From the NCBI GenBank assembly GCA_964403585.1, contig CAYOFQ010000001.1, positions 332,456 through 396,455 of the forward strand: 64,000 nucleotides of DNA. Reading direction: 5' to 3'. Shown here one piece after another: positions 1 to 64,000 of this stretch. Position numbers and translations under genes: made by a program. The DNA is from an uncultured Gammaproteobacteria bacterium (GTDB taxonomy: Bacteria; Patescibacteriota; Microgenomatia; JALYQM01). The notes beneath the pieces were generated by a model. It was not told where the DNA came from. It ran no database searches and worked only from the letters and a program-made list of their open reading frames with translations. Every line of letters starts with the position of its first letter. Positions within the stretch are counted from its first letter, which is position 1.

Positions 1-52
1 GGAAATAATCAGAAAGATTGCTTCGAATGAGAAAGTACCTTCTCGCAGCGAC

Positions 53-943
53 GTGGCCGAAATGGTATCGAGAGCGGAAGCTTCTTTACATGAGGAAAAA
101 AGAAGACCATCACCACAGAAAAAAGAAGGGTTAGTTCTTTTAGAAAAGATGCAGAAAAAAAAGAAGCGACCGCCATACCGCGAAGGAGGACATAATATTC
201 CTCTCTATTCAGCACGGGTACAATTATTTGAATCGGGAGTTATTGATGATCAGGAATGGCTTGAAACGCTTACTGATATCGAAAGACAAGTCCTAAGGTT
301 GGCGATGGTATGTATTGATAAGCACTTTATTTATACTAATGTTAGAATAGGCGAGACGTTAGGGTTGGAAGAAACATCGGTCCGTAATACGCTCCTGAAC
401 ATAAATCGTCGCAGGAACGGGGAATTAACGCCACGCGCTAAAAGTACTACTCGCTATATTAATACTAAAGGTGAGACTATCCTCCATGGTTATGCCCACT
501 ATAACCTTATTAATGTATGGAGAGAACAAGGTGGATGGCAATCATGGCAGTTAGCTAACTTAACGACCTATCAAAAGGAAATTCTGCTTTTTGTCACTAC
601 CCCTAATGAACACGGCAGGTATCACTCAACTGAAGAAGCTCGGCAAAAGTTTGGTTTCAGTGATGACTCACAAGTCTTAAAAACTATCTTATCGTTAATT
701 GAAGACACATCATTCATTATAGATATCCAAAGCAAGTTAGAGGCTGCTCTCAGGCATAGATCGCTTTTCAACCCGCGGCAAATTGCAATTATTGAAGGTA
801 TGTTAGGGGCACTTCAGGCCGGTGTCTCATTCCGTGGAGACCGTCTGGCCGGTGTCTCCCGTCATTTAGGTTTATCAGATACTGCCTGTAATTTTTTCCT
901 CTACAAAGCCCTTCCTAAAATAATGGGAGGAGTAGTAGAATAA
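53..943 (+). CDS. Hypothetical protein with a possible sigma-70 region-4-like / HTH segment (…LTDIERQVLRLAM…IGETLGLEETSVRN…). The true start may be internal.
   Basis: Long ORF in the six-frame track. An HTH-like helix-turn-helix pattern was recognised by eye. No family was confidently identified. Confidence 0.35.
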   Translation: MAEMVSRAEASLHEEKRRPSPQKKEGLVLLEKMQKKKKRPPYREGGHNIPLYSARVQLFESGVIDDQEWLETLTDIERQVLRLAMVCIDKHFIYTNVRIGETLGLEETSVRNTLLNINRRRNGELTPRAKSTTRYINTKGETILHGYAHYNLINVWREQGGWQSWQLANLTTYQKEILLFVTTPNEHGRYHSTEEARQKFGFSDDSQVLKTILSLIEDTSFIIDIQSKLEAALRHRSLFNPRQIAIIEGMLGALQAGVSFRGDRLAGVSRHLGLSDTACNFFLYKALPKIMGGVVE

Positions 944-1447
944 GTGTATATGCAACAATCAAAAGCCCTTCAGTTCATTTATACGTTATTCATCGGAATT
1001 CTTGTCGCCACGTTTGTGGGACTTGGTATCGATGCTTTCTATGAGCGACCGCAACCGCCGGAATATCCGCGTGAGCTCAGTTATCCGCAAAAGATGGAAG
1101 ATCCGAATAAACCATTTATCGAAACTGAAGAGGGACGACGTATTCAGCAGGAATTTGAGCAGCGCCAGAAAGAGTACGATACTCAATTCAAAAACTACAA
1201 TCAAAATGTTTCGATTATTGCCTTAGTATTATCGGTTGTTATTCTCATCGTCAGTTTAACCCTCATGAAGAACCTGCAGTTACTTTCCGATAGCCTCTTA
1301 CTCGGCGGATTGCTCACGCTTTTGTACAGTGTGATCCGTGGATTTATGACCGACAGCAGTAAATTCCGCTTCAGCGTTGTTGCGGCTGGATTAGTAGCTG
1401 CCTTGTTGGTAGGATACGTAAAATTCGTTAGACCCGCTAAAAGCTAA
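944..1447 (+). CDS. Hypothetical membrane protein (two predicted TM segments)
   Basis: ORF directly abuts the previous stop (operon-like). Hydrophobic stretches: LQFIYTLFIGILVATFVGLGI and IIALVLSVVILIVSLTLM. Confidence 0.4.
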   Translation: MYMQQSKALQFIYTLFIGILVATFVGLGIDAFYERPQPPEYPRELSYPQKMEDPNKPFIETEEGRRIQQEFEQRQKEYDTQFKNYNQNVSIIALVLSVVILIVSLTLMKNLQLLSDSLLLGGLLTLLYSVIRGFMTDSSKFRFSVVAAGLVAALLVGYVKFVRPAKS

Positions 1448-1530
1448 CAAGGATTTCATCGCTCCTCACCTTGCTTTTTTATAGCTGGAAGGGTAGAATC
1501 ATCAAGTATCCCCAAAACAGTAAGGCACGT

Positions 1531-2508
1531 ATGATTCGCGTACAGAATCTAAACAAAACCTTTTTCTCGCGAAAAGGGCAGGGGGGGCTTTTCGGATTTC
1601 TCAAGCCCAAAACGGTCAAGGAATTTCAGGCGGTCCATAATCTCAATTTCCAAATCGAAAAGGGAGAATTTGTCGCTTTCCTCGGGCCAAACGGCGCGGG
1701 CAAAACCACTACTTTGAAAATGCTCACCGGAATTTTGTATCCAACGTCCGGAGAAATTGATGTGTTTGGGTATAATCCCTTCCAAAAGAAAAAGCAGTTT
1801 AAAAAAATGATTAGCTTTGTCATGGCCCAGAAAACGCAACTGTTTCTTGAATTACCGATCAAAGATACCTTCGATTTCTTTGCTGAAATTTATGAAGTAG
1901 ATAAACAAAAATATAGAAAATTATTAGATGAACTTATCGATCGCTTCGAACTACGGGATAAGCTTGGAACAGTCGGCCGCAGGTTATCACTCGGCCAGCG
2001 CATGAAATGTGAACTCATCTGCAGTTTCCTGTATAACCCAAAAGTCATTTTTCTTGATGAACCAACTATTGGACTTGATGTTAACAGTGCCCAAGAAGTA
2101 CGGAACTTCCTCAAAGAAACTAATAAATCGCTTGGTACAACGATAATCTTAACTACCCATAACATGCAGGACGTTGAGGAACTGTGCGAACGAACGATTG
2201 TGATCAACAAGGGTGAAAAAATTCATGATGGAAAAACAGACGATTTAAAAAAAATGTTCGGCGACGACCGGATCGTTGAGTTTATCCTAGACACAAATAG
2301 TCGTGCCATCCCGGATAAAATTATGCACCAGATCCGCAATTCCGGCGGAGAAGTAATCGAAAAGAACTTGTCTAAACTGGTTATTAAAAGTGATCGCCAT
2401 ACCAGCACCGCACTGATAAATATTGTATTAGGAAATGCCCAGGTGAGTGAAATTAATTTTCATGAAGACGACTTATCAGATGTTATAGCCAGAATCTATA
2501 AACAATAA
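1531..2508 (+). CDS. ABC transporter ATP-binding protein (ABC-2 / DrrA-like)
   Basis: Walker A GPNGAGKTTT, ABC signature LSLGQRMK, Walker B IFLDEPTIGLD, H-loop TTHN. Likely start at the ATG at 1531 preceded by AAGG. The track ORF begins earlier, at 1471. Confidence 0.85.
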   Translation: MIRVQNLNKTFFSRKGQGGLFGFLKPKTVKEFQAVHNLNFQIEKGEFVAFLGPNGAGKTTTLKMLTGILYPTSGEIDVFGYNPFQKKKQFKKMISFVMAQKTQLFLELPIKDTFDFFAEIYEVDKQKYRKLLDELIDRFELRDKLGTVGRRLSLGQRMKCELICSFLYNPKVIFLDEPTIGLDVNSAQEVRNFLKETNKSLGTTIILTTHNMQDVEELCERTIVINKGEKIHDGKTDDLKKMFGDDRIVEFILDTNSRAIPDKIMHQIRNSGGEVIEKNLSKLVIKSDRHTSTALINIVLGNAQVSEINFHEDDLSDVIARIYKQ

Positions 2509-2509
2509 T

Positions 2510-3277
2510 ATGTTTAAAGCAATCGCCATACTCCTCAAAGCTAATTACAAAATTGAATTGAAATCAGTGAGGGTTTTTATTTTGAACCTGCTTACTCCAA
2601 TCATTTACCCGGTTGTGTTTGTAATTCAGATCTTTATTATGTACAAAATTAATCCGCATGCTTTTTTTAATCTCCCTCAGGAACTGTTTATTGTCGGAAT
2701 GTTTGCCGTCCAGGTTATTTTCTGGGCTAGTAACGATCGCAGTATGCGGTTTCTCACACTCGACATTCTCTCAGCTAATTTCGACTTAGTATTATTAAAA
2801 CCGGTAAATCTGTTTTTCTATAAATACTTTAGACATTTCGATATGCTCAGTTTAACCATGATTATTCTTAATCTGCTGGCATTCATGTTTACGGCTATTC
2901 ACTATGGACTTGACGCTTTCATGATAGGTAAAAGTTTACTTCTAATTGTCTGTGTGAGTCTGCTCTACTTAAACCTAAAATGTATATTCTACGGGTTTAC
3001 CTTCTTCGCCCGGGATGCCCGACAGATTTCCCGAATTCACCGGACCTTAGAAGATCTTACCTGGATGAAGCCACCGGAAATTTTTCCTGCCGGGTTACGC
3101 ACGTTTCTAACGTATTTACTCCCGTACATAGTCGTTACCGGATTTATTTTCGAATTATTGCGCAGTCACGATACGACTCTTTTCTGGATTATTATTATTT
3201 CCTGGCTGATTATCTCTGCCCTATTAAACACCGGTATTTGGAAACTGGGATTAAAACGTTACGAAAGCATGGGCTAA
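2510..3277 (+). CDS. ABC-2 family transporter permease (membrane subunit 1)
   Basis: Starts 2 nt after the ATPase stop. Multiple hydrophobic helices. Typical ABC-2 operon arrangement. Confidence 0.6.
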   Translation: MFKAIAILLKANYKIELKSVRVFILNLLTPIIYPVVFVIQIFIMYKINPHAFFNLPQELFIVGMFAVQVIFWASNDRSMRFLTLDILSANFDLVLLKPVNLFFYKYFRHFDMLSLTMIILNLLAFMFTAIHYGLDAFMIGKSLLLIVCVSLLYLNLKCIFYGFTFFARDARQISRIHRTLEDLTWMKPPEIFPAGLRTFLTYLLPYIVVTGFIFELLRSHDTTLFWIIIISWLIISALLNTGIWKLGLKRYESMG

Positions 3278-3278
3278 T

Positions 3279-4037
3279 ATGAAGAAATATCTGTATATTA
3301 TAAAAAACAGTTTTCTGGAAGTGAACCATTCATACTTTATCATGGCCATGCAAATGCTCCAGCCGCTCGGTGAAATTTATGGATTCATTTTGTTATACAG
3401 CTATATCCTGAACCCGCAGGCCGGGTTGAATATCTCGAGTGAAATTGCTATCTATTATTTGTTTATTCTCACCGCCAGTACCAGTGTTCTACCCATGTTT
3501 TCCGAGCGCATTCGCAAAGATATCATCGACGATACCTATCTAAATATCGAGAAGCTCCCCATTAATCCTGCAGTATTTTACTTTTTGGACAACGTCGCCA
3601 AGAACATTATTCCGATGGTGGTTTTTATTTTCGGAAGTGTGATCTACATGATCATCTCCGGTGTCCCCGCGATAGCCATTGGCTTATTCGTTCCGACCTT
3701 ACTACTTTCCATAGTGTTATCCCATTTGATTTATTTCGTCTTTACTATGAGCAACTTTTACTCCGAAACAGCCAGTGTGTGGCTCTTTCGAGCCATTTTC
3801 GACTTTACCAGTGGACGCTGGGTGCCGTTACTGTATATTCCAACCGGTATTAGATATTTTCTGTATGCGTTACCATTCCCGTACGCCTTTGGTGCTTTAG
3901 CAAGGAATTTCGCGCAGTTTAATGTCTATGAGTATGGGATATCGGTAACAGTTGCGCTTATTTGGACTATAGTATTGGGTATCATTGGTACTAAGTTATG
4001 GCATCGCGGAAGCTATCACTTTCAGGAAAACGGTTAA
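3279..4037 (+). CDS. ABC-2 family transporter permease (membrane subunit 2)
   Basis: Starts 2 nt after the previous stop. Polytopic hydrophobic protein. Confidence 0.55.
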   Translation: MKKYLYIIKNSFLEVNHSYFIMAMQMLQPLGEIYGFILLYSYILNPQAGLNISSEIAIYYLFILTASTSVLPMFSERIRKDIIDDTYLNIEKLPINPAVFYFLDNVAKNIIPMVVFIFGSVIYMIISGVPAIAIGLFVPTLLLSIVLSHLIYFVFTMSNFYSETASVWLFRAIFDFTSGRWVPLLYIPTGIRYFLYALPFPYAFGALARNFAQFNVYEYGISVTVALIWTIVLGIIGTKLWHRGSYHFQENG

Positions 4038-5887
4038 TCCGAACAATGCCGTACAACCGTTGCTAAATCTTCTCGACCCAAAACATATAACCTATTCATC
4101 GCCCGGGTCAGGGCAACATAAAGGAGATCATGGTCAACATGCTTGCGTTCCTGAGCTACTTCCTTCGCGAGTTTCCGGCCGCCAAAATAATTTGAATCAA
4201 CGCCAACCAGGAAAACCGAGTCAAATTCAACGCCTTGTGCCTCGTTAATTGTTAAAATGTGTACATTGGAATTATGCTTAAATACAGTTCGATACGCCTC
4301 CAGATATTCATCGGATTTCCCTAAAATACCAATAATTCCGTCTCCGGCAGCGTCTACCAGATCTTCAACTTTTTCAATTTCCTGAGCTTTTTGAGCAATT
4401 ACAAATTGTTGTACAGGCTCACCATCTTTTAACCCTTCCGGAACAGTCACCGAAAAACCTACCGAATTCAGATACTCCAGTATCTGTCTGGTATTACGGT
4501 AAACCTTTTGCAGCACGACCTTCCTGCCTGTGCCGAATTTTTCCCCTACGGAAGCCCAATCAGATATCGTATGCGTTCTGGTTTGTTGCGCTAAGTCCCC
4601 AACATAGAGTACCGCACTGGTTTTCTTCCCCACACATGCCAATAATATCTCTATTTGCTCTTGGAGATAGTTCTCCGCCTCATCGACGACAATCAGCGAA
4701 TAGGAGACCGGAGCACGGCGAAATGTTTTTTTATGTTTCAAATGCGTAACGTACTCATAATCGGTTACATCTCCCATTACGGCCTTGTCATGTGCTATCT
4801 GGTGTTTCACAAACAGGGAAAGATCAAAGCGGTCCACAACTCCACCACTAATCTGACGCTCAAGCAAGTCTAATTGTGCCGAATTCATATGCTTGGCATA
4901 AGCCACCCGCATTAAATCAAAGGGATTATCCAGGCGATCAATTTTCTTCAATTTTTTGAGCGCTTTATTCTTGGCATACTCGTAGAGATCCTTCTCTTCT
5001 TCAGCATGTCCGTATCGCTGCACAAAGCGAACATTCTTCAAGCGATATTTTTCAATTACCCATTCATCAAAAGTAGTAATAACAACCTTATTTATACCCA
5101 GTTCAGGGAGTAGCTTAGAGAAATAATGTTTAGTCGAAGCGTCCTGCACAAACACAATAATTTTATGGGAAGGAAAGAGCTGCTCGGTCTCGGGTGCTTG
5201 GGTTAAATAGGCAACGCGATGCAATGCTAATGTCGTTTTACCCGAACCGGCCGGTCCGGATATTAAAAAGGAACCCTGCCAATGAGCCCGAATAACCTCA
5301 TCTTGAGCTTTCTCCATTTGTTCCACAATTTCCGGGAGGGAAAAGTCGGACTTCTTTCTTGTTAATCGTTCCTGGTAAATCAGCTCACGCGGTGAGGCCA
5401 GCGACTCCGTGGCCATAAAAACAATATGCCCGTCCACAATCATGTATTGCTCTTTAGCCAAAAGTTGTCCATGGATATCAAACTCTTCATCCTGGGATTT
5501 GAAGGAAAAGGAGCCGGGGCTTTCATAGCGTAACCGGGCAATCGGTGTTACCCAGGAATAAATTGCATCGGGAAAATAAGGGAAACGGCCAAAATAGATT
5601 GTTTTAGATTGTTTATCTCGGTCAAACTGTACAGTACACTTGGAGAAGTACGGAGATTTGCTAAGCTTGGCTAACTCTTCACTGCGGTTCTTTTTTTCGT
5701 AACTGAGGATTTTCTCAATATCAATATCCGCTTCATCATGTCCACCTTTTTCTGCACCTTTAATGATGTCCTCTAAACGTTGCAGCTCCTTTTGCAGGCC
5801 TTCTCGTTCCACAGTAATATGCTTTTGCACCTCGCCAACATGCTGCTGCGCCTGCTCGTGAAGCGAATCCTTAGTCAGCTGATCCAT
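4034..5887 (-). CDS. helD: UvrD/Rep-family DNA helicase, HelD-like (RNA-polymerase-associated helicase IV type)
   Basis: N-terminal coiled-coil region followed by a helicase core. Walker A ISGPAGSGKTT, DEAE-box VVDEAENY, and VYRNTRQI / VALTRAMNRLYVLG motifs of superfamily-1 UvrD-like helicases. Length and N-terminal extension fit HelD better than UvrD/PcrA. Confidence 0.7.
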   Translation of the reverse strand: MDQLTKDSLHEQAQQHVGEVQKHITVEREGLQKELQRLEDIIKGAEKGGHDEADIDIEKILSYEKKNRSEELAKLSKSPYFSKCTVQFDRDKQSKTIYFGRFPYFPDAIYSWVTPIARLRYESPGSFSFKSQDEEFDIHGQLLAKEQYMIVDGHIVFMATESLASPRELIYQERLTRKKSDFSLPEIVEQMEKAQDEVIRAHWQGSFLISGPAGSGKTTLALHRVAYLTQAPETEQLFPSHKIIVFVQDASTKHYFSKLLPELGINKVVITTFDEWVIEKYRLKNVRFVQRYGHAEEEKDLYEYAKNKALKKLKKIDRLDNPFDLMRVAYAKHMNSAQLDLLERQISGGVVDRFDLSLFVKHQIAHDKAVMGDVTDYEYVTHLKHKKTFRRAPVSYSLIVVDEAENYLQEQIEILLACVGKKTSAVLYVGDLAQQTRTHTISDWASVGEKFGTGRKVVLQKVYRNTRQILEYLNSVGFSVTVPEGLKDGEPVQQFVIAQKAQEIEKVEDLVDAAGDGIIGILGKSDEYLEAYRTVFKHNSNVHILTINEAQGVEFDSVFLVGVDSNYFGGRKLAKEVAQERKHVDHDLLYVALTRAMNRLYVLGREDLATVVRHCSD

Positions 5888-6004
5888 ACAGCCTCCCTAT
5901 GTTAAAAATGGGTAAGATAATTAGGATATCAATAGCATAACCAAAAGGCAAGCATGATTTCCATAAATTTGCACTTTTTCACAACTTCCACTATATTTAT
6001 TCTA

Positions 6005-8395
6005 ATGAAGCAAATTATCGGAAAATTGTTCCAGAAGGAAGGTGAGGAAACCGCTGCCGAGCATCCCTCCCCAATGCTCGCATTATCCATTTCCGCAGGT
6101 GTCGTCAAGGCTACAATCTGGGAATTACAGGATCATAGCGTCGAAATCTTAGGTGTTGGAACAAAAACATACTCAGATTCAGGCAAAGAAAAAAATGTCG
6201 ATTATAAAGTTCTGCTCGAAAAAGCAGCCGATGCGATCGATATGGCCTGTACGGTAGCCGAAGTTGATGTTAAACAAACTATGTTCGGCTTACCGCAGAG
6301 CTGGATCATTAATGAGCAGCTCCTGCCTGAATACGACGAGCTCATGGAAAAATTGGCCGAGGATCTCGATCTTGTCTCAATCGCCTATGTTTCAATCCCG
6401 CATGCCATTTCATATTACTTACAGTATTTGCATAAAACGCCTCCAACAACTTTATTAATCGGCAGTTCTCGTGAAGGTGGCCATATCTCGTTCGTTGAAA
6501 ACGGTAAAATCAGGGAAAGTCATTACATTAATTGGACCGGCGAAAGCTTAGGAAAAAATATTGACCGGGGATTGTCGTTATTCAAGTCTTTGCACTCGTT
6601 CCCGCCGAGTATCTGTCTCTATGGATATGGAGATTTAACTGCCGCCAAGAACGAACTGGCAAAATATGCCTGGAATGTCGGAGCACAAAATGCCACACAA
6701 CAGGGTGCCCCAACCTTCCTGCACGCACCAAAAATTATGGTGCTTGAGGAGCATGTCGATTCATTGGCCGTATCGTTGATCGCCGGCAAGGATTATGCCA
6801 GACAACACGGTATTCAGGGACGATTAAGTATTAAGTCCCTCGAATATCAGAACATGAATTCTAACGCAATGATGCCTGAAGAGCATCAGTTGCCTGCCGT
6901 GCCGGACCATCAAGTTGAAGAACTACTTCCTGCGGCGGTCGCATCAACAGTCACAGCTCATCCCGACGCAGCGCCATTTGGGTTTGTTAAAAATCAGGAT
7001 GTTGTCAGCACTCCTGCGACTGCCGATCTGCATGAAGAAGAGCCGCTCGCAGCTCATGAGTTGGAAGTAGAAGAACCTGAACCACATAACGATATTGAAG
7101 TCCATGACTGGAAAGAAGAAAAAACAGTTATTGACGAAGAAGATCCGGTTGAAAAACCCTGGACCGCTCCGGTTACCCAAAAAAAGAAATTTATCCTTCC
7201 CGCGTTCAAAGCGCCTTTTTCGCTTAAAGGGAAAAAATTAAATCAGCTCATTACCGTAGCAGTCGTCCTTCTGATAGTGGTAATTGGCGGCGGCAGTGTC
7301 GCCGGCTGGGCGCTATGGAATATCCCCAAAGCAACCGTCACTGTCTACGTAAAACCGGATGTCTTGGAAAAACAGGTTACGGTCACAGCAACAGAAAAAT
7401 CAGCGGTTTCTACTATTGAAAATACCATCCCTGCTCAAAGGTTGGCTATTGAACTAAAAGACACCCGACAGGTAGATACAACAGGAAAAAGACAAACAGG
7501 CCAGGTAGCCAAAGGACAGGTGTATTTATATAACAAGACCGGTTCAGATAAAAATTTCCCTGCCAATACCGAACTCCGCTCCGGGAATCTTAAATTCACC
7601 ACTTCGGAAAGTGTTACGGTTGCCTCCGCCAGTGCGACAACCACCGCCAGTGGCGAAACAAAGACCAATGGCAAAGCTAATGTTCATGTTGTTGCCGCGG
7701 ATATTGGCCCGGAGGGAAATATTACTAAAGATACCTCATTAAGCGTGACCGGCTTTGCGAAGGAAGATTTTGAAGCCGTAGCCATCGATGCCTTTACCGG
7801 AGGAACCAAAAAAGACATCCGGGTTGTTGCTGCCGTTGATCGCACTAATCTTTCGCGGGATTTAAAGTCTGATCTTGAACTTAAAATTCCCACAGAATTG
7901 CGTACCAAAGTACCCGAAGACAGCATCCTGCTGGATAAAGCCTGGCAGACAACCCAGGTATTGGAGAAATTCAATAAAAATGTTAACGATGAAAGCGATA
8001 CCGTCTCCGACGATATGACGATTAAAGTAGAAGGGTATCTAATCAAAAAGGCCGATGTTGAGCAGATGTTGGCCAACATTCAAACCGCCGCCGTGCCGGA
8101 CGGGTACGAATTAAAAGATAACAGTAAGGACATCCGAACCGACTTCGTAAGTTTGGATAAATCCGGAAAATTAGTCTTTACGGCCACCAGCAAGGCTAAT
8201 ATTATTCCTAAAATTGATGAAAAACAAATTGCTAAGGATATCTTGGGCAAAAGTGAGGATGCTGCGCGTAAAACACTCTTATCCAACAATAAAGTCCTCG
8301 ATGTATCCTTCCAGTACTCGGTAAATCTTCCCGGGCCACTTCTAACGCTCCCGCATCTCGAGAAAAATATTGAAGTGAAGCGGGGAGTACGATAA
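6005..8395 (+). CDS. Actin-like ATPase (FtsA/PilM-like N-domain) fused via a single TM helix to a large Thr/Val/Lys-rich extracytoplasmic domain
   Basis: N-terminus LALSISAGVVKATIWEL…ILGVGTKTYSDSG resembles the FtsA/PilM/Ppx actin-fold phosphate-1 region. TM segment LITVAVVLLIVVIGGGSVAGWALW sits at about aa 420. About 370 aa of beta-rich sequence follow. Start chosen at the internal Met (MKQIIGKL); the track ORF starts at 5954. Confidence 0.5.
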   Translation: MKQIIGKLFQKEGEETAAEHPSPMLALSISAGVVKATIWELQDHSVEILGVGTKTYSDSGKEKNVDYKVLLEKAADAIDMACTVAEVDVKQTMFGLPQSWIINEQLLPEYDELMEKLAEDLDLVSIAYVSIPHAISYYLQYLHKTPPTTLLIGSSREGGHISFVENGKIRESHYINWTGESLGKNIDRGLSLFKSLHSFPPSICLYGYGDLTAAKNELAKYAWNVGAQNATQQGAPTFLHAPKIMVLEEHVDSLAVSLIAGKDYARQHGIQGRLSIKSLEYQNMNSNAMMPEEHQLPAVPDHQVEELLPAAVASTVTAHPDAAPFGFVKNQDVVSTPATADLHEEEPLAAHELEVEEPEPHNDIEVHDWKEEKTVIDEEDPVEKPWTAPVTQKKKFILPAFKAPFSLKGKKLNQLITVAVVLLIVVIGGGSVAGWALWNIPKATVTVYVKPDVLEKQVTVTATEKSAVSTIENTIPAQRLAIELKDTRQVDTTGKRQTGQVAKGQVYLYNKTGSDKNFPANTELRSGNLKFTTSESVTVASASATTTASGETKTNGKANVHVVAADIGPEGNITKDTSLSVTGFAKEDFEAVAIDAFTGGTKKDIRVVAAVDRTNLSRDLKSDLELKIPTELRTKVPEDSILLDKAWQTTQVLEKFNKNVNDESDTVSDDMTIKVEGYLIKKADVEQMLANIQTAAVPDGYELKDNSKDIRTDFVSLDKSGKLVFTATSKANIIPKIDEKQIAKDILGKSEDAARKTLLSNNKVLDVSFQYSVNLPGPLLTLPHLEKNIEVKRGVR

Positions 8396-8405
8396 ACTCC
8401 ACTTT

Positions 8406-9716
8406 ATGGAACAGATCCTTATTAAAGGTCCCTGCACCTTGTCAGGTACTGTCTCGGTACAGGGCTCGAAAAATTCTTCCATGAAGCATGTCTTGATGCC
8501 TCTGTTAGCTAACGATGTTTTCACTCTGAAAAATATTCCGGATATTGGCAGTACACGCAAACTTCTTGAGCTGGTTATTTTGCAGGGGGCGCATGTGTCC
8601 TGGAACGGCAACACGGTAATAGTCGACACGCGGCAAGTATCGATACCACAACTATTACCCGCCGAGCTGTTTTATTACACCAGTGGGGCAATCTTTCTTA
8701 TACCTATTCTGACATTCAAATATGGCTCCTGCAGTGTAGAAGAACATCCTGAAAGAACCGACACCGGTGGTGACAAAATTGGTACACGCGAATTTAGTCA
8801 GGTGCTCGAAACCCTCCGGTTATTGGGAATTATGCACCGTAAAGAAGGCAAGGTCTATCATTTTTTTGTTGATAAACTCACTCCACTGGACTTTGCGGTA
8901 CCCGTCCGATCGTTCTCAGTAAGTGTCATGGCTACTATTGCTAGCCTGTTTAAGCACGGAACAAGCACCATTCGGCACATCACCGGAGAAGCGGATTTTG
9001 AGGATACCCTTAGATTTTTAAAATCAGCGGGTGTCAGCATTGCTCAAACGGGAGACACACTGGTAATTCAAGGCGACGCGGTCGTCAAAGGAACTACGTT
9101 TGAAAACATGTTTGATCGACACGATTACATTACCTTTCTTGCAGCCGCACTCGCGACAAATTCTGAAATTACCATTTCTAATGTGCACAGGCAACAGATG
9201 AAACTGGACTGTCTGGATACAGTCTTGGCCCAAATGGGGATACAAATTGAACTACGCGATACATCCTGCCATATTCCCGCTCAGCGCGAAAAACTTTATG
9301 CTGCCAATATTATTGCCGGATTATATCCGCAGTTTATTACCGAATGGCAGGTCTTATTTGCACCCTTACTGACTCAAGTAAACGGCGTATCAACTGTAGT
9401 TGAAACCGTGTATACCAATCGTATGCGCCACTGGGAGGAGTTAGGCAAGATGGGGGCAAAATATGAATTTATCCGACATCCGGAGTATCCCGAAGTCGCT
9501 AATAATCCACGGGCAGTTACCGTTACTGGACCTGTTCATTTGCAGGGGGCTCCTGTTATAGCCAACGATCTGCGCGCAGGTGCTGCCTTAATAATCGCCG
9601 GACTCGTCGCCGAAGGTCATACGCTCATCAGTGAAGTAGATCATGTTCATCGGGGCTATGAACGGCTGGTAGAACGGTTACAGGATCTTGGTGCAACTAT
9701 TTCCTATGTTCCGTAA
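8406..9716 (+). CDS. murA: UDP-N-acetylglucosamine 1-carboxyvinyltransferase
   Basis: N-terminus IKGPCTLSGTVSVQGSKNSS and C-terminus LRAGAALIIAGLVAEGHTLISEVDHVHRGYERLVERLQDLGA are characteristic of MurA/EPSP-synthase-fold enolpyruvyl transferases. Length 436 aa. Confidence 0.85.
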   Translation: MEQILIKGPCTLSGTVSVQGSKNSSMKHVLMPLLANDVFTLKNIPDIGSTRKLLELVILQGAHVSWNGNTVIVDTRQVSIPQLLPAELFYYTSGAIFLIPILTFKYGSCSVEEHPERTDTGGDKIGTREFSQVLETLRLLGIMHRKEGKVYHFFVDKLTPLDFAVPVRSFSVSVMATIASLFKHGTSTIRHITGEADFEDTLRFLKSAGVSIAQTGDTLVIQGDAVVKGTTFENMFDRHDYITFLAAALATNSEITISNVHRQQMKLDCLDTVLAQMGIQIELRDTSCHIPAQREKLYAANIIAGLYPQFITEWQVLFAPLLTQVNGVSTVVETVYTNRMRHWEELGKMGAKYEFIRHPEYPEVANNPRAVTVTGPVHLQGAPVIANDLRAGAALIIAGLVAEGHTLISEVDHVHRGYERLVERLQDLGATISYVP

Positions 9717-9772
9717 ACTCAAACCTGAGCTTGCGCTTCTTTCTATTTTTCTGCTACCATAATTCAGCAATT

Positions 9773-10759
9773 ATGAAGCGACTTATTGAAGAAACCCTCT
9801 TTATTACCCTTGGTGTAATTTTTTTGGTTGTTGGATCCGTGGTTGGGGGTGCCTGGTGGTGGTATAGTTCAAATACTAAACCCATTTCAGCAGATACTGC
9901 CAAAAGAGAAATTATAGTCCCGAATGGAGCTACATTTGCCGATGTTGCCCAAAATCTTGAGGAGCAGCAACTTATCCGCAACGCGTTCGCGTTTCGCGTT
10001 TGGACAAAGCTTTCCGGTGATGAAGTCGTTGTGCAGGCCGGAAAACATCAATTTGCCCCATCCATGAGCTATGAAGAAGTTCTTCACGAACTTGCACTCG
10101 GGTTAGAGGATGTTAAGAAGATCAGATTTGGTGAAGGGTGGCGTGTTGAAGAGATGGATGCGGCACTCAAACAGAACCTTAATGAACAGTACGACAGTAA
10201 GAGATTCCTTGAACTGGCGCGTCCGCGTCAGGGAATGCTGTTTCCTGACACCTACGAATTTCAAAATAATACGACTGCCGATGAAGTTATTACGAAACTA
10301 CAGACTGAGTTTGAAGAAAAGTATCAAGCCCTAAACGGGCCGGCCGAATCGGAAAAGAAAAAAAGAATCATTATTATCGCATCCATGCTCGAGCGGGAAG
10401 GTAAATCAGACCAGGATCGCCCGGTGATTGCCGGCATTATCGAAAACCGGCTTCGAACAGCCGGGGAAACCGCCGGGTTTTTACAAATCGATGCTACGGT
10501 TCAGTATGCAGTCGGTTCAAGCAGTTCCTGGTGGAGAACACCGACACCTGCTGATCAGGAAACCGATTCACCATATAATACCTACAAAAATAAAGGATTA
10601 CCTCCGGCACCTATCTGTAATCCCGGGCAGAGTTCACTCAGTGCTGCAATCAGCCCGCAACAAAATAATTACTATTACTATATCCACGACGACTCCGGGA
10701 AGGCCTACTATGCTCGAACGCTGGATGAGCACAATCGAAACATTGCAAAGTATCTCTAA
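9773..10759 (+). CDS. mltG: Endolytic murein transglycosylase MltG (YceG family)
   Basis: N-terminal TM helix, then the YceG domain. C-terminal YYYYIHDDSGKAYYARTLDEHNRN matches the conserved MltG C-terminus. Start taken at MKRLIEE; the track ORF starts at 9731. Confidence 0.8.
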   Translation: MKRLIEETLFITLGVIFLVVGSVVGGAWWWYSSNTKPISADTAKREIIVPNGATFADVAQNLEEQQLIRNAFAFRVWTKLSGDEVVVQAGKHQFAPSMSYEEVLHELALGLEDVKKIRFGEGWRVEEMDAALKQNLNEQYDSKRFLELARPRQGMLFPDTYEFQNNTTADEVITKLQTEFEEKYQALNGPAESEKKKRIIIIASMLEREGKSDQDRPVIAGIIENRLRTAGETAGFLQIDATVQYAVGSSSSWWRTPTPADQETDSPYNTYKNKGLPPAPICNPGQSSLSAAISPQQNNYYYYIHDDSGKAYYARTLDEHNRNIAKYL

Positions 10760-10806
10760 ACCATTTATCATAAGGTACGAAATTATAGTTAGTTAAAAGA
10801 AAGAAG

Positions 10807-10837
10807 AGCAGATGCAACTCGGCAACTGACATCTGCT
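10807..10837 (+). promoter_or_regulatory. Perfect 8-bp inverted repeat (AGCAGATG…CATCTGCT, 15-nt loop) in the short mltG to zinc-ribbon-gene spacer, ending 9 nt before the start codon
   Basis: Read directly from the sequence. No downstream T-run, so it is not a canonical intrinsic terminator. It could be a translational-control hairpin or a protein-binding palindrome. Confidence 0.25.
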
Positions 10838-10845
10838 ACACAAGT

Positions 10846-11343
10846 ATGAGTGATATGGCACAAATGATGGATGAAGTGTGTCCCAAGTGTGGAAGTCCGC
10901 TCGGTCCGGTAGAAACTACACCAACAGAGAGACAATTACAGCGTTGCAGCAATGGACGCTGGAACAGAGAGACCCGCCAAACCGAAGGCTGCGATTATGT
11001 AAAATGGCTAAAAACTGAACCAAAAGAATTAGATGAAAAATGTCCGAAATGCGGCGAACCACTTGTTCTAGCTGTAACCCGATTTGGAAAGAAGATGAAG
11101 AAGTGTAGTACTTCAGGCTGGGATGCGGCAACTAAAACCCCGACCGGCTGTGACTATATTGAATGGATCAACAACTCCTCGAGTGAAGAACTGGATGAAG
11201 ATTGCCCGCAATGCGGTGCTAAACTGGTCATGTTTACAACCAGCACCGGAAAACGTGCTAAAAAATGCAGCACATCTGGCTGGGATAAAGTAAACAGAGT
11301 TGCAACCGGATGCACATACATTGAATGGCAGAATTCCCGTTAA
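10846..11343 (+). CDS. Stand-alone protein made of three tandem topoisomerase-type C4 zinc-ribbon repeats
   Basis: Three repeats of CP[KQ]CG-x17-19-C-x~15-GC[DT]Y[IV][EK]W. Examples: CPKCGEPLVLAVTRFGKKMKKCSTSGWD…TGCDYIEW and CPQCGAKLVMFTTSTGKRAKKCSTSGWD…TGCTYIEW. These resemble the zf-C4 repeats of the topoisomerase I C-terminus. Confidence 0.6.
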   Translation: MSDMAQMMDEVCPKCGSPLGPVETTPTERQLQRCSNGRWNRETRQTEGCDYVKWLKTEPKELDEKCPKCGEPLVLAVTRFGKKMKKCSTSGWDAATKTPTGCDYIEWINNSSSEELDEDCPQCGAKLVMFTTSTGKRAKKCSTSGWDKVNRVATGCTYIEWQNSR

Positions 11344-11350
11344 GTTATTT

Positions 11351-11755
11351 TTAAACTTCGGGTGACGGACTACCACTCGGTGTTGATCGTCGGGTAGGGG
11401 TTACCGAAGGTGAGGGTGAAGCATCTTCAACTTCCTCATCCATTGCATCCCCTTCGTCATCCGGAACAATGCTTGGTTCAACAACCGGCGCAGGTTTTGG
11501 TGTTGCTACATAACCCTGTGGATACGGGGTTACATTTCCCGGTCCGCCTCCAACGCCAAATTGTGGTGTTGTGACGCCATTCTGAGGGCTAGCATCATAG
11601 GCGCCTTTAGTTACCCAACCGAGTACAAAGAACAAGGGGATCAAGAGAAGTGGTACCCAGTTAAAATACCCCCGTGATCGTCGCACATCCCGGTCACGTG
11701 TTCGCGTATCATAATAATATTCTTCATCATTGCGTACTTTTTCTTCAGGTGTCAT
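11351..11755 (-). CDS. Hypothetical Pro-rich membrane protein
   Basis: One TM helix (WVPLLLIPLFFVLGWV) followed by a Pro/Gly/Val-rich low-complexity tail. Lies downstream of the PRC-barrel gene on the same strand. Confidence 0.4.
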   Translation of the reverse strand: MTPEEKVRNDEEYYYDTRTRDRDVRRSRGYFNWVPLLLIPLFFVLGWVTKGAYDASPQNGVTTPQFGVGGGPGNVTPYPQGYVATPKPAPVVEPSIVPDDEGDAMDEEVEDASPSPSVTPTRRSTPSGSPSPEV

Positions 11756-11776
11756 AAATCCTCCTTATAAATCTAA

Positions 11777-12535
11777 TTAATGAGTAGCGTCATGATCGGC
11801 ATCAACTAAATCAACTTTTTCTTCACGAATTTCTGCCGTAATCGGTACTTCACGCTGGGTCTGTTCAATCTGAACACGGGCAGTGCCGGCGCGTACTACC
11901 TGTTTGGTTACCACCGGTTCTTCCCTGTTTAACACAATTTCCACATCTCTATCGCCAAAATCCGGAGTAACATCGGTTCGGGCTGAGGGTGAGTCGTCAA
12001 ATACCAGTTTGGCGTGCTCTTCGACAATCGGAACCGTAATTGTTTCATTACGGGTCACCGTATATTTATGTAGGCGGGCTTTTGCATACGGTCGCGCTTC
12101 AGTATCAATATCCAGCTGCTCCTTATGGAGATCAACTGATTTATCGGTCACGACATTATCCTCATCAACTACATCGTCATCAATATCAAGATTATCAGTA
12201 ACAGTATTGTTGGCAACAGTTTCGCTCTGCGGATGGTGATAGTAGTTCGAAAGCTCTGACGCCATGTCCTTACCGAATTCATCACCATGCATTTTCGGCG
12301 CAGCTCGTATCATGTCATAATCGTAGTTAACGCGAACATCGGCATCATCTAAATGCGCGTCGTTCAAGGGAATGTAGTAAGTAGATGTTCCGAGAATTCC
12401 TCCCTGAACGCTTGCCCAACTGGCTTGCCCGGTCTCTTCATCTTCATAAATATCGCGTATTCTACCGAGTTGATTGCCTTCACTATCCAAAACTTGCCTG
12501 CCAAGCCAGGTTGTGTAATCATGTGAAGTATTCAT
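11777..12535 (-). CDS. PRC-barrel plus YsnF/DUF2382-type stress-response protein
   Basis: N-terminal PRC-barrel-like segment (…GRIRDIYEDEETGQASWASVQGGILGT…YIPL) and a C-terminal repeat-containing DUF2382-like region (…VVTKQVVRAGTARVQIEQTQREVPITAEIREEKVDLVD). Start placed at the ATG at 12535, which is preceded by TAGGAGGAAG on the minus strand. Confidence 0.6.
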   Translation of the reverse strand: MNTSHDYTTWLGRQVLDSEGNQLGRIRDIYEDEETGQASWASVQGGILGTSTYYIPLNDAHLDDADVRVNYDYDMIRAAPKMHGDEFGKDMASELSNYYHHPQSETVANNTVTDNLDIDDDVVDEDNVVTDKSVDLHKEQLDIDTEARPYAKARLHKYTVTRNETITVPIVEEHAKLVFDDSPSARTDVTPDFGDRDVEIVLNREEPVVTKQVVRAGTARVQIEQTQREVPITAEIREEKVDLVDADHDATH

Positions 12536-12608
12536 GTTCTTCCTCCTATAAAATAAATAGTGGAGAGTATACAAATAGTATAAGAATATATTACAGTATT
12601 ACTATAAA

Positions 12609-13173
12609 TATGTCAATGAAAATAGCTCCAAAAGCACATTTTGAACATAATGCCTTACTGTTCAAATATTCTATTCCTTTACTAATTTCACTGAAGCTTG
12701 TTGGGGTAATACTGATAATAAATATGTTGTTCCCGCAGCCCGAGGGAGTCCTCAATAGCTTTAAACGATCCCTGCAAACCGCCAATTATCAGGAGGTGTA
12801 TTTCATTTTGGATAAACAGGCTCAGAAAAGCAGTAACCCCGATCTTTTTTATAAAGAAATGCGCGATACCGATCAGCAATTACAAATTTTAAGTAAAAAA
12901 GTAGATGTTGATATACCATTTGCCTATCCCTGGCAATCAACTGTCAATGCGACAAGTGTAATTACCTATTCAACTCCATTAGGTGAAATTATGCACCAGA
13001 AAAAAATTGTCTTACAGCGTGAATGGAAGGAATGGAATATCAAATGGGAATGGGATACGGTTCTGCCGCATTTTAGTCCTGCTGACACTCTCGAAGTTAA
13101 GCCTAAGTCCGGAATTGTTGCCTTACAGAAAAAAGACGGACGGAGATACATACTCTTATACCGTGATAAATAA
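12609..13173 (+). CDS. Hypothetical protein (N-terminal TM or signal-anchor)
   Basis: ORF from the internal Met (MSMKIAPK…). The longer track ORF (12385) would run antisense through the PRC-barrel gene. No recognisable family. Confidence 0.4.
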
Positions 13174-13191
13174 AAATGATAAAATAGCACC

Positions 13192-14472
13192 ATGATCGAC
13201 GAACTAAAAAAACGCCTGTATTTTTTTACTGCCTGGTACTTTAGATTTTTCGCCCAAATACGACTATCCCGCTGGAAACCTCGTGTTATTGTCGTGACCG
13301 GCTCTTCAGGTAAAACTACGCTCATGCATTTTGTCGAATCTCAGTTGCAGGAAAAAGCTAAATACTCGCACCATGCCAACTCCAGTATTGGTATTCCGTT
13401 TGATGTGCTCGGACTTGAACGGAGAACTCTTAAGTTCAACGAATGGCCGGGATTATTTATTACCGCGCCGCTTAAAGCATTTTCAGCACCTCCAGTCCAA
13501 AAGATTTACGTTGCCGAATGTGATTGTGATCGACCAATTGAAGGAAAGTTTCTTTCAGAATTTCTTAAACCTGAAGTAACCTTGTGGATCAGCGTTTCCC
13601 GCACCCATAGCGAAAATTTTGACCATCTCGTCGACTCAGGTGTATTCACTACTGTTGAAGACGCGATTGCGTACGAATACGGGTATTTTGTTCGCAATAC
13701 CCGCAAACTGGTAGTCATTAACGGCGATTCGGAACTCATGAAAACTCAGGTGAAAAATATCCAGACCGAAGTTAAGCAAATCACCGAATCCGAATACCTC
13801 CAAAAGTATGAATTAAACGGTCAGGGAACACAGTTTTCGATGCGAGGTGTGGAAATTAATTTTACCACGCTCCAGCCGAAAGAAATTTTCCAGACAATCG
13901 CCGAGACAATGGAGCTGGTTTGTTATCTCGACATACCACCCGACTATTCGTTTTCACACTTACAGATTCCTACGGGCCGTTCTTCCGTGTATAAAGGTGT
14001 GAAAAAAACCATACTTATAGATAGTTCCTATAATGCCAACCTCGCCTCAATGACAGTTATTCTCAACATGTTTCAACAGCTTACAGCAGACAAAAAATGG
14101 ATGATTCTGGGCGATATGAAAGAGCTGGGCAAGGAAGACCGGGAAGAGCACGAGAAGCTTGCTCAGCTTATAGCAAAAATGGAGATCGAAAAAGTACTTT
14201 TATTGGGTCCTTCGATCAATAAATATACCTATCCTATGTTACGGGAACTCGTCTCTGAACCGGAAAAAGTATTAGCATTCTCTAAACACGCAGAGCTTTT
14301 AAAATACGTACAAGATTCCATTCAGGGAGGCGAAACATTGCTTTTTAAGGCTTCGCAATCATTAGTCTTTGATGGCTTTATTCAACATCTGCTGGCCGAT
14401 CAATCGGAGATCCATAAATTACCCCGCCGCGAAATCTTCTGGGACGGCTACCGCAGGGAAAGAGGATTATGA
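13192..14472 (+). CDS. murF: UDP-N-acetylmuramoyl-tripeptide--D-alanyl-D-alanine ligase
   Basis: Mur-ligase P-loop VVTGSSGKTTL, the DSSYNANLASM motif, and MILGDMKELG, which matches the MurF C-terminal consensus (GDM.ELG). Overlaps ddl by ATGA, suggesting translational coupling. Confidence 0.8.
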   Translation: MIDELKKRLYFFTAWYFRFFAQIRLSRWKPRVIVVTGSSGKTTLMHFVESQLQEKAKYSHHANSSIGIPFDVLGLERRTLKFNEWPGLFITAPLKAFSAPPVQKIYVAECDCDRPIEGKFLSEFLKPEVTLWISVSRTHSENFDHLVDSGVFTTVEDAIAYEYGYFVRNTRKLVVINGDSELMKTQVKNIQTEVKQITESEYLQKYELNGQGTQFSMRGVEINFTTLQPKEIFQTIAETMELVCYLDIPPDYSFSHLQIPTGRSSVYKGVKKTILIDSSYNANLASMTVILNMFQQLTADKKWMILGDMKELGKEDREEHEKLAQLIAKMEIEKVLLLGPSINKYTYPMLRELVSEPEKVLAFSKHAELLKYVQDSIQGGETLLFKASQSLVFDGFIQHLLADQSEIHKLPRREIFWDGYRRERGL

Positions 14473-15572
14473 TGGACAATAAAATAAATGTTGGAATTAT
14501 TTTCGGCGGACAGAGCGGGGAGCACGAGGTTTCGTTGCAGTCTGCCAAGTCCATTTACGACGCCATCGATAAAGATAAATATAACGTTACTCTTATAGGC
14601 ATTGATAAGGACGGAAGGTGGCTACTCGGTGAGCGGTCGGAAATGTTACTCAATGAAACTAATCCCAAACTCATTGCTCTGAATAGAAAGACAACTACTC
14701 AGGTCACTCCCCTTAACGCAAATAATACGGTTGTTCTGCAGCCACGCGATACACAGCAACAGGCCCAATCCATAGAGGTATTTTTCAATATTATTCATGG
14801 CACTACCGGGGAAGACGGTGCCTTACAGGGGATGCTGGAAATCATGAACGTTGCTTATGTTGGTGCAGGGGTACTTGGCTCAGCCGTTGGTATGGATAAG
14901 GACGTTATGAAACGGTTACTGCGTGATGCGGGTCTACCCGTAGCTCACTTTGCCACCCTTAAACGTGGCTATGACCCGGATAATCTTAAACAAATCATCT
15001 CCACTCTGGAGTACCCGGTCTTCGTTAAACCGGCTAATACCGGGTCGTCGGTAGGGGTAAACAAAGCGCATGATGAAAAAGAGTTACAGAGATATATCGA
15101 CGAAGCCTTCCAGTACGACCATAAAATCTTAATCGAAGAATATATTAAAGCACGCGAGATAGAGTGTTCAATTTTAGGAAATGATCATCCTCAAGCTTCG
15201 GTTTGCGGTGAAGTTATCCCGCGTCACGAATTTTATTCCTACGAAGCAAAATATATCGATGAAAATGGCGCAGCTTTGGAAATTCCGGCCAATATATCCG
15301 ATCTTCAAATGAAACACATTCAAAACTTAGCAATCCAGGCGTTTCAAGCCTTGGAGTGTAAAGGTTTCGCCCGGGTAGATACGTTTCTTACCGAAGATGG
15401 AGAAGTATACGTTAATGAGATCAATACCTTACCGGGATTTACTAAAATCAGCATGTATCCCAAGCTGTGGGAGGCCTCCGGCTTGCCGTATCCAAAACTC
15501 ATTGATAAACTCATTGAATTAGCACTTGAAGAGAAGCACAAAAAAGACAGGCTAAAACGCTCGTACTCCTAG
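14469..15572 (+). CDS. ddl: D-alanine--D-alanine ligase
   Basis: N-terminus VGIIFGGQSGEHEVSLQSA, an ATP-grasp core, and C-terminal EINTLPGFTKISMYPKLWEASG. Classic Ddl. Confidence 0.9.
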   Translation: MMDNKINVGIIFGGQSGEHEVSLQSAKSIYDAIDKDKYNVTLIGIDKDGRWLLGERSEMLLNETNPKLIALNRKTTTQVTPLNANNTVVLQPRDTQQQAQSIEVFFNIIHGTTGEDGALQGMLEIMNVAYVGAGVLGSAVGMDKDVMKRLLRDAGLPVAHFATLKRGYDPDNLKQIISTLEYPVFVKPANTGSSVGVNKAHDEKELQRYIDEAFQYDHKILIEEYIKAREIECSILGNDHPQASVCGEVIPRHEFYSYEAKYIDENGAALEIPANISDLQMKHIQNLAIQAFQALECKGFARVDTFLTEDGEVYVNEINTLPGFTKISMYPKLWEASGLPYPKLIDKLIELALEEKHKKDRLKRSYS

Positions 15573-15576
15573 ACGT

Positions 15577-16320
15577 ATGATCAAACTCATCTCCCTGAAT
15601 ATTGAAAATGACACCCATATTGAACGCGTGCGCTCATTTTTTAAAGAACAACAAGCCGATATCATCTTAGTTCAGGAGTTATACCGGCGCTATATTCCTC
15701 AATTTGAACAAGAACTGGCAATGAATTCAGTATTCGCGCCACTGTGTTTAAAATCGGTTGACGATATTTCCGGCAAAACCGAGGAGTGGGGAATAGCTAT
15801 TTTTTCCAGACAGAAAATTCTTAAGCAATACAAACTGTACTATGTCGGTAACGAAAATAAGCTGCAACTATTTGATCGGGCTACTCAGGATCAGACCAGA
15901 TACAAAGCACTTTTGGGAGCTGAAATTGAGAAAGATAGACAAAAATATCTGGTTTTCACAACACATTTCACGGCATCTCCTCAGATTGCGGTATCCGAAC
16001 AACAACGAAAAGATCTCCATTCATTGCAGAGCATGCTGAGCTTATTCCCTGAGGTTATTCTGGCGGGAGATTTTAATTCGGAAAGAGGGCAACCAGTCTT
16101 CGATGCTTTAAGTCAACGATACAAAGACAACATTCCTGCCGCTATTACCAGTACTTTCGATAAAACACTTCATCGCCACCCGGAATGGGAATCAGTCGTA
16201 GATGGATTGTTTACCACTCCTGAGTATCACGTTACAACTATCAAATTCGAGAGTGGTGTTAGTGACCACTTGGCAATTATAGCTGAGATCGAAAGAAAGG
16301 AGGCCCATGTTATCAATTAA
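15577..16320 (+). CDS. Endonuclease/exonuclease/phosphatase (EEP) family protein
   Basis: LVQEL near the N-terminus. ILAGDFNSE and the final VSDHLAIIAEI motif are typical of the EEP fold catalytic residues. Confidence 0.6.
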   Translation: MIKLISLNIENDTHIERVRSFFKEQQADIILVQELYRRYIPQFEQELAMNSVFAPLCLKSVDDISGKTEEWGIAIFSRQKILKQYKLYYVGNENKLQLFDRATQDQTRYKALLGAEIEKDRQKYLVFTTHFTASPQIAVSEQQRKDLHSLQSMLSLFPEVILAGDFNSERGQPVFDALSQRYKDNIPAAITSTFDKTLHRHPEWESVVDGLFTTPEYHVTTIKFESGVSDHLAIIAEIERKEAHVIN

Positions 16321-17095
16321 TTTTGAGGGCATCGCTACACTGGATTCGTTGAACAGTTTTAGAGAGAAGCTCATTCATGGTATCTCCACCAAAAAAGCCG
16401 GAAGCATGTCGCTCGGTATTGAGGGAGCCAACCGCAACCAAGTGATGAGTAATAGGATCTCTTTTCTTAAGCAACTTGGTCTCAGTGGAAAAGTACTTAC
16501 AATGGGCGAGCAACTGCACACCGCTAACATTCACATTGTGACTAAATCAGATACCGGTGCCGGTTGGAACACCGAAGAAACACTTATCCCGAATACAGAC
16601 GCCTTGATTACCAATATTCCCGAAGTAGCAATAGGTATCCGAACAGCCGATTGTGTAGCAGTATTTCTCTACGATCCTGAACATCAGGCAATTGGTTTGG
16701 CGCATGCCGGGTGGAAAGGTACAACCAAGTGCATCGCGGCAACTACTGTCCAGCGAATGGTTGAAACATTTAACTCCAATCCATCCAAAATAATAGTTGG
16801 TCTAGGTCCATCTATCGGTCCGTGCTGCTATGAAGTACGGGACGATGTGGTAAAGGAAGTCAGTCAGGCTTTCCCTAACTACCCAGAACTTTTAATCAAG
16901 CGTGAGACCTCAACCTATTTTAATTTGTGGCTGGCAAACATTCTGCAGCTCCAAGAACAAGGTATAGTTCTAGAAAATATCGAGTCTGTAGAATATTGTA
17001 CTAAGCACCATAAAGACGAATTTTTCTCTTTTCGTGATCGTATGGCAGGCGGAGAAGCAGGACTTTTCCTTTCCGTAATGAGTTTGAAACAGTGA
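16307..17095 (+). CDS. pgeF: Peptidoglycan editing factor PgeF (YfiH/DUF152 laccase-domain protein)
   Basis: GISTKKAGSM…, ADCVAVFLYDP, HAGWKGT and FSFRDR motifs of the YfiH family. Confidence 0.75.
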   Translation: MLSINFEGIATLDSLNSFREKLIHGISTKKAGSMSLGIEGANRNQVMSNRISFLKQLGLSGKVLTMGEQLHTANIHIVTKSDTGAGWNTEETLIPNTDALITNIPEVAIGIRTADCVAVFLYDPEHQAIGLAHAGWKGTTKCIAATTVQRMVETFNSNPSKIIVGLGPSIGPCCYEVRDDVVKEVSQAFPNYPELLIKRETSTYFNLWLANILQLQEQGIVLENIESVEYCTKHHKDEFFSFRDRMAGGEAGLFLSVMSLKQ

Positions 17096-17115
17096 AATAG
17101 AGTATAATAGTACCT

Positions 17116-18264
17116 ATGCTCTCCTATTTAGAAATATCCCGAAAAAATTTAGTACATAATTATCAGCAGTTCCGTGACTACGTTCATCCAAAAACCAAGA
17201 TCATGTGTGTAGTGAAAGGAAACGCCTACGGACACGGCCTATCTCAAACAGTGCAAGTACTCGATCCCCATACCGATATGTTCGCGGTAAACAGTATTGA
17301 GGAATTAGATATCCTGCGCAGATATTCCAGTCTACCAACCCTGGTCATGGGGTATGTACCTAAAAGGCAACTGGATGAAGCCATCCAGTTAAACGGTACG
17401 CTTGTGATGTACGATTTCGAACGCCTCACTCTCGTAAATGAAATAGGTGAACGGTTAAATCGAAGACCAAAGGTTCATATTAAAATTGATGCAGCGTTAG
17501 GCCGGCAGGGAATTTTACCCGAGGAAGCCAAAGAGTTTGCCCGAAGTTTAAAGCAGTTCAATAAAATAGACTTCGAAGCGGTTTATGCCCATTTTGCTAA
17601 TATCGAAGACATCGGCAATACTCATAATGGTAAAGTTGTGGATTTTAGCCATGCCCAAAAACAAATTGATCTTTTATCTGGAACAATTAAACATTTTGAA
17701 AAAAACGTCAACAAAAACATTCGTACCCACATTTCATCCTCCGCCGGCATTCTCGCCTATGATAAAAATACGCATGTCAGTGATTACGTCAGGCTGGGAA
17801 TCAGTCTCTACGGCATGTGGCCCTCAATTCAGGTAAAAGAGCACTATAAAAACCTAAACATGGATTTGCGGCCGGCACTCCGTTGGGTAACGCATGTTGC
17901 CCAGGTTAAAACAGTTCTTGCCGGCAGTACCATTGCTTACGACTTAACCTTTATCACGTCGAGAGAAACTAAAATCGCTATTATTCCGCAAGGCTACAGC
18001 GACGGCTATGACCGGGAATTATCCAATCAGGGAGAAGTTCTTATTCAGGGTATGCGATGCAGAATTCTCGGCCGAGTCATGATGAACATGTTCGTGGTCG
18101 ACGTCAGCCAGCTGACTGAGGTAGCGGCTGAAGAAGAGGTCGTCTTATTAGGAGCCCAAGGAGACGACGAGATTACCGCTGAACAATTAGCAGCTCACTG
18201 TAGAACAATTAATTATGAAATCACAACGAGAATAAGTCCCTTGTTGAATCGTAAAATCGTTTAA
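17116..18264 (+). CDS. alr: Alanine racemase
   Basis: PLP-lysine motif VVKGNAYGHG near the N-terminus. Length 382 aa. C-terminal beta-domain present. Confidence 0.85.
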   Translation: MLSYLEISRKNLVHNYQQFRDYVHPKTKIMCVVKGNAYGHGLSQTVQVLDPHTDMFAVNSIEELDILRRYSSLPTLVMGYVPKRQLDEAIQLNGTLVMYDFERLTLVNEIGERLNRRPKVHIKIDAALGRQGILPEEAKEFARSLKQFNKIDFEAVYAHFANIEDIGNTHNGKVVDFSHAQKQIDLLSGTIKHFEKNVNKNIRTHISSSAGILAYDKNTHVSDYVRLGISLYGMWPSIQVKEHYKNLNMDLRPALRWVTHVAQVKTVLAGSTIAYDLTFITSRETKIAIIPQGYSDGYDRELSNQGEVLIQGMRCRILGRVMMNMFVVDVSQLTEVAAEEEVVLLGAQGDDEITAEQLAAHCRTINYEITTRISPLLNRKIV

Positions 18265-18947
18265 ACGCTCACTCTTCTGACCAGCGGATGGCTGTCAATT
18301 ATAGGAGTTACTACGTCGATTACGCGCTGATGTACCACTTCAAGATCTCGATTTGTTCTGACAACAACCAGTCTATCTTGATCTCTCAATCGTTTAATCA
18401 TTGGATAGGTCTCTTCTTTATAGACTCTCCAGCGTTCACGCACTGTCTCTGGTTTATCATCATCTCGCGGCTTTGAACCTTCTGCTAGGGCTCTTGCTGC
18501 CCGCTGGGCTGCTCGAGCTAGAGGAATTTGTGGGGGTGCTGCAAAGAATATCGGAATTTCGGTAATACTCAATCCTCGAGCACGTAAAGAATGGAGCCAT
18601 TCATCATACATGGCTAGCTGGGCTAAGTTACGAGGAATACCATCAACAATTGCACCTGAGTATTGACCAAGCAAGTCTGCAGTCAACCGTTCACTCATCA
18701 TCTGATGAACGATCTCATCAGGTAGAAGTTCACCTCTCGCCATCGCCGGTTTATGAGGTTCCAGGAGAGGAGCAAAATGGGCAAATTCAGGTTCACCTTT
18801 TAACGCGCCTCTGATTGCACCACCACTCTCACGGTGAATAATCTCATCTTCGCCAAGATATCTCCTGAGCAAACGTGCTTGAGTACCTTTTCCTGCCGCA
18901 GCTGGCCCAACTTCAGTAATAATGATGACTTCTTTATTAAAACTCAT
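18261..18947 (-). CDS. adk: Adenylate kinase-family nucleoside-monophosphate kinase
   Basis: P-loop GPAAAGKGTQA (the GxxGxGKGTQ class typical of adenylate/UMP-CMP kinases). Start placed at the ATG preceded by GGAGGAG (MSFNKEV…). The track ORF extends about 31 codons further upstream. Confidence 0.7.
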   Translation of the reverse strand: MSFNKEVIIITEVGPAAAGKGTQARLLRRYLGEDEIIHRESGGAIRGALKGEPEFAHFAPLLEPHKPAMARGELLPDEIVHQMMSERLTADLLGQYSGAIVDGIPRNLAQLAMYDEWLHSLRARGLSITEIPIFFAAPPQIPLARAAQRAARALAEGSKPRDDDKPETVRERWRVYKEETYPMIKRLRDQDRLVVVRTNRDLEVVHQRVIDVVTPIIDSHPLVRRVSV

Positions 18948-19263
18948 ATGAAACTCCTCCAAAACACACAGCTTGAAATTATACAATAAGAGGAGTGGAA
19001 TAGCAAGTCCTATAATAATCAGACCTCTTGACACCGTCATCCAGGCATGATATTACTATCTATACGTTTCAAAAGGCACGTCCAAATTCCCTGTTAGCTG
19101 TAAGGAAAAGTAGACGAGTGTCTTTTTTTCGTATGTAAAGCCGTATATAGCAATTGTAAATATAACGAAAGATACAAAGACAGATCGCCCGGTTTTTGTA
19201 GGTCACCTTGTATACAATAAGCTCAAAATACAGTGGTATCGCGAAAGTAATAATAGTTTAGCA

Positions 19264-19297
19264 CACGAAAGAATAGTCGTGGATTTTTTCGTGCGTA
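19264..19297 (+). promoter_or_regulatory. Imperfect hairpin (GCACACGAAA…TTTCGTGCG) immediately upstream of the rpoB RBS, within the 270-bp adk-rpoB divergent intergenic region
   Basis: The inverted repeat CACGAAA / TTTCGTG is read directly, with a T-tract on its 3' side. A second TTTTTTCGT.GTAAAG motif lies about 150 bp upstream (about 19120). It could be a leader or attenuator structure, or only U-rich promoter elements. Confidence 0.25.
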
Positions 19298-19309
19298 AAA
19301 GGAGAAGTC

Positions 19310-22300
19310 ATGGCGCAGCAGCTCAGCACCCCTACCCCCACACCTATTACTAGAAGATTTTGGAAAGAAACCAACCCCTCAGTTCCCGAACTCGATCTTA
19401 ATATGGTTCAGAGAGAATCCTATGTCGAGTTTCTTGAGCATGGAGTTCAGGAAATTCTTGAAGAGTTAAGCCCGATTGAGGACTTTACCGGGAATAACTG
19501 GGCTCTTTCATTTGGTAAGCATACCATTGGTACTCCAATGTATTCACCAAATGAATCCATGTTAAAAGGAGTTTCTTATGAAGCTCCAATGCGTGTTGAA
19601 GCCGTTTTAATCAATAAACAGACCGGCGAAAGAACCGAACAGGAAGTATTTCTTGGCGACATGCCCTTAATGACCGATCGCGGTACTTTTGTTGTCAATG
19701 GAATTGAGCGCTGTGTTGTTAACCAGCTCGTTCGTTCACCGGGTATCTTCTTCTCCAGTGAAATGGAACCGGGTGCACCACGACCAACCTATACAGCTGA
19801 AATCCGCCCGATGCGCGGATCCTGGCTCGAATTCACTATTGGTAAGAATGACATTATTACCGTAAAAATCGACCGCCGCCGCAAATTTCCGGCTACTACC
19901 TTACTCCGTGTTTACGGTTTGACCACCGACGAACAGATTATCGATGCCTTCAAGGATATCGATACCGATCCTGAGCACACCTTCTTCGCTTCAACTATTG
20001 ATAAAGACCCAACCAAGACCAAAGACGAAGCTGTTCTCGAAATTTACAAGAAAATGCGACCGGGTGACCCGGTAGTGATCGACAACGCCAATGCCTTAAT
20101 GGACGCCATGTTCTTTAGCCCACGCCGCTATACCCTTGGTAAAGTTGGACGCTATAAGGTGAACAAAAAATTAGCAGTCAATGTCCCACGCGATCAGCAA
20201 ACTCTCGTGCTGACCGATATTATCGCTGCACTTAAATATCTCATCGGCTTAACCCGCGGAGAAGGGGAAATCGATGATATTGACCACCTCGCTAACCGCC
20301 GTGTTCGCCGTGTCGGTGAACTGGTACAGCAGAATGCGTTCCGCGTTGGTATGCTCCGCTTGGAAAGAATGATTCGCGAAAGAATGAGCTTAACAGCTAC
20401 CGATCAGCCAATCACTCCGGTTTCACTCGTCAATGCCCGACCGATTATTGCTGCCATCAACGAATTCTTCCGCAGCTCACAGCTTTCCGCGATTTTGGAC
20501 CAAACCAATCCATTGTCCGAAATTGATAACCTCCGCCGTTTAACCGTTATGGGTGCCGGTGGTATTACCCGAGAACGTGCGTCATTCTCTATTCGCGATA
20601 TTAACACTTCACAGTACGGCCGTGTTTGTCCAATTCGCTCACCTGAAGGTCCAAACATCGGTTTGGTTACCTATTTGGCGCTGTACACTCGTGTCAATGA
20701 ATTCGGCTTCCTCGAAGCTCCTTATCGCAAGGTAGTTAAAGAAGCTGACGGCCGCATGAAAGTTTTGAACGAAGTAGCCTATCTTTCGGCTGACGATGAA
20801 GAAAAACAGTTTATCACTCACGCTGAAATAAATATTGATAAAGAAAGGTACATTACTGACGAACGCGTTCCGGTACGGTATAAGGGTCGCTTCTACGTAA
20901 CCGAAGCTACCGTTGTTCAATACATTGATATGGTTGCCCGACAGGTTGTCGGTACATCCGCTTCACTTATTCCATTCGTATCCCACGACGAAGCCAACCG
21001 CGCGCTCATGGGTACGCACATGCAGTGTCAGGCAGTTCCACTTATTAACCCGCAAAGCCCGTGGGTAGGAACCGGTATGGAAAAGACTGTAGCCGGAGCC
21101 ATGGGACGCGTTGTTTATGCTGAAACCGACGGTGTTGTAAGTTTTGCTGATGGCAACAAAGTTACCGTTAAATACGAAGGTCAGAAAGAGCCAAAATCGT
21201 ATGGATTACAGAAATTTGTCCGTACCGCTCAGTCCACCTGTTACTCACAGAAGGTCTGTGTGGTGACCGGCCAGAAAGTTAAGAAAGGTGACCTCTTAAT
21301 TGACGGACCATCCTCAGATCGTGGTGAGCTCTCACTCGGATCTAACCTCCTGATTGCCTACATGGCGTATGAAGGTCTTGGCTACGAAGACGCGATCGTT
21401 ATCTCAGACCGCCTCGTTAAAGAAGATGTGTTGACCTCTATCAACATTGAAGAATACGAAGCAGCCGTTGTTGACACCAAACTTGGTTCAGAAGAAATGA
21501 CTGCCGACATTCCAAACGTTTCCGAAGAAGATCTCATGCACCTCGATGAGCGTGGAATAGTTATCGTTGGATCAGAAGTTGGTCCGGGCGATATCTTAGT
21601 CGGGAAAATTGCGCCAAAAGGTGAGTCGGAATTAACCGCTGAAGAGCGATTACTCCGCGCCATCTTTGGAGAAAAGGCCCGCGAAGTTCGCGATACGTCA
21701 CTCCGCATGCCACACGGTGACCGCGGTGTTGTTGTTGAAGTTAAAGTTCTCGACAAGAACAAAGGTGATGATCTTGAACCCGGTACCAACCAGTTAGTTA
21801 AAGTAAAAGTTGTCCAGATGCGTAAAATTACCGTCGGAGACAAATTGGCCGGACGACACGGTAACAAAGGTATTATCTCTAAGATCGTACCCCAGGCCGA
21901 TATGCCATATATGCCTGATGGCCGACCAATCGACATCATTATTTCGTCACTCTCGGTTCTTTCCCGTATGAACCTTGGACAGCTTTTGGAAGCACAGCTC
22001 GGTCTCGCTGCCGAGAAGCTTGGATACAAAATGGGTATTCCGGCGTTTGAGGAAGTTCCGGAAGAATTTATTGCTCAGGAATTAAAGCGGGCCGGCTATC
22101 CTGAATCCGGTAAAATTCGTCTCTACGACGGACGTACCGGTGAACAGTTCGAACAGGAAACAGTGGTAGGCGTTTCACATATCCTGAAGCTTATTCACAT
22201 GGTCGAAGACAAAACTCACGCGCGTTCAACCGGACCATACTCACTCGTTACCCAGCAGCCACTCGGAGGTAAAGCTCAGATGGGTGGACAGCGTCTCGGA

Positions 22301-22756
22301 GAAATGGAGGTCTGGGCACTTGAAGCATATGGTGCCGCTCATATCCTCCAGGAAATGCTTACGGTTAAGTCTGACGACGTCGTCGGACGTGTTAAGACCT
22401 TCGAAGCAATCGTTAAAGGAACTCAGATTCCTGAAGCGCTCATTCCTGAATCATTCAAAGTTTTGGTCAAGGAATTGCAGTCACTCTCAATCCAGGTATT
22501 AATGCTTGGATCCAATAAGAAAGATCGCAAAGACGCGGAAGAAATCGCTAAGTCTGAAATTGATACTGATGAAAAAGCACAGCAACAGGCAGCCGAGTTA
22601 ATGCAGGTTCTCGATGCGGAATCAATCGTCGCAGCAGACACTGATTCTACAGGAGATGTACCAGGCGTTAAAGTCGAAGAAGCTGAAGAAGCAGGCCTCG
22701 CCACGGGCGATGGAGATTATACCGATGATGAAGAATCAGAAGAGGAGGAAGCGTAA
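19310..22756 (+). CDS. rpoB: DNA-directed RNA polymerase subunit beta
   Basis: 1148 aa. Contains the conserved GNKG and catalytic-cleft motifs. RBS AAAGGAGAAG upstream. Confidence 0.97.
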   Translation: MAQQLSTPTPTPITRRFWKETNPSVPELDLNMVQRESYVEFLEHGVQEILEELSPIEDFTGNNWALSFGKHTIGTPMYSPNESMLKGVSYEAPMRVEAVLINKQTGERTEQEVFLGDMPLMTDRGTFVVNGIERCVVNQLVRSPGIFFSSEMEPGAPRPTYTAEIRPMRGSWLEFTIGKNDIITVKIDRRRKFPATTLLRVYGLTTDEQIIDAFKDIDTDPEHTFFASTIDKDPTKTKDEAVLEIYKKMRPGDPVVIDNANALMDAMFFSPRRYTLGKVGRYKVNKKLAVNVPRDQQTLVLTDIIAALKYLIGLTRGEGEIDDIDHLANRRVRRVGELVQQNAFRVGMLRLERMIRERMSLTATDQPITPVSLVNARPIIAAINEFFRSSQLSAILDQTNPLSEIDNLRRLTVMGAGGITRERASFSIRDINTSQYGRVCPIRSPEGPNIGLVTYLALYTRVNEFGFLEAPYRKVVKEADGRMKVLNEVAYLSADDEEKQFITHAEINIDKERYITDERVPVRYKGRFYVTEATVVQYIDMVARQVVGTSASLIPFVSHDEANRALMGTHMQCQAVPLINPQSPWVGTGMEKTVAGAMGRVVYAETDGVVSFADGNKVTVKYEGQKEPKSYGLQKFVRTAQSTCYSQKVCVVTGQKVKKGDLLIDGPSSDRGELSLGSNLLIAYMAYEGLGYEDAIVISDRLVKEDVLTSINIEEYEAAVVDTKLGSEEMTADIPNVSEEDLMHLDERGIVIVGSEVGPGDILVGKIAPKGESELTAEERLLRAIFGEKAREVRDTSLRMPHGDRGVVVEVKVLDKNKGDDLEPGTNQLVKVKVVQMRKITVGDKLAGRHGNKGIISKIVPQADMPYMPDGRPIDIIISSLSVLSRMNLGQLLEAQLGLAAEKLGYKMGIPAFEEVPEEFIAQELKRAGYPESGKIRLYDGRTGEQFEQETVVGVSHILKLIHMVEDKTHARSTGPYSLVTQQPLGGKAQMGGQRLGEMEVWALEAYGAAHILQEMLTVKSDDVVGRVKTFEAIVKGTQIPEALIPESFKVLVKELQSLSIQVLMLGSNKKDRKDAEEIAKSEIDTDEKAQQQAAELMQVLDAESIVAADTDSTGDVPGVKVEEAEEAGLATGDGDYTDDEESEEEEA

Positions 22757-22789
22757 TTATTATTCTCGATAATAAGGAGCACAAAACAT

Positions 22790-25700
22790 ATGGCCGACAT
22801 TTTAGATTTTGATGCAATACAGCTCTCAGTTGCCTCTCCTCAGACAATCAAAAACTGGTCTCATGGTGAAGTAACCAAACCTGAAACCATTAACTACCGT
22901 ACCCTTCGACCGGAAAAGAATGGATTGTTCTGTGAGAAGATTTTTGGTCCAACCAAGGACTGGGAATGTTATTGTGGTAAATATAAGCGAATTCGTTACA
23001 AGGGAATCATCTGCGATAAATGCGGAGTTGAAGTAACCCAGTCCAAAGTACGCCGTGAACGCATGGCGCATATTGGACTCGCCGCTCCGGTGGCTCATGC
23101 CTGGTTTATGCGTGGTACACCTTCAGTTCTGGCGTTGTTACTCGACCTTTCACCACGCAGCCTGGACGCAGTAATCTATTTCTCTTCCTATATCATCATT
23201 TCCGTAAATGAAGAGAAAAAAGCCGAAGTTGTTGAACAGCTTTCAGGCAAACTTGAATCCCGCCGTTCCGAACTGCGCGAAAAAACCGAAGAGCAGATCA
23301 CCAAACTCGAAGATGAATTAAAGGAACGATTGGCAGCCTTAAAGAGTGATGAACTCAAGAAAGAAGCCAAAGAACTTTCCAAAACCGAATTAGAGTTAAA
23401 GACCCGTCAAAAGGTACAGCAACTTCGAACTGAACTTGAAAAAGAAGAGGGTCGACTCGAAGAAGTATATAAGACCGTCAACGAAATGGTAAACACAGTC
23501 AAACCACACACCCTTTTGTCCGAAGACGAATATTACAAGCTCATGGAGTATGATGCCTCCGACTTCCTCGAAGTTGGCATGGGTGCTGAAGCAGTTCTCG
23601 ACATCCTTGGTCAGATCGATCTCGGTAAATTATCTGCTGAGCTCCGTGAAGAATCAAACAAGACTTCCGGTCAGCGACATATTAAAGCCGGCAAGCGGTT
23701 AAGAATCGTTGAAGGAATGCGCGCAGCGAAGATTGATCCACAGTGGATGATCCTGCAGGTACTTCCGGTTATTCCACCTGAGCTCCGCCCAATGGTGCAG
23801 CTCTCCGGAGGACGTTTTGCTACATCCGACTTAAACGATTTATATCGACGTGTTATCAACCGCAATAATCGCTTAAAGCGACTTATCGATCTTGGTGCAC
23901 CGTCAATCATTTTGCGCAACGAAAAGCGTATGTTACAGGAAGCTGTCGATGCACTTATCGATTCATCACGCAAAACAACTTCACGACTTTCAGCTCAGGC
24001 TGAAACAAAATCATTAACCGACATGTTACAGGGTAAACAGGGACGCTTCCGCCAGAACTTACTTGGTAAGCGCGTTGACTATTCCGGACGTTCGGTTATC
24101 GTTGTCGGTCCTGAATTGAAGCTTAATCAGATGGGCTTGCCAAAAGAAATGGCCCTCGAAATGTTTAAGCCGTTCGTATTACATGAACTCATTGTCCGCG
24201 GCTTTGCACCAAACGTAAAATCAGCTAAACACGTTTTAGAACGACGATCCGGCGAAGTCTGGGATATTCTTGAAGAAATCACCAAGAACCATCCGGTTCT
24301 ATTAAACCGTGCTCCGACGCTTCACAAGTTGGGTATCCAGGCATTCTTCCCGATCCTGGTTGAAGGAAACGCTATCAAGATTCACCCGTGTGTCTGTACC
24401 GGATACAACGCTGACTTCGACGGTGACCAGATGGCTGTACACATTCCGCTTTCTCAGAAAGCCCGCGATGAAGCCATTGAATTAATGCTTGCATCCAAGA
24501 ACTTGCTCTTACCATCAAACGGTACCCCGGTAACTTTGCCAAACCGCGAAATGTCGCTCGGTGCGTACTTCATGACGTATACAATGGAAGATCAGCCAAA
24601 AGATGACAAAGTTTTTGCCGATTTTGAAGAAGCTATTTACGCTAACCAGGTAGGTAAACTCGATTTACATACCATAATCAATGTCCGTAAAGAAGGTAAA
24701 TTAATGCAGACAACCGTCGGCCGCATTCTTTTCAATGAAGTCATGCCCGAGAATCTCGGTTTCGTAAACAAGCTTGTTGAAGGTAAATTAATCCGTACAC
24801 TTGTTACCCAGGCGTATGAAACCTGTGATAACGAAACAGTTCGTAAATTTATCGATGACCTGAAGACACTTGGATTTAAGTATGCAGACAAAGCCGGTAT
24901 TTCCATCGGTATAGTTGACTGTGTCATCCATCCTGATCGTGACCGAGTTATTGAAGAAGCCGACGAGCGCGTTGCTGAAATTGACGCATCATACAAGAAC
25001 GGTTTAATTACCCGCGACGAAATGCGCGCTATTTCCAACGATATTTGGATTGAAACAACTGAAAAAGTTCAGAAGATGACCTGGGATTACATGGAATTCC
25101 TTAATCCGTTAAAGATGGTTGTGGAAGCCGGAGCCCGTGGTTCTAAAGACCAGGTTAAACAGCTCCAGGGTATGCGCGGACTCGTTGCCGACCCTACCGG
25201 GCGTATCGTTGAACTGCCAACCAAGTCCAACTTCCGCAAAGGCTTGATGGTGTTCGAATACTTCACCTCGGCTCGTGGATCCCGAAAAGGGTTCGCTGAC
25301 CGCGCCTTGCGTACTTCAGCTTCCGGTTACTTGACCCGCCGCTTAGTCGACGTTGCTCATGACGTGATCATTCGCGAAATCGATTGCGGTGCTACAGTTG
25401 GATTCTCAGTAACCCGACAGGAATTTGGACGACATTTCAAAGAGCGATTGATCAGCCGGTATATGGCCGAGGACGTTCTTGATCCAAAATCAGGTAAAGT
25501 AATGGCAGCTGCCAACAGCTTAGTTGACGAAAAACTGGCCGACGAAATTGATGCAGCCGGTGTTGAAAAAGCCATGGTTCGCTCACCATTAACCTGCCAG
25601 ACCAAATTTGGTATGTGTCAGCATTGTTATGGCTGGGACATGTCCAGCAAGAAAGTTGTAACACTCGGTACACCGGTTGGTGTTATCGCCGCTCAGTCCA

Positions 25701-26485
25701 TTGGAGAACCGGGAACACAGCTCACGATGCGTACCTTCCATACCGGAGGTGTTATTGGTCTCGACATTACCCAGGGTCTTCCCCGTGTGGAAGAACTCGT
25801 GGAAGCACGTACACCAAAGAACCCGGTTCCAATCGCCGAAATCTCCGGTAAAGTTGAAATCTTTGAAACCGCCGATAATATTGTTATCCGTATCAAAGAT
25901 GAAAGTGCCAAGCCGGTTGAAGAACGCGAATACGTCTTACCGTTAACAGCCGACCTTAAAGTCGAAGACGGACAAATGGTAGGTGTTGGTACCGCGTTAA
26001 TGTCCGGTCACCTGGACATCAAGCAGATTCTTCAGGTACAGGGATTGCAGGCCGCTCAGAAATATCTCATTGCTCAGGCACAGGATGTGTATGAGTCACA
26101 GGGTATTCCAATTCATGACAAACACTTTGAAGTCATCGTTCGCAAGATGTGTGACAAAGTCAAAGTTGAAGCACAGGGCGATACGACACTCTTACCGGGC
26201 GAATTGGTTGAACGCGCACGCTATGAAGCCGAGAACGCTAAGGTTATTGCTGAAGGCGGTGAACCTGCATCAGCCCAGATCGTTATCTTGGGTATAACTA
26301 AAGCTTCACTCTATACCGATTCGTTCTTGTCAGCTGCTTCCTTCCAGGAAACCAAGAATGTCTTGACCGAAGCTGCCGTACTTGGTAAGGTTGACCACCT
26401 CGTTGGTTTGAAAGAAAACGTCATCATTGGTCGGTTAATTCCAACCAGCCCGGAACGTGCAACTGAAATGATGGGTGCTGAATAG
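22790..26485 (+). CDS. rpoC: DNA-directed RNA polymerase subunit beta'
   Basis: 1231 aa. N-terminal Zn-binding CxxC…CxxC, catalytic NADFDGDQMAVH, and the conserved trigger-loop region. RBS AAGGAG upstream. Confidence 0.97.
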   Translation: MADILDFDAIQLSVASPQTIKNWSHGEVTKPETINYRTLRPEKNGLFCEKIFGPTKDWECYCGKYKRIRYKGIICDKCGVEVTQSKVRRERMAHIGLAAPVAHAWFMRGTPSVLALLLDLSPRSLDAVIYFSSYIIISVNEEKKAEVVEQLSGKLESRRSELREKTEEQITKLEDELKERLAALKSDELKKEAKELSKTELELKTRQKVQQLRTELEKEEGRLEEVYKTVNEMVNTVKPHTLLSEDEYYKLMEYDASDFLEVGMGAEAVLDILGQIDLGKLSAELREESNKTSGQRHIKAGKRLRIVEGMRAAKIDPQWMILQVLPVIPPELRPMVQLSGGRFATSDLNDLYRRVINRNNRLKRLIDLGAPSIILRNEKRMLQEAVDALIDSSRKTTSRLSAQAETKSLTDMLQGKQGRFRQNLLGKRVDYSGRSVIVVGPELKLNQMGLPKEMALEMFKPFVLHELIVRGFAPNVKSAKHVLERRSGEVWDILEEITKNHPVLLNRAPTLHKLGIQAFFPILVEGNAIKIHPCVCTGYNADFDGDQMAVHIPLSQKARDEAIELMLASKNLLLPSNGTPVTLPNREMSLGAYFMTYTMEDQPKDDKVFADFEEAIYANQVGKLDLHTIINVRKEGKLMQTTVGRILFNEVMPENLGFVNKLVEGKLIRTLVTQAYETCDNETVRKFIDDLKTLGFKYADKAGISIGIVDCVIHPDRDRVIEEADERVAEIDASYKNGLITRDEMRAISNDIWIETTEKVQKMTWDYMEFLNPLKMVVEAGARGSKDQVKQLQGMRGLVADPTGRIVELPTKSNFRKGLMVFEYFTSARGSRKGFADRALRTSASGYLTRRLVDVAHDVIIREIDCGATVGFSVTRQEFGRHFKERLISRYMAEDVLDPKSGKVMAAANSLVDEKLADEIDAAGVEKAMVRSPLTCQTKFGMCQHCYGWDMSSKKVVTLGTPVGVIAAQSIGEPGTQLTMRTFHTGGVIGLDITQGLPRVEELVEARTPKNPVPIAEISGKVEIFETADNIVIRIKDESAKPVEEREYVLPLTADLKVEDGQMVGVGTALMSGHLDIKQILQVQGLQAAQKYLIAQAQDVYESQGIPIHDKHFEVIVRKMCDKVKVEAQGDTTLLPGELVERARYEAENAKVIAEGGEPASAQIVILGITKASLYTDSFLSAASFQETKNVLTEAAVLGKVDHLVGLKENVIIGRLIPTSPERATEMMGAE

Positions 26486-26504
26486 TTCAGACTGAATAAA
26501 CAAA

Positions 26505-26531
26505 GAAGGCCGCTTAACGCGGCTTTTTTTG
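26505..26531 (+). terminator. Rho-independent terminator after rpoC
   Basis: GCCGC-TTAA-GCGGC hairpin followed by TTTTTTT, 20 nt after the rpoC stop codon. Confidence 0.6.
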
Positions 26532-26584
26532 TGCGCGGTTATCCTATTGAATAGCTAATCCAATGGTACTTATACTAACAGTAG

Positions 26585-28894
26585 ATGAAAAAACACGCCA
26601 TCATTGCTCTTATAGGGTTTTTCGTTCTGACCTTTGCTTTATCCACCTATTCGTATTTCCAGAATACGGGATTGGTAGCAGAACAAATCGCCAAACAACG
26701 TTCTGCAGCCGCGGAGTCTGCTCCACAAATTTATTGGGGTGCCCGCATGGATGGCGAAGTATACGGCACGGGAGATGCTCCATGGGATGATACTACCTGG
26801 AATACTTTTGAACAGCATACCGGTAAAAAAGCGTCAATAATTCACTACGGTGTAACTTATCCTGCCTACTATAAAGACCATGTTTCAATGTACCAGAAGG
26901 TAAAAAGCCGTGGTGCAATCTCTCTCATTACCTGGAGCACTGCTAACCTCAAACTTAAGGATATTGCTAGTGGGCTACATGACGATTATTTTAAAGCATG
27001 GGGACAACAGGCCGCCGCATCAGGTATCCCAATGTTTGTCCGTTTGGACTGGGAAATGAATGGCGGATGGTACCCCTGGGCAACGACTCCTAACAATCAA
27101 TATGGAAACACGCCTGCAGATTATATTGCTATGTGGCGTCACATTCATGATGTTGTAGAAGGTGAAGGTGCTAAGAATATTACCTGGACCTGGTGCCCGA
27201 ATGTTAATTTTTCCGGTAGTACTCCGTTGAAAGATATTTATCCCGGAGATGCGTATGTTGACTGGACCTGTTTTGACGGCTATAATTTTTCCACACTTAA
27301 AGGGGTAAGTTGGCAGACTTTTAGTCAGGTAGTAAAGCCAACGTATGACCAGTTACTCCAGATAGCTCCATCAAAACCGATTATAATAGCTGAGTTTGGT
27401 TCTACCGAGTTGGGAGCTCCCTCCGGTACTTCCAAAGCCGCATGGATTACCGATGCCATTGCGACACAAATCCCAACTAATTTTCCTAAAATCAAAGGCA
27501 TCGTCTGGTTTAACTGGAATATTGTTGAAAACAATCAGCGTGCAGACTGGCAAATTGAATCTTCAACAAATTCACAAAACGCCTTTGCAGGTGCTATCGC
27601 CAGTCCGGTATACGCTGCCAATATCTTCTCAAATCTTGCTAATAACACCAAAGTTCAGCCGCTTGCAGCTCCCCTCAGTGCCACACCTACCCCTCAATCA
27701 ACCCTTGGTGCAACTGCAACGCCGCCGACAATTGCAACACCTACAGTCACCCCACTTGCTACAAAAACACCGACACCGGTACCAACTCCAACACCTGACC
27801 TGACCGCCCCGATCGTAGCAATTACCCAACCGCTTGCAGATGCGCAAGTAACTGCCAATGTTACCATTGCTGCCGATGTCAGCGACAACATCGGAGTAAC
27901 TAAGGTCGAGTTTTACATTGATGGAATTCTCAAGGGGACTGATACAAGCGTTCCATACAGTATTACTACCAATTCAACGACAATTACCAACGGGATCCAC
28001 ACGGTCGTGGCAAGGGGCTACGATGCTGCCGGCAATGCCGGTCGCGATACACTCCAAATTTCGATCAGCAACGGGGATACTACTCCACCAAGCACTCCGG
28101 CCAATCTTTCGGGTCAGGCAATCGATTATAAAACGATTAGCTTAACCTGGTCACCTTCAACTGATTCGAGCGGAATTGGCAGTTATTGGGTATTGCGCAA
28201 TAATGTTACTGTCGGTCAGGCATCATCAAATAGCTATACGGATCAGGGACTCCTTCCGGCAACGCAATACGCCTACCAGGTCATTGCGGTTGATACGGCA
28301 GGAAATAGCTCACCTGCTTCCGGAACATTTTCAATTGCAACCCCTGCACAACCTGATACTACTGCTCCGACTATTCCGACAAATGTAAGTGCCAAAGCCG
28401 TATCCTCATCTCAGATAAACCTCTCCTGGTCTGCATCAACCGATAATATCGGGTTAGCCGGCTACGATATTTACCGTAATGGCCAATATTATCGAACGGT
28501 AACAGCGTCAACTTCATTCGGCGACACCGGAGTAACTCCTTCGACACAATACTCGTACTATATTCGCGCTAAAGATACATCGAATAATCTTTCCGGCCAG
28601 TCCAATACTGCTTCGGCAACATCCTTGGCAGTAATAACAAATGGAAGAATCGTAGGGAACATCTATAATACATCGCTACGGGGAATACCCTATGCTAAGG
28701 CTATAATAACTATTGGGGGGAGTACTCAAACCGTCAGTGCCGATTCAAGCGGATACTATTCAATAGCTAACATTCCGCCGGGCACCTATTCGGTCACCTA
28801 CACGGCCAAAAGATATAAATCATTAACAGTATCGGTAGTTGTTCCAAATGGCGGAACCGCCAGTCAAAATATAACCTTGCAAAATCGAAAGTAA
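26585..28894 (+). CDS. Secreted multidomain glycoside hydrolase: GH26-like (beta-mannanase-type) catalytic domain, Pro/Thr linker, Ig-like domain, two fibronectin-III domains, and a C-terminal carboxypeptidase-regulatory-like beta-sandwich
   Basis: Signal peptide MKKHAIIALIGFFVLTFALS. GH26-like motifs FVRLDWEMNGGWYPW and IIAEFGS. PT-rich linker TPTPQSTLGATATPPTIATPTVTPLATKTPTPVPTPTP. Ig-like VEFYIDGILKGTDTSVPYS. FN3-like repeats (…LTWSPSTDSSGIGSYWV… and …LSWSASTDNIGLAGYDIYRNG…). C-terminal YSVTYTAKRYKS… beta-sandwich. Confidence 0.6.
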   Translation: MKKHAIIALIGFFVLTFALSTYSYFQNTGLVAEQIAKQRSAAAESAPQIYWGARMDGEVYGTGDAPWDDTTWNTFEQHTGKKASIIHYGVTYPAYYKDHVSMYQKVKSRGAISLITWSTANLKLKDIASGLHDDYFKAWGQQAAASGIPMFVRLDWEMNGGWYPWATTPNNQYGNTPADYIAMWRHIHDVVEGEGAKNITWTWCPNVNFSGSTPLKDIYPGDAYVDWTCFDGYNFSTLKGVSWQTFSQVVKPTYDQLLQIAPSKPIIIAEFGSTELGAPSGTSKAAWITDAIATQIPTNFPKIKGIVWFNWNIVENNQRADWQIESSTNSQNAFAGAIASPVYAANIFSNLANNTKVQPLAAPLSATPTPQSTLGATATPPTIATPTVTPLATKTPTPVPTPTPDLTAPIVAITQPLADAQVTANVTIAADVSDNIGVTKVEFYIDGILKGTDTSVPYSITTNSTTITNGIHTVVARGYDAAGNAGRDTLQISISNGDTTPPSTPANLSGQAIDYKTISLTWSPSTDSSGIGSYWVLRNNVTVGQASSNSYTDQGLLPATQYAYQVIAVDTAGNSSPASGTFSIATPAQPDTTAPTIPTNVSAKAVSSSQINLSWSASTDNIGLAGYDIYRNGQYYRTVTASTSFGDTGVTPSTQYSYYIRAKDTSNNLSGQSNTASATSLAVITNGRIVGNIYNTSLRGIPYAKAIITIGGSTQTVSADSSGYYSIANIPPGTYSVTYTAKRYKSLTVSVVVPNGGTASQNITLQNRK

Positions 28895-28898
28895 GTAT

Positions 28899-29297
28899 AT
28901 GAACAAGAGCATAATCGGTAGTATAGCGTTAATGAGTATCATGGTGTTCAGCGCCTGTACACCGCAAGTACAAAAAGAATCACCGACACCTACCCCTGCA
29001 CCGGCAGTGAGAAGTAATCTCCCTGCAGCCGAGGTTACGCTGAGTAAAACAGGATTTGTTCCCAGGACCATCAGTGTCCAAAAGGGGCAGAGTGTTAAAT
29101 GGACGAATTCAGACACGCTTCCACATCGAATTGCCGTAGACCCGCATCCTACCCATACCGGGCTCGAAGGTTTTGATTCTGAAGAAAGCATAACTCCAAA
29201 AGGCACCTATACCTTTACTTTCGAAAAAGCAGGGACATATACCTACCACGATGAAACTAACCCGGGAAAAATCCAGGGGACGGTAATTGTAGAGTAA
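28899..29297 (+). CDS. Cupredoxin-like (plastocyanin/amicyanin-fold) lipoprotein lacking the canonical Cys copper ligand
   Basis: Lipobox MVFSAC. Domain VTLSKTGFVPRTISVQKGQSVKWTNSDTLPHRIAV…GTYTYHDETNPGKIQGTVIV follows the cupredoxin strand pattern. It has His but no Cys or Met ligand set. Confidence 0.5.
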   Translation: MNKSIIGSIALMSIMVFSACTPQVQKESPTPTPAPAVRSNLPAAEVTLSKTGFVPRTISVQKGQSVKWTNSDTLPHRIAVDPHPTHTGLEGFDSEESITPKGTYTFTFEKAGTYTYHDETNPGKIQGTVIVE

Positions 29298-29423
29298 TAA
29301 CTTATTTTTTCAGCATCGAAGTATAGTCTCCGCCGGCAGTTGGAGCAAGAATAAGTACCGGTTTACAATAATACCGTGATCGTCAACATAGACTTCATTT
29401 GCCATTGAGTAGTACTCCCGTAA

Positions 29424-30116
29424 CTAGATCTTACATCCCGCGCTCCACATACCGCGCGCCTTCTGCTGAGCATCACGCTGAGCATCTTTTAATTGTTGAG
29501 AGTATTTTACATCAGGCGGATAAGAAGATGCATAGGCAAATCCGTTTCTAACCAGGTAGTCATTTACAAAGACCCCGTCGACATAAACCAGCCGCAATAA
29601 CCTGCCATATCGGTCTGTTTCCGAGACATCCTTCTCAAGCTCAACATATTTGCCTAGCACCAATTCCTTGTTTTTCTCCGATGCCTCTTTCCCAAAGCAT
29701 TCCAGTGCCGTACCGGGCTTTACCGTTTCCGGAGTATCAATGCCAATATACCGGAGCTTCCTGCCATCAGCCAGTTCTACCGTATCACCGTCAACAATAC
29801 GTACAATCTGGGCCTTCTCTCTTGTTGTTGTCCCTAATACGCCACTTGAAGCCGAGGGCAAACTATGTGGGGTGTACGAGCCGGTAGCAGTCGCCTGAGG
29901 CGTTTCCAGAGCCTCAGTCCCGTATTCTATACCGCTGTATTCATCATCCGTTGGCGCTGGGGTGGGAAGACGTAGGGTGGTCGGTGGAGGAGATGGAACA
30001 AGAATCTCACTTCCAAGCTCAATGGTATCGGGAAGTGTATACATAGTAAGCAACCCGAAAAGAATGACCAGCACAACAATGAAAGTTTTTAGCTTAGGAG
30101 AGAAGTGACCGTTCAT
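29424..30116 (-). CDS. Membrane-anchored thermonuclease (staphylococcal nuclease / SNase family)
   Basis: N-terminal TM helix, a Pro-rich linker, then the SNase core AQIVRIVDGDTVELADGRKLRYIGIDTPET…RYGRLL…Y. Start chosen at MNGHFSPKL; the track ORF starts at 30188. Confidence 0.8.
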   Translation of the reverse strand: MNGHFSPKLKTFIVVLVILFGLLTMYTLPDTIELGSEILVPSPPPTTLRLPTPAPTDDEYSGIEYGTEALETPQATATGSYTPHSLPSASSGVLGTTTREKAQIVRIVDGDTVELADGRKLRYIGIDTPETVKPGTALECFGKEASEKNKELVLGKYVELEKDVSETDRYGRLLRLVYVDGVFVNDYLVRNGFAYASSYPPDVKYSQQLKDAQRDAQQKARGMWSAGCKI

Positions 30117-30172
30117 CCCCTCACTATACACGATAATAGTGCCCGGGCAAAGATTAAGATATAATACTCGAT

Positions 30173-30826
30173 ATGGCCAAAATAGCACTTGTACATGGAT
30201 ACGGATCCGGATCGGTGAGTAAAATAATCAAGCGAAAACCTCAGGAGTATGCCGGTTTTTCGGCGTTTAAAGATGACGTTAATAATGGCACAGCTGCAGT
30301 CTTCAAATGGTACATCGAAACAGATTTTCCTAATCTTGAATATTTTTATCATGTTCCCAAACAGCTTCAAGTTTATCGTACCGAACAACAACTTGCCATC
30401 AGTCCTGAAATTCGCAATCGCTTTACAACCTTTCTGGGAACAGAAAAACCACAGATCGTGGTAGCTTTTTCCTTGGGAAGCATACTAAGCTTCTCTTACT
30501 TTGACCTCTATGGAGTACCAGATTATATTCACACGCTGGTTACGGTGCAGGCAGCACTGCCAAATAATTTTCAATTTTCCCATTCGCAGGTAAACCAACG
30601 ACTGGAAGAAAAAAGCCTGCGCTGGATAAATTATTATTGCCCCTGGGACATGCTCTTACCGTTCGTGATGGTTGTAGATAAAGCTATTCCTTCGGGATTA
30701 GCAGGATCTAAAAATAAATTTGCGCAGAACAAAATGTTTCCACTGCGTGGCAAATGGAATATCCATACCGGTAGCATTAGCGATCCGCTTTTTAGAGCAG
30801 AAGTAAATACATTACTCCGCCCGTGA
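30173..30826 (+). CDS. Hypothetical protein, possibly alpha/beta-hydrolase-like
   Basis: N-terminal IALVHGYGSGS resembles the beta1/oxyanion-loop region of alpha/beta hydrolases. No clear GxSxG nucleophile elbow was found. Weak call. Confidence 0.35.
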   Translation: MAKIALVHGYGSGSVSKIIKRKPQEYAGFSAFKDDVNNGTAAVFKWYIETDFPNLEYFYHVPKQLQVYRTEQQLAISPEIRNRFTTFLGTEKPQIVVAFSLGSILSFSYFDLYGVPDYIHTLVTVQAALPNNFQFSHSQVNQRLEEKSLRWINYYCPWDMLLPFVMVVDKAIPSGLAGSKNKFAQNKMFPLRGKWNIHTGSISDPLFRAEVNTLLRP

Positions 30827-31990
30827 AGTATACGGTAATTTTTCGCCGAAAATTAAATCACTCCAGCCGGTCTTATTAAGTACATATTCGACGTAGTTTG
30901 CTGAAATTGAACGGGTGTCCCGATTAAAATATTTGGTATGCGGCAGGGTATTTATTGAGTCACTGATTCCGGCACGATATCTGCAGGTGGCATAACGCCG
31001 CTGGTTGGAAGCTCTTCTTCGTTCGGTTAATGTATGTTTTGCGCGTGCTACAACTTCCCGCATAACCTCAATCGAATCACCACTAATAATCGCCGGCTCC
31101 TGCATCGCCACACCAATTTGTACTGCAAACAGCGGGATCCGGGGAAGCTTTATCAAGCTTGCTTCATCGGCAGCAAAGAATTCCGGGTCAGAAATGCGGA
31201 TCTGATGCTGGCCCTGCTCCAATTCAAATGGCTGCCAGATAGTATGCGAGATATCACCATTACGATCAATAAAACCTTCGTACATCGGGTAGCCGGCAAC
31301 TGTCGAGTAGCAGGGAACAAAGCGCCGGATCATTTCCTGATGAAAGTTACCCTCAGAAGAAATATGATGGATATCTATTGAATGTGTTTCTTTTTGGTAA
31401 TACTTAAAAAACATCTTTAAGTACGAGGGAAACCACGGCGACTGTGACCACTCATAGCGAACCCGGGTATATTTGCTCGCACTATACCGGTTGTGCCAGG
31501 GAGCTTTACCACGCAAATAAGTTTCATGGCTGAACGGTATCGCGTCTTCTTCGAGTAGTTGCATGGCCGAACCTTCAACCACCCGCCGAAACATCTCTTC
31601 AGTTGGCAGCGCGACACAGATATCCGCATCGTTTTCATAAACATTATGTGTCCCGGTATAGTGTCCGTCATTCCACATAAACGGAATTCCGCTAAAACGG
31701 AAACCGGCTGAACCGTTAATAAAAATCCGTGCCTGAGTAAAATATTCACCTTCAGACGGTGGCAGTACGCGGAGCAATGAACGGGTCATATACGTAAATA
31801 ATCTGTCCTGATCAATAGAGGGAAAGGGGAGCGAATCACAAAACGTTACCCGCAATAACCTGCGCAGAGGATTGTCCTGGTATTCATAAATCCAGCCATG
31901 TCCATCATTTTCGACAAAGTTGGTACGACGATACTGGCCGTTGAAAGTCTTGAGGGCAGTAACTGGTACAAATTCCTCAGATTCAATCAT
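30812..31990 (-). CDS. Hypothetical protein (392 aa) co-transcribed with the upstream atypical regulator. Possible nucleotidyltransferase-fold signature (GSAGF…ENDADICV).
   Basis: Its start overlaps the upstream gene's stop by ATGA. No family recognised. The GS…DxD spacing is longer than canonical pol-beta NTases, so this is only a hint. Confidence 0.45.
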   Translation of the reverse strand: MIESEEFVPVTALKTFNGQYRRTNFVENDGHGWIYEYQDNPLRRLLRVTFCDSLPFPSIDQDRLFTYMTRSLLRVLPPSEGEYFTQARIFINGSAGFRFSGIPFMWNDGHYTGTHNVYENDADICVALPTEEMFRRVVEGSAMQLLEEDAIPFSHETYLRGKAPWHNRYSASKYTRVRYEWSQSPWFPSYLKMFFKYYQKETHSIDIHHISSEGNFHQEMIRRFVPCYSTVAGYPMYEGFIDRNGDISHTIWQPFELEQGQHQIRISDPEFFAADEASLIKLPRIPLFAVQIGVAMQEPAIISGDSIEVMREVVARAKHTLTERRRASNQRRYATCRYRAGISDSINTLPHTKYFNRDTRSISANYVEYVLNKTGWSDLIFGEKLPYTSRAE

Positions 31991-33147
31991 GATAGTCTTA
32001 GTAACTGATAACCAAAGTTTTTAATTGTCAGTAATTTATAATGGCCTGAGTCAAGCTTTTTTCGTAGCCGACTGATTGCCTGATCGAGCGCCCATGGTGA
32101 ATATTTTTCGCTTGTTTCATCCCCCCATAGCGCGTGGGCCACACTTTCGCGCGAAACTGCCGTATCCATGTGCTGTTGCAATAAATATAACAACCGGACA
32201 TCCTGCGCTGTGGGCATTCCTTTTAACTGAATTGAACCTAAAATTGTTGAATGAGGCTCGGTTTGATCGAGAAATCGTGCCGCTGTATCGGTGAACAGCT
32301 GCGCGGAAATTAATGATTTTAACCGGCTTTTCTCTTGCTTAAGCGTTTTAATAACGCGGGATACATACGGTATCGACACAAATTCTTCTGCCATAAATTC
32401 GGAATGAAAGTTCTGTATCGATAAGTAACTTTTAAATAGTCCGGCAATTCCACCCGTCTCCAGGCTAAGTTGTTCAGGGAGAAATCTCTTCGGCAGTGAC
32501 TCTCCCCGCAGTGACAAAAAGCGGGCAATACTATAAGCAGTCTCTGTTTCGTTGAAGGTCGGATAATAGCAAACATTGGTGAACATGCTACTTGAAGCAT
32601 GCCCGGGTGAATACGAGTGTAAAAGTGTTGAATCGCAACTCCAGAGTAGGGTAATCGGGTAATTAGAAGCGGATTTACCCATTTGCACAAACGTCCGATC
32701 AATTTCCTGTAAAAAAGGCAAAAATTTGTAATTAAGCGTAATAATAAAGTACAGCTCATTGGTCCGGGTTATTTGTTGAACTGAATCCAGAATGACTTTC
32801 GAAAGCAAAAAAGAATCACGGGAAACCAGTGCCGCGTTGGCCACTTCGTGTGACTCGCTGTGAATATATTTAATCAATGAATATAGGATTTCACTGAGAA
32901 ACGATTCATAGGTATCATCAACCTTCTCGCTGTCCAGAAATATTAGGCACTTAGAGGCCTGTAACAGGTCCAGTTCCTGCAAAAGTGCTCGTTCGTTACT
33001 GAGAAAACGGAGATTGTTAGTTCTTCCTGAATGGGGGAGAGCGATTAGTGTCCCCGACTGCCTCTTTTTCAGTAAGCTGAAAATCTTGGAAAATCGGCCC
33101 GCCAGGCTTTCCTTAGGAAGCGGGTTGTAGTAGTCTTTTTTTCTCAT
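31987..33147 (-). CDS. Atypical transcriptional regulator: N-terminal ~270-aa domain of unknown type (degenerate P-loop-like PHSGRTNN) plus a C-terminal OmpR/PhoB-type winged-helix DNA-binding domain
   Basis: The C-terminus TAQDVRLLYLLQQHMDTAVSRESVAHALWGDETSEKYSPWALDQAISRLRKKLDSGHYKLLTIKNFGYQL matches the trans_reg_C consensus (LT..E..lL……v.sre.L….W…….vd..i.rLRkKl…….I.t.rg.GY.l). There is no receiver domain and no Asp-phosphorylation motifs. Confidence 0.55.
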   Translation of the reverse strand: MRKKDYYNPLPKESLAGRFSKIFSLLKKRQSGTLIALPHSGRTNNLRFLSNERALLQELDLLQASKCLIFLDSEKVDDTYESFLSEILYSLIKYIHSESHEVANAALVSRDSFLLSKVILDSVQQITRTNELYFIITLNYKFLPFLQEIDRTFVQMGKSASNYPITLLWSCDSTLLHSYSPGHASSSMFTNVCYYPTFNETETAYSIARFLSLRGESLPKRFLPEQLSLETGGIAGLFKSYLSIQNFHSEFMAEEFVSIPYVSRVIKTLKQEKSRLKSLISAQLFTDTAARFLDQTEPHSTILGSIQLKGMPTAQDVRLLYLLQQHMDTAVSRESVAHALWGDETSEKYSPWALDQAISRLRKKLDSGHYKLLTIKNFGYQLLRLS

Positions 33148-33299
33148 GGCGTAACTAATCCCTTTATAAAGCCAAATTATACTAAATATTACGAGAAGGT
33201 CAAATTATGTCAGGTACAGTCAGGTTGACGTTCGCTGCGGCTCAAGCATGACAGTCGCTTTCCCGCTATTATTCCCCGTATCAAAAGCAAAGGAGAGCT

Positions 33300-33638
33300 A
33301 TGGAAAAAATATCACAGCCAAATGAACTACCAAGACCATCAGGTATAACCCGCCATCAGGTACGGGCTCTGGGTCGATGTCTGGCCGCAGTAGATTTAGT
33401 ACTTCTTCTCGCAGGGTGTGGCAATCGCACCGGAAACATCGACTGTTATCAGTTGTCGGCAGACTACAAAGTGCCCATGTCCGACGCGAATCCGACATAT
33501 AACTTCACCAGAAAATGGCGAAAGTGCGTCGATGATGGTGCCCCGGCACCAGTCTGTGACCGGGACAATTGGGACGTCCTCCATGGCTCCACCACGCTTG
33601 TTCCTGAAACGTGTACGGCCGAAAAGGAAGGAGAGTAA
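33300..33638 (+). CDS. Small Cys-rich lipoprotein
   Basis: Signal peptide with lipobox LLLAGC. Four further Cys in the mature part. Located in the locally GC-elevated segment. Divergent from the regulator operon. Confidence 0.45.
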   Translation: MEKISQPNELPRPSGITRHQVRALGRCLAAVDLVLLLAGCGNRTGNIDCYQLSADYKVPMSDANPTYNFTRKWRKCVDDGAPAPVCDRDNWDVLHGSTTLVPETCTAEKEGE

Positions 33639-33640
33639 GT

Positions 33641-35275
33641 ATGCACTTGAATGAATCCTGGAAACCGCTGGAAGATCAGGAAGGTAAGGTTCAGCGCGCG
33701 TATCGCCGCGTCGAACGGCTGACCGGGTTGAATCACGATCAACTCTGCATGCTGGCCATTCACCGGGTAATTACTCCTGCTCTGGTCGCAACCATTGCGC
33801 AGCGGGACTTGGCGCTTGAAAGTAAAGACAGCGCTGCAGCATACGTCACCGAAAAAGTTACCAAAGAAGAACTCCCGTTCACCGTCATCCAGCATATTGT
33901 CCCTGAGGGTAGGTTCCGCAGGCGTGCGTATGATCAAATGGTGGTGTTCAAAAACCCTGAAGTAGATCCTGAAATCCACAAAGCACGCGGAATATATTTA
34001 CTGTTAATGAAATGGCTCGAACAAACCGATCTGGCCAAAAAGCAGGATTTTACTTTCGCCACGAGAGACTATGTTCCGGTAACCAGGTTATGGGGGTGGC
34101 ATCAACTAACCGGCAGGGATTTGGAAATGATTCCCCGAACAATTGCCTTACATCCCCACGCCCGAGAGTACGTTCTACGCGATGTACCCCGGGAACGCTT
34201 AATTGGTCTCCATGCGAATGCGTTACTTCTGTACGATTATCTCGGCTTTGAAGACTGGTTCTCACGAAATTTGTACTCAAAAATAAAATATGATGCAACC
34301 AGCATTGTCGAAAAAGCCTACCATTTTTACTGTATGCAGATGCTTCTCAACGGTGTCGATGTGTCGAATCTCTACCGTGGACAGGTCGAGCCACCGGACG
34401 AAATTAAAGCTGAGACGTACGCATTTGTCAGGCAAATGGTTTCACAACGAACCGGCGACCAGGCTCTGGTTTCGACTTTATTGAATAGCCAGCTCTCATT
34501 TAATTTTATCGATCACAGCCTTCACCCCGGCGATCCGGATATCCAGTTTATAGATACCATGATGGAAAATGAAGGTGTACTCTTTGGTCGTCCACATCCA
34601 ACCCGGGAACGACAGATTGTGGGAAAAAGCAATCTCCCGGAAATACCCAATTTGTACGTACAAGGAGGGATTGATGTTATCTCATGTAGCCTGCGCGACG
34701 AAGACATACTGGAAGCGTTTATTCACCAACTGTACCGTGAAGATCAAACAAAAATTGCCAAAGGAGTGGTTTTACTTTCCGACGGGCGACCCACCCAATT
34801 CCGAACTTCCCATGGACTGAATATTCAGTTACGCAATCATGAATATGAGCGTGATCCCATTGCTGTTATCGAAGACAATAAGGGTAAGGTTTCTATATTC
34901 AGAACCAGAGGAATACGAATAAGCGAAACCAGACGAATTTATGACTGGCATCCAATTGGAACATTGGAAATTGCTGTGGAGCGTGAGGAACAAAGTGAAA
35001 GCAATCAGCTGGGAACAAAGGTAAAAGTAACCTATGTGCCCGAGCCGCGACAAAAAGTGTATATTACGAACGATGCCATGACCGTCCATAAAGGTGGGCA
35101 ATACGGCCAGCAGGAAACAGAAGCATCTATCCTTATTGGGTCTGAAGATGAAGGAAATATCGTTATCTCATCAGGGAGATATTACCCGGTGCATGCTAAC
35201 CCGTACAATGCCCGCAAGCGCAAAAGCCGTCTGGAGCTGTATGATCCGTGGGTTCAGGAAGCAAGTGTACTATAG
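33641..35275 (+). CDS. Hypothetical protein (544 aa), no recognisable family
   Basis: ATG at 33641 preceded by AAGGAAGGAGAG. Sits immediately after the lipoprotein stop and 78 bp upstream of the ABC-type ATPase fusion gene. GC about 50%, against about 44% for the bulk of the window. Confidence 0.5.
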   Translation: MHLNESWKPLEDQEGKVQRAYRRVERLTGLNHDQLCMLAIHRVITPALVATIAQRDLALESKDSAAAYVTEKVTKEELPFTVIQHIVPEGRFRRRAYDQMVVFKNPEVDPEIHKARGIYLLLMKWLEQTDLAKKQDFTFATRDYVPVTRLWGWHQLTGRDLEMIPRTIALHPHAREYVLRDVPRERLIGLHANALLLYDYLGFEDWFSRNLYSKIKYDATSIVEKAYHFYCMQMLLNGVDVSNLYRGQVEPPDEIKAETYAFVRQMVSQRTGDQALVSTLLNSQLSFNFIDHSLHPGDPDIQFIDTMMENEGVLFGRPHPTRERQIVGKSNLPEIPNLYVQGGIDVISCSLRDEDILEAFIHQLYREDQTKIAKGVVLLSDGRPTQFRTSHGLNIQLRNHEYERDPIAVIEDNKGKVSIFRTRGIRISETRRIYDWHPIGTLEIAVEREEQSESNQLGTKVKVTYVPEPRQKVYITNDAMTVHKGGQYGQQETEASILIGSEDEGNIVISSGRYYPVHANPYNARKRKSRLELYDPWVQEASVL

Positions 35276-35353
35276 ATCTCTATAGAAAATAATGGTAAAG
35301 ACTAGAGTCGAAGGATTGACAATAGTGTCCTATAAGAATAGAATTGGCAGATT

Positions 35354-37264
35354 ATGGGTCTACCTGAAGTTAATACTACGTCACTACAAGTTGGTGAAAA
35401 ACAGCCTAAAGAAAGCCTAAAAGTGAGGCCTTTACAAAGGTTAAGACGTCTTGGGGATAATCTCCTCTATAGAGTCGACGAATTGATTGTAGGCGAATAC
35501 CAACCCGCCGCGCGGGTACTTATGGAAGTTGGCGGGGATGAAAAAACAGCTCGTGGCATCGCGCTCAGGAGAATTGTTCAAGCTGGTGCTATTGGCGCAC
35601 AAGTAACAGGCTCTACTTTTGCTACAGCACAACTATTAGCTGGAGGTGAATTGAGTCATATTTATGCATCACTCGGTGTTGGTGCACAGGTCCTTGGCAG
35701 ACTTGTAGACTTGCGGATAACTAACCGTAATGGTGTCGAATGGCAGCATACGTTAGATACGATGGTTATGCGACATTCAGATAAATTCCCAGCAATAACG
35801 GAGTTATTAAAGAGCGAAGGTATAAATAGTGAAGAAATTGGCGCATTTAATCAGTTAAGTGGCAGAATATATAATGCCGAGCTAAACAGTCCGCGTTTGA
35901 AAAATATTCAAACAACGGTAACACCTACTCTTATTGCTGGTATAATTTATCCCCATGCAAACGAAGTTCTTACAGGAATCTTTGCTTCAGCTGCGGTAGC
36001 ATCATATTGGATAAGCAGAACAGCGTACAACTCCATGAGCATCGTAAGAGCTGCCGCTACTCGCGCAGCCCGAAGCGCTAAAGCAAGTGAGTGGTTGAGA
36101 GACTTATTAGAAGACCATTTAAGTGATGTGTTTAAGTTAAATTTAATCTCTCAGACTCCTACAATTGCTACTATTATTGCCTTACTAAGCACATCTAAGG
36201 AATATGCAGCGGGGCTGATATTTGCTACAACTTCCAGCCTTTCTGGGTTGGTAAATACCTTAACCACTAAACGAGCCGCTGTTGAAGCACATCGCGCAAC
36301 AGAAATAATTTCAGGACTCGGTAACGTAATGAAAAGCGAAGCACTCCTCCTAACAGACGATAACTGGAATGCATTTTTGCATGACCATCCTTCAGTCGAG
36401 TATGAAGAGCGAGTAAGCTTTGAAAAAGGCATGATATTACAAAATATAACCTCTCAATTGCCGGATGGAACCGCTACTGATATAAAAGACCTGTCTCTAG
36501 ATATTCGATCAGGAGAAGTTACGGTTATTAAAGCGGCTTCTGGCAAAGGAAAATCCCAATTTTGGTTAGGTCCTCGACATATAACTCGGTTCTTGGGAGA
36601 GTCATATATCGTAGAAAATGGTAAGGTTGTTAATAGTAAATCACTGCCTCACAGAAGTGATATAAAAAATCATTTACAAATATTCAGCATTGGCTTAGTA
36701 AATCCAAAACACGAATTGGTGGATATTTTCAATCCAATCTTCAAAATAATTGATACCACCGATTACGGAATTAAGGAAAAAGATCAAGCTAGATGGAACG
36801 ATATTAAAGACATCGAGGATAGTTTATTACGCGGCGATATTGCTAAGAGAGAAGCAGGGAAAAGAAACTATCTAAATGGAGCGTTCCTCGAAGCCTCAAA
36901 AGTATATCGTGAGAAACGCCTAAATTGGGTTTATGCACTTTTACAGGAAAGTCAGGGAAACTTAAATATTGCAGGAATGCATGGAAACCGAGTATTTGGT
37001 CAAGACTCTCTTTCTGATGGACAACGTCAACGAATAGTCATGCTGCTTGCGCTTCAAATAGTAAAATATATGCCAAATCTCAAAACAATAATCCTAGATG
37101 AACCTTTTGATAAGTTAGATAAAGATTTAAATCTCGAACTTCAATTCGCTATACTAGAACAGATACAAAATACTCCAAACGGTCCGGGTATTGTCGTAAT
37201 ATCCCACCCCTATGCGGAAAGTCTTCAGAACAGGTTTGGTGCTAAGTTAATAGATCTGGATTAA
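35354..37264 (+). CDS. ABC-type ATPase with an unusual ~380-aa N-terminal domain (a few hydrophobic helices, not a canonical 6-TM exporter domain)
   Basis: Walker A IKAASGKGKSQ, ABC signature LSDGQRQRI, Walker B/D-loop TIILDEPFDKLD, H-loop VISHP. N-terminal hydrophobic stretches TLIAGIIYPHANEVLTGIFASAAVASYWI and TIATIIALLSTSKEYAAGLIFATTSSLSGLV. Confidence 0.6.
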   Translation: MGLPEVNTTSLQVGEKQPKESLKVRPLQRLRRLGDNLLYRVDELIVGEYQPAARVLMEVGGDEKTARGIALRRIVQAGAIGAQVTGSTFATAQLLAGGELSHIYASLGVGAQVLGRLVDLRITNRNGVEWQHTLDTMVMRHSDKFPAITELLKSEGINSEEIGAFNQLSGRIYNAELNSPRLKNIQTTVTPTLIAGIIYPHANEVLTGIFASAAVASYWISRTAYNSMSIVRAAATRAARSAKASEWLRDLLEDHLSDVFKLNLISQTPTIATIIALLSTSKEYAAGLIFATTSSLSGLVNTLTTKRAAVEAHRATEIISGLGNVMKSEALLLTDDNWNAFLHDHPSVEYEERVSFEKGMILQNITSQLPDGTATDIKDLSLDIRSGEVTVIKAASGKGKSQFWLGPRHITRFLGESYIVENGKVVNSKSLPHRSDIKNHLQIFSIGLVNPKHELVDIFNPIFKIIDTTDYGIKEKDQARWNDIKDIEDSLLRGDIAKREAGKRNYLNGAFLEASKVYREKRLNWVYALLQESQGNLNIAGMHGNRVFGQDSLSDGQRQRIVMLLALQIVKYMPNLKTIILDEPFDKLDKDLNLELQFAILEQIQNTPNGPGIVVISHPYAESLQNRFGAKLIDLD

Positions 37265-37268
37265 ATGT

Positions 37269-38747
37269 TTAAGTATATTTTTCGCGCACATATCCCAACC
37301 AATACGTAGCATTCAGCTCTTCACCGGTAACTTTCTTCATAAGCTCTTTTGGCTGATAAATTGACCCGTATTGATACATATGCTCAGTAAGCCATGTGAG
37401 GATCTTCTTGCTATTACCTGATCTGAGAGTAGTTTTCCAATCCGGATCAGAGTCAGTATACGCATGCCAAATTTGGGCAGCACCTAGATTGCCCAGAGTA
37501 TAGGTTGGGAAGTAGCCAATTGAGCCGTGTGACCAGTGAATGTCCTGCAGCACGCCCAGCGCATCATTTGGTACTTCGATACCAAGGTATTCTTTATATT
37601 TTGCATTCCATGCTTCCGGTAGTTCAGCAATTGTAATCGAATCTTCCATTAACGCTTTCTCAATCTCAAACCGGATTAAAATATGCAGATTATACGTAAC
37701 TTCATCAGCTTCAACCCGAATGAAACTCGGTTCAACTTTATGAATTCTTAAATAGAAGTCATCAAGTGAAATATCTTTCATTTGGACAGGAAAAGCAGCT
37801 TGTAGTTCGGGATAAAAATTTTCCCAGAACTCATAGCGGCTGCCAATCATACATTCCCAGAATTTTGACTGACTCTCATGAATCCCCAGCGATACTCCTG
37901 TATCTAAGGCCGAACGTGCTATTTTCTCTGATATCCCTTGTTCATACAAACCGTGGCCGCCTTCATGCAAAGCTGAAAAAATAAAGTCAATATAATTCGG
38001 TTTGTAACGATTGGTGACACGCCGGTCATTATGTCCCATCGCTTCGGTAAACGGATGGGGAGATTTATCCTCACGTCCACGGTTAAAGTCATAGCCGATT
38101 TTTTCCAGTACCCGCCGGGAAAAATTCATTTGCTCACGTTCATCAAAGGGAGTATGAAAATCAAAATCGGCATTCCATTTCTCCTTGGCTTTTTGCAAAA
38201 TACCAATCAGCGGTTCTTTTAGTCGCACAAACATTTTCTCAACATCATCACTGGTTAGTCCTTCTTCGTATAAGTCTAAAAGTGCATCATAACGATGTTT
38301 CTCATATCCGAGATACTCTGTCTGTTGTTTCGTCATCTCCACAACTTTAGCTAAAAGCGGCGCAAAAATAGCGAAGTCTGATTTTTGTCGGGCCTCTGCC
38401 CATGCTTGAACAGATTGCGAGGTAAGTTTCGTGAACTCGGCGACAAAAGCTTCCGGCAATTTTGTGGACTGTTCGTATGATCGCTTCATCACCCGTACCA
38501 GTGCGCGGTCTTCGACACTAAGTACAGATTCCTGTTCAGCCTGGTGTAATAGTTCACCGAGTTCCTTGGCAGTTTCTTTCTGATGAATAATTGTCGACAA
38601 GGTCGACAGTTGGTACGCCCGGTCGGGAGCTGCTCCACGAGGCATATGTACTTCCTGATCCCACGCGAGAAGTTGCATAATTGAACGGAGATCAAAAATT
38701 TCAGCAGACAGTTGTTTCAGTTTTTCTATTGTGTTCGTCATATACAT
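37269..38747 (-). CDS. Carboxypeptidase Taq-type metallopeptidase (MEROPS M32)
   Basis: Zinc-binding HEGGHGLYEQG (HExxH), plus DIHWSHG and GYFPTYTLGN motifs conserved in M32. Start at an internal Met; the track ORF starts at 38831. Confidence 0.8.
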   Translation of the reverse strand: MYMTNTIEKLKQLSAEIFDLRSIMQLLAWDQEVHMPRGAAPDRAYQLSTLSTIIHQKETAKELGELLHQAEQESVLSVEDRALVRVMKRSYEQSTKLPEAFVAEFTKLTSQSVQAWAEARQKSDFAIFAPLLAKVVEMTKQQTEYLGYEKHRYDALLDLYEEGLTSDDVEKMFVRLKEPLIGILQKAKEKWNADFDFHTPFDEREQMNFSRRVLEKIGYDFNRGREDKSPHPFTEAMGHNDRRVTNRYKPNYIDFIFSALHEGGHGLYEQGISEKIARSALDTGVSLGIHESQSKFWECMIGSRYEFWENFYPELQAAFPVQMKDISLDDFYLRIHKVEPSFIRVEADEVTYNLHILIRFEIEKALMEDSITIAELPEAWNAKYKEYLGIEVPNDALGVLQDIHWSHGSIGYFPTYTLGNLGAAQIWHAYTDSDPDWKTTLRSGNSKKILTWLTEHMYQYGSIYQPKELMKKVTGEELNATYWLGYVREKYT

Positions 38748-38756
38748 AATTATACC

Positions 38757-39086
38757 ATGAAAGTGTGCTATGAAAGAGAAAATGTATTTTTTACGCTCAA
38801 AATTCCGGACTTTCTTTTTACCGTAATCCAACTGTTACTTGTCAGTCGGTTTGTTGCTCGTGTATTCAAACTTCTGGCCAATTCGACATTCATGCAATGG
38901 CTGTACGACAGTACCAATTTTCTCACGTTTCCTTTGGGAGTAGTGTTACGCCGTTATTTTGTCGAAGGAAGTCTCGTGTATGAAACATTTCTTATCGGTG
39001 CCGGGATCATCTATGTAGTGCTCTACTTAGTTATTTTGGATTTTCTGAAAATTCTGTTTAATGAGAAAGACGATGACGATCTTTAG
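38757..39086 (+). CDS. Small hypothetical membrane protein (possibly YggT-like); start uncertain
   Basis: ORF with two hydrophobic helices and an acidic C-terminus. Its 5' end lies too close to the divergent M32 gene start for the full track ORF (38712) to be correct. Confidence 0.25.
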   Translation: MKVCYERENVFFTLKIPDFLFTVIQLLLVSRFVARVFKLLANSTFMQWLYDSTNFLTFPLGVVLRRYFVEGSLVYETFLIGAGIIYVVLYLVILDFLKILFNEKDDDDL

Positions 39087-39652
39087 CGCTTGGATACAAA
39101 GGGACTATTCTTAATATAAAAACGCAACGGCTTCTCTGCGGCTTTAACAATCCCGATACGATTTGTAGTAACAATTGCCTCGGGGGGTATTACCGGAGCA
39201 TCTTCAATAACAAGGTTCCCGTCCGTGATATCCTTGCCATTCATTTCAGGCGTAATACCCATCGCCATCACCAGTTTCGCCGGGCCGCTGCACAGTGCCA
39301 GCGTGTTATCAGTTTTCCGCCGCTGACACATGAGATCAACGCCTTTCGTCGGTTCGAGTGCCCGAATAAGCACCGCCTCACCGGGTAGAGTTACGACATT
39401 AAAGCAATAATATTTTCCGTAAATAAAGTAAATATACGCATGTCCCGCTTCTCCGAACATCACCTTATTTCGTGAAGTTATTCCCTTAAAGGCCTGGTTC
39501 GCCGGATCTTCAGCTATATAAGCCTCGGTTTCGACAATTCGCCCTGAAACGACTCCCTGAGGTGACGAGTAAACAAGAATCTTCCCAAGCAGCGCTTGAG
39601 CTACAATCACGGTGTCTCTTGTATAAAAATCCCTTAATAAAGGCATAAACAT
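39083..39652 (-). CDS. mpg: DNA-3-methyladenine glycosylase (Mpg/AAG family)
   Basis: LLGKILV…GRIVETEAYIAEDPANQAFKGITSRNKVMFGEAGHAYIYFIYG matches the conserved AAG-family core. Confidence 0.85.
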   Translation of the reverse strand: MFMPLLRDFYTRDTVIVAQALLGKILVYSSPQGVVSGRIVETEAYIAEDPANQAFKGITSRNKVMFGEAGHAYIYFIYGKYYCFNVVTLPGEAVLIRALEPTKGVDLMCQRRKTDNTLALCSGPAKLVMAMGITPEMNGKDITDGNLVIEDAPVIPPEAIVTTNRIGIVKAAEKPLRFYIKNSPFVSKR

Positions 39653-39729
39653 GCTAATATAAAAACATAGTCCTCTTTAAAAATCCCGGCTTATATGATA
39701 TACTAAACCAAGGTTAAGAATGCCTGGCT

Positions 39730-40653
39730 ATGGAATCAGACTGTACTGTATCCGAGAACCTCGTGTTTTCGGATTTTGATGAAACAATAATCGATATACA
39801 ATCATATAAAATATCCTCCAAGTTATCAAATTACTTAAAAACTCATGCACAAATCGTATCGTTGGTAATTGTAACAAGCAGGGGATGGGATGGACTCAAA
39901 CCATATACCCAAAAATTACATTTAAATTTACCGCAAATTGTCGAAAACGGGGCAAAAATTATCGACCCGAAAACCGAAAAAATTCTATTTGAAAATAATC
40001 TTCAGAACCTACAAGTACAACAAATTAAGAAATTGGCGGAAAAGTATAAATCCCGATTGGATTTTTCAGCCGGACTGAAATCATACTATACTCTCCAACA
40101 GTTGGATCTGGTGGAAGGTATTGGTAGAATTTCATTAAATATTAAAAAACCACTCTTTAAAGCGCTGCTGGCCGATCTCAAGAAAATAAAAGGAATATCC
40201 GTATTCCATGGCTATATTCTTGACGATCAGGAAGAAGTTCTTATCGACGTGACCAAAAAAAACGTCACAAAGCTGGAAGGAATTAAAAAGTGGCTCGAAA
40301 TATATAAAAATATCGAGTCCAACATTTACGTAGCCGGTAACGGGTATCCCGATTTACCTGCTTTTAAAATTAAGAAATACTATCCCAACGTTGTGACCGT
40401 TGCTGTTAAAAACGCCGTCAATGAACTAAAATGCAAGGCCGATATAATAATTCGTCCGCCGGAGGAAAAGGGATTTTATCAGTTCCTTTCAAGTAATTTT
40501 ACATTAAGAAATGAAAGCGTCAACGGAACAGAACGTCTAAATAACTATATGTATTCAAATATAGAAAAATTCAGAGCTAATGTTACCCAAATGGTAAGTA
40601 CACTCTTACAAACCCCGCAATATTTATACTCATTTTTAAAGAAGTCAAATTAA
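39730..40653 (+). CDS. HAD-superfamily hydrolase, subfamily IIB (Cof / sugar-phosphate phosphatase type)
   Basis: Motif I FSDFDETII (DxDxT). A cap domain. Motif IV-like VAGNGYPDLPAF near the C-terminal third. Sits beside the glycosyltransferase cluster. Confidence 0.55.
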   Translation: MESDCTVSENLVFSDFDETIIDIQSYKISSKLSNYLKTHAQIVSLVIVTSRGWDGLKPYTQKLHLNLPQIVENGAKIIDPKTEKILFENNLQNLQVQQIKKLAEKYKSRLDFSAGLKSYYTLQQLDLVEGIGRISLNIKKPLFKALLADLKKIKGISVFHGYILDDQEEVLIDVTKKNVTKLEGIKKWLEIYKNIESNIYVAGNGYPDLPAFKIKKYYPNVVTVAVKNAVNELKCKADIIIRPPEEKGFYQFLSSNFTLRNESVNGTERLNNYMYSNIEKFRANVTQMVSTLLQTPQYLYSFLKKSN

Positions 40654-41786
40654 GATCGTGAATCGATAATCTTCTGATAAAAGTCCAGGTAGCGCGACCC
40701 CATCACCTCAGTCGTGAAATTCTCTTCCACAAACTTTCTGCTTGCAGTACGCATAGTGGTATAGTCGGTTACTGATAGGGAATACATCCGTTCCACCGCT
40801 TCTTGCAACCCCTCAACACCTGTTTTTTTAATAATCCAGTCTCCGCGGATATCATCGGGAGAAGGGTTAACCAGGAAACCTGTAATGCCGTCCTGCACTA
40901 TTTCGGGAACTGCTCCACGGGCATAGGCAATAACCGGGGTTCCGCAGGCCATTGCTTCAACAAGCACAATTCCAAAAGGCTCTTCCCATTGTAACGGGAA
41001 TAAAAAGGCTTTGGCCTGGGAGAGGAGCTGCGACTTTTCCTCAGGTGTCTTTGATTCACCTCGATAGTTAACCCCTGATTCCTGTAAAAAAGGTGCAATC
41101 TTTGTATCAAAATACTCTGATTCTGAATCAATTTTATGGCCGCGAAACTCTATCGGCCGGCCGGTAGCTTGTGCTACTTCGAGAGCAACCTCCAGTCCTT
41201 TAGTCCTGCTAATTCTGCCAAGCCAGGTAAGATACTCACCTCCGTTAGGCGAAAATTCAAATTCACCGAGAATTATGGAATTATAGATAGTTTCCGTAAA
41301 TGTAAGCTCTGGAAGCGATCGTCGCTGGGCCTGTGAAATTGTTACATACGGATAGTCTTTAAACATCAATAATTGTTTGCGCTTTTCCTCATAAAATTTT
41401 ATTGGATCATTTTCGCGTTTCTCATATGAGTCATGAAGAGTAGTTACAAAAGGGCTGTTCACATACTCGGCAAAGTATAAAGAGTAGCCAAAATTATCAT
41501 TAAAATGAACAATATCAAATCGTTCCTTATTGACCAGTTTAATAAACTCATAAACCATATTCAGCAGGTAATATGAATTATTGGCTGCATTACGTGATGA
41601 ACCGATCGATTGCTTATAATAATACGCCAGTTTAGCCTGGATTTGTGAATCACCGGTGGCATAAACAGTCACATCGTGGTTTTGACGAACCAGTTCTGCT
41701 TGCAGGTTATAAAGAACTCGTTCTGTACCACCTGCCGCACTCGGCGGCAGCGGAATCCAGGGGTTAGATAAAATAGCTATTTTCAT
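40650..41786 (-). CDS. Glycosyltransferase family 4 (GT-B, retaining)
   Basis: N-terminal MKIAILSNPWIPLPPSAAGGTERVLYNLQAEL and C-terminal EPFGIVLVEAMACGTPVIAYARGAVPEIV (the E-x7-E region). Confidence 0.75.
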   Translation of the reverse strand: MKIAILSNPWIPLPPSAAGGTERVLYNLQAELVRQNHDVTVYATGDSQIQAKLAYYYKQSIGSSRNAANNSYYLLNMVYEFIKLVNKERFDIVHFNDNFGYSLYFAEYVNSPFVTTLHDSYEKRENDPIKFYEEKRKQLLMFKDYPYVTISQAQRRSLPELTFTETIYNSIILGEFEFSPNGGEYLTWLGRISRTKGLEVALEVAQATGRPIEFRGHKIDSESEYFDTKIAPFLQESGVNYRGESKTPEEKSQLLSQAKAFLFPLQWEEPFGIVLVEAMACGTPVIAYARGAVPEIVQDGITGFLVNPSPDDIRGDWIIKKTGVEGLQEAVERMYSLSVTDYTTMRTASRKFVEENFTTEVMGSRYLDFYQKIIDSRS

Positions 41787-41880
41787 AAAAGAGTCTTCCT
41801 TTCGTCAAAAGTGGCGTACCAAAAGCTTATACTAACTATATCACAAAAAGTGCTAGTAAAAAATATGTTAAAATTAATTA

Positions 41881-43491
41881 ATGCAAACTAATCTTAAACG
41901 ATTGTGGGAAAATATGATCGTGTACCAGATCTATCCCCGCAGCTTTCAGGACAGTAACGGCGACGGAATAGGTGATCTTCAGGGGATTATTGACCGACTG
42001 GACTATTTAAACAGTGAATCCCGGGAATCTCTCGGGGTTGATGCGATCTGGCTGGCCCCAATCTATGCGTCACCGATGGTTGATTTTGGCTACGATGTCT
42101 CAGATTATTATACAGTCCACCCCGATTTTGGTACCCTTGAGACACTAAAGACCCTCATTAGCGAATCTCACAAACGGGAAATTGCACTTATTCTGGACTT
42201 TATTCCTAATCATACATCGTCTGAACATCAATGGTTTAAAGAGTCACGAGCTTCCCGGAATAATCCATACCGGGACTGGTATATCTGGAGAGACGCTGGA
42301 CCGGAAGGAGGCCCTCCCAACAACTGGGTAAGCCGGTTCGGAGGATCGGCGTGGCAACTTGACTCGCAAACAGGGCAATATTATTTGCACAGCTTCCTTA
42401 AGGAGCAACCGGATCTTAATTGGAGAAATCCTGAAGTAGTTGCCGAGATACAGAAAATTTTTCAATACTGGATGAACTTAGGCATCGACGGTTTCCGGGT
42501 CGACTCGGTCAACTTTCTGCTCAAAGACGCACAGTTTCGGGACGACCCGGTAAATCCAGAATATCGAATCGGGGATGATCCGTATTTCATGTACCAACAT
42601 CAATACAGCTCTGACCAGCCGGATCTATACAGGTTGCTAAATGAATTGTATAAAACAGTTTTCGACCGGAATGGTAAATTTATCGTAAGTGAGGCCTATA
42701 CTACACCGCAAAATATCCGCCGTTTATTTGAAGAAATCGAAACCAGGTATCACGCACCATTCAACTTCGATTTGATCCGGTTACCTTTTGATACGCAACA
42801 GTTCAAAACTGCCATAAACACCTTCCAAAGTACACTCAGGAATGAGGATATTCCGGTCTATGTCTTAGGGAATCATGATAACTCGCGTGCCGCTACCCGT
42901 TTTGGGGGAGAAGCTCAAGCTCGGATAGCAGCCATGTTATTGCTGACATTACCCGGCATACCGTTTATTTATTATGGTGAAGAGATCGGAATGGAAGATA
43001 GTTTTATTGCCCCTGAGCTAAGACAAGACCCTGCGGGAAAGGAACAGAATATCGATACATTGAATCGTGATGGGGTGCGCACTCCCATGCAGTGGGACAG
43101 TACCTTTAACGCAGGCTTTTCGAGCGGCGCACCATGGATACCGATATCTTCACAAGCTGCAGACAGAAACGTGTTGAAACAAATGGAAAACCCGACCTCG
43201 ATATTTCGACTGTATCAGCAACTGATACACCTCAGGCATACTCATTTGGAATTAACCGAAGGAACCTACAGTTCGGATAACCGTAACGATGTCTTTGCGT
43301 ACACCCGACAAAAAAATCTCCAAACTATACTGGTAGTACTCAATTTTGAGAATGAAGACAAAAGCATCGGTCTCGGGACAGGTATTGGCTCGGTATTACT
43401 ATCGACCTACTTGGACCAGTCAACCGAAAAGATCAATATGAATAGTCTAAAGCTCCGACCATACGAAGGAATGATTATTGAGCTGACTTAA
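41881..43491 (+). CDS. GH13 alpha-glucosidase / oligo-1,6-glucosidase-like alpha-amylase-family enzyme
   Basis: N-terminal MIVYQIYPRSFQDSNGDGIGDLQGI, catalytic GIDGFRVDSVNFL (region II nucleophile Asp), and YVLGNHDNSR (region IV). Confidence 0.85.
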   Translation: MQTNLKRLWENMIVYQIYPRSFQDSNGDGIGDLQGIIDRLDYLNSESRESLGVDAIWLAPIYASPMVDFGYDVSDYYTVHPDFGTLETLKTLISESHKREIALILDFIPNHTSSEHQWFKESRASRNNPYRDWYIWRDAGPEGGPPNNWVSRFGGSAWQLDSQTGQYYLHSFLKEQPDLNWRNPEVVAEIQKIFQYWMNLGIDGFRVDSVNFLLKDAQFRDDPVNPEYRIGDDPYFMYQHQYSSDQPDLYRLLNELYKTVFDRNGKFIVSEAYTTPQNIRRLFEEIETRYHAPFNFDLIRLPFDTQQFKTAINTFQSTLRNEDIPVYVLGNHDNSRAATRFGGEAQARIAAMLLLTLPGIPFIYYGEEIGMEDSFIAPELRQDPAGKEQNIDTLNRDGVRTPMQWDSTFNAGFSSGAPWIPISSQAADRNVLKQMENPTSIFRLYQQLIHLRHTHLELTEGTYSSDNRNDVFAYTRQKNLQTILVVLNFENEDKSIGLGTGIGSVLLSTYLDQSTEKINMNSLKLRPYEGMIIELT

Positions 43492-43529
43492 AGCGTCGGT
43501 TAAATTTTTCTAACTTCCACAGACATTGG

Positions 43530-44648
43530 TTAATTTCCTTTTAAGATATTAGTGTAAACCCGTATATATCCTTCGACCATCTTTTCTTCACTAAAATTTT
43601 CTTCGACGTGTTTTCTGCTGTTCTTTCTCATCTTGGCATAATGATCGGGAGCAAGCGCATAGATTCGTTCCACTGCTTCTTTAATACCCGCCAATCCGGT
43701 TTTTTTAACGATAAAATCGCCTCGGATATCATCATCTGAGGGATTTACTATATATCCGGTTACACCATCTTTCACAACCTCAGGGACAGCACCACGGGCA
43801 AACGCAACGACAGGTGTACCGGTCGCCATAGCTTCGATCATCACTAACCCAAAGGGTTCATCCCACTGAATTGGCAGCAAAAATAACTTTGCACGAGCGT
43901 ACATATCGAACCATTCATTACTCTGACGGCCAAGCATACCTTTATACTCAATATGCTGAGATAGATGAGGTTTAATTTCCGCGTCTATAAAATCATCGGT
44001 ACCTTTCCCGGCGATAATAAACCGGCGCTGCACCTCTTTGGCCACTTGAACTGCTTCTACAACACCCTTTGATTTAACCAATCGACCGATATGGTACATA
44101 TAATCATCGCTTGTTTCGTTAAACGGAAATTCAGAAACATCGATTCCGTTATAGACCGTGCTGACATAATTAAGGTCAGGGATTATCGTCCTCTGGTAAT
44201 CCGAAATAGTAATAATCGGTATGTGTTTATATTCTCTAAGTAAAGGTGCTTCCTGAGGAATAAATACATTATGATTGGTAACCACAACTGGAGTTGAGGT
44301 TAACTGAGCAAAAGGCATACCCAAGTATACGGGTTCGGTTTGCAGATGAATAATATCGTAAAGATGACTATCCTTAAAAACCTCGGATAGATAACGCTGC
44401 TTCATTCCGAGAGCTAAGTTCTTAACCCAATCTTCCTTCTGCAGCGCATAATCCAAACGGGGAGGTTCCATACCTAAGTCTATAATTTTTGCTTTAGAGA
44501 CTGATCCTCTGGGAGCATATAGTGTAACATCATGTCCCAACTCGACTAACCGGTCAGCCAGTATTGCCGTAAGCGTTGCACTAGCCGCAACAATATCTTT
44601 TTCCGGTGGTACCGTAGTGCGGTTGGAAGTGAACAAAGCAATTTTCAT
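43530..44648 (-). CDS. Glycosyltransferase family 4
   Basis: EPFGLVMIEAMATGTPVVAFARGAVPEVV and GT-B architecture. Paralogous to 40650-41786 (similar N- and C-terminal sequence). Confidence 0.75.
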   Translation of the reverse strand: MKIALFTSNRTTVPPEKDIVAASATLTAILADRLVELGHDVTLYAPRGSVSKAKIIDLGMEPPRLDYALQKEDWVKNLALGMKQRYLSEVFKDSHLYDIIHLQTEPVYLGMPFAQLTSTPVVVTNHNVFIPQEAPLLREYKHIPIITISDYQRTIIPDLNYVSTVYNGIDVSEFPFNETSDDYMYHIGRLVKSKGVVEAVQVAKEVQRRFIIAGKGTDDFIDAEIKPHLSQHIEYKGMLGRQSNEWFDMYARAKLFLLPIQWDEPFGLVMIEAMATGTPVVAFARGAVPEVVKDGVTGYIVNPSDDDIRGDFIVKKTGLAGIKEAVERIYALAPDHYAKMRKNSRKHVEENFSEEKMVEGYIRVYTNILKGN

Positions 44649-45703
44649 TACTCTCCTCCGGCAGTATATAAATCATAAGCAAGTGAAAGATACTCATCAA
44701 CCATGCGTTTTGCAGAAAATTTATTCTCGACTCTCTCCCGACAGGCTGCTCGATCGATCGTAGTCACCGTATCCATACATTTTTTCATTTCATCCAAGTC
44801 TGAAATAAAATATCCCGTGACTTTGTCTTCGGCAATCTCAGGTACACAGCCGCGAGGGTTTACAATAACCGGAACCCCGCACGCCATAGACTCGATCATT
44901 GAAATAGAGAATGGCTCCTCCCAATTAATAAAACGCAGAAACGCAATTGCATGGCGGTAAAGCTCAACTTTCTCAGTATGTGCCACCTCGCCAATATACT
45001 CAATTTGGTTTCCGTCAATATATGGCTCTACTTGAGATTCAAAATAAGGCTGGTCAACCGGATCGATGCGGGCTGCAATTTTTAGGCGGTGCTGTGTTTG
45101 TTTAACCATTTGTACAATCTCTGCAATGCCTTCATCAGGAGATATCCGCCCATGGAAAACAAAATAATCTCGCTGTGCGTCCGGATCAAAAGTATAGGCA
45201 TTCACGTCAATTCCGTTGTAGATAGTTTTGAGCCAGTTAAGCTCCGGCATTGCTTTACGCTGTGAGTCACTGACTGAGACATAATTCGCTTGCGGGTAAT
45301 TTTGATAGGTGGTTCGCTCATAAAAAGCACTCATTGGTCCGTGGACCGTCGTAATCATCGGACAACGAATGAATTTGCTAAACAGAATAAGCTGCCAGGT
45401 CAGGTGATTATGGACAATATCCGGTTTAAGCTCATTAATCACCTCAATGGTGTCTGCTACCGCCCGCAGATGATAATAGCTATGCCATTTGCGTAAATCT
45501 TTAGCATCGTACGATTTGCGTAAAGATTGCGGCACCAGGGGCTTGAGGTTAGCTCGTGTTCGTGAGTCTCCGGCTGCCAGAAGATAGACTTCATGTCCCT
45601 TATCAACCATACCTTCGGTAATGTTCGAAACTACCAGTTCAATTCCACCGTACTTCTCCGGAGGAACTGCCTCGCCGATTGCTGCTACTTGTACGATTCT
45701 CAT
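44648..45703 (-). CDS. Glycosyltransferase family 4
   Basis: EPFSISMIESMACGVPVIVNPRGCVPEIA. N-terminal MRIVQVAAIGEAVPPEKYGGIELVV. Its stop overlaps the downstream gene's start by 1 nt. Confidence 0.7.
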   Translation of the reverse strand: MRIVQVAAIGEAVPPEKYGGIELVVSNITEGMVDKGHEVYLLAAGDSRTRANLKPLVPQSLRKSYDAKDLRKWHSYYHLRAVADTIEVINELKPDIVHNHLTWQLILFSKFIRCPMITTVHGPMSAFYERTTYQNYPQANYVSVSDSQRKAMPELNWLKTIYNGIDVNAYTFDPDAQRDYFVFHGRISPDEGIAEIVQMVKQTQHRLKIAARIDPVDQPYFESQVEPYIDGNQIEYIGEVAHTEKVELYRHAIAFLRFINWEEPFSISMIESMACGVPVIVNPRGCVPEIAEDKVTGYFISDLDEMKKCMDTVTTIDRAACRERVENKFSAKRMVDEYLSLAYDLYTAGGE

Positions 45704-45720
45704 TTCCCTCCTCTTAAGTA

Positions 45721-47013
45721 TTAAACTATACCAATATGCCGCAGGAAGTCGCGTTTGGAAAGTCCCGACGACTGTTTCTCCAAATGCCGATAGGCTTCAA
45801 TAAATTCCTTCGCTCGCGCCTCCCAGGTATACTTTCGATCTACCAGACGGCGGGCCTTGGTAACAATTTTCTTTGTATTATCCGGATCTTTTATGATACT
45901 GCGGAGATCAAAAGCGGTACGGCGATAGTCATGTGGATCAACTAATATACCGGTAATATTATTGGTGAGAATATTGCGTGGTCCACCGTTAATGGTCGAA
46001 ATAACGGGAACTTTAGCATACATACCTTCGAGAATGGTGATACCGAACGGCTCGTTTTCCGACAAACAAAGGTAGGCATCTGCCAATGCATATAAGGTAT
46101 ACACTTTCTCATGCGGAACCGCATCACGGAAATATATAGAATCAATTACACCTAACTCCGTTGCCAAATCTTTCAATTCCTGTAAATAAATACTTTCTTC
46201 AACAGTTAATGAGTCCAAACTTCCGGAGAAAATTGCTAGATTGAGGTTATTATTAAATCGTTTTCTATATTCTGCAAACACCCTAATACAGTTATGGTAA
46301 CCTTTACGTTTATCCATTCTTCCCAAGGTCATAATGAGCGGTTTATCCGTTGGGAGGTCATACAATGCCCTGGCTTCTTTCTTATCAATAGGTTTGAAAT
46401 CGCTGGTGTCTATCCCAATGGGAATAATCTTGATTTTGTCTGGCTCGACTTGATAATCCTGGATCAGATTATCCGCTTCGTCCTGAGTGGAAAGTATAAT
46501 CAGATCCGAAAGTAATGTCGTATAGTTCTCCCAGGAAATGCGGGGAATAAATTTATAGATCATTTCACTATCAATACCAAGAAATCTTCTGCGCTTTGCA
46601 ACTCCTAATGAGTGAGGAGTCCAAACTAACGGGAACTCATGAGAGAGATACTTATATAAGTATAAGGAAGCTGCACCACCGTCCCAATAGTGACCGCACA
46701 CAACATGCGGCGGATTACGTTTTAAGTCCTCAGCCACTTTTTCGGCAAACTCGTCCAGTACCGGAGCTAATTCCTCCTTCGGTATAAAATCCTCACCACC
46801 ACAAACAATTCGCTTTATCGCGAACCGTTCATTAACATGAGATATATACGGATAGTCGAACTTCTTACGGCAATAAATAGTAACATGAACGCCTTCGATC
46901 AGGCTCAAATATTTGCCTAATTGAAGTTCATAAACACACTGCCCGCCGGAATCGACCTCACCAAGTCGTGCTTCCGGATCCGAATGAGGAGACAAAAAGA
47001 CAATATGAAACAT
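45721..47013 (-). CDS. Glycosyltransferase family 4, sucrose-phosphate-synthase / sugar-phosphate-synthase-like
   Basis: N-terminal HIVFLSPHSDPEARLGEVDSGGQCVYELQLGKYL resembles the DTGGQ motif of SPS-like GT4 enzymes. C-terminal EPFGITILEGMYAKVPVISTINGGPRNI. Confidence 0.65.
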   Translation of the reverse strand: MFHIVFLSPHSDPEARLGEVDSGGQCVYELQLGKYLSLIEGVHVTIYCRKKFDYPYISHVNERFAIKRIVCGGEDFIPKEELAPVLDEFAEKVAEDLKRNPPHVVCGHYWDGGAASLYLYKYLSHEFPLVWTPHSLGVAKRRRFLGIDSEMIYKFIPRISWENYTTLLSDLIILSTQDEADNLIQDYQVEPDKIKIIPIGIDTSDFKPIDKKEARALYDLPTDKPLIMTLGRMDKRKGYHNCIRVFAEYRKRFNNNLNLAIFSGSLDSLTVEESIYLQELKDLATELGVIDSIYFRDAVPHEKVYTLYALADAYLCLSENEPFGITILEGMYAKVPVISTINGGPRNILTNNITGILVDPHDYRRTAFDLRSIIKDPDNTKKIVTKARRLVDRKYTWEARAKEFIEAYRHLEKQSSGLSKRDFLRHIGIV

Positions 47014-47059
47014 ACTATACTATTATACCATTTTATCACAAGTTCGGTATAATAGCGCA

Positions 47060-48826
47060 CTACCGTGGGAGGAACTCTAAAGGCTGGTCATACTTGAGAG
47101 AGACATAGATAAGGTCTCTAAGAATTCGCCGAAATCCAACCGCTGACCAAAGCTGGATGTAACTGACTTGGCCGTCCCGTAACTGTTGTGAATCATAGCG
47201 TTCCGGCTTCCCGGCAACATCAATGTATAATTCAGGAACACTGTCCAATTCAACAAAAGCCCATAAACTTCGAATTGCCGTCAGGCTGAGCGCGTTTCGA
47301 AGTAAACTCAGTTCCTCAGCATTCCAGTCTTCATAAAAACCACGATCAAGTTGTCTCCGTAACCCGGCCACTATCAGTGCTGTTTGTTTTGGCCAAATAA
47401 CCTCTCCATGATATTGAGCTGGAGAATAGCCTTGATTTTTACCGACAATATTTGGACCTGAGTCGGTATAAAAATAGTCGGGACTTGCAAGCCGCTTGGC
47501 AAAAGAAACACAGTCTTCCTTCGAAGGCCATCCGTAGAGCAATAAATATGCCTCATCTGTATGGTGTACCCGCAAGGGGGTAGGGTGAGTGCCATGGAGA
47601 CATAAGGCATACCCGTGTTGACCATGGTGGTCAGTGAAAGTATATAAATGCCGTACATTTTTCCACTTTTCCAGGAGGTCAAGCAAGTCACCATCCCCAA
47701 TATGTAACAGTTCTCTGAATTGCACGATTTTTTCCAGCGCGGCGGGATAAAATACTGCATTAACGTCGAAAGGGGCAATTTGGCCTGTTGCGCCATTGAA
47801 TGCACTCGGTGAATCTCTCCAATTACCGACCAGAGGATCCTTAAAGGCTATTAACTCTGAGCTTCGTGCCTGGAATACCACATATTTTGCTATAGACCGC
47901 AATTTTTCAACATTTTCCTGTTTCCGAATGAACTTTTGGGAAAATTTTCCGAGACCCAATAAGTATCGGGGTTCAATATCAATCATCCGGCGGTCAATTA
48001 TTTCCAGCCCTTCATCAGAAAAACGGACTGCTGCTTCTCCGATAACGTCTTCATGCCAACCCTCACCTTCAGGAGTCACATTCTTTAATGCCTGACCGTA
48101 CATTTCTTCAATCGTACTGGGTGACAAATCACCAATACCAAGCTCCGCCGATTCCATCCAGTCGCGGGGAAAAACAGTACCATATTCGTAGCTGCTGGTT
48201 TTACTATAACTAATCAGATGCTCAATTTCTTCCTCGGTTCGTTCGACCAGGTTTTGCAATTCGCCGGGGAGAATTGAAATCGCATTTTGAATGAGTCCAT
48301 TACTGACAAGGCGGTGAATCTTTAGTTTGTCTGAAGGAAAGTCAAAGAAACATGTCAAAGTTAAATTAATTGCACTAGGTGCAGATATACGATAAATTCC
48401 AGATTCTTGTACCACCGTCGCCAGTTTCGGGAAGTCCATTTCAAATCCATAACGGTATCCGCTAAATTTTCGAATGAAAACAAGCTTCAGATTCCCGCTG
48501 TGTTTAATAACTGTTTCAGTCGGCATAAATTGGCCGGGGTAACTCTTCTGCATTTCCGCGAAAGTCGGCCGGGCAACATTGGGAACTTCGGTAACCGTCC
48601 TCACGCTGCGAATATCACCCATTACCGGCTGATGCACACCTATTTCATGCTCCTGGAAAGAAACCTGAACCCGCAGTTTATTTTTTGACTGCTTCATTTT
48701 GGAGAGACCAAAAGGCCGGGGCAGCGTTAATCCACAAAATAAATGATTCCCTGGTCCTGCTATTCGCAGCTGTCCGTATTCGTCAAGATCAATGTAGTAG
48801 CCACCTGCAAACCAGAATTTACTCAT
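47060..48826 (-). CDS. Large hypothetical protein (588 aa), possibly an (alpha/alpha)6-barrel glycoside hydrolase (GDE_C/GH63-like)
   Basis: GTVFPRDWMES and YHGEVIWPKQTALIVAGL are reminiscent of amylo-alpha-1,6-glucosidase-type catalytic regions. It heads the GT4 gene run on the same strand. Weak call. Confidence 0.35.
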   Translation of the reverse strand: MSKFWFAGGYYIDLDEYGQLRIAGPGNHLFCGLTLPRPFGLSKMKQSKNKLRVQVSFQEHEIGVHQPVMGDIRSVRTVTEVPNVARPTFAEMQKSYPGQFMPTETVIKHSGNLKLVFIRKFSGYRYGFEMDFPKLATVVQESGIYRISAPSAINLTLTCFFDFPSDKLKIHRLVSNGLIQNAISILPGELQNLVERTEEEIEHLISYSKTSSYEYGTVFPRDWMESAELGIGDLSPSTIEEMYGQALKNVTPEGEGWHEDVIGEAAVRFSDEGLEIIDRRMIDIEPRYLLGLGKFSQKFIRKQENVEKLRSIAKYVVFQARSSELIAFKDPLVGNWRDSPSAFNGATGQIAPFDVNAVFYPAALEKIVQFRELLHIGDGDLLDLLEKWKNVRHLYTFTDHHGQHGYALCLHGTHPTPLRVHHTDEAYLLLYGWPSKEDCVSFAKRLASPDYFYTDSGPNIVGKNQGYSPAQYHGEVIWPKQTALIVAGLRRQLDRGFYEDWNAEELSLLRNALSLTAIRSLWAFVELDSVPELYIDVAGKPERYDSQQLRDGQVSYIQLWSAVGFRRILRDLIYVSLKYDQPLEFLPR

Positions 48827-48967
48827 AGTTATCTTAAACTAGCTTATTAGCTCAAATTTGTAAACCGTGAATTCAATCGCACTATTGTTATTATACGAAC
48901 TTAATGTAAGAATTCGGTGAAAAAGCACCTGTTAGCAACCGGAACGCTGCTTTGCTATAATAGGCCA

Positions 48968-50734
48968 ATGAAAAATATTATCAAGATCGTTAAGATTTCC
49001 CGTCCGCTCTATGGGTTGATTGCAGCAATCGCTGCCTTTATTTTAGTGGGGGCATTGCTGGATTTAGTCACACCGATACTTTCAAAATATATTGTTGATG
49101 AGGTAGTGAAAAATGTCCAAAACAATACCGGTAATTACGGTAACTTGATTTTTTATCTGGGATTATCTTTTGCGGCGATGGCCGTAAGTACCGTCGTAAC
49201 CTCAGTTTCGGAGCGTCTTGGCGATCATTTTGCCGGAAAGCTGCGCAAATTTTTAACTGAAAAATTCTATAACAAAGTTCTCACCTTATCTCAGAGCTAT
49301 TTTGACTCGGAGTTATCGGGAAAGATAGTTAATCAGCTGAATCGGGGAATTCAATCAATCCAGGGGTTTATTAATACGTCGACCAATTTTATTCTGCCTA
49401 CTTTTTTGCAGAGTATCTTTACTATCGCAGTTTTAGCCTATTACAACTGGCAAGTGGCTGCCCTCACCTTTGCGCTTTTCCCGATTTATCTGTATTTAAG
49501 TAATAAATCCAGCACTATTTGGGGAAAAGAGGAGCTGGCTAAAAATAAGCTGGAAGACACTAACCGCGGGCGTATTCAGGAGGTTATTGGCAATATCAAA
49601 GTTGTAAAGAGTTTTAACAATGAAAAAACCGAATTCGGTATTGTCTCTGAAAACATGACTGAAGTAAATAAAATTTATGCGCGGCAAAGTAACGCCTTTC
49701 ATATATTTGATTTTCTGCGCAACATGAGCTTAAACGTAATTTTACTTATTATCAACATCATCGTTTTTATTAATACATTTCGCGGAACTCTTACCATCGG
49801 TGAAATGGTCTTAATTCTCCAGCTGATCAACCAGGCCAGGCGTCCATTGTTCGCTATGTCCTTCATCTTAACTCAGGTCCAAACTGCCGAAAGCGGCTCC
49901 AAAGAATTTTTCGATATTCTTGAGCTCGAGTCAACAGAAAATTTTGAGGGCAATAGGGACATCAAACGGATTAATCAGCCGAAAATAGAATTTAAGAATG
50001 TCAGTTTTAAATACGAGAAATCCGACATGGTACTTAAAAATGCTTCCTTTACCATTCATGAGAAAGAAAAAGTTGCCCTGGTAGGGCATAGCGGTGCCGG
50101 TAAATCAACGATCGTCAATCTTATCCTTAAGTTTTATAACCCCACGGAAGGAACCATACTTCTCAAAGATCAAAATTATAATGAACTAAACTATCAAACT
50201 ATTCGCCATAATATTGCGTTAGTGTTTCAGGAAAATGAACTTTTTTCTTCAAACATCCGGGAAAATGTTTCATACGGCGGCAACGCCTCCGATGAAGAAA
50301 TAATTCAGGCGTTAAAAATGGCGAATGCCTACGACTTTGTATCAAAACTCCCGCAGGGGCTGGATTCCGAGATCGGTGAGCGGGGAGTCAGACTTTCGGG
50401 AGGACAAAAGCAGCGCATCCAAATTGCCCGTGCCATACTCAAAAACTCTCCAATTCTTATTTTAGACGAGGCCACGTCATCACTTGACGCCAAATCCGAG
50501 AAAGAAGTTCAGGAAGCGCTCGAGAATATGATGAAAGATCGCCTGGTGCTGATCATTGCTCATAGATTTTCAACTATCCAAAATGTCGACTCAGTTATTG
50601 TACTTGACCACGGTACTATTGCAGACTATGGCAAACCGGGAGAGCTTGCCCAAAGGCCGGGTCTGTATTCGGATCTTCTACGTTATCAAATTGAAGGGAA
50701 TAAAAAATTACTCGAGAATTACGAAATTTATTAG
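48968..50734 (+). CDS. ABC exporter, fused transmembrane plus ATP-binding protein (MsbA/lipid-A-exporter type)
   Basis: Six-helix N-terminal domain. Walker A GHSGAGKST, signature LSGGQKQRIQIARA, Walker B ILILDEATSSLD, H-loop IIAHR. Confidence 0.8.
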   Translation: MKNIIKIVKISRPLYGLIAAIAAFILVGALLDLVTPILSKYIVDEVVKNVQNNTGNYGNLIFYLGLSFAAMAVSTVVTSVSERLGDHFAGKLRKFLTEKFYNKVLTLSQSYFDSELSGKIVNQLNRGIQSIQGFINTSTNFILPTFLQSIFTIAVLAYYNWQVAALTFALFPIYLYLSNKSSTIWGKEELAKNKLEDTNRGRIQEVIGNIKVVKSFNNEKTEFGIVSENMTEVNKIYARQSNAFHIFDFLRNMSLNVILLIINIIVFINTFRGTLTIGEMVLILQLINQARRPLFAMSFILTQVQTAESGSKEFFDILELESTENFEGNRDIKRINQPKIEFKNVSFKYEKSDMVLKNASFTIHEKEKVALVGHSGAGKSTIVNLILKFYNPTEGTILLKDQNYNELNYQTIRHNIALVFQENELFSSNIRENVSYGGNASDEEIIQALKMANAYDFVSKLPQGLDSEIGERGVRLSGGQKQRIQIARAILKNSPILILDEATSSLDAKSEKEVQEALENMMKDRLVLIIAHRFSTIQNVDSVIVLDHGTIADYGKPGELAQRPGLYSDLLRYQIEGNKKLLENYEIY

Positions 50735-50857
50735 CGTACTTCTCATAAAATTGCCTCTATTGGCTATAACATAAAGTTAGATTCAATATGAGCTTGTAAT
50801 AGCTGCTTCGGAGGATTAGCATAAAACTGTACCCGCATTTCGCTGTCAGGAGGCACC

Positions 50858-51253
50858 ATGGCTGCAACCGGCTTTCTAGAAGTAAGAGCCTTCTCAACCG
50901 AGCCCCAATCCGCAACTGCGCGAATTTATCCGGTACCCCGTGTTATAACTCCGGGACTATCCTTTAAAGACCGTTTTGCCACCTGGATAGATAAAGCCGA
51001 CGTTGCCCTGGGCGCTGTTGACGCGCTGACACTGCCATTTCCCGGCGGCTATTCGGTACGGGTGCTCGATCAGGCCGACCATCGCGAGTTTAAACATCCG
51101 GTACGAATAGGGGATAAGTCGGCTGATGTTACCAGATACGGTGTAGTTCATGTTTTAAATGCGGCAGAAGAGGTCGTTGCCCGTATTCCCGCCCGGGCAT
51201 TGGCGGAAGCCCCCCACCGCCTTGACACCGTTCTCTTGAGGCGTACCCGGTAA
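50858..51253 (+). CDS. GC-rich (~55%) orphan ORF (131 aa), no recognisable family
   Basis: ORF sharply bounded by AT-rich spacers. Its composition is very different from the neighbours. Coding status is unproven. Confidence 0.3.
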   Translation: MAATGFLEVRAFSTEPQSATARIYPVPRVITPGLSFKDRFATWIDKADVALGAVDALTLPFPGGYSVRVLDQADHREFKHPVRIGDKSADVTRYGVVHVLNAAEEVVARIPARALAEAPHRLDTVLLRRTR

Positions 51254-51335
51254 GGTCAAGCTTTATTTTTTCCCTCTAATATAATAAAATTCTCAGATAT
51301 AATTAAAAGGTACAGTATTAGTATAATACAGTCTG

Positions 51336-52499
51336 ATGGATAATTTGTTAGAAAAAATCAACAAATCGGCAATCAAATTCCTCGCACCCTTAACTCCAAT
51401 CGATACCTATAAGACTATTGTTAAAGAAGCCATCAAACTTATTGATGGCAACTACGGTAATGTTTTATTGGAACAGAACGGGGAGATAAAGCGCGTCTAC
51501 GCATCCATTAAGATGGCCTACGGTACCAAAAACCGTAAACGGGGAAACACCTATAAATCTTTCGTAGAGCAGAAAGTTATTGTTGCACCAATCAAAGAAC
51601 TAGGGCCACACCACCCCGAAATGGCAAACTATGGTGTTAAATGGACTATTTTTATCCCTCTGGTCTATCAGAAAAAATCTATCGGTGTTCTGACTGTTAA
51701 TACCAGAAAAGAAGAAAAGGTGGATCGCAAGCAATATAACGCACTCAAATTATTTGGATCTTTGGCCAGCCTCGCTATTGTCAAAACACAAGCGCTGGAC
51801 GAAATTCAGAAGGCTCTCGAAACCCGGGACCTGTTCATTTCACTCGCCTCACATGAATTAAAAACCCCATTAACGTCGGTCAATGGATATGTGCAACTTA
51901 TCCAAAAAAAAGCCAAGAATTTCGAGGGATTTCCAGTTAATCTTGTCGACAGTTTAGCCAAAGAAACACACCGCTTAACCAATTTAATTAATGAACTACT
52001 GGAAATAAACCAGGTTAAAACCGGTACCTTCAACTTTAACTGGGTAGTCTGTAGTTTAGGAGAAATTATTGACCGGGCCGTCACTAATTTTAAACTGATC
52101 CGCCCCCAGCGGACTATCCTTTTCAACAATAAACTGAAAGATAAACCCGATTTTATTATTGGCGATAGTGATAAATTACTGCAGGTTATTCTCAATGTAC
52201 TGCATAACGCCGCCAAATTCTCTCCTGAAGAAACCATTATTACGGTAACACTCGATGAAGATGAAAAATGTTGCGTTATAAAGGTGAAAGACCGTGGTAC
52301 CGGAATCGACAAAAAGGACCTTCCCAATATCTTCAAGGATTTTTACAAAGGCAACAGTAATTCACACGAAGGCATGGGCTTGGGACTATTCTTAACCAAA
52401 CACATTATCGATAGTCACAAGGGAATTATTAAAGTTAAGTCCATAGAACACCGCGGGACAACCATCGAATTTCAGCTTCCCAAAGTAGCAATAACCTGA
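51336..52499 (+). CDS. Cytoplasmic sensor histidine kinase (N-terminal GAF/PAS-like domain, HisKA, HATPase_c)
   Basis: H-box ISLASHELKTPLTSVNGYVQL, N-box LHNAAKFS, G1 VKDRGTGID, G2 GMGLGLFLTK. No TM segments. Confidence 0.8.
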   Translation: MDNLLEKINKSAIKFLAPLTPIDTYKTIVKEAIKLIDGNYGNVLLEQNGEIKRVYASIKMAYGTKNRKRGNTYKSFVEQKVIVAPIKELGPHHPEMANYGVKWTIFIPLVYQKKSIGVLTVNTRKEEKVDRKQYNALKLFGSLASLAIVKTQALDEIQKALETRDLFISLASHELKTPLTSVNGYVQLIQKKAKNFEGFPVNLVDSLAKETHRLTNLINELLEINQVKTGTFNFNWVVCSLGEIIDRAVTNFKLIRPQRTILFNNKLKDKPDFIIGDSDKLLQVILNVLHNAAKFSPEETIITVTLDEDEKCCVIKVKDRGTGIDKKDLPNIFKDFYKGNSNSHEGMGLGLFLTKHIIDSHKGIIKVKSIEHRGTTIEFQLPKVAIT

Positions 52500-52500
52500 T

Positions 52501-53649
52501 ATGTCATACGAACAAATATATGAAATGGCAGCACTTGCGGAATTCGCGTATTTAGCTGCCCAAGAAGCCCCTCTAATACAAAACCTTAGGATCTCAAACC
52601 CCGGCGGCGAGGAACCGCTCAGTTTTGAGCCGGTTTTTGAGGAACACGTCATACGTTCTCTAATTGAAGGTGAACTGACTGCCCTCTCGCTCGTCGGCAC
52701 CTCCGGCAGTGGTAAGGGCATGCTGGCTCACAATATCGCCATTGCTGCTCAACGTCACCCGTATCTGAAAAAAGAATTAAGAGGTCAAGGAAGAACCCTA
52801 GAGGTCGTTACAGCACCATATGCACACTCAGCCCAAGTATTGCGTAAAATTGAGCCGCGGTTCCGTGGATTCAAAATTGGTATCGGCAGCCAACGTATGT
52901 TCGCTCGGAGCACTGCTTTCTGGAATGAGAACGTCCAGCACGCTATTTTAGATAAACCGGACCCTTCCAAATCAGTACTTCTGGTCGCAGAATTCCCTTT
53001 CTTAATGGGCTATCCAATACCGCATATCCGCCCCCTGCAGGTTCTGGGCATGGATCGTGGAATTGGAAGTGTCGACCTGCTTGAACATCATGAGCGATCT
53101 CGAGATCGCCATCGAGTAATATTTCTGGATCGGGAAGAGGATGTGCTTGATCATACGATTAGTGATCGTGGCAATAACGGTAATCCGGACGAGCAATCTC
53201 GTATCGAGCTAATATACACTGATCCAATCAGCAAAAAAGATACTCCCTTCCGGAATCTAAAACCAAAGGCTCAGCGTGAGCTTACAGATTTACGAAAAAT
53301 TTCACAGACCCCCATCGAACGAATCCCTGCCAGCGATGAACAAGTTCGGCGTATTAAAGAGCAACTCTTGGAAATGACATATGAAGAGTATCCGGGGAAT
53401 GCTCATCCGATACTCGAGGGACCGACCAACCGCGACCTGACATTTGCTATAACCAGATCTCTTGGTGTACCCGATTACAAAATTATTACTCCCCAAAATC
53501 CCGTGATGCTTGATGAAATGAACTGGTATTTTTCCTACTTACTGCAAATGAATATGTGGACTATGCGGTATCCGCAACAGTTGCTCGGAACATGGCTACA
53601 GGGCAGGTTCGCGAAGCATATAGCCAAATCCCCGTATCGACTTGATTAA
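52501..53649 (+). CDS. P-loop NTPase-like protein of unknown function (NMP-kinase-type GxxGxGKG Walker A)
   Basis: LSLVGTSGSGKGMLAHNIAIAA. Starts 1 nt after the kinase stop. Its 3' end overlaps the convergent response-regulator gene by about 54 nt. Confidence 0.45.
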   Translation: MSYEQIYEMAALAEFAYLAAQEAPLIQNLRISNPGGEEPLSFEPVFEEHVIRSLIEGELTALSLVGTSGSGKGMLAHNIAIAAQRHPYLKKELRGQGRTLEVVTAPYAHSAQVLRKIEPRFRGFKIGIGSQRMFARSTAFWNENVQHAILDKPDPSKSVLLVAEFPFLMGYPIPHIRPLQVLGMDRGIGSVDLLEHHERSRDRHRVIFLDREEDVLDHTISDRGNNGNPDEQSRIELIYTDPISKKDTPFRNLKPKAQRELTDLRKISQTPIERIPASDEQVRRIKEQLLEMTYEEYPGNAHPILEGPTNRDLTFAITRSLGVPDYKIITPQNPVMLDEMNWYFSYLLQMNMWTMRYPQQLLGTWLQGRFAKHIAKSPYRLD

Positions 53650-54276
53650 TTTGGTTTCAAAACCGGCATCAATTTTTTTGCGCAAATAGCCGATATAGAC
53701 ATCGACAACACGGGTCTCAACATCCGGAGAAGACATCCAAAGCCGATTGAGAATCATATCCCGGGTCAGTACGCGGCCTTTATTCATAATCAGATAATGA
53801 AGTAACTTAAATTCTTGAGCAGTGAGATCTATCTGTTCTGTCCCCCGGGTCACTTCATGCGTTTGCAAATTCATAACTAAATCATCCACGCGCAATACCG
53901 AATCTTCGTCCTCGCTATATCGCAAACGGGCATTAACCCGGGCTAAAAATTCATCAGCCACAAACGGCTTAGTTATATAATCGTCGGCACCGAGCTGAAG
54001 TCCGTTAATGATGTCTACAATATTGTGTTTAGCCGAAAGAATAATTACGCGCAAATGCGGGTGTTTTTTTCTGATTTCCAGACAAACAGACTCTCCGGAA
54101 ATATCAGGGAGACCGAGGTCGAGAATTACTAAATCCGGCTTGGCGGTATCTATTCTTTTGAGACCTTCAGTGCCGCGGGATACCACATCTACAGAGTATC
54201 CGTTATCGAGAAGTAAATCCCGTAGATATCCCTGAATTCCCGGATCATCTTCAATAACTAACAATGATTTGTTCAT
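53596..54276 (-). CDS. OmpR-family two-component response regulator
   Basis: Receiver LLVIEDDPGIQ…DLVILDLGLPDISG…K. C-terminal trans_reg_C LTAQEFKLLHYLIMNKGRVLTRDMILNRLW…YIGYLRKKID…IKSIRGFGYML. Confidence 0.85.
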   Translation of the reverse strand: MNKSLLVIEDDPGIQGYLRDLLLDNGYSVDVVSRGTEGLKRIDTAKPDLVILDLGLPDISGESVCLEIRKKHPHLRVIILSAKHNIVDIINGLQLGADDYITKPFVADEFLARVNARLRYSEDEDSVLRVDDLVMNLQTHEVTRGTEQIDLTAQEFKLLHYLIMNKGRVLTRDMILNRLWMSSPDVETRVVDVYIGYLRKKIDAGFETKLIKSIRGFGYMLREPAL

Positions 54277-54365
54277 ATCCTTACCGTATTCTTACACAAT
54301 TACTAACAAAAATTAACTTAAAAACATTATACTAATAATATAATATTTATACAACCTCTTAGTAT

Positions 54366-54611
54366 ATGAAAAATTACACTGGATTAAGAATCACCAATTT
54401 CCAAACTTTTTGCCTTAATTTTATCATTGGAGTTGGAATTGTGCACACTGGAGTGTACTTAATGAATATAGTACATCAGGTCGGGATAGTAAATAGTGTG
54501 CAACTATTGCTGGTAGGTATTACTGCTGTTTTGGCTATCATAATCTATGCCAGGAAGATAATACAAAGAAAACGAACCTTCTTTTACAGCGGCAGTGTGG
54601 AAATGACCTGA
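54366..54611 (+). CDS. Small hypothetical membrane protein
   Basis: ORF of 81 aa with two hydrophobic helices. Overlaps the 3' end of the convergent SerB-like gene by 28 nt. Uncertain. Confidence 0.25.
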   Translation: MKNYTGLRITNFQTFCLNFIIGVGIVHTGVYLMNIVHQVGIVNSVQLLLVGITAVLAIIIYARKIIQRKRTFFYSGSVEMT

Positions 54612-55249
54612 TCTATTGAAGAAGCTTCAAGGTCCGCGTTCTGAATGATTGATTCCCGTCGCACATTCTCAGTATATGCAATAAACTGATCGGCATTGCC
54701 CGTTGCACGTATTTGGTAGTCGGTAAACCCGTCTCCAATAACCGTGACTTGACCGGAAAGGTTAAGTGCCGCAACTTGAAGCACTTTTCCGTTACTTTGG
54801 CTTAAAAAGTTAGCCGTGTCATAACCAATGACGTCTCCTACAGAGTTAAAAATAAAGGTATTTGCGAGGACGCGTGATTCGGCAATGCCGAATTCCGCAA
54901 CTACCGGGCAGATATATTCTTTAAATCCGCCGGAAATTATAAAAATGCTATCTGCGTGCCGGTGAAAGAATTCTTTGTTTCTTTGGAACGAAGCGCTGAC
55001 GCGGGATTGTAAAAGCTCAATTACCTCTTCAATATGTTTTCGCGTAATCGAAAAAAGATTAATTCGTCGGGACAACGACTCCTGAAAGGGAATTTTTCCC
55101 TCCATACCGAGCTGGGTAATATCCTTTATCTGGGTAATAATTTTTTCTCTCTCGGGAACAGTTTGCAGAGCAATCGCCGCCAATTCATCGAGAGCCTCTA
55201 CCTGTACAAAGGTACTGTCAAAGTCAAAGATGAAGTAATGAGGCCTCAT
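54584..55249 (-). CDS. HAD-family phosphatase, phosphoserine-phosphatase (SerB)-like
   Basis: Motif I FIFDFDSTFV (DxDST), motif III lysine region, motif IV VIGDGFTD. Confidence 0.65.
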   Translation of the reverse strand: MRPHYFIFDFDSTFVQVEALDELAAIALQTVPEREKIITQIKDITQLGMEGKIPFQESLSRRINLFSITRKHIEEVIELLQSRVSASFQRNKEFFHRHADSIFIISGGFKEYICPVVAEFGIAESRVLANTFIFNSVGDVIGYDTANFLSQSNGKVLQVAALNLSGQVTVIGDGFTDYQIRATGNADQFIAYTENVRRESIIQNADLEASSIDQVISTLPL

Positions 55250-55277
55250 AAAGTATAATCATACCATAAAAATAATT

Positions 55278-56327
55278 ATGTATAGTCTTAAACACGGCGC
55301 ACTGCCGGAAATGATCTCACCGTATATGAAGCGTCTTATTGCTGAAACAGGAGGCGAAGATGGCCCTATCGGCAGGCAATTTATTGCCCGGCCGGAAAGC
55401 GAATCAGCCTTCGAAAGTACGGCCAGTTTTGACCCGCTTATTGAAGAACAGCATGAAGTCGCTCCGGGAGTAATTTATAAATATCAGGGCAAACTCGGCA
55501 GGGAAAATACGGTCGAGTATTATGGTCGCATTTTGTGGACCATCAGCCGGTACTGTGCAACCTACTGCCGGTTTTGTTTCAGGGGGCGTATGGTCGGCCT
55601 TCCGGCCGGCCACTCCCGGCCGGAAGGGGAGACTTTACTTCAAAAGCCATATTTATCGGATGCTGACATTGATCAGGTCATCGATTTTCTGAAAAACCAT
55701 CCTGAAATCAACGAGGTAATCCTTTCAGGTGGCGATCCGCTGATTGTTCCTCAGAACTATCTTAAAAAAATTATCTCAGGGTTAACCGAGCTCCAATCCA
55801 ACAATCATCTGGACATCATCCGTATTCATACCCGGGCTCCGGTTACTAATCCTGAGTCAATAAAAGCCTGGCATCTCGAAACACTGCAACGGATAACCAC
55901 CCCGTATATCGTTCTCCATATTAATCATCCGGCCGAAATTACCGGTGAAGTCGTGTCAATCCTCACCCGACTCCGGACTGAGTGTGGTGCAACACTGCTC
56001 GCACAGTCTGTCCTGTTACGTGGAGTTAATGATGATATTACAGTTCTTCAGGACTTGTTCAACAGGATGGTTAAAGTTGGTATTCGGCCATACTATCTGC
56101 ATTACAATGACCCCGTGTATTGGGCTAAACACTTTACGGTGCCGGTTCAGGAGGCTATCGCCATTTGGCGAAAATTGAGACCCCGTTTATCGGGACTTGC
56201 TGCGTCTGCCAAATTTGTTATCGATACACCATACGGATATGGAAAAGTTCCGTTCCCGGAAGGTCAGTGGAATACCGAACTTACGTCTTTCCTGGATTTT
56301 AATAATGTTCGCCACACTCTTGATTGA
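55278..56327 (+). CDS. KamA-family radical SAM aminomutase (lysine 2,3-aminomutase / EF-P beta-lysylation EpmB-like)
   Basis: CATYCRFCFR (CxxxCxxC), ILSGGDPL, and the HTR…P…N region typical of the KamA family. Confidence 0.8.
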   Translation: MYSLKHGALPEMISPYMKRLIAETGGEDGPIGRQFIARPESESAFESTASFDPLIEEQHEVAPGVIYKYQGKLGRENTVEYYGRILWTISRYCATYCRFCFRGRMVGLPAGHSRPEGETLLQKPYLSDADIDQVIDFLKNHPEINEVILSGGDPLIVPQNYLKKIISGLTELQSNNHLDIIRIHTRAPVTNPESIKAWHLETLQRITTPYIVLHINHPAEITGEVVSILTRLRTECGATLLAQSVLLRGVNDDITVLQDLFNRMVKVGIRPYYLHYNDPVYWAKHFTVPVQEAIAIWRKLRPRLSGLAASAKFVIDTPYGYGKVPFPEGQWNTELTSFLDFNNVRHTLD

Positions 56328-56374
56328 AATCCCACTCTGTTCATGCAACAATACGGTGACAAAAAAGGAGCTCT

Positions 56375-57259
56375 ATGAAAAAAGTTATCTTTCCTGTTCT
56401 CATCACGCTGCTACTTACCGCTTGCGCAGGGAAACCCGCCACTTCATCGGACAGCTCATCTATACCTGGCACGTTCCGACCCAGTGCTACAGGAACAGCC
56501 TTGGCATCACCTTCCGGGCTCGGGTACGAACTTAAAATCTCTGAAGCGGAAATTATTAAACAATATTTGTCACGACATCTGGGCAGCACTTCCCAAGGGG
56601 GACGAGTATTTGTAGCCTACGAGCAACTCAGTCGGGAGCAAAAAGAAGGCATGGACGATGTCTATCTGTGGGCGGTAATTGAGGAATATTATAAACAGAA
56701 TAATGAACTGAAAAAAGGCTCTGGCAGCAGTATTCCAACAGCACTTATTCTACAAGATCAGGGTGACGGAGTTCCGGTGGTGACCGGACATAAAGTTCCG
56801 GGCGACGGTTCAGCCTATACACAGGATTTGCAAAAAATCTTTCCGGAAGAGGTGCGAAAAAATAGAATCTTTGAGTCAGATGTGACGTATCACAATCAGG
56901 TAGTTGAAAAACTGCAAAGAACCAATGAAGCAGATGCCAAAGATTTTTTCGCAAACGACAACTCATTTACCTCTATTGCACAGGCTTTTTATGAAGAATA
57001 TGCGCGTAACCCGGGCGAGCAATACATAAAACAGTCGGTCTATGTAACTGAAGAATTACGTCAGAAAGTGATTGATGAAAAATTAAATGTCCTTTGTAGT
57101 CAAAGTGAACCAAATTATGTCACCTATCAGGAATTCTCAGGTCTACCCGGTCTGGTAATCCATCAATATATCGGAACCTCCGAAGCAGACAGGCGCAAAG
57201 TTCTATTTAAGCAGGTCGGGTCAAAATGGAAGATTGATTCGATCACTTGTGAGAAATAA
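56375..57259 (+). CDS. Hypothetical lipoprotein
   Basis: Signal peptide plus lipobox LLLTACAG. Ser-rich linker. No family recognised. Confidence 0.5.
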   Translation: MKKVIFPVLITLLLTACAGKPATSSDSSSIPGTFRPSATGTALASPSGLGYELKISEAEIIKQYLSRHLGSTSQGGRVFVAYEQLSREQKEGMDDVYLWAVIEEYYKQNNELKKGSGSSIPTALILQDQGDGVPVVTGHKVPGDGSAYTQDLQKIFPEEVRKNRIFESDVTYHNQVVEKLQRTNEADAKDFFANDNSFTSIAQAFYEEYARNPGEQYIKQSVYVTEELRQKVIDEKLNVLCSQSEPNYVTYQEFSGLPGLVIHQYIGTSEADRRKVLFKQVGSKWKIDSITCEK

Positions 57260-58100
57260 ATCGATACACATTGTAAACCAGCGTTACGAGGCCATAGCCA
57301 AAAAAGGAAAATATACAAAGCCCAATTATACCTGCCACTGTCATCAGGAGTTGGTTATCTTCATACCGGGCGAGTGAGGCGGGGAGAAGTAAAAAAGTAT
57401 TATACATTCCGTGCATCAAAAAACCGTACCAGAACCCATGGCGGAGACGAATAAAACCTAAGACCAAACCAACAATTACTTGTGGTAGTCCGAGCAATAC
57501 AACCACTAATAAAATATTTCGTACTTCCGAATAGTTCGTTATATGCATCATGCCAAATAGAATAGTCAGAATGTAAAATATGCCTCCAAAGTGTGACGCA
57601 TAAAAATTGTTCAGCCGGTCTTTAATATCTGGCCGTCGAAGAATCGCATACACACTCAAGCTGAGTAGCAGAGGTATGAACCAAACTTGCAGTGTTAAAT
57701 TAGATTCGGGAAAATAGACACGATTTATAAATACGGAAATAATTCGTGCGGCAAAAAAAGTTGCCAGTCCAAGATAGAACGGTTTGAATCGGAGGGGCAG
57801 GCGGAAGGTAGTCTCTTCAATAAACGGTGCAACTACTCCACCGAGCAGGAAAATCATCAAAAGGTTCCCATTTATCGCAAACTCACTTACAGCATTAATA
57901 CCCTCATATTTAAGAAGAGTAAGCAAAACCGTGATCAATAGGGCAATTGGAATAACCACCACATAGAGCCAGGATATCAGCACCAGGATTCGCCGCAGGA
58001 TCAGTGAGCGGGTCAACCCTGTTATCGCCTCATCGGTCGGGTGGCGTAAAAAAGCTAAAATTTCAGACAATAACTGAAAGTGATACTCTCGCATTACCAT
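57243..58100 (-). CDS. CPBP-family intramembrane metalloprotease (CAAX protease / Abi-domain)
   Basis: Motif 1 FIEETTFRLPLR (EExxxR), motif 2 FGMMH (FxxxH). Polytopic membrane protein. Confidence 0.65.
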   Translation of the reverse strand: MVMREYHFQLLSEILAFLRHPTDEAITGLTRSLILRRILVLISWLYVVVIPIALLITVLLTLLKYEGINAVSEFAINGNLLMIFLLGGVVAPFIEETTFRLPLRFKPFYLGLATFFAARIISVFINRVYFPESNLTLQVWFIPLLLSLSVYAILRRPDIKDRLNNFYASHFGGIFYILTILFGMMHITNYSEVRNILLVVVLLGLPQVIVGLVLGFIRLRHGFWYGFLMHGMYNTFLLLPASLARYEDNQLLMTVAGIIGLCIFSFFGYGLVTLVYNVYRFISHK

Positions 58101-58147
58101 ATTCTACCACCCTTTATTTTAGTGAAAATAGTCGATAAAATAGTCTT

Positions 58148-59083
58148 ATGAATGTCTTTGCCATTGTGGATATAGGAACGCTCAAGGTCAAAACTGAAAT
58201 TGCCTCGGTAAATCCTGATGGAACTTTGCGCCATATCTATCATTCGAACAACTTAACCTGTTTTGGCGTCGGACTAGATGAAAATGACGGTAACGTGCAA
58301 GACAGGTACCTCGAAAGAACAATCACCGAACTGCAGCGGGTCAAACAGGTACTGCAACAGCATCAGGTCTCTCAGTTTAAAGTGGTTTCAACACACGCCA
58401 TGCGGCGGGCAAAGAATCGTGAACAAGTGAGGCATAAAATGGAGACCGAGACGGGTTTTTCCATTGAAAATATTTCTCAGGAGCAGGAAGCCGGATTTTT
58501 CTTTACCGCAGTTATGCGCACATTCCAAAACCGGGACCGGGAATATGCAGTTGTGGATGTCGGTGGCGGTAGTGTCCAGGTTCTAATCGGCACGCCGGAG
58601 AAGCTCAGAGCCGCTCATATGATGCAAACGGGGGCGCAGGTGCTGCATGAACAATTTGGTACCAACCCTCACGAACCTACCGGATTCAACACTGAAGCCG
58701 AACTGGAAAAAATGCGACAGAAAATTCTTGATGAGCTTGTACTGCTTGAAGCGCACCACGGTATCCCGGTCATTTATGGATCATCCATAATCATTGATGT
58801 AATGAAAGGAATCGGGCTGCCGCTTGAACCATATACTGAATCCAGCACCCATCCCTATAAAACCTACCAAAAATATATGGCCGAATTTATAACTAAAATT
58901 CTTCCTTTGACGTTTGCCCAAAGAGAAGAACAATATGATATCCAAAAAGGATTTATGTGGGCGATCGATAAAGGGTTTCTCAACATACTGACAATCAGTG
59001 ATTATCTGCAAAGCCCGTTTATCATCCCCTCCAATGCTAATATTGCGCAGGGAATAATCTATTCCTTGGATTCTCAAAAATAG
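58148..59083 (+). CDS. Ppx/GppA-family phosphatase-like actin-fold protein
   Basis: N-terminal FAIVDIGTLKVKTEI and AVVDVGGGSVQVLIG resemble the phosphate-1 and phosphate-2 motifs of Ppx/GppA exopolyphosphatases. Confidence 0.5.
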   Translation: MNVFAIVDIGTLKVKTEIASVNPDGTLRHIYHSNNLTCFGVGLDENDGNVQDRYLERTITELQRVKQVLQQHQVSQFKVVSTHAMRRAKNREQVRHKMETETGFSIENISQEQEAGFFFTAVMRTFQNRDREYAVVDVGGGSVQVLIGTPEKLRAAHMMQTGAQVLHEQFGTNPHEPTGFNTEAELEKMRQKILDELVLLEAHHGIPVIYGSSIIIDVMKGIGLPLEPYTESSTHPYKTYQKYMAEFITKILPLTFAQREEQYDIQKGFMWAIDKGFLNILTISDYLQSPFIIPSNANIAQGIIYSLDSQK

Positions 59084-59194
59084 GAGGTTACTTTCATTAC
59101 TAACACGACGTTTGAACGATTTGAAGTTACTGTTCGAACACCGTCCGAAATCCCGGCTGTTGTCGACCTGCTTAAAAGACACTCAATAGACTCT

Positions 59195-59869
59195 GTGTAC
59201 CTGACACACAAAACCGCATCAATAAATCCGGTTGATATCGCAGCACAAATTCGGGATCAAATTCCTGAATTGGACGTAATCACCACAATTTCAACCAAAT
59301 ATTACACTAGGATCGAAGAAATTAATCAGATCCTGGCGTTGGCCGAAGATACTGCCATTCAAAACATTTTAATCGTCAGCGGGGCCAAAAAGGGACCGGT
59401 TGACTCCGTCATGGTGCTGAGGCAAGCCAATCGTACCAAACTGAATTTATGTTGTGTCTATAATCCGTATCTATCTGACGAGCAGTTAAACACCGAACAA
59501 CAACGCCTGCAAAATAAAATGAGCAACCCGAGCCTCAGCGGAGTATTCCTGCAAATCGGAACAGATACTGCTCGACTCGAAAACGGGATACAGTACATCC
59601 GCACAATTCAGCCTGCTGCACACATCGGTACCAGTCTATTGTTCCCCAACCGGGAGTGTCTTGAACATCTTAAACAACGACCGTGGGGAGATGTGCAATT
59701 TGAAAACCGGTATCTTAATGACCTATCGTATGCGCTAACTAAAACAGGCGCGATCTACAGGGCAGCACTACAACTCAGGCTTGAAATGCTAATTCAGTTA
59801 TTACCATTAAATGAAAAAAATCTTGAAGAGTTCCTTATTTGGAAAAACGGGCAGAACCTCTACAATTAA
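59195..59869 (+). CDS. Hypothetical protein (weak resemblance to a MetF-like TIM-barrel N-terminus). The true start is probably upstream, near 59096, after a strong AGGAGG.
   Basis: The reading frame is open from 59084. AGGAGG at 59083-59088 directly follows the Ppx stop. The track ORF begins at a GTG at 59195. Confidence 0.35.
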   Translation: MYLTHKTASINPVDIAAQIRDQIPELDVITTISTKYYTRIEEINQILALAEDTAIQNILIVSGAKKGPVDSVMVLRQANRTKLNLCCVYNPYLSDEQLNTEQQRLQNKMSNPSLSGVFLQIGTDTARLENGIQYIRTIQPAAHIGTSLLFPNRECLEHLKQRPWGDVQFENRYLNDLSYALTKTGAIYRAALQLRLEMLIQLLPLNEKNLEEFLIWKNGQNLYN

Positions 59870-59877
59870 AACAGGCT

Positions 59878-60435
59878 ATGGAGATTCTTATTGTAGATAA
59901 TGGTTCCTTCTATTTGGACAAACTGGTCAGTCTGCTTCCCAGTTGTACAATTCAAATTGTTAGCTATCCCAATTTAAAAACTGTTAATGCCAAAAAATTT
60001 GATGGGGTTATATTGAGCGGAGGGCATAGCCTTTCTATCGTAGGTCATGACGAAGCCTACAGTGGAGAGCTCAAGCTTATTAAATCAATAGCGGTTCCCC
60101 TACTTGGAATCTGCCTAGGCTGCGAACTGATTGCCTTCGCCTACGATACACAGCTAACACGATTGGAAAAAGAAGAGCGGGGAGTACTTAGTGTGGAAAT
60201 GATTAAGAAGGATCATATCTTCCATAATATCCACGATTTAAAAGTCTATGAAGCGCATCGGTGGGCCATCAAACAGACACCGACCGAACTGATACCACTA
60301 GCGTTATCTCAAGACGGAGTTGAAGTATTTAAACATAAGACTAAGTGCCTCTATGGCGTACAGTTTCATCCCGAGGCCTTCGTGGAAGAAACCACCGCTT
60401 CTCAGATACTTACCAATTTTTTCCATTTTTTATGA
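59878..60435 (+). CDS. Class-I glutamine amidotransferase (GATase1) domain protein
   Basis: MEILIVDNGS…, catalytic GICLGCELIAFAY, and GVQFHPE (His/Glu region). Start taken at the internal Met; the track ORF starts at 59839. Confidence 0.7.
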   Translation: MEILIVDNGSFYLDKLVSLLPSCTIQIVSYPNLKTVNAKKFDGVILSGGHSLSIVGHDEAYSGELKLIKSIAVPLLGICLGCELIAFAYDTQLTRLEKEERGVLSVEMIKKDHIFHNIHDLKVYEAHRWAIKQTPTELIPLALSQDGVEVFKHKTKCLYGVQFHPEAFVEETTASQILTNFFHFL

Positions 60436-61198
60436 ACTGAAAAAATGAAAATACGCCCAGCCACTGTTCCAAAGTCAATTCATGTGGCGTAGCAGTAATC
60501 GAAAAGTTGAAGTCCTTAGCCAATCGCTTCCATTGCGTATACGTAAATAGTTCTTTCATTCCGATTTTCAAGTTCTTTTTCCAGCGGCCGAATGCGTATC
60601 GGATGAAATCTGTATAAGCTTTTTCCTCAGTTTTTTGTACCAGGGGCGTAGCCCGCTTGGTTATCTGTAGTAAAACTACCTCAACACGGGGAGGCGGGTA
60701 AAAATCATTGTGTTTAAAATGGTAAAGAATAGTGAGGTCAAACCATGGACCGGCCAGGAGCGAAAACTGAGTAGAACCATTCGATCCTGAAAATTTCACA
60801 GCAGCTTCTTTTTGCAGGATGAGGAAAGCTCTTTCGGGAGAATGGGCGGAATAGAGCAGTTTGTAGAGTATATCGGCAGTTATATGAAACGGTATGTTTG
60901 CAAATACCTGATACGGAAAAGTAGGTAAGGTCATTGAACGGAAATCCGCATGAACAAACTCAACCGAGGGGCAGTCGGTAAACTCAGAGAGCATTTTTCT
61001 GTATAACCGTGTATCCAGTTCAACTGCAATAACTTTCTTACAATTGCCATGCAAAGCACGAGTAATCGCACCCGTGCCTGCTCCGATATCAATAACAGTA
61101 TCATCCCGGGTGAATTGCGCCTGTGTAACTAGGCGCCTAACCAGTTCAGGGTTAATCAGAAAATTTTGTGATAGTTGTTTTCGCTTAAAAGACATCAT
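60410..61198 (-). CDS. rRNA adenine N6,N6-dimethyltransferase family (KsgA/RsmA or Erm-like)
   Basis: LSQNFLINPELVRRLV, SAM-binding VIDIGAGTGAITRAL, catalytic-loop FANIPFHITADIL (N[IL]P[YF]). The C-terminal domain is more Erm-like than KsgA-like. Confidence 0.8.
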   Translation of the reverse strand: MMSFKRKQLSQNFLINPELVRRLVTQAQFTRDDTVIDIGAGTGAITRALHGNCKKVIAVELDTRLYRKMLSEFTDCPSVEFVHADFRSMTLPTFPYQVFANIPFHITADILYKLLYSAHSPERAFLILQKEAAVKFSGSNGSTQFSLLAGPWFDLTILYHFKHNDFYPPPRVEVVLLQITKRATPLVQKTEEKAYTDFIRYAFGRWKKNLKIGMKELFTYTQWKRLAKDFNFSITATPHELTLEQWLGVFSFFQFIKNGKNW

Positions 61199-61391
61199 AC
61201 CCTCCTATTAGGTACAAAAAAACCAGCTTCTACCGCGAACTGGCTACTAAAGAGCTAATAGGAAAGTATATTTAGATAGATAAATTAAGCACAATAAATA
61301 ACCAGTGTTGGCTGCAGTGAATGAATATGGTTATTTAATTACTGAATTCATCACGGGTAATTATAGCACAAATAAGCTCAAAAGGCAATCT

Positions 61392-62801
61392 TTATACTCT
61401 TTTCCATGTCCCGGATTTTCCGTCAATTTGAAGCATCGTTCCATCCGCAAGCCCAACCGCATCACTGGCAACAAGCGCCGGTATCTTAAATTCTCTGGCT
61501 ACAATTGCGCCATGCGAGGTCTGTCCGCCTGACAGAAAAATTATACCCGCACATTTGGGATAGAGCATCGTAAAATCGGTACTCGAATTAGGAAAAATTC
61601 CAACGGATCCTGAAGGAATTTCATCAAAAGGGGAGCGTATCACAAATACCGGACCGGTCACTTCACCAGCCGATACTGCCATTCCTTTCCCGTGATCATG
61701 AGAAGTTACAGGCTGTGATTCTGCCTGAGTTTTTTCACCAGGTGCTTGTGTGGGTATAACTGATCCCTGCAGCAGATCATCGCGTGAATAATACTCCATC
61801 TCCTTACCTACCCGCCGAACAATATGTTTCCTCAGGGCATCAATTCCCAGCAAAGCTCGTCTTCTGGCTTCAGATCGTAGTATTTGTAACCGTATTACCG
61901 CTTGGACATAGTCATCTACTTTTTTCGCTACATTTAATGTACCTGGCGAACTTATTTCCGGAGGAGGCGCTATATTTTTGAACATATGTTTGTGCAGTTC
62001 ATCACGTTCTTCATACCAGCGTGGACACGCAATCTCATAATCCTTTCTGGCGCGAATACCATAATGTTCCAGGTATTCGTCAAATGTCATTTTTCCTTCC
62101 CTAACTTTAGATTGATGAGAAAGTGAAGTAAAAAACCAGTCGTTAAGTGCAACCTGCGAGCCAATGTATCCTAATACCTCATGCAGTTGACCACTTTTAG
62201 TGAGTTCTTGTTCAATAAGCCGCGAGTAAAATTCGCACAGTGCTCCCACGGCGATAACCGAGGGCCAAATAGTATCGGACAAATGTACATCAACTTCCTG
62301 AAGGGATTGCTCGGATAACCGCTCGGGCATTAATTGAATAAATTCCTTGGCACGCTCAACTGCTTTCTGGGGGGAAGCAATAAGTTCCGATTGATACAAG
62401 ACAATTTTTATTGTGTTCACTAAGCAGCGCGGAGAAAGGATTTTGCTGTACTTTATTCTGAGGCTGGGTAGGGAATGAATATTCTGTTGCGGTGTATACG
62501 CAAACAAAGTTGAGGAATACAAAGTTTTCTCTTCTGCCAGCAGATCAACTAACAGTTCTCCGTTAACAAGGGTAACGAGTGGGGCATCAGTTTTCTCATA
62601 GGGAAGACCCAGAAGGCTCATTGCTTTTCCTAAACTGCCGTTTCCGCGAAACCAGTGACTTAAGAAAGAATAAGTTAACCGGGACGGACGGGAGACCGTT
62701 TCAGCCAAACCTCCGGAGTACAGAAAAACGGGGTTTGAATCTGGTGTTTGTGAAGGCATACAAATATAATACGCGTATGACGCGTAAAGTTCTATTATCA
62801 A
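61392..62801 (-). CDS. PEP-utilizing-enzyme mobile (phospho-His swivel) domain protein with a PEP-synthase/PPDK-N-like N-terminal region. Lacks the C-terminal PEP/pyruvate TIM barrel.
   Basis: C-terminal GEVTGPVFVIRSPFDEIPSGSVGIFPNSSTDFTMLYPKCAGIIFLSGGQTSHGAIVAREFKIPALVASD…IDGKSGT matches the phosphohistidine swivel-domain consensus (…GG.tSHaAIvARE.giP.vvg…). The upstream TFDEYLEHYGIRARKDYEIACPRWYEE resembles the linker region of PEP-synthase-like/rifampin-phosphotransferase-like proteins. Confidence 0.6.
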   Translation of the reverse strand: MIIELYASYAYYICMPSQTPDSNPVFLYSGGLAETVSRPSRLTYSFLSHWFRGNGSLGKAMSLLGLPYEKTDAPLVTLVNGELLVDLLAEEKTLYSSTLFAYTPQQNIHSLPSLRIKYSKILSPRCLVNTIKIVLYQSELIASPQKAVERAKEFIQLMPERLSEQSLQEVDVHLSDTIWPSVIAVGALCEFYSRLIEQELTKSGQLHEVLGYIGSQVALNDWFFTSLSHQSKVREGKMTFDEYLEHYGIRARKDYEIACPRWYEERDELHKHMFKNIAPPPEISSPGTLNVAKKVDDYVQAVIRLQILRSEARRRALLGIDALRKHIVRRVGKEMEYYSRDDLLQGSVIPTQAPGEKTQAESQPVTSHDHGKGMAVSAGEVTGPVFVIRSPFDEIPSGSVGIFPNSSTDFTMLYPKCAGIIFLSGGQTSHGAIVAREFKIPALVASDAVGLADGTMLQIDGKSGTWKRV

Positions 62802-63073
62802 GTATCATGCTCAGTGGTCTTTTATTTTTTCCCAAACCTGCCCACGCCATTATTTTTCTGCCGGCTTTAATTCTCATCCCAATTGCCAAACTGGTTGCCC
62901 TGATAATCGGCGGACTTTCTATCCCGGCATTGTCCCTGGGGGCTCTCTGGAGCAGATTAACGCAAAAGTCACTAAAAAGAACCAGTATTGTTATTGTCGG
63001 TGCGCTGGTTGTTCTGGCAATACTTGTAGCGATAGTACTCAAAATTGAGAATCCCGATCGTCCGCTCTTTTAA
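62777..63073 (+). CDS. Small hypothetical membrane protein (98 aa)
   Basis: ATG at 62777. Signal/TM-like MTRKVLLSSIMLSGLLFFPKPAHA plus two further hydrophobic helices. Its 5' end conflicts with the longest start of the divergent PEP-utilizer gene. Confidence 0.3.
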   Translation: MTRKVLLSSIMLSGLLFFPKPAHAIIFLPALILIPIAKLVALIIGGLSIPALSLGALWSRLTQKSLKRTSIVIVGALVVLAILVAIVLKIENPDRPLF

Positions 63074-63954
63074 TCTTGAATGAACTCCACTAATCCGAAC
63101 CCGGGATCGGAAGTGCCATCGGCTTTTTTTACCTCGCCCTGTACATGTCCCATAAACCACACATAGGAGATCCCCGGATATTTATCAAACTGATTAACTA
63201 CCGAAAGCTGCAATGTTTCTGATAGAGGCGCTCCGAGACCCAAGGTGAACAGTTTTGGAGCCTTAGGCGCATCATGTCGCGCATCTACTTTAAATGTTTT
63301 GATGACATTCCCATCAGAGGATTCCCGAACCCCAATCTCATGCGTCTGGTAAATCTCGGTCGGCTTCGCCACACTGGTCTTATCCACATGATAAAAATTG
63401 CCGCTTTGATCCCAGAACGCAGTCCAGTCGGTTGTTACGCCAAGCGGCGTAGTGTAGAACTGGATTGCCGAGGCATTAGAGGAATAAATGCGCGTATATA
63501 AAACAAATGCTTCATGGCGTGTACCATTGATTGTCAGCGAACCCTCTCCGCGCGACATAAATTTGGTGTAACCGGGTAAACTGCGCATACCAATCTCATT
63601 GGCAAGAGTACCGGTAACAAAATCTATAGTCGTCCCGTTAACAGAAAAACCGCCAATAGCACTTTGTTTTAATACCCTGGAAGGGTCGTAGGTTATTTGC
63701 CACTTTCTTAATAAGCTCGTAGTAACTACTGCAGAGTCTTTTGTTTTGAGTGTATCGATTTTTCGTACCCATTTAGAGCCATCAAAATAGCTTATTCTGG
63801 CTGATTGCGTATATCCGTCTTGTACTTCAGCGCGCGCAACTGTCGAAGCAATCGTATAGCGCGGCTCAGTTTTACTCATCAGAATAGCCGTATCTTCAAA
63901 GTAAAATTTGTCCGGCAGAAATTGGGTTGTCAATTCGGCAGACCCGGTGGCCAC
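63070..63954 (-). CDS. Hypothetical protein, probably 5'-truncated by the window edge
   Basis: Long minus-strand ORF. The frame stays open upstream of the first Met toward position 64000. No family recognised. Confidence 0.4.
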   Translation of the reverse strand: MATGSAELTTQFLPDKFYFEDTAILMSKTEPRYTIASTVARAEVQDGYTQSARISYFDGSKWVRKIDTLKTKDSAVVTTSLLRKWQITYDPSRVLKQSAIGGFSVNGTTIDFVTGTLANEIGMRSLPGYTKFMSRGEGSLTINGTRHEAFVLYTRIYSSNASAIQFYTTPLGVTTDWTAFWDQSGNFYHVDKTSVAKPTEIYQTHEIGVRESSDGNVIKTFKVDARHDAPKAPKLFTLGLGAPLSETLQLSVVNQFDKYPGISYVWFMGHVQGEVKKADGTSDPGFGLVEFIQD

Positions 63955-64000
63955 GGCATTGCTCGGAACCGGGGTCGCTAATGGTAGGGAGTCTTTCTCA

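Follow-up and report, generated by a model that had tools for sequence, protein, structure and literature searches.

Five consecutive genes on a contig of an uncultured bacterium with a small genome (1.57 Mb) raise the question of whether they form one acquired system or a set of unrelated neighbors. An earlier note had taken them for a single, compositionally distinct cassette. The answer reached here, which we consider probable, is that two things had been merged: a 4.5-kb species-specific island of four orphan genes (g1–g4) and a resident, divergent gene for an ABC-type ATPase (g5) with its own promoter. The analysis covered the whole 64-kb stretch of DNA around the locus (the window).

Gene organization and base composition

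The five ORFs read from the window lie where they had been placed before, and their coordinates and codon-model frames agree with the spacing and divergent two-operon layout described in the earlier note (Table 1). Two two-gene operons, g2-g1 on the minus strand and g3-g4 on the plus strand, diverge from a 152-bp intergenic region between g2 and g3. The genes are tightly packed, with a 4-nt overlap between g2 and g1, a gap of 2 nt between g3 and g4, and one of 78 nt between g4 and g5. A codon model built from the window's remaining genes gives its best score to the annotated frame in all five ORFs; the score of g1 (.133) equals the window mean, and the codon usage of both g1 and g4 is host-typical. 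In addition, Shine-Dalgarno motifs, translational coupling and a near-consensus promoter accompany the g1–g4 ORFs. The flanks of the window contain GH26-Big_7-fn3, a GT4 cluster and a canonical ABC exporter.

Table 1. Coordinates of the genes and predicted elements within the window.
Feature	Position	Strand	Description
g0	30173..30826	+	217-aa backbone gene; weak alpha/beta-hydrolase likeness
Lineage-specific variable segment (island)	30806..35314	.	Contains g1–g4; absent from relatives by blastn/tblastn
g1	30812–31990	-	392 aa
g2	31987–33147	-	386 aa
Predicted sigma-70-like promoter of g2-g1	33176..33203	-	TTGACC-16-TATAAT, 11/12 consensus matches
Candidate operator	33199..33225	+	GTCAAAT-tat-GTCAGGT-aca-GTCAGGT, three heptads, 10-bp phasing
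g3	33300–33638	+	112 aa
g4	33641–35275	+	544 aa
Predicted own promoter of g5	35316..35344	+	TTGACA-17-TAGAAT, 11/12 matches, consensus scan
g5	35354–37264	+	636 aa

The raised local GC content that had been claimed for the locus disappears in a windowed profile, which is flat. The whole five-gene stretch has a GC content of 44.1% (.441) against a window mean of 43.9%, placing it at the 61st percentile of equal-sized windows, and the island g1–g4 (.458) is at the 82nd percentile. Individual values are.460 (g1),.430 (g2),.519 (g3),.470 (g4) and.404 (g5), compared with.437 ±.029 for the genes of the window; rpoB and rpoC reach.477 and.466, respectively, or 47.0% for rpoBC. The only outliers in composition are the tiny g3, through its GC content, and g5, through its GC3 (.305), and they deviate in opposite directions. 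Neither the GC percentiles nor the codon model revealed a deviating base composition or codon usage in the island.

A variable slot in a conserved backbone

Three relatives (L003/L013, L012 and L014) keep the backbone genes g0, g5, M32 and SNase around the site, and in all three g1–g4 are absent from the syntenic position by tblastn and blastn; neither program found similarity between positions 30806–35314 and the syntenic regions of these genomes. The earlier suggestion of accessory DNA is thus supported for g1–g4. At a left breakpoint near position 30805, the DNA ceases to resemble that of the relatives. The homologues of g0 in L012 and L003/L013 are 68–69% identical to it, and its match to Abhydrolase_1 (E 0.0026) is under the Pfam cutoff; g0 borders the variable slot on the left and lies outside the island. 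The content of the slot varies by genome, with one 194-aa orphan in L003, genes of the envelope/glycosyltransferase type (GT2, PMT_2-like and CarboxypepD_reg) in L012, and nothing in L014.

Like genomic islands and integrative elements, the 4.5-kb block is missing at a conserved syntenic site in three relatives, but it differs from such elements in several respects. Profile searches of the island gave no integrase or transposase family match, the 64-kb window contains no tRNA that could act as a target, direct repeats flanking the island are at chance level only, none of them significant, and the block deviates neither in composition nor in codon usage. Given this lack of mobility genes, tRNA, repeats and compositional deviation, loss in the relatives or an origin within the lineage could explain the distribution instead of recent transfer.

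The g5 ATPase as a resident gene

The recognition of g5 as an ABC-type ATPase stands on the motifs of its C-terminal NBD: Walker A SGKGKS, signature LSDGQ (LSDGQRQR), Walker B ILDEP and H-loop ISH, which are conserved in four homologues. A four-member profile of the family matches NBDs only, those of SugC (2e-9), HlyB and ABCB1, and the ABC_tran score of the single sequence, 23.5 bits, is under the cutoff of 25 (30.5 for the L012 homologue). The size, domain order, C-terminal NBD and NBD start position are those of MsbA/HlyB half-transporters, from which g5 differs in having no recognizable six-helix N-terminal membrane domain. Its N-terminal part of ~350 aa gave no match to PF00664 (ABC_membrane) or PF06472 and, by profile, none to a transmembrane domain in the PDB. 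The maximum KD19 value is 1.29, with zero windows of at least 1.6; the control exporter at 48917–50734 reaches 2.55 and has 36 such windows. By our own count, the stretch from Walker A to the signature motif is also ~55 residues longer than in MsbA/HlyB-type half-transporters.

The homologues of g5 adjoin an M32 peptidase (carboxypeptidase) gene in L003/L013 (63% identity), L012 (30%) and L014 (31%). The trees of g5 and M32 are incongruent, and g5 diverges strongly between relatives; the family is known only from this lineage, where two types that have diverged deeply occupy the same syntenic position. Positions 35315–35363, with the promoter and start of g5, share 86% identity with L003 9518–9566, and the DNA leftward of them has no L003 counterpart. 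As the predicted promoter ends 9 nt 5' of the ATG, its mRNA would be nearly leaderless. No terminator is predicted between g4 and g5, which leaves room for read-through into g5. Synteny and promoter conservation indicate that g5 is an older resident backbone gene of the lineage, separable from the island cargo.

These data bear directly on the proposal that all five genes were acquired horizontally as one system, in which g5 would export or energize g3 and the g4 product under g2. In its favor, g3, g4 and g5 share a strand with short gaps and no predicted terminator before g5, and lipoproteins are often found beside ABC ATPases. The flat GC profile and the conservation of the predicted g5 promoter in L003 argue against it, as does an N-terminal domain of g5 that, in contrast to the window's canonical exporter, has neither an ABC_membrane match nor strongly hydrophobic helices. 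Moreover, in three of three relatives g5 adjoins M32 where g1–g4 are missing, which, together with the predicted promoter of its own, contradicts the earlier view of the five genes as one conserved unit. A flat GC profile and missing co-localization in relatives were among the outcomes that the earlier note had itself named as refuting its reading. We regard the one-system proposal as very unlikely and largely refuted, and it is unlikely that the island is part of a g5-centered export machine.

The divergence of g5 and the incongruence of its tree would also fit a slot of the defense-island type between g0 and g5, where g1–g4 would be an undescribed anti-phage or anti-plasmid system, possibly acting with g5. 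The cargo between the conserved flanking genes differs in each genome and consists of orphans, and g5 has weak PADLOC matches to mad3 and mad8. These matches, however, span generic ABC motifs only, g1–g4 have no match in PADLOC-DB 2.0, and profile searches detected no nuclease, NTase, protease or other effector domain; furthermore, the L012 slot holds glycosyltransferase/envelope-type genes rather than defense genes. A defense hotspot is rated quite improbable. More generally, the likeness to export/secretion, defense or peptide-modification loci suggested in the earlier note found no linking evidence, PADLOC giving nothing for g1–g4 and only weak matches for g5.

The g2 regulator and its control region

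The description of g2 as a protein with a C-terminal OmpR-type wHTH and no receiver domain proved correct. Trans_reg_C (PF00486) matches residues 313–382 (E 1.2e-10, 41.7 bits against a cutoff of 26.2); this part aligns with the DNA-binding domains of PhoB, CpxR and ToxR, to which the PDB matches of g2 are limited. NCBIfam equivalog matches also cover the DNA-binding part only, with scores far under their cutoffs. A receiver domain (Response_reg, PF00072) was found neither in the whole protein at E <= 0.1 nor in residues 1–310 at E <= 10, no relatives of the 310-aa N-terminal domain were detected, and g2 has no close relatives in JGI metagenomes, viral contigs or plasmids. By Pfam content, there is no histidine kinase among the called neighbors. 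Whereas response regulators have a 120-aa receiver, g2 has neither a receiver nor an adjacent histidine kinase and carries its wHTH behind a 310-aa domain. In ToxR/CadC and SARP proteins, the wHTH is N-terminal, as opposed to C-terminal in g2. Judged from its domain content, g2 is a one-component regulator in which an OmpR/PhoB-type winged helix follows an orphan N-terminal domain.

A candidate operator lies at the promoter of g2 itself, overlapping the predicted -35 element, and its direct-repeat, 10-bp-phased layout is a further likeness to the OmpR/PhoB family. The exact heptad pair occurs once in the 64-kb window, and when the 152-bp region was shuffled, an exact 7-mer repeat at 10–11 bp spacing arose in 1.3% of cases, a chance of about 1–2%. 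Direct-repeat half-sites are described as targets of OmpR-family DNA-binding domains (PMC3264566). We infer that g2 would bind the three 10-bp-phased GTCAGGT-type heptads over its own -35 element; through them it probably controls the island, and it may autoregulate g2-g1 as well as control g3-g4.

The predicted g3 lipoprotein and the orphan proteins g1 and g4

The earlier reading of g3 as a Cys-rich lipoprotein is confirmed at the level of prediction. A lipobox, LLAG/C (L-A-G-C), was read at residues 36–40, and the signal region (...RHQVRALGR-CLAAVDLVLLLAG/C) contains a basic n-region, a hydrophobic core and the lipobox; the hydrophobic segment 23–41 has a Kyte-Doolittle score of 1.8. The mature protein, of ~73 aa, would have four further Cys residues. 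An AAGGAG motif lies 5' of the ATG, and no family match was obtained in Pfam, NCBIfam, PADLOC and other profile searches. Entry exclusion on conjugative plasmids is mediated by small lipoproteins, such as the 69-aa TrbK of RP4 (PMC8923210). By analogy and not by membership, g3 resembles these proteins in its small size and predicted lipoprotein signal peptide, and in that its neighbor g4 has its sole relative on a conjugative-element-like contig; unlike in TrbK-type systems, transfer genes are absent from the g1–g4 island.

That relative of g4, P0010, emerged from a full HMMER search of 1.84e9 representatives (E 1.9e-9, 26–28% identity); among 5.8e9 proteins, g4 matched only itself. P0010 is found on a metagenomic contig (L004) with Replic_Relax, a TrwB/TraG-like coupling-protein (T4CP-like) ATPase and a tyrosine integrase. 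This one remote homologue possibly links the island to mobile elements. Pfam, NCBIfam, PADLOC and other profile searches returned no family for g4. Its AF2 model, of low confidence (pLDDT 37), is helical in the N-terminal half and rich in beta structure in the C-terminal part, and fold searches with this model found nothing meaningful.

The second gene of the g2-g1 operon, g1, likewise encodes a protein with a self-match only among 5.8e9 proteins, and it had no match in Pfam, NCBIfam, PADLOC, PHROG or the PDB and none in plasmids. The lack of family assignments noted before therefore holds for g1 and g4. The label "NTase-like" previously given to g1 found no support: no profile or PDB match was obtained, the AF2 model is unusable (pLDDT 32), and the sole GS...DxD pair seen by eye (NGS...DAD) is ~35 residues apart, beyond the canonical hG[GS]-x9-13-DxD spacing. 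The hydrophobic segments of g1 are weak (KD max 1.34), and g4 has a single KD19 segment above 1.0 (residues 35–53, KD 1.8), so neither resembles a multi-pass membrane protein.

The last point weighs on the idea that the island belongs to a variable cell-envelope or surface-glycan region of the lineage, with g3, g4 and g5 acting on envelope components. The genes in the L012 slot, the content of the window flanks described above and the predicted surface anchoring of g3 speak for it, but profile searches of g1–g4 detected no glycosyltransferase, polymerase or flippase domain, and g4 and g1 do not look like multi-pass membrane proteins, as just mentioned. We hold such an envelope role to be unlikely.

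It is highly improbable that g1–g4 are decaying or non-functional ORFs, junk from an old insertion with no current role. Their orphan status and the failure of AF2 to fold g1 and g4 would fit that case, and the g5 homologue of L003 carries an in-frame stop, which shows that decay does occur in this region. The ORFs are, however, long and intact (392, 386 and 544 aa for g1, g2 and g4), with host-typical codon scores and the annotated frame best; they retain their translation and promoter signals, and the wHTH domain of g2 is intact.

Discussion

With g5 resident under its own promoter and g1–g4 as inserted orphans, the locus reads as an ordinary accessory island beside a backbone gene. In the scheme that we favor, g3 would be a small membrane-anchored lipoprotein, probably disulfide-bonded, and g4 a cytoplasmic 544-aa protein. 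Since the only relative of g4 is on a conjugative/integrative element, the island would most plausibly be a piece of mobile-element cargo that has been domesticated or has decayed, and it may serve, for example, a surface or exclusion-type function.

A more ambitious interpretation, to which we give little credence, sees in g1–g4 a self-contained new accessory module made entirely of new protein families and exchanged by mobile elements into a hotspot beside g5. Its parts would be an OmpR-type one-component regulator of a new, receiver-less class whose sensor domain is large, a small Cys-rich lipoprotein and two large proteins. In this uncultured small-genome lineage the module could have, for example, a new exclusion or defense function, while g5 would be undergoing allele replacement.

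On the favored, two-part reading, the locus is a typical case of a strain-specific orphan-gene island, in a lineage that has been poorly sampled, and the analysis is of value mainly as a correction, since neither the GC anomaly nor the five-gene system exists. Of modest interest are four intact, host-adapted genes for which billions of proteins contain essentially no relatives, an OmpR-type regulator that lacks a receiver and has a large orphan N-terminal domain and a neat candidate operator, and an ABC-type ATPase family without a recognizable membrane domain. If structures or expression data gave a function, g1–g4, g2 or g5 could gain in interest.

A variable slot within the rpoC-to-M32 interval

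The earlier note had treated five genes at 30812–37264 as one cassette: the divergent pairs g1/g2 and g3/g4 and the ATPase gene g5. Their conserved co-localization in relatives was not found, an outcome that the note itself had listed as refuting its reading. Relatives were chosen by anchoring on the adjacent M32 carboxypeptidase gene, which gave three related genomes among 80 loci (remaining M32 matches ≤46% identity), and a g5 homolog adjoins M32 in all three, without g1–g4. These four genes had no tblastn match in the relatives' loci, and blastn similarity to the relatives' syntenic regions is absent from 30806 to 35314. Similarity restarts at exactly 35315–35363, a segment comprising the g5 promoter and start codon that is 86% identical to L003. 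Of the genes to the left, g0 was found in L012 and L003 (68–69% identity) and the SNase gene in L003 and L014 (48–51%).

The cargo of the slot between the backbone genes g0 and g5 differs among the four genomes (see table). Further left, between rpoC and SNase, the window carries GH26-Big_7-fn3-CarboxypepD_reg and cupredoxin genes (26585–29297), likewise specific to its genome; L003 has a SpoIIAA-like gene there (7092–7451). Because the slot cargo varies and the leftward genes are replaced in L003, the entire stretch from rpoC to M32 is a zone of plasticity, and several lineage-specific insertions, the “cassette” among them, lie there. Another reading considered for g1–g4, a module for envelope modification comparable to the L012 cargo, is ranked below the mobile-element origin discussed in the last section. 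The single orphan in the L003 slot contains an HHI…N…H string resembling, by eye, an HNH/His-Me finger, with no Pfam match at E ≤ 1.

Two Logan assemblies, SRR16481186 and SRR16481187, contain the locus at 100% identity, and its proteins also appear on an NCBI contig of 1,573,555 bp; literature searches with the sample and assembly accessions found no paper. The closest solved structures to the RpoB of the window (19310–22756, 1148 aa) are 8i23, 6wvj, 8x6f and 7l7b (1170–1213 bits), of which 6wvj is from Bacillus subtilis and the others probably also come from Bacillota. Since these score higher than E. coli RpoB (1016), the “Gammaproteobacteria” label in the record titles of L013 and L014 is doubtful. 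The window belongs to an uncultured lineage, and its genes for peptidoglycan synthesis encode a MurA-like enzyme, YceG, a Mur ligase, Ddl and Alr.

Features of the locus, its relatives and the contig encoding the g4 relative
Locus	Feature	Coordinates	Strand	Remarks
Window	g0	30173–30826	+	217 aa; left of the five genes
Window	g1	30812–31990	-	392 aa
Window	g2	31987–33147	-	386 aa
Window	g2 predicted promoter	33203–33176	-	TTGACC-16-TATAAT; best promoter match in region
Window	candidate operator	33199–33225		GTCAAAT-tat-GTCAGGT-aca-GTCAGGT; three heptads at 10-bp phase over g2 -35 element
Window	g3	33300–33638	+	112 aa
Window	g4	33641–35275	+	544 aa
Window	g5 predicted promoter	78-nt g4/g5 gap, ends 9 nt before ATG	+	TTGACA-17-TAGAAT; near-consensus; conserved in L003
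Window	g5	35354–37264		636 aa; + strand
Window	M32 carboxypeptidase	37269–38831	-	right of g5
Window	slot cargo			four orphan genes
L012	contig JALYQM010000017.1			M32 80% identical
L012	g5 homolog	12185–14227	-	
L012	slot cargo			GT2, PMT_2-like, CarboxypepD_reg proteins
L003/L013	contig CAZHTP010000003.1			M32 77% identical (L013)
L003	g5 homolog	9635–11494	+	
L003	slot cargo	8830–9414	-	one 194-aa orphan
L014	contig CAZGHS010000007.1			M32 64% identical
L014	g5 homolog	11473–13692	-	
L014	slot cargo			empty; g5 homolog abuts SNase
P0010 contig	genes			Replic_Relax (28.3 bits, cutoff 25.3); 968-aa TrwB/TraG-D-type coupling-protein-like ATPase; tyrosine integrase; Bac_transf

Coding potential and base composition

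The ORF list reproduced all five genes at the coordinates claimed for them, and their spacing is as described: g2 and g1 share an ATGA overlap, 2 nt separate g3 from g4 and 78 nt g4 from g5, and g2 and g3 start 152 bp apart in divergent orientation. The g4 ATG at 33641, preceded by a GGAGAG motif, is the start chosen by public gene callers; a GTG at 33611 is an alternative. With a codon model trained on the window's remaining 46 ORFs, the annotated frame scored best for all of g1–g5, with g1 (.133) and g4 (.136) at the window mean (.132 ±.043) and g2 (.072), g3 (.023) and g5 (.082) lower yet positive. All five are real, with codon usage resembling the host's. The view of the island as decaying junk is ranked below the mobile-element origin as well.

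The computed GC does not bear out a GC-rich cassette. Values of 1-kb windows range from.395 to.494 across the five genes, compared with.368–.494 over the whole window, and the region's overall GC of.441 falls at the 61st percentile of equal-sized windows (g1–g4 alone:.458, 82nd percentile). By gene, GC is.460 (g1),.430 (g2),.519 (g3),.470 (g4) and.404 (g5), with an all-gene mean of.437 ±.029. Only g3 (112 aa), with high GC, and g5, with the lowest GC3 in the window (.305), are outliers, and their deviations oppose each other. The value of about 44% that the earlier note gave for rpoBC was too low, as rpoB has.477 and rpoC.466.

Other large ORFs without a significant Pfam match occur in the window (813 aa, 5954–8395, +; 588 aa, 47060–48826, −; 296 aa, 53–943, +), so a missing family assignment is not unusual in this genome; g1–g4, four in a row, are the densest cluster of such genes in the window. 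The 813-aa protein has a weak Baseplate_J-like match only (E 0.017).

Proteins encoded by the island

Searches of g1–g5 and their sub-domains in Pfam, NCBIfam, PADLOC and PHROGs, to E = 10, returned only winged-helix (wHTH) and ABC motifs, and sequence searches of the PDB, whether by single protein or by profile (A1, A2), found only wHTH domains and ABC nucleotide-binding domains (NBDs). A new defence module is another reading ranked below the mobile-element origin. In plasmids, tblastn with g1, the g2 N-domain, g4 and the g5 N-domain found no match.

For g1, there were zero matches in any family library or the PDB, and a word-index search of 5.8 billion clustered proteins recovered only g1 itself. 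Its “orphan” status is an index-limited result, since the same kind of search with g5 missed 30%-identical homologs that synteny found. The AF2 model of g1, from a single sequence, has a pLDDT of 32.

The g2 protein does have the OmpR-type wHTH attributed to it, an OmpR/PhoB winged helix at residues 313–382 (PF00486, E 1.2e-10) whose PDB matches are the DNA-binding domains of CpxR, PhoB and ToxR. No receiver domain was found in g2, and no kinase among its neighbors. Residues 1–310 matched nothing in Pfam/NCBIfam, plasmids or JGI metagenomes, and g2 had no match in viral contigs; a degenerate P-loop-like string (ALPHSGRT) noticed by eye in the N-domain was given no weight. The sole match of the JGI metagenome scan, an ordinary response regulator aligned via the wHTH, was rejected. 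So was P0006 (57 aa), representative of the g2 cluster at 90% identity, a clustering artefact with no evident similarity to g2; it was traced to six contigs (L006–L011) and looks by eye like a LINE-1 ORF2 fragment.

The predicted Cys-rich lipoprotein g3 was confirmed at the sequence level, with a basic n-region, a hydrophobic core, a lipobox (LLAG/C) and a mature part of ~73 residues containing four further cysteines.

The g4 protein also stands alone in the word-index search of the 5.8 billion proteins, and scanning 1.84 billion representatives exhaustively with HMMER yielded one relative, P0010 (515 aa, E 1.9e-9), 26% identical over most of its length and sharing the N-terminal motif VERLxGLxHxQLxxLAxxRxIxP. 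Neither tblastn of g4 in phages nor a g4 profile scan of viral contigs gave a match. The AF2 model from the two-sequence alignment has a pLDDT of 37.

A candidate regulatory circuit

The g2/g3 intergenic region contains a candidate operator of GTCAGGT-type heptads. The exact heptad pair is unique in the window, and exact 7-mer repeats at 10–11 bp spacing occur in 1.3% of shuffled intergenic regions. Recognition of direct-repeat half-sites by OmpR-family DNA-binding domains is described in PMC3264566. In the simplest model, g2 would bind the heptads, autoregulate and control g3–g4. A consensus scan upstream of g3–g4 found no good sigma-70 match, so activator dependence of this pair would fit. 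A self-contained regulatory circuit of the island is plausible.

The resident g5 ATPase

The complete set of NBD motifs in g5 makes “ABC-type ATPase fusion” a correct description, and a four-sequence profile matched transporter-type NBDs only (SugC, 2e-9, then Ste6, HlyB and ABCB1). The 350-residue N-terminal domain has no ABC_membrane match, and 19-residue Kyte–Doolittle hydropathy reaches a maximum of 1.29, with zero windows ≥1.6; the control, a canonical ABC exporter from the same 64-kb window (48917–50734; ABC_membrane and ABC_tran), has 36 windows ≥1.6 and a maximum of 2.55. To call g5 a transporter therefore goes beyond the evidence.

It is a unit separate from g1–g4. The short distance from its −10 element to the ATG and the lack of a Shine-Dalgarno motif in 35316–35353, an arrangement kept in L003, suggest a nearly leaderless mRNA.

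Of the 80 loci retrieved by anchoring on M32, three, all from relatives, carry a member of the g5 family, which was not found outside this lineage. The trees of g5 and of its neighbor M32 are incongruent. For M32, the window, L012 and L013 group at 77–80% identity, with L014 as outgroup (62–64%); for g5, the window pairs with L013 (63%) and L012 with L014 (47%), all cross pairs being at 30–36%. These differing groupings imply two deeply divergent g5 types at one syntenic position and point to a history of probable allele replacement or episodic acceleration. The L003 homolog has an in-frame stop at ~9830 within a short divergent insertion (…SNCQAPKT-stop-RQYSG…), and its public gene call begins downstream, at 10001; pseudogenization or misassembly could account for this stop.

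Origin of the island

Neither an integrase nor a tRNA was found in the island, nor did it show attachment-type repeats or a compositional signal; scans for tRNAs, Rfam families and repeats (tandem, or flanking in direct or inverted orientation) gave nothing relevant. The genes of the earlier note are real and its description is partly right; its interpretation is largely unsupported. At the right island edge, a unique AT-rich palindrome (CTATAGA-TC-TCTATAG, 35270–35285) covers the g4 stop codon; it fails the terminator-like criteria of the scan and has no counterpart at the left edge.

The only functional lead is the contig of P0010, which comes from JGI, occurs also in GCA_900206355.1 and, by its gene content, resembles a conjugative or integrative element; the other island proteins had no match there. 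Because the g4 relative sits on such a contig, g3–g4, and perhaps the entire island, may be domesticated or decayed mobile-element cargo. The small lipoprotein gene g3 beside g4 recalls, by analogy only, entry-exclusion lipoproteins such as the 69-aa TrbK (PMC8923210). Overall, the locus comprises an accessory island confined to one species, with four apparently orphan genes, inserted beside a resident, unusually divergent ABC-type ATPase.

Follow-up and report, generated by a model that had tools for sequence, protein, structure and literature searches.

Transcription factors of the OmpR/PhoB type bind sites laid out as tandem direct repeats at 10-11 bp, and MalT-type activators self-associate at promoters that carry an array of binding sites. 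The Patescibacteria (CPR) are bacteria with small genomes and few recognizable regulators, and to our knowledge almost none of their transcription factors has been characterized by experiment. Here we describe a gene pair, and the promoter preceding it, in a 64-kb stretch of Patescibacteria DNA (the window). The regulator encoded there is probably a variant of the NTPase-gated one-component regulators, a kind already known, and it represents a previously uncharacterized type of bacterial transcription factor, in which a dead ATPase-like module, a putative switch, replaces the phospho-receiver.

The 386-residue regulator is encoded by an ORF with an ATG start on the minus strand (31987..33147) and combines an N-terminal AAA+/STAND-like pseudo-NTPase with a C-terminal OmpR/PhoB winged helix. 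The C-terminus matches Pfam Trans_reg_C (PF00486) at residues 313-382 (E = 1.2e-10; score 41.7 bits, gathering cutoff 26.2), and this domain was found in all 28 regulator family members of set A1. The complete winged helix covers residues 301-384 (31996..32247, minus strand), and a phmmer search of the PDB matched it to the DNA-binding domains of CpxR, PhoB and ToxR. The AF2 model of the regulator (pLDDT 92.4, pTM 0.80) has a beta-alpha-beta core, then a helical bundle and finally a wHTH. In the wHTH, strands at 301-303, 306-308, 370-375 and 379-384 and helices at 314-325, 333-348 and 351-364 form a small beta-sheet, a three-helix core and a C-terminal beta-hairpin wing. The recognition helix, YSPWALDQAISRLRKKL, bears the family hallmark [KQ]YSDWAID[KQ], of which the window regulator has YSPWALD versus the family-specific YSDWAID.

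A Pfam search at E<=1 found no Response_reg domain in the regulator, and this result is real because the canonical response regulator encoded in the same window (53596-54276) was detected at E = 4.7e-28. BTAD was likewise absent at E<=1. No C-terminal sensor repeats (TPR, WD40 or LRR) were found, the chain ending with the winged helix at residue 386, and there is no TM-like segment (the highest 19-residue Kyte-Doolittle mean is 1.19). The layout is neither that of ToxR/CadC membrane regulators, in which an N-terminal winged helix is followed by a TM segment, nor that of SARPs, in which an OmpR-type DNA-binding domain is N-terminal and joined to a BTAD; here the DNA-binding domain is C-terminal. 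A preliminary description of this DNA had proposed a C-terminal OmpR/PhoB winged helix without a receiver, a degenerate NTPase/STAND-like N-domain and translational coupling to a 392-residue gene, and all three proposals were borne out by the results given here. The promoter array, the extent of the family and its apparent confinement to Patescibacteria did not figure in that description.

Profile alignment and the model both place the N-terminal region, residues ~30-295, among the P-loop NTPases of AAA+/STAND type, in degenerate form. Its alpha/beta base (residues ~30-195; 32563..33060, minus strand), delimited by AF2 and by profile alignment to 2qby_A, has predicted strands at 32-36, 66-71, 131-138, 165-172 and 192-195. 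The P-loop lies between strand 1 and helix 1, and the base is followed by a helical lid-like domain (residues ~200-295; 32263..32550, minus strand) with invariant E202 and R209 and a conserved T-G-G-I-A-G motif at residues 231-236. The regulator family profile aligned with the AAA+ domain of Orc1/Cdc6 (2qby_A; E = 1.2e-5), and in this alignment the two P-loops fall at the same position. The top Foldseek matches were ORC4, ORC5, archaeal Orc1/Cdc6 and the STAND protein CED-4, each with a probability of 1.0, and the alignments to 2qby_A, 2qby_B, 2v1u_A and 1fnn_A span ~400 columns; whole-chain TM-scores are modest (0.3-0.46), which can be ascribed to differing domain orientations. The predicted order of base, lid and winged helix is that of Orc1/Cdc6. 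The AlphaFold check that the preliminary description had proposed for the N-domain returned the AAA+/STAND class and no receiver fold. The window regulator has no STAND-family Pfam match of its own, so that its Pfam link to STAND proteins is transitive, through relatives. Those relatives, which have canonical GK[ST] and hhhhD motifs, match NPHP3_N, KAP_NTPase and NACHT above or near the Pfam cutoffs, and also match nSTAND6 and ATPase_2. In L057, for example, NPHP3_N scores 31.7 bits (cutoff 24.8) and KAP_NTPase scores 21 (cutoff 20); in L015, KAP_NTPase scores 23.1.

A sigma-70-like promoter precedes the regulator gene (33176..33203, minus strand): TTGACC at -35, a 16-nt spacer and TATAAT at -10, matching the consensus at 11 of 12 positions. 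Its -35 box is also the last of five phased direct repeats that together make up a 47-bp proposed regulator binding site (33199..33245, minus strand). The units, TTGAG (33245-33241), CGAAC (33234-33230), CTGAC (33223-33219), CTGAC (33213-33209) and TTGAC (33203-33199), all on the minus strand, are spaced at 11, 11, 10 and 10 bp, and the first two are degenerate in the window itself. The window contains a single match to TGAC-N5-7-TGAC-N5-7-TGAC, compared with 0.04 expected in its 64 kb, and this match lies exactly at the promoter described here; no other [CT]TGAC pairs at 10-11 bp spacing were found in the window. L001-L004 each have one copy of the same triple pattern, lying 58-73 nt before the start of the regulator gene, and the pattern is present in five of six independently fetched clade loci. 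The promoter could be read in 11 loci of the clade, and in every one of them five units with identical 11/11/10/10 spacing precede the regulator gene, units 4 and 5 being invariant and unit 5 coinciding with the -35 box. This five-unit array is a new observation. Distant family members also have TGAC arrays at their own promoters, and 9 of 81 regions upstream of regulators had phased chains of at least three 5-mers, compared with 6 of 571 controls (Fisher p = 1.2e-5). Separately, a 13-nt repeat, ATAATTTG[A/G]C[C/T]TT, at 28-bp spacing is specific to the window; it was seen in none of the homologues and probably just reflects the -35/-10 region.

We favor the interpretation, to which we assign a probability of roughly 0.6, that the regulator is a one-component, self-regulating factor that binds the [C/T]TGAC array, is controlled by its pseudo-NTPase and governs its own two-gene operon. 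The winged helix would recognize [C/T]TGAC-type direct repeats, of which the five units begin at about -80 and extend as far as the -35 hexamer; this promoter would drive both the regulator and its coupled partner. The layout of the array is typical of OmpR/PhoB sites, which argues for oligomeric autoregulation, and with spacings of 11/11/10/10 bp several protomers would be expected to occupy a single face of the DNA in head-to-tail order, which is how OmpR and PhoB are arranged at tandem sites. The AAA+/STAND module, with its alpha/beta base and helical lid and its predicted inability to hydrolyze NTP, would govern assembly and activity, by a gating logic akin to that with which the NOD of AfsR or MalT acts on the attached DNA-binding domain. 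Because unit 5 is a near-consensus -35 box, we judge negative autoregulation, through occlusion of sigma region 4, to be somewhat more likely, although the regulator may instead activate its own promoter in the style of PhoB or a SARP.

A more ambitious form of this idea, which we regard as possible but doubtful, holds that the family consists of mini-STAND/ORC-like factors that have lost hydrolysis and assemble as a head-to-tail, fixed-register filament of about five protomers along the five phased repeats, each paralogue controlling a hypervariable orphan partner. If true, an ORC/DnaA-style nucleoprotein complex would have been repurposed as a promoter switch, and the family would form a lineage-specific regulatory or host-interaction system specific to Patescibacteria, bacteria that have few other regulators.

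One explanation for the array that does not involve autoregulation is that its reader is RNA polymerase, sigma or some other factor, the regulator having different targets at other genomic sites. The unit [C/T]TGAC is similar to TTGACA, the sigma-70 -35 consensus with which it overlaps, and part of the signal could therefore reflect RNA polymerase. The comparative evidence also comes from orthologous promoters, so that conservation across the 11 loci demonstrates selection on the promoter and not which factor reads the array. Correlating recognition-helix residues with the repeat motif was uninformative because the helix hardly varies from protein to protein and that very motif had served to select the genome loci. 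However, a correctly spaced -10 element is present for unit 5 only, whereas units 2 to 4 (CAGAC, CTGAC) are conserved in fixed helical phasing with no promoter partner. Tandem 10-11 bp units are generally regarded as the hallmark layout of OmpR/PhoB-type winged helices, and the distant paralogues with arrays at their own promoters carry the same recognition-helix hallmark. We consider this explanation unlikely.

The second gene of the operon (30812..31990, minus strand) encodes the 392-residue partner. It is co-transcribed with the regulator gene, and the two overlap by four nucleotides in an ATGA stop/start junction (31987..31990, minus strand; read directly as '...cta tcA TGA ttg...') indicative of translational coupling. 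The same overlap is present in seven of seven further clade loci with a readable junction, and a homologous partner gene is kept beside the regulator in clade loci. The partner is soluble and fast-evolving and had no Pfam, PDB or PADLOC matches. Homology searches returned only the partner itself and one syntenic relative, and neither its profile searched against the PDB nor Pfam scans of all five syntenic homologues yielded anything significant. The AF2 model from a two-sequence alignment was unusable (pLDDT 38.5). Residues invariant among the syntenic homologues are G109, D121-x-D123, R284 and R332. We do not claim that the partner is a Pol-beta nucleotidyltransferase, an idea prompted by the G[GS] ... 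DxD motif alone. Partners differ among regulator subfamilies, and comparison of their clusters by hhalign gave probabilities below 2% throughout.

We considered the possibility that the operon is a conflict or defence module, in which a STAND-like DNA-binding sensor of foreign DNA or a phage cue controls or partners a diversifying effector. Consistent with this idea, the N-domain is STAND-like, some genomes hold several regulator paralogues, and the partners evolve fast, have no Pfam domains and change from one regulator subfamily to another; the invariant DxD following a G[GS] turn is also loosely reminiscent of Pol-beta nucleotidyltransferase effectors. However, the G[GS]-to-DxD spacing is ~22 residues rather than the usual 9-13, no NTase family was matched, and the regulator lacks the C-terminal repeats of a sensor. 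Neither the regulator nor the partners had a PADLOC match or a meaningful PHROG match, and membership in a defence system thus found no support from either resource. The locus sits amid housekeeping genes, adjoining infB/nusA in conserved synteny in L001, L082 and L084, and the only array in the window lies at the gene's own promoter, as is typical of an autoregulated transcription factor. We consider a defence role unlikely.

The degenerate Walker A of the N-domain (33019..33042, minus strand) reads A36-L-P-H-S-G41-R42-T43, and these residues pair one for one with the Walker A GLTGTGKT of S. solfataricus Orc1/Cdc6; Arg42 thus occupies the Lys position, as the preliminary description had recognized for the Lys of GKT, and the canonical GxxxxGK[ST] is absent. 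The loss extends beyond that residue. By profile register and column counts, the Walker B Asp-Glu pair corresponds to Thr137-Leu138 (32734..32739, minus strand) in the stretch Y-F-I-I-T137-L138, which departs from hhhhD[DE] and lacks both catalytic carboxylates; Asp172 stands where the sensor-1 Asn would be. The Walker B Asp is still present in some relatives, among them L005, L042 and P0018. Among 89 family sequences, the Walker A Lys position is Arg in 46 and Lys in 19, and only 5 of the 89 keep GK[ST] together with an acidic Walker B residue; canonical Walker motifs and STAND Pfam matches characterize a minority of relatives. Across the family, NTPase sites grade from canonical to dead.

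Despite this degeneration, residues 36-47 rank first of 289 12-residue windows of the N-domain in conservation within the clade (0.83 versus a domain mean of 0.48), and nowhere in the domain is purifying selection stronger than at the P-loop pocket. Because the most conserved stretch is a degenerate P-loop, we read it as a binding switch and not as an enzyme. We infer that the pocket is either a switch that binds nucleotide or another phosphate-bearing ligand or a fixed scaffold for oligomerization; the conservation of a dead P-loop above all else in the domain strengthens the view that this is a ligand- or nucleotide-gated one-component regulator. The alternative that the N-domain is an active NTPase, an ATP-hydrolyzing remodeler or switch in which Arg42 stands in for the Walker A Lys, can point to the retained P-loop glycine and Thr43, to the high conservation of the loop and to relatives with fully canonical motifs. 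Nevertheless, both Walker B carboxylates and the sensor-1 Asn are absent, and a Walker A Lys-to-Arg change is generally known to abolish hydrolysis; we consider an active enzyme very improbable.

Still less probable is an ORC- or initiator-like or iteron-binding replication or partition factor that remodels DNA on the repeats: the Orc1/Cdc6 three-domain layout and five repeats in the same orientation fit such a protein, but the array lies inside a well-formed -35/-10 promoter directly upstream of the gene, the ATPase is dead, the winged helix is of the OmpR transcription-factor type, some genomes have several paralogues and no AT-rich unwinding element was noticed in passing. An atypical OmpR-family response regulator with a pseudo-receiver, for which the C-terminal position of the winged helix is the only argument, is effectively refuted by Pfam with its positive control, by AF2, with an N-region of ~295 residues that places a P-loop after strand 1 and has a helical lid, and by Foldseek, whose best folds were ORC, Cdc6 and CED-4 and not CheY-like.

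By sequence, the regulator belongs to an unannotated Patescibacteria (CPR) family, whose members are labeled in public records only as 'hypothetical' or 'OmpR/PhoB-type domain-containing protein'. We found no description of this architecture in the literature, although the searchable literature is incomplete and absence is not proven. The analysis assigns a fold to the ~300-residue N-domain that had been left unannotated in this family, and the predicted 47-bp operator, five units at 11/11/10/10 bp, is precise enough for direct tests that need no culture of the organism. As a natural case of a pseudo-ATPase input replacing a phospho-receiver on an OmpR-type output, the family bears on the evolution of signaling architectures and on the fate of STAND/AAA+ switches after the loss of hydrolysis.

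With the OmpR/PhoB response regulators the window regulator shares the Trans_reg_C family and its C-terminal position, and the predicted array, like the pho boxes of PhoB and the F1-F3 sites of OmpR, is a set of tandem direct repeats with 10-11-bp phasing that reaches or overlaps the -35 element. In contrast to those proteins, it has an NTPase-like N-terminal module of ~295 residues and no receiver or phospho-acceptor Asp, so that input from a histidine kinase is not possible. AfsR and the SARP-LAL proteins of Streptomyces likewise combine an OmpR-type winged helix with a STAND NOD in one polypeptide, but in the reverse order, with the DNA-binding domain N-terminal; compared with AfsR, an actinomycetotal protein of roughly 1000 residues, the 386-residue patescibacterial regulator has no BTAD and no TPR sensor and has lost its catalytic residues. 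Archaeal Orc1/Cdc6, the best match by both profile and fold, has the identical three-domain order and is likewise associated with repeated DNA elements, yet its winged helix is Cdc6_C and its ATP site is active, whereas the regulator has Trans_reg_C and degenerate Walker A and B motifs, and the bacterial promoter setting of its array makes a replication role unlikely. With MalT and the LAL proteins it would share a logic in which a STAND NTPase module governs the DNA-binding domain C-terminal to it and the protein self-associates at an array of sites in the promoter. MalT has a LuxR-type HTH, an ATP-dependent switch that is active and a large SUPR/TPR sensor; the regulator lacks all three.

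The regulator gene (31987..33147, - strand) encodes a protein of 386 aa that belongs to the Trans_reg_C domain family, with an OmpR/PhoB winged helix at aa 313-382 (Pfam, E=1.2e-10, 41.7 bits versus a cutoff of 26.2). Its first ~300 residues have no Pfam match, NCBIfam model matches are confined to the C-terminal ~70 residues, and the only PDB sequence matches are to OmpR-family DNA-binding domains (CpxR, PhoB and ToxR). No TM segment was found, and Pfam detected no Response_reg domain in the regulator even at E≤1. As a positive control for receiver detection, we used the response regulator encoded at 53596-54276 (- strand), which scored E=4.7e-28 for Response_reg and E=5.8e-26 for Trans_reg_C. 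Because this receiver scored so strongly, receivers are readily detectable in this genome and the regulator truly lacks one, as the preliminary description had claimed. The control protein has the canonical REC plus Trans_reg_C architecture and forms a canonical two-component pair with a GAF-HisKA-HATPase_c histidine kinase (51336-52499, + strand); a 382-aa ORF without a Pfam domain (52501-53649, + strand) lies between them.

Among 5.8 billion protein clusters, a word-indexed search returned a sole homologue of the regulator (P0001, 35% identity over the full length), and an exhaustive phmmer search of 1.84 billion representatives with aa 1-306 as query returned 32 proteins at E≤1e-3, mostly of 340-440 aa. 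All 28 full-length homologues from the latter search carry a C-terminal Trans_reg_C domain. A confident AlphaFold2 model built on the alignment of the phmmer-found homologues (mean pLDDT 92.4, pTM 0.80) has a five-stranded beta-alpha-beta core (strands at aa 32-36, 66-71, 131-138, 165-172 and 192-195); a helical bundle follows at aa ~200-295, and the winged helix occupies aa 301-384. That the N-domain is a pseudo-receiver is the weakest alternative and is effectively refuted.

An N-domain-only profile matched the AAA+ domain of Sulfolobus solfataricus Orc1/Cdc6 (2qby_A, E=1.2e-5), pairing 'aLPhtgrs' with 'GLTGTGKT', 'lvliltl' with 'VVIVLDE' and 'FPlFskeE' with 'FPPYNAEE'. In the PDB, Foldseek ranked ORC4, ORC5 and archaeal Orc1/Cdc6 first, ahead of the STAND protein CED-4, with RuvB and p97 behind it; each match has probability 1.0 and ~400 aligned columns across the three domains, and we attribute the modest TM-scores (0.3-0.46) to differing domain orientation. 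STAND families in Pfam were matched by relatives retaining canonical Walker motifs, at three homologous loci: L057 (NPHP3_N, E=2.2e-7, 31.7 bits versus 24.8; KAP_NTPase, 21 versus 20; NACHT, E=7.6e-4), L015 (KAP_NTPase, 23.1 versus 20; nSTAND6; ATPase_2; AAA_22) and L030 (NPHP3_N, ATPase_2, RecA-like_ORC2). Because of these profile, structural and Pfam matches, we assign the N-domain to the AAA+-class P-loop NTPases, near ORC/Cdc6 and STAND proteins, whose base-lid-winged-helix order the regulator shares; this agrees with the degenerate NTPase/STAND-like module suggested earlier. An initiator-like role for the regulator, which these ORC matches favour and its OmpR/PhoB-type DNA-binding domain disfavours, is a very unlikely alternative.

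In the Orc1/Cdc6 alignment register, Walker A reads A36-L-P-H-S-G41-R42-T43, so that R42 indeed occupies the position of the Walker A Lys; the Walker B Asp-Glu positions are T137-L138 and the sensor-1 Asn position is D172. The 89 non-identical family sequences compared have R at the Lys position in 46 cases and K in 19; an acidic residue (D or E) occupies the Walker B Asp position in 19, and GK[ST] occurs together with an acidic Walker B residue in only 5. GR[ST] without an acidic Walker B residue is found in 19, which form the window regulator's clade. The family thus grades from NTPases that look competent to members with dead sites, and the window protein lies at the dead end. An active NTPase, an alternative reading of its N-domain, is very unlikely. 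Within the clade, no 12-residue stretch of the N-domain is more conserved than aa 36-47 (0.83 versus a mean of 0.48, rank 1 of 289), and the lid motif T-G-G-I-A-G (aa 231-236) is as conserved as the P-loop (0.85). Despite the lost catalytic residues, the pocket is thus retained. A Lys-to-Arg change in Walker A typically leaves binding in place but removes hydrolysis. The pocket may serve as a structural latch, or it may bind, without hydrolysis, a nucleotide or some other ligand that bears phosphate.

The regulator gene is preceded by a sigma-70-like promoter (33203..33176; TTGACC, 16 nt, TATAAT) that agrees with the consensus at 11 of 12 positions. From its -35 element, [C/T]TGAC is repeated at intervals of 10-11 bp in the upstream direction of the coding strand. 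The resulting array comprises five units on the - strand, TTGAG (33245-41), CGAAC (33234-30), CTGAC (33223-19), CTGAC (33213-09) and TTGAC (33203-199), of which the two distal ones are degenerate in the window copy. A 13-nt direct repeat, ATAATTTG[A/G]C[C/T]TT, with 28-bp spacing (33168-33208, - strand) overlaps the -35 and -10 hexamers and was not seen in homologous promoters. The pattern TGAC-N5-7-TGAC-N5-7-TGAC occurs once on either strand of the 64-kb window, at the regulator promoter (0.04 expected from shuffles), and no further [CT]TGAC pairs at array spacing were found elsewhere in it. Each of the homologous loci L001-L004 also has this pattern once, ahead of the regulator start at a distance of 58-73 nt. 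Of 6 clade loci fetched independently from metagenomes, 5 carry it once, in every case at the regulator promoter, and the sixth has a slightly degenerate copy. All 11 aligned promoters share the consensus units TTGAC, CAGAC, CTGAC, CTGAC and TTGAC with start-to-start distances of exactly 11, 11, 10 and 10 bp; all five core positions of units 4 and 5 are invariant, and unit 5 is the -35 hexamer, followed after 16-18 nt by a TAnAAT -10 element. Because the regulators at array-bearing loci are a mere 30-40% identical, neutral intergenic DNA would be randomised; the array architecture is under selection.

Distant paralogues (L023, L024, L034, L037, L051, L069, L072 and L080) also have TGAC triples at their own promoters. 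Chains of at least three identical 5-mers at 10-11 bp were found in 9 of 81 regulator upstream regions versus 6 of 571 controls (Fisher p=1.2e-5), the controls being upstream regions in the same loci, several of which are the same arrays read from the divergent side. That another factor reads the array is an alternative of low probability, against which the recurrence at promoters of distant paralogues counts. Triple-TGAC arrays were also seen close to family genes but away from the regulator start: L007 6335-6358 (between the regulator and the next ORF), L011 4910-4935 (- strand), L069 3286-3309, L071 3308-3331 and L079 2934-2958 (just after the partner gene). These off-start arrays are possibly further regulon promoters. 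Two distant family members without a TGAC array instead have short direct repeats with 11-bp spacing immediately before the start codon, ACCTAAG twice in L006 (~3200-3280) and [A/G]TTCTAAGG twice in L008 (~5960-5995), which hint at diverged specificities with unchanged site geometry.

Classic sites of OmpR/PhoB-type winged helices are tandem same-orientation units in helical phasing that reach the -35 element (pho boxes, OmpR F1-F3). The direct repeats that SARP/AfsR binds likewise overlap the -35 element (PMC10936776). Our main reading, to which we give a confidence of 0.6, is that the regulator is a one-component autoregulator whose winged helices would line up head to tail on the five phased units as an oligomer. 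Oligomerisation and gating would come from the AAA+/STAND-like pseudo-NTPase, in the role played by the phosphorylated receiver in response regulators and by the NOD in AfsR and MalT. Array occupancy should compete with sigma region 4, since unit 5 doubles as a near-consensus -35 hexamer and is followed by a good -10; we therefore lean slightly towards negative autoregulation over PhoB- or SARP-type activation via sigma contacts. The domain architecture, the fold class, the retained pocket stripped of its catalytic residues, the conserved array and the conserved, coupled gene pair are shown here; we infer binding of the regulator to the array, the stoichiometry, the ligand and the sign of regulation.

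The partner gene (30812..31990, - strand, 392 aa) directly follows the regulator gene, whose stop overlaps its start as ATGA ('...cta tcA TGA ttg...'), as read directly from the sequence and in agreement with the ATGA coupling noted earlier. Each further clade locus has a 335-423-aa gene without a Pfam domain after the regulator, with the 4-nt ATGA overlap at 7 of 7 readable junctions. The partner is homologous to the post-regulator genes of L001 (25% identity, E=1e-26) and L002, and resembles those of L003 and L004 more weakly; G109, D121-x-D123, P185, P269, R284 and R332 are invariant among the syntenic homologues. Database searches returned only these syntenic homologues and no Pfam, PDB, PADLOC or PHROG match, and the AF2 model of the partner is unusable (pLDDT 38.5). 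Family-wide, a tightly coupled downstream ORF lies behind 42 of 82 regulators, and none of 10 sampled contained a Pfam domain. Partners cluster within regulator subfamilies only, and those of other subfamilies have no profile-profile similarity to the window's partner. What is conserved is the regulator; its partners are lineage-specific soluble orphans.

That regulator and partner form a conflict or defence module is a further alternative of low probability. The 152-bp intergenic region containing the array is common to the regulator and a divergent gene set (33300-37264, + strand): a 112-aa ORF with a lipobox-like LLLAGC (33300-33638), a ~544-554-aa ORF without a Pfam domain (33611-35275) and a 636-aa protein with a weak, split ABC-type ATPase domain (ABC_tran 23.5 bits, below cutoff; PADLOC mad3, E=1.3e-5). 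Because they share this region, these genes could be co-regulated with the regulator; they are not conserved beside its homologues. The genes at 19310-28894 and 37269-43491, which include rpoB, rpoC, a 769-aa secreted-type GH26/Big_7/fn3/CarboxypepD_reg protein, an M32 carboxypeptidase, a methylpurine-DNA glycosylase, a GT4 glycosyltransferase and an alpha-amylase, point to a normal stretch of chromosome and not an island. No tRNA genes were found in the 64-kb window. In L001, L082 and L084, the regulator-partner pair lies beside a ~320-aa opposite-strand gene and infB (IF-2), with nusA also in L001; this housekeeping synteny is absent from the window.

The same domain fusion is present in other genomes. 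A scan of one genome per species, seeded with the C-terminal hallmark [KQE][YA]S[DE]WA[IL]D[KQ], yielded 80 loci, nearly all from Patescibacteria MAGs (Amesbacteria, Woesebacteria, Roizmanbacteria, Gottesmanbacteria, Shapirobacteria, Levybacteria, Dojkabacteria, Saccharibacteria, Paceibacterota and others). The N-domain profile matched 62 of their 86 wHTH-bearing ORFs (mostly 360-467 aa) at E<1e-5. Near-invariance of the hallmark across loci is circular because the loci were picked by it; it is also at least 90% conserved in A1, an alignment seeded by the N-domain only. Several genomes have two paralogues (L009, L010, L036 and L078) or three (L008, L022 and L056, from one MAG). Contig titles at L003, L007, L009, L013, L017, L039, L045 and others read 'uncultured Gammaproteobacteria', 'Clostridia', 'Bathyarchaeia' or 'Methanofastidiosum', probably reflecting placeholder taxonomy or bin contamination and not true occurrence outside the CPR. 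Public records call its members 'hypothetical protein' or 'OmpR/PhoB-type domain-containing protein', and no description of the architecture was found in the searched literature; the family is unannotated and apparently widespread in a poorly understood radiation.

Compared with known systems, the window protein resembles OmpR/PhoB-type regulators at the DNA level, the STAND-gated regulators AfsR and MalT at the input level, and Orc1/Cdc6 in its three-domain layout. It is not a response regulator (no receiver), a SARP (reversed domain order, no BTAD), ToxR/CadC-like (no TM segment, C-terminal DNA-binding domain) or a true Orc1/Cdc6 (its site is dead and its winged helix belongs to another family), and it has the fold of active AAA+/STAND NTPases but lacks their catalytic motifs. 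NTPase-domain-gated one-component transcription factors are known, and we rate this one as a minimal, hydrolysis-dead, Patescibacteria-specific form whose predicted operator is sharply defined. Although no new category, it represents an unannotated regulator family with a directly testable DNA-binding prediction.
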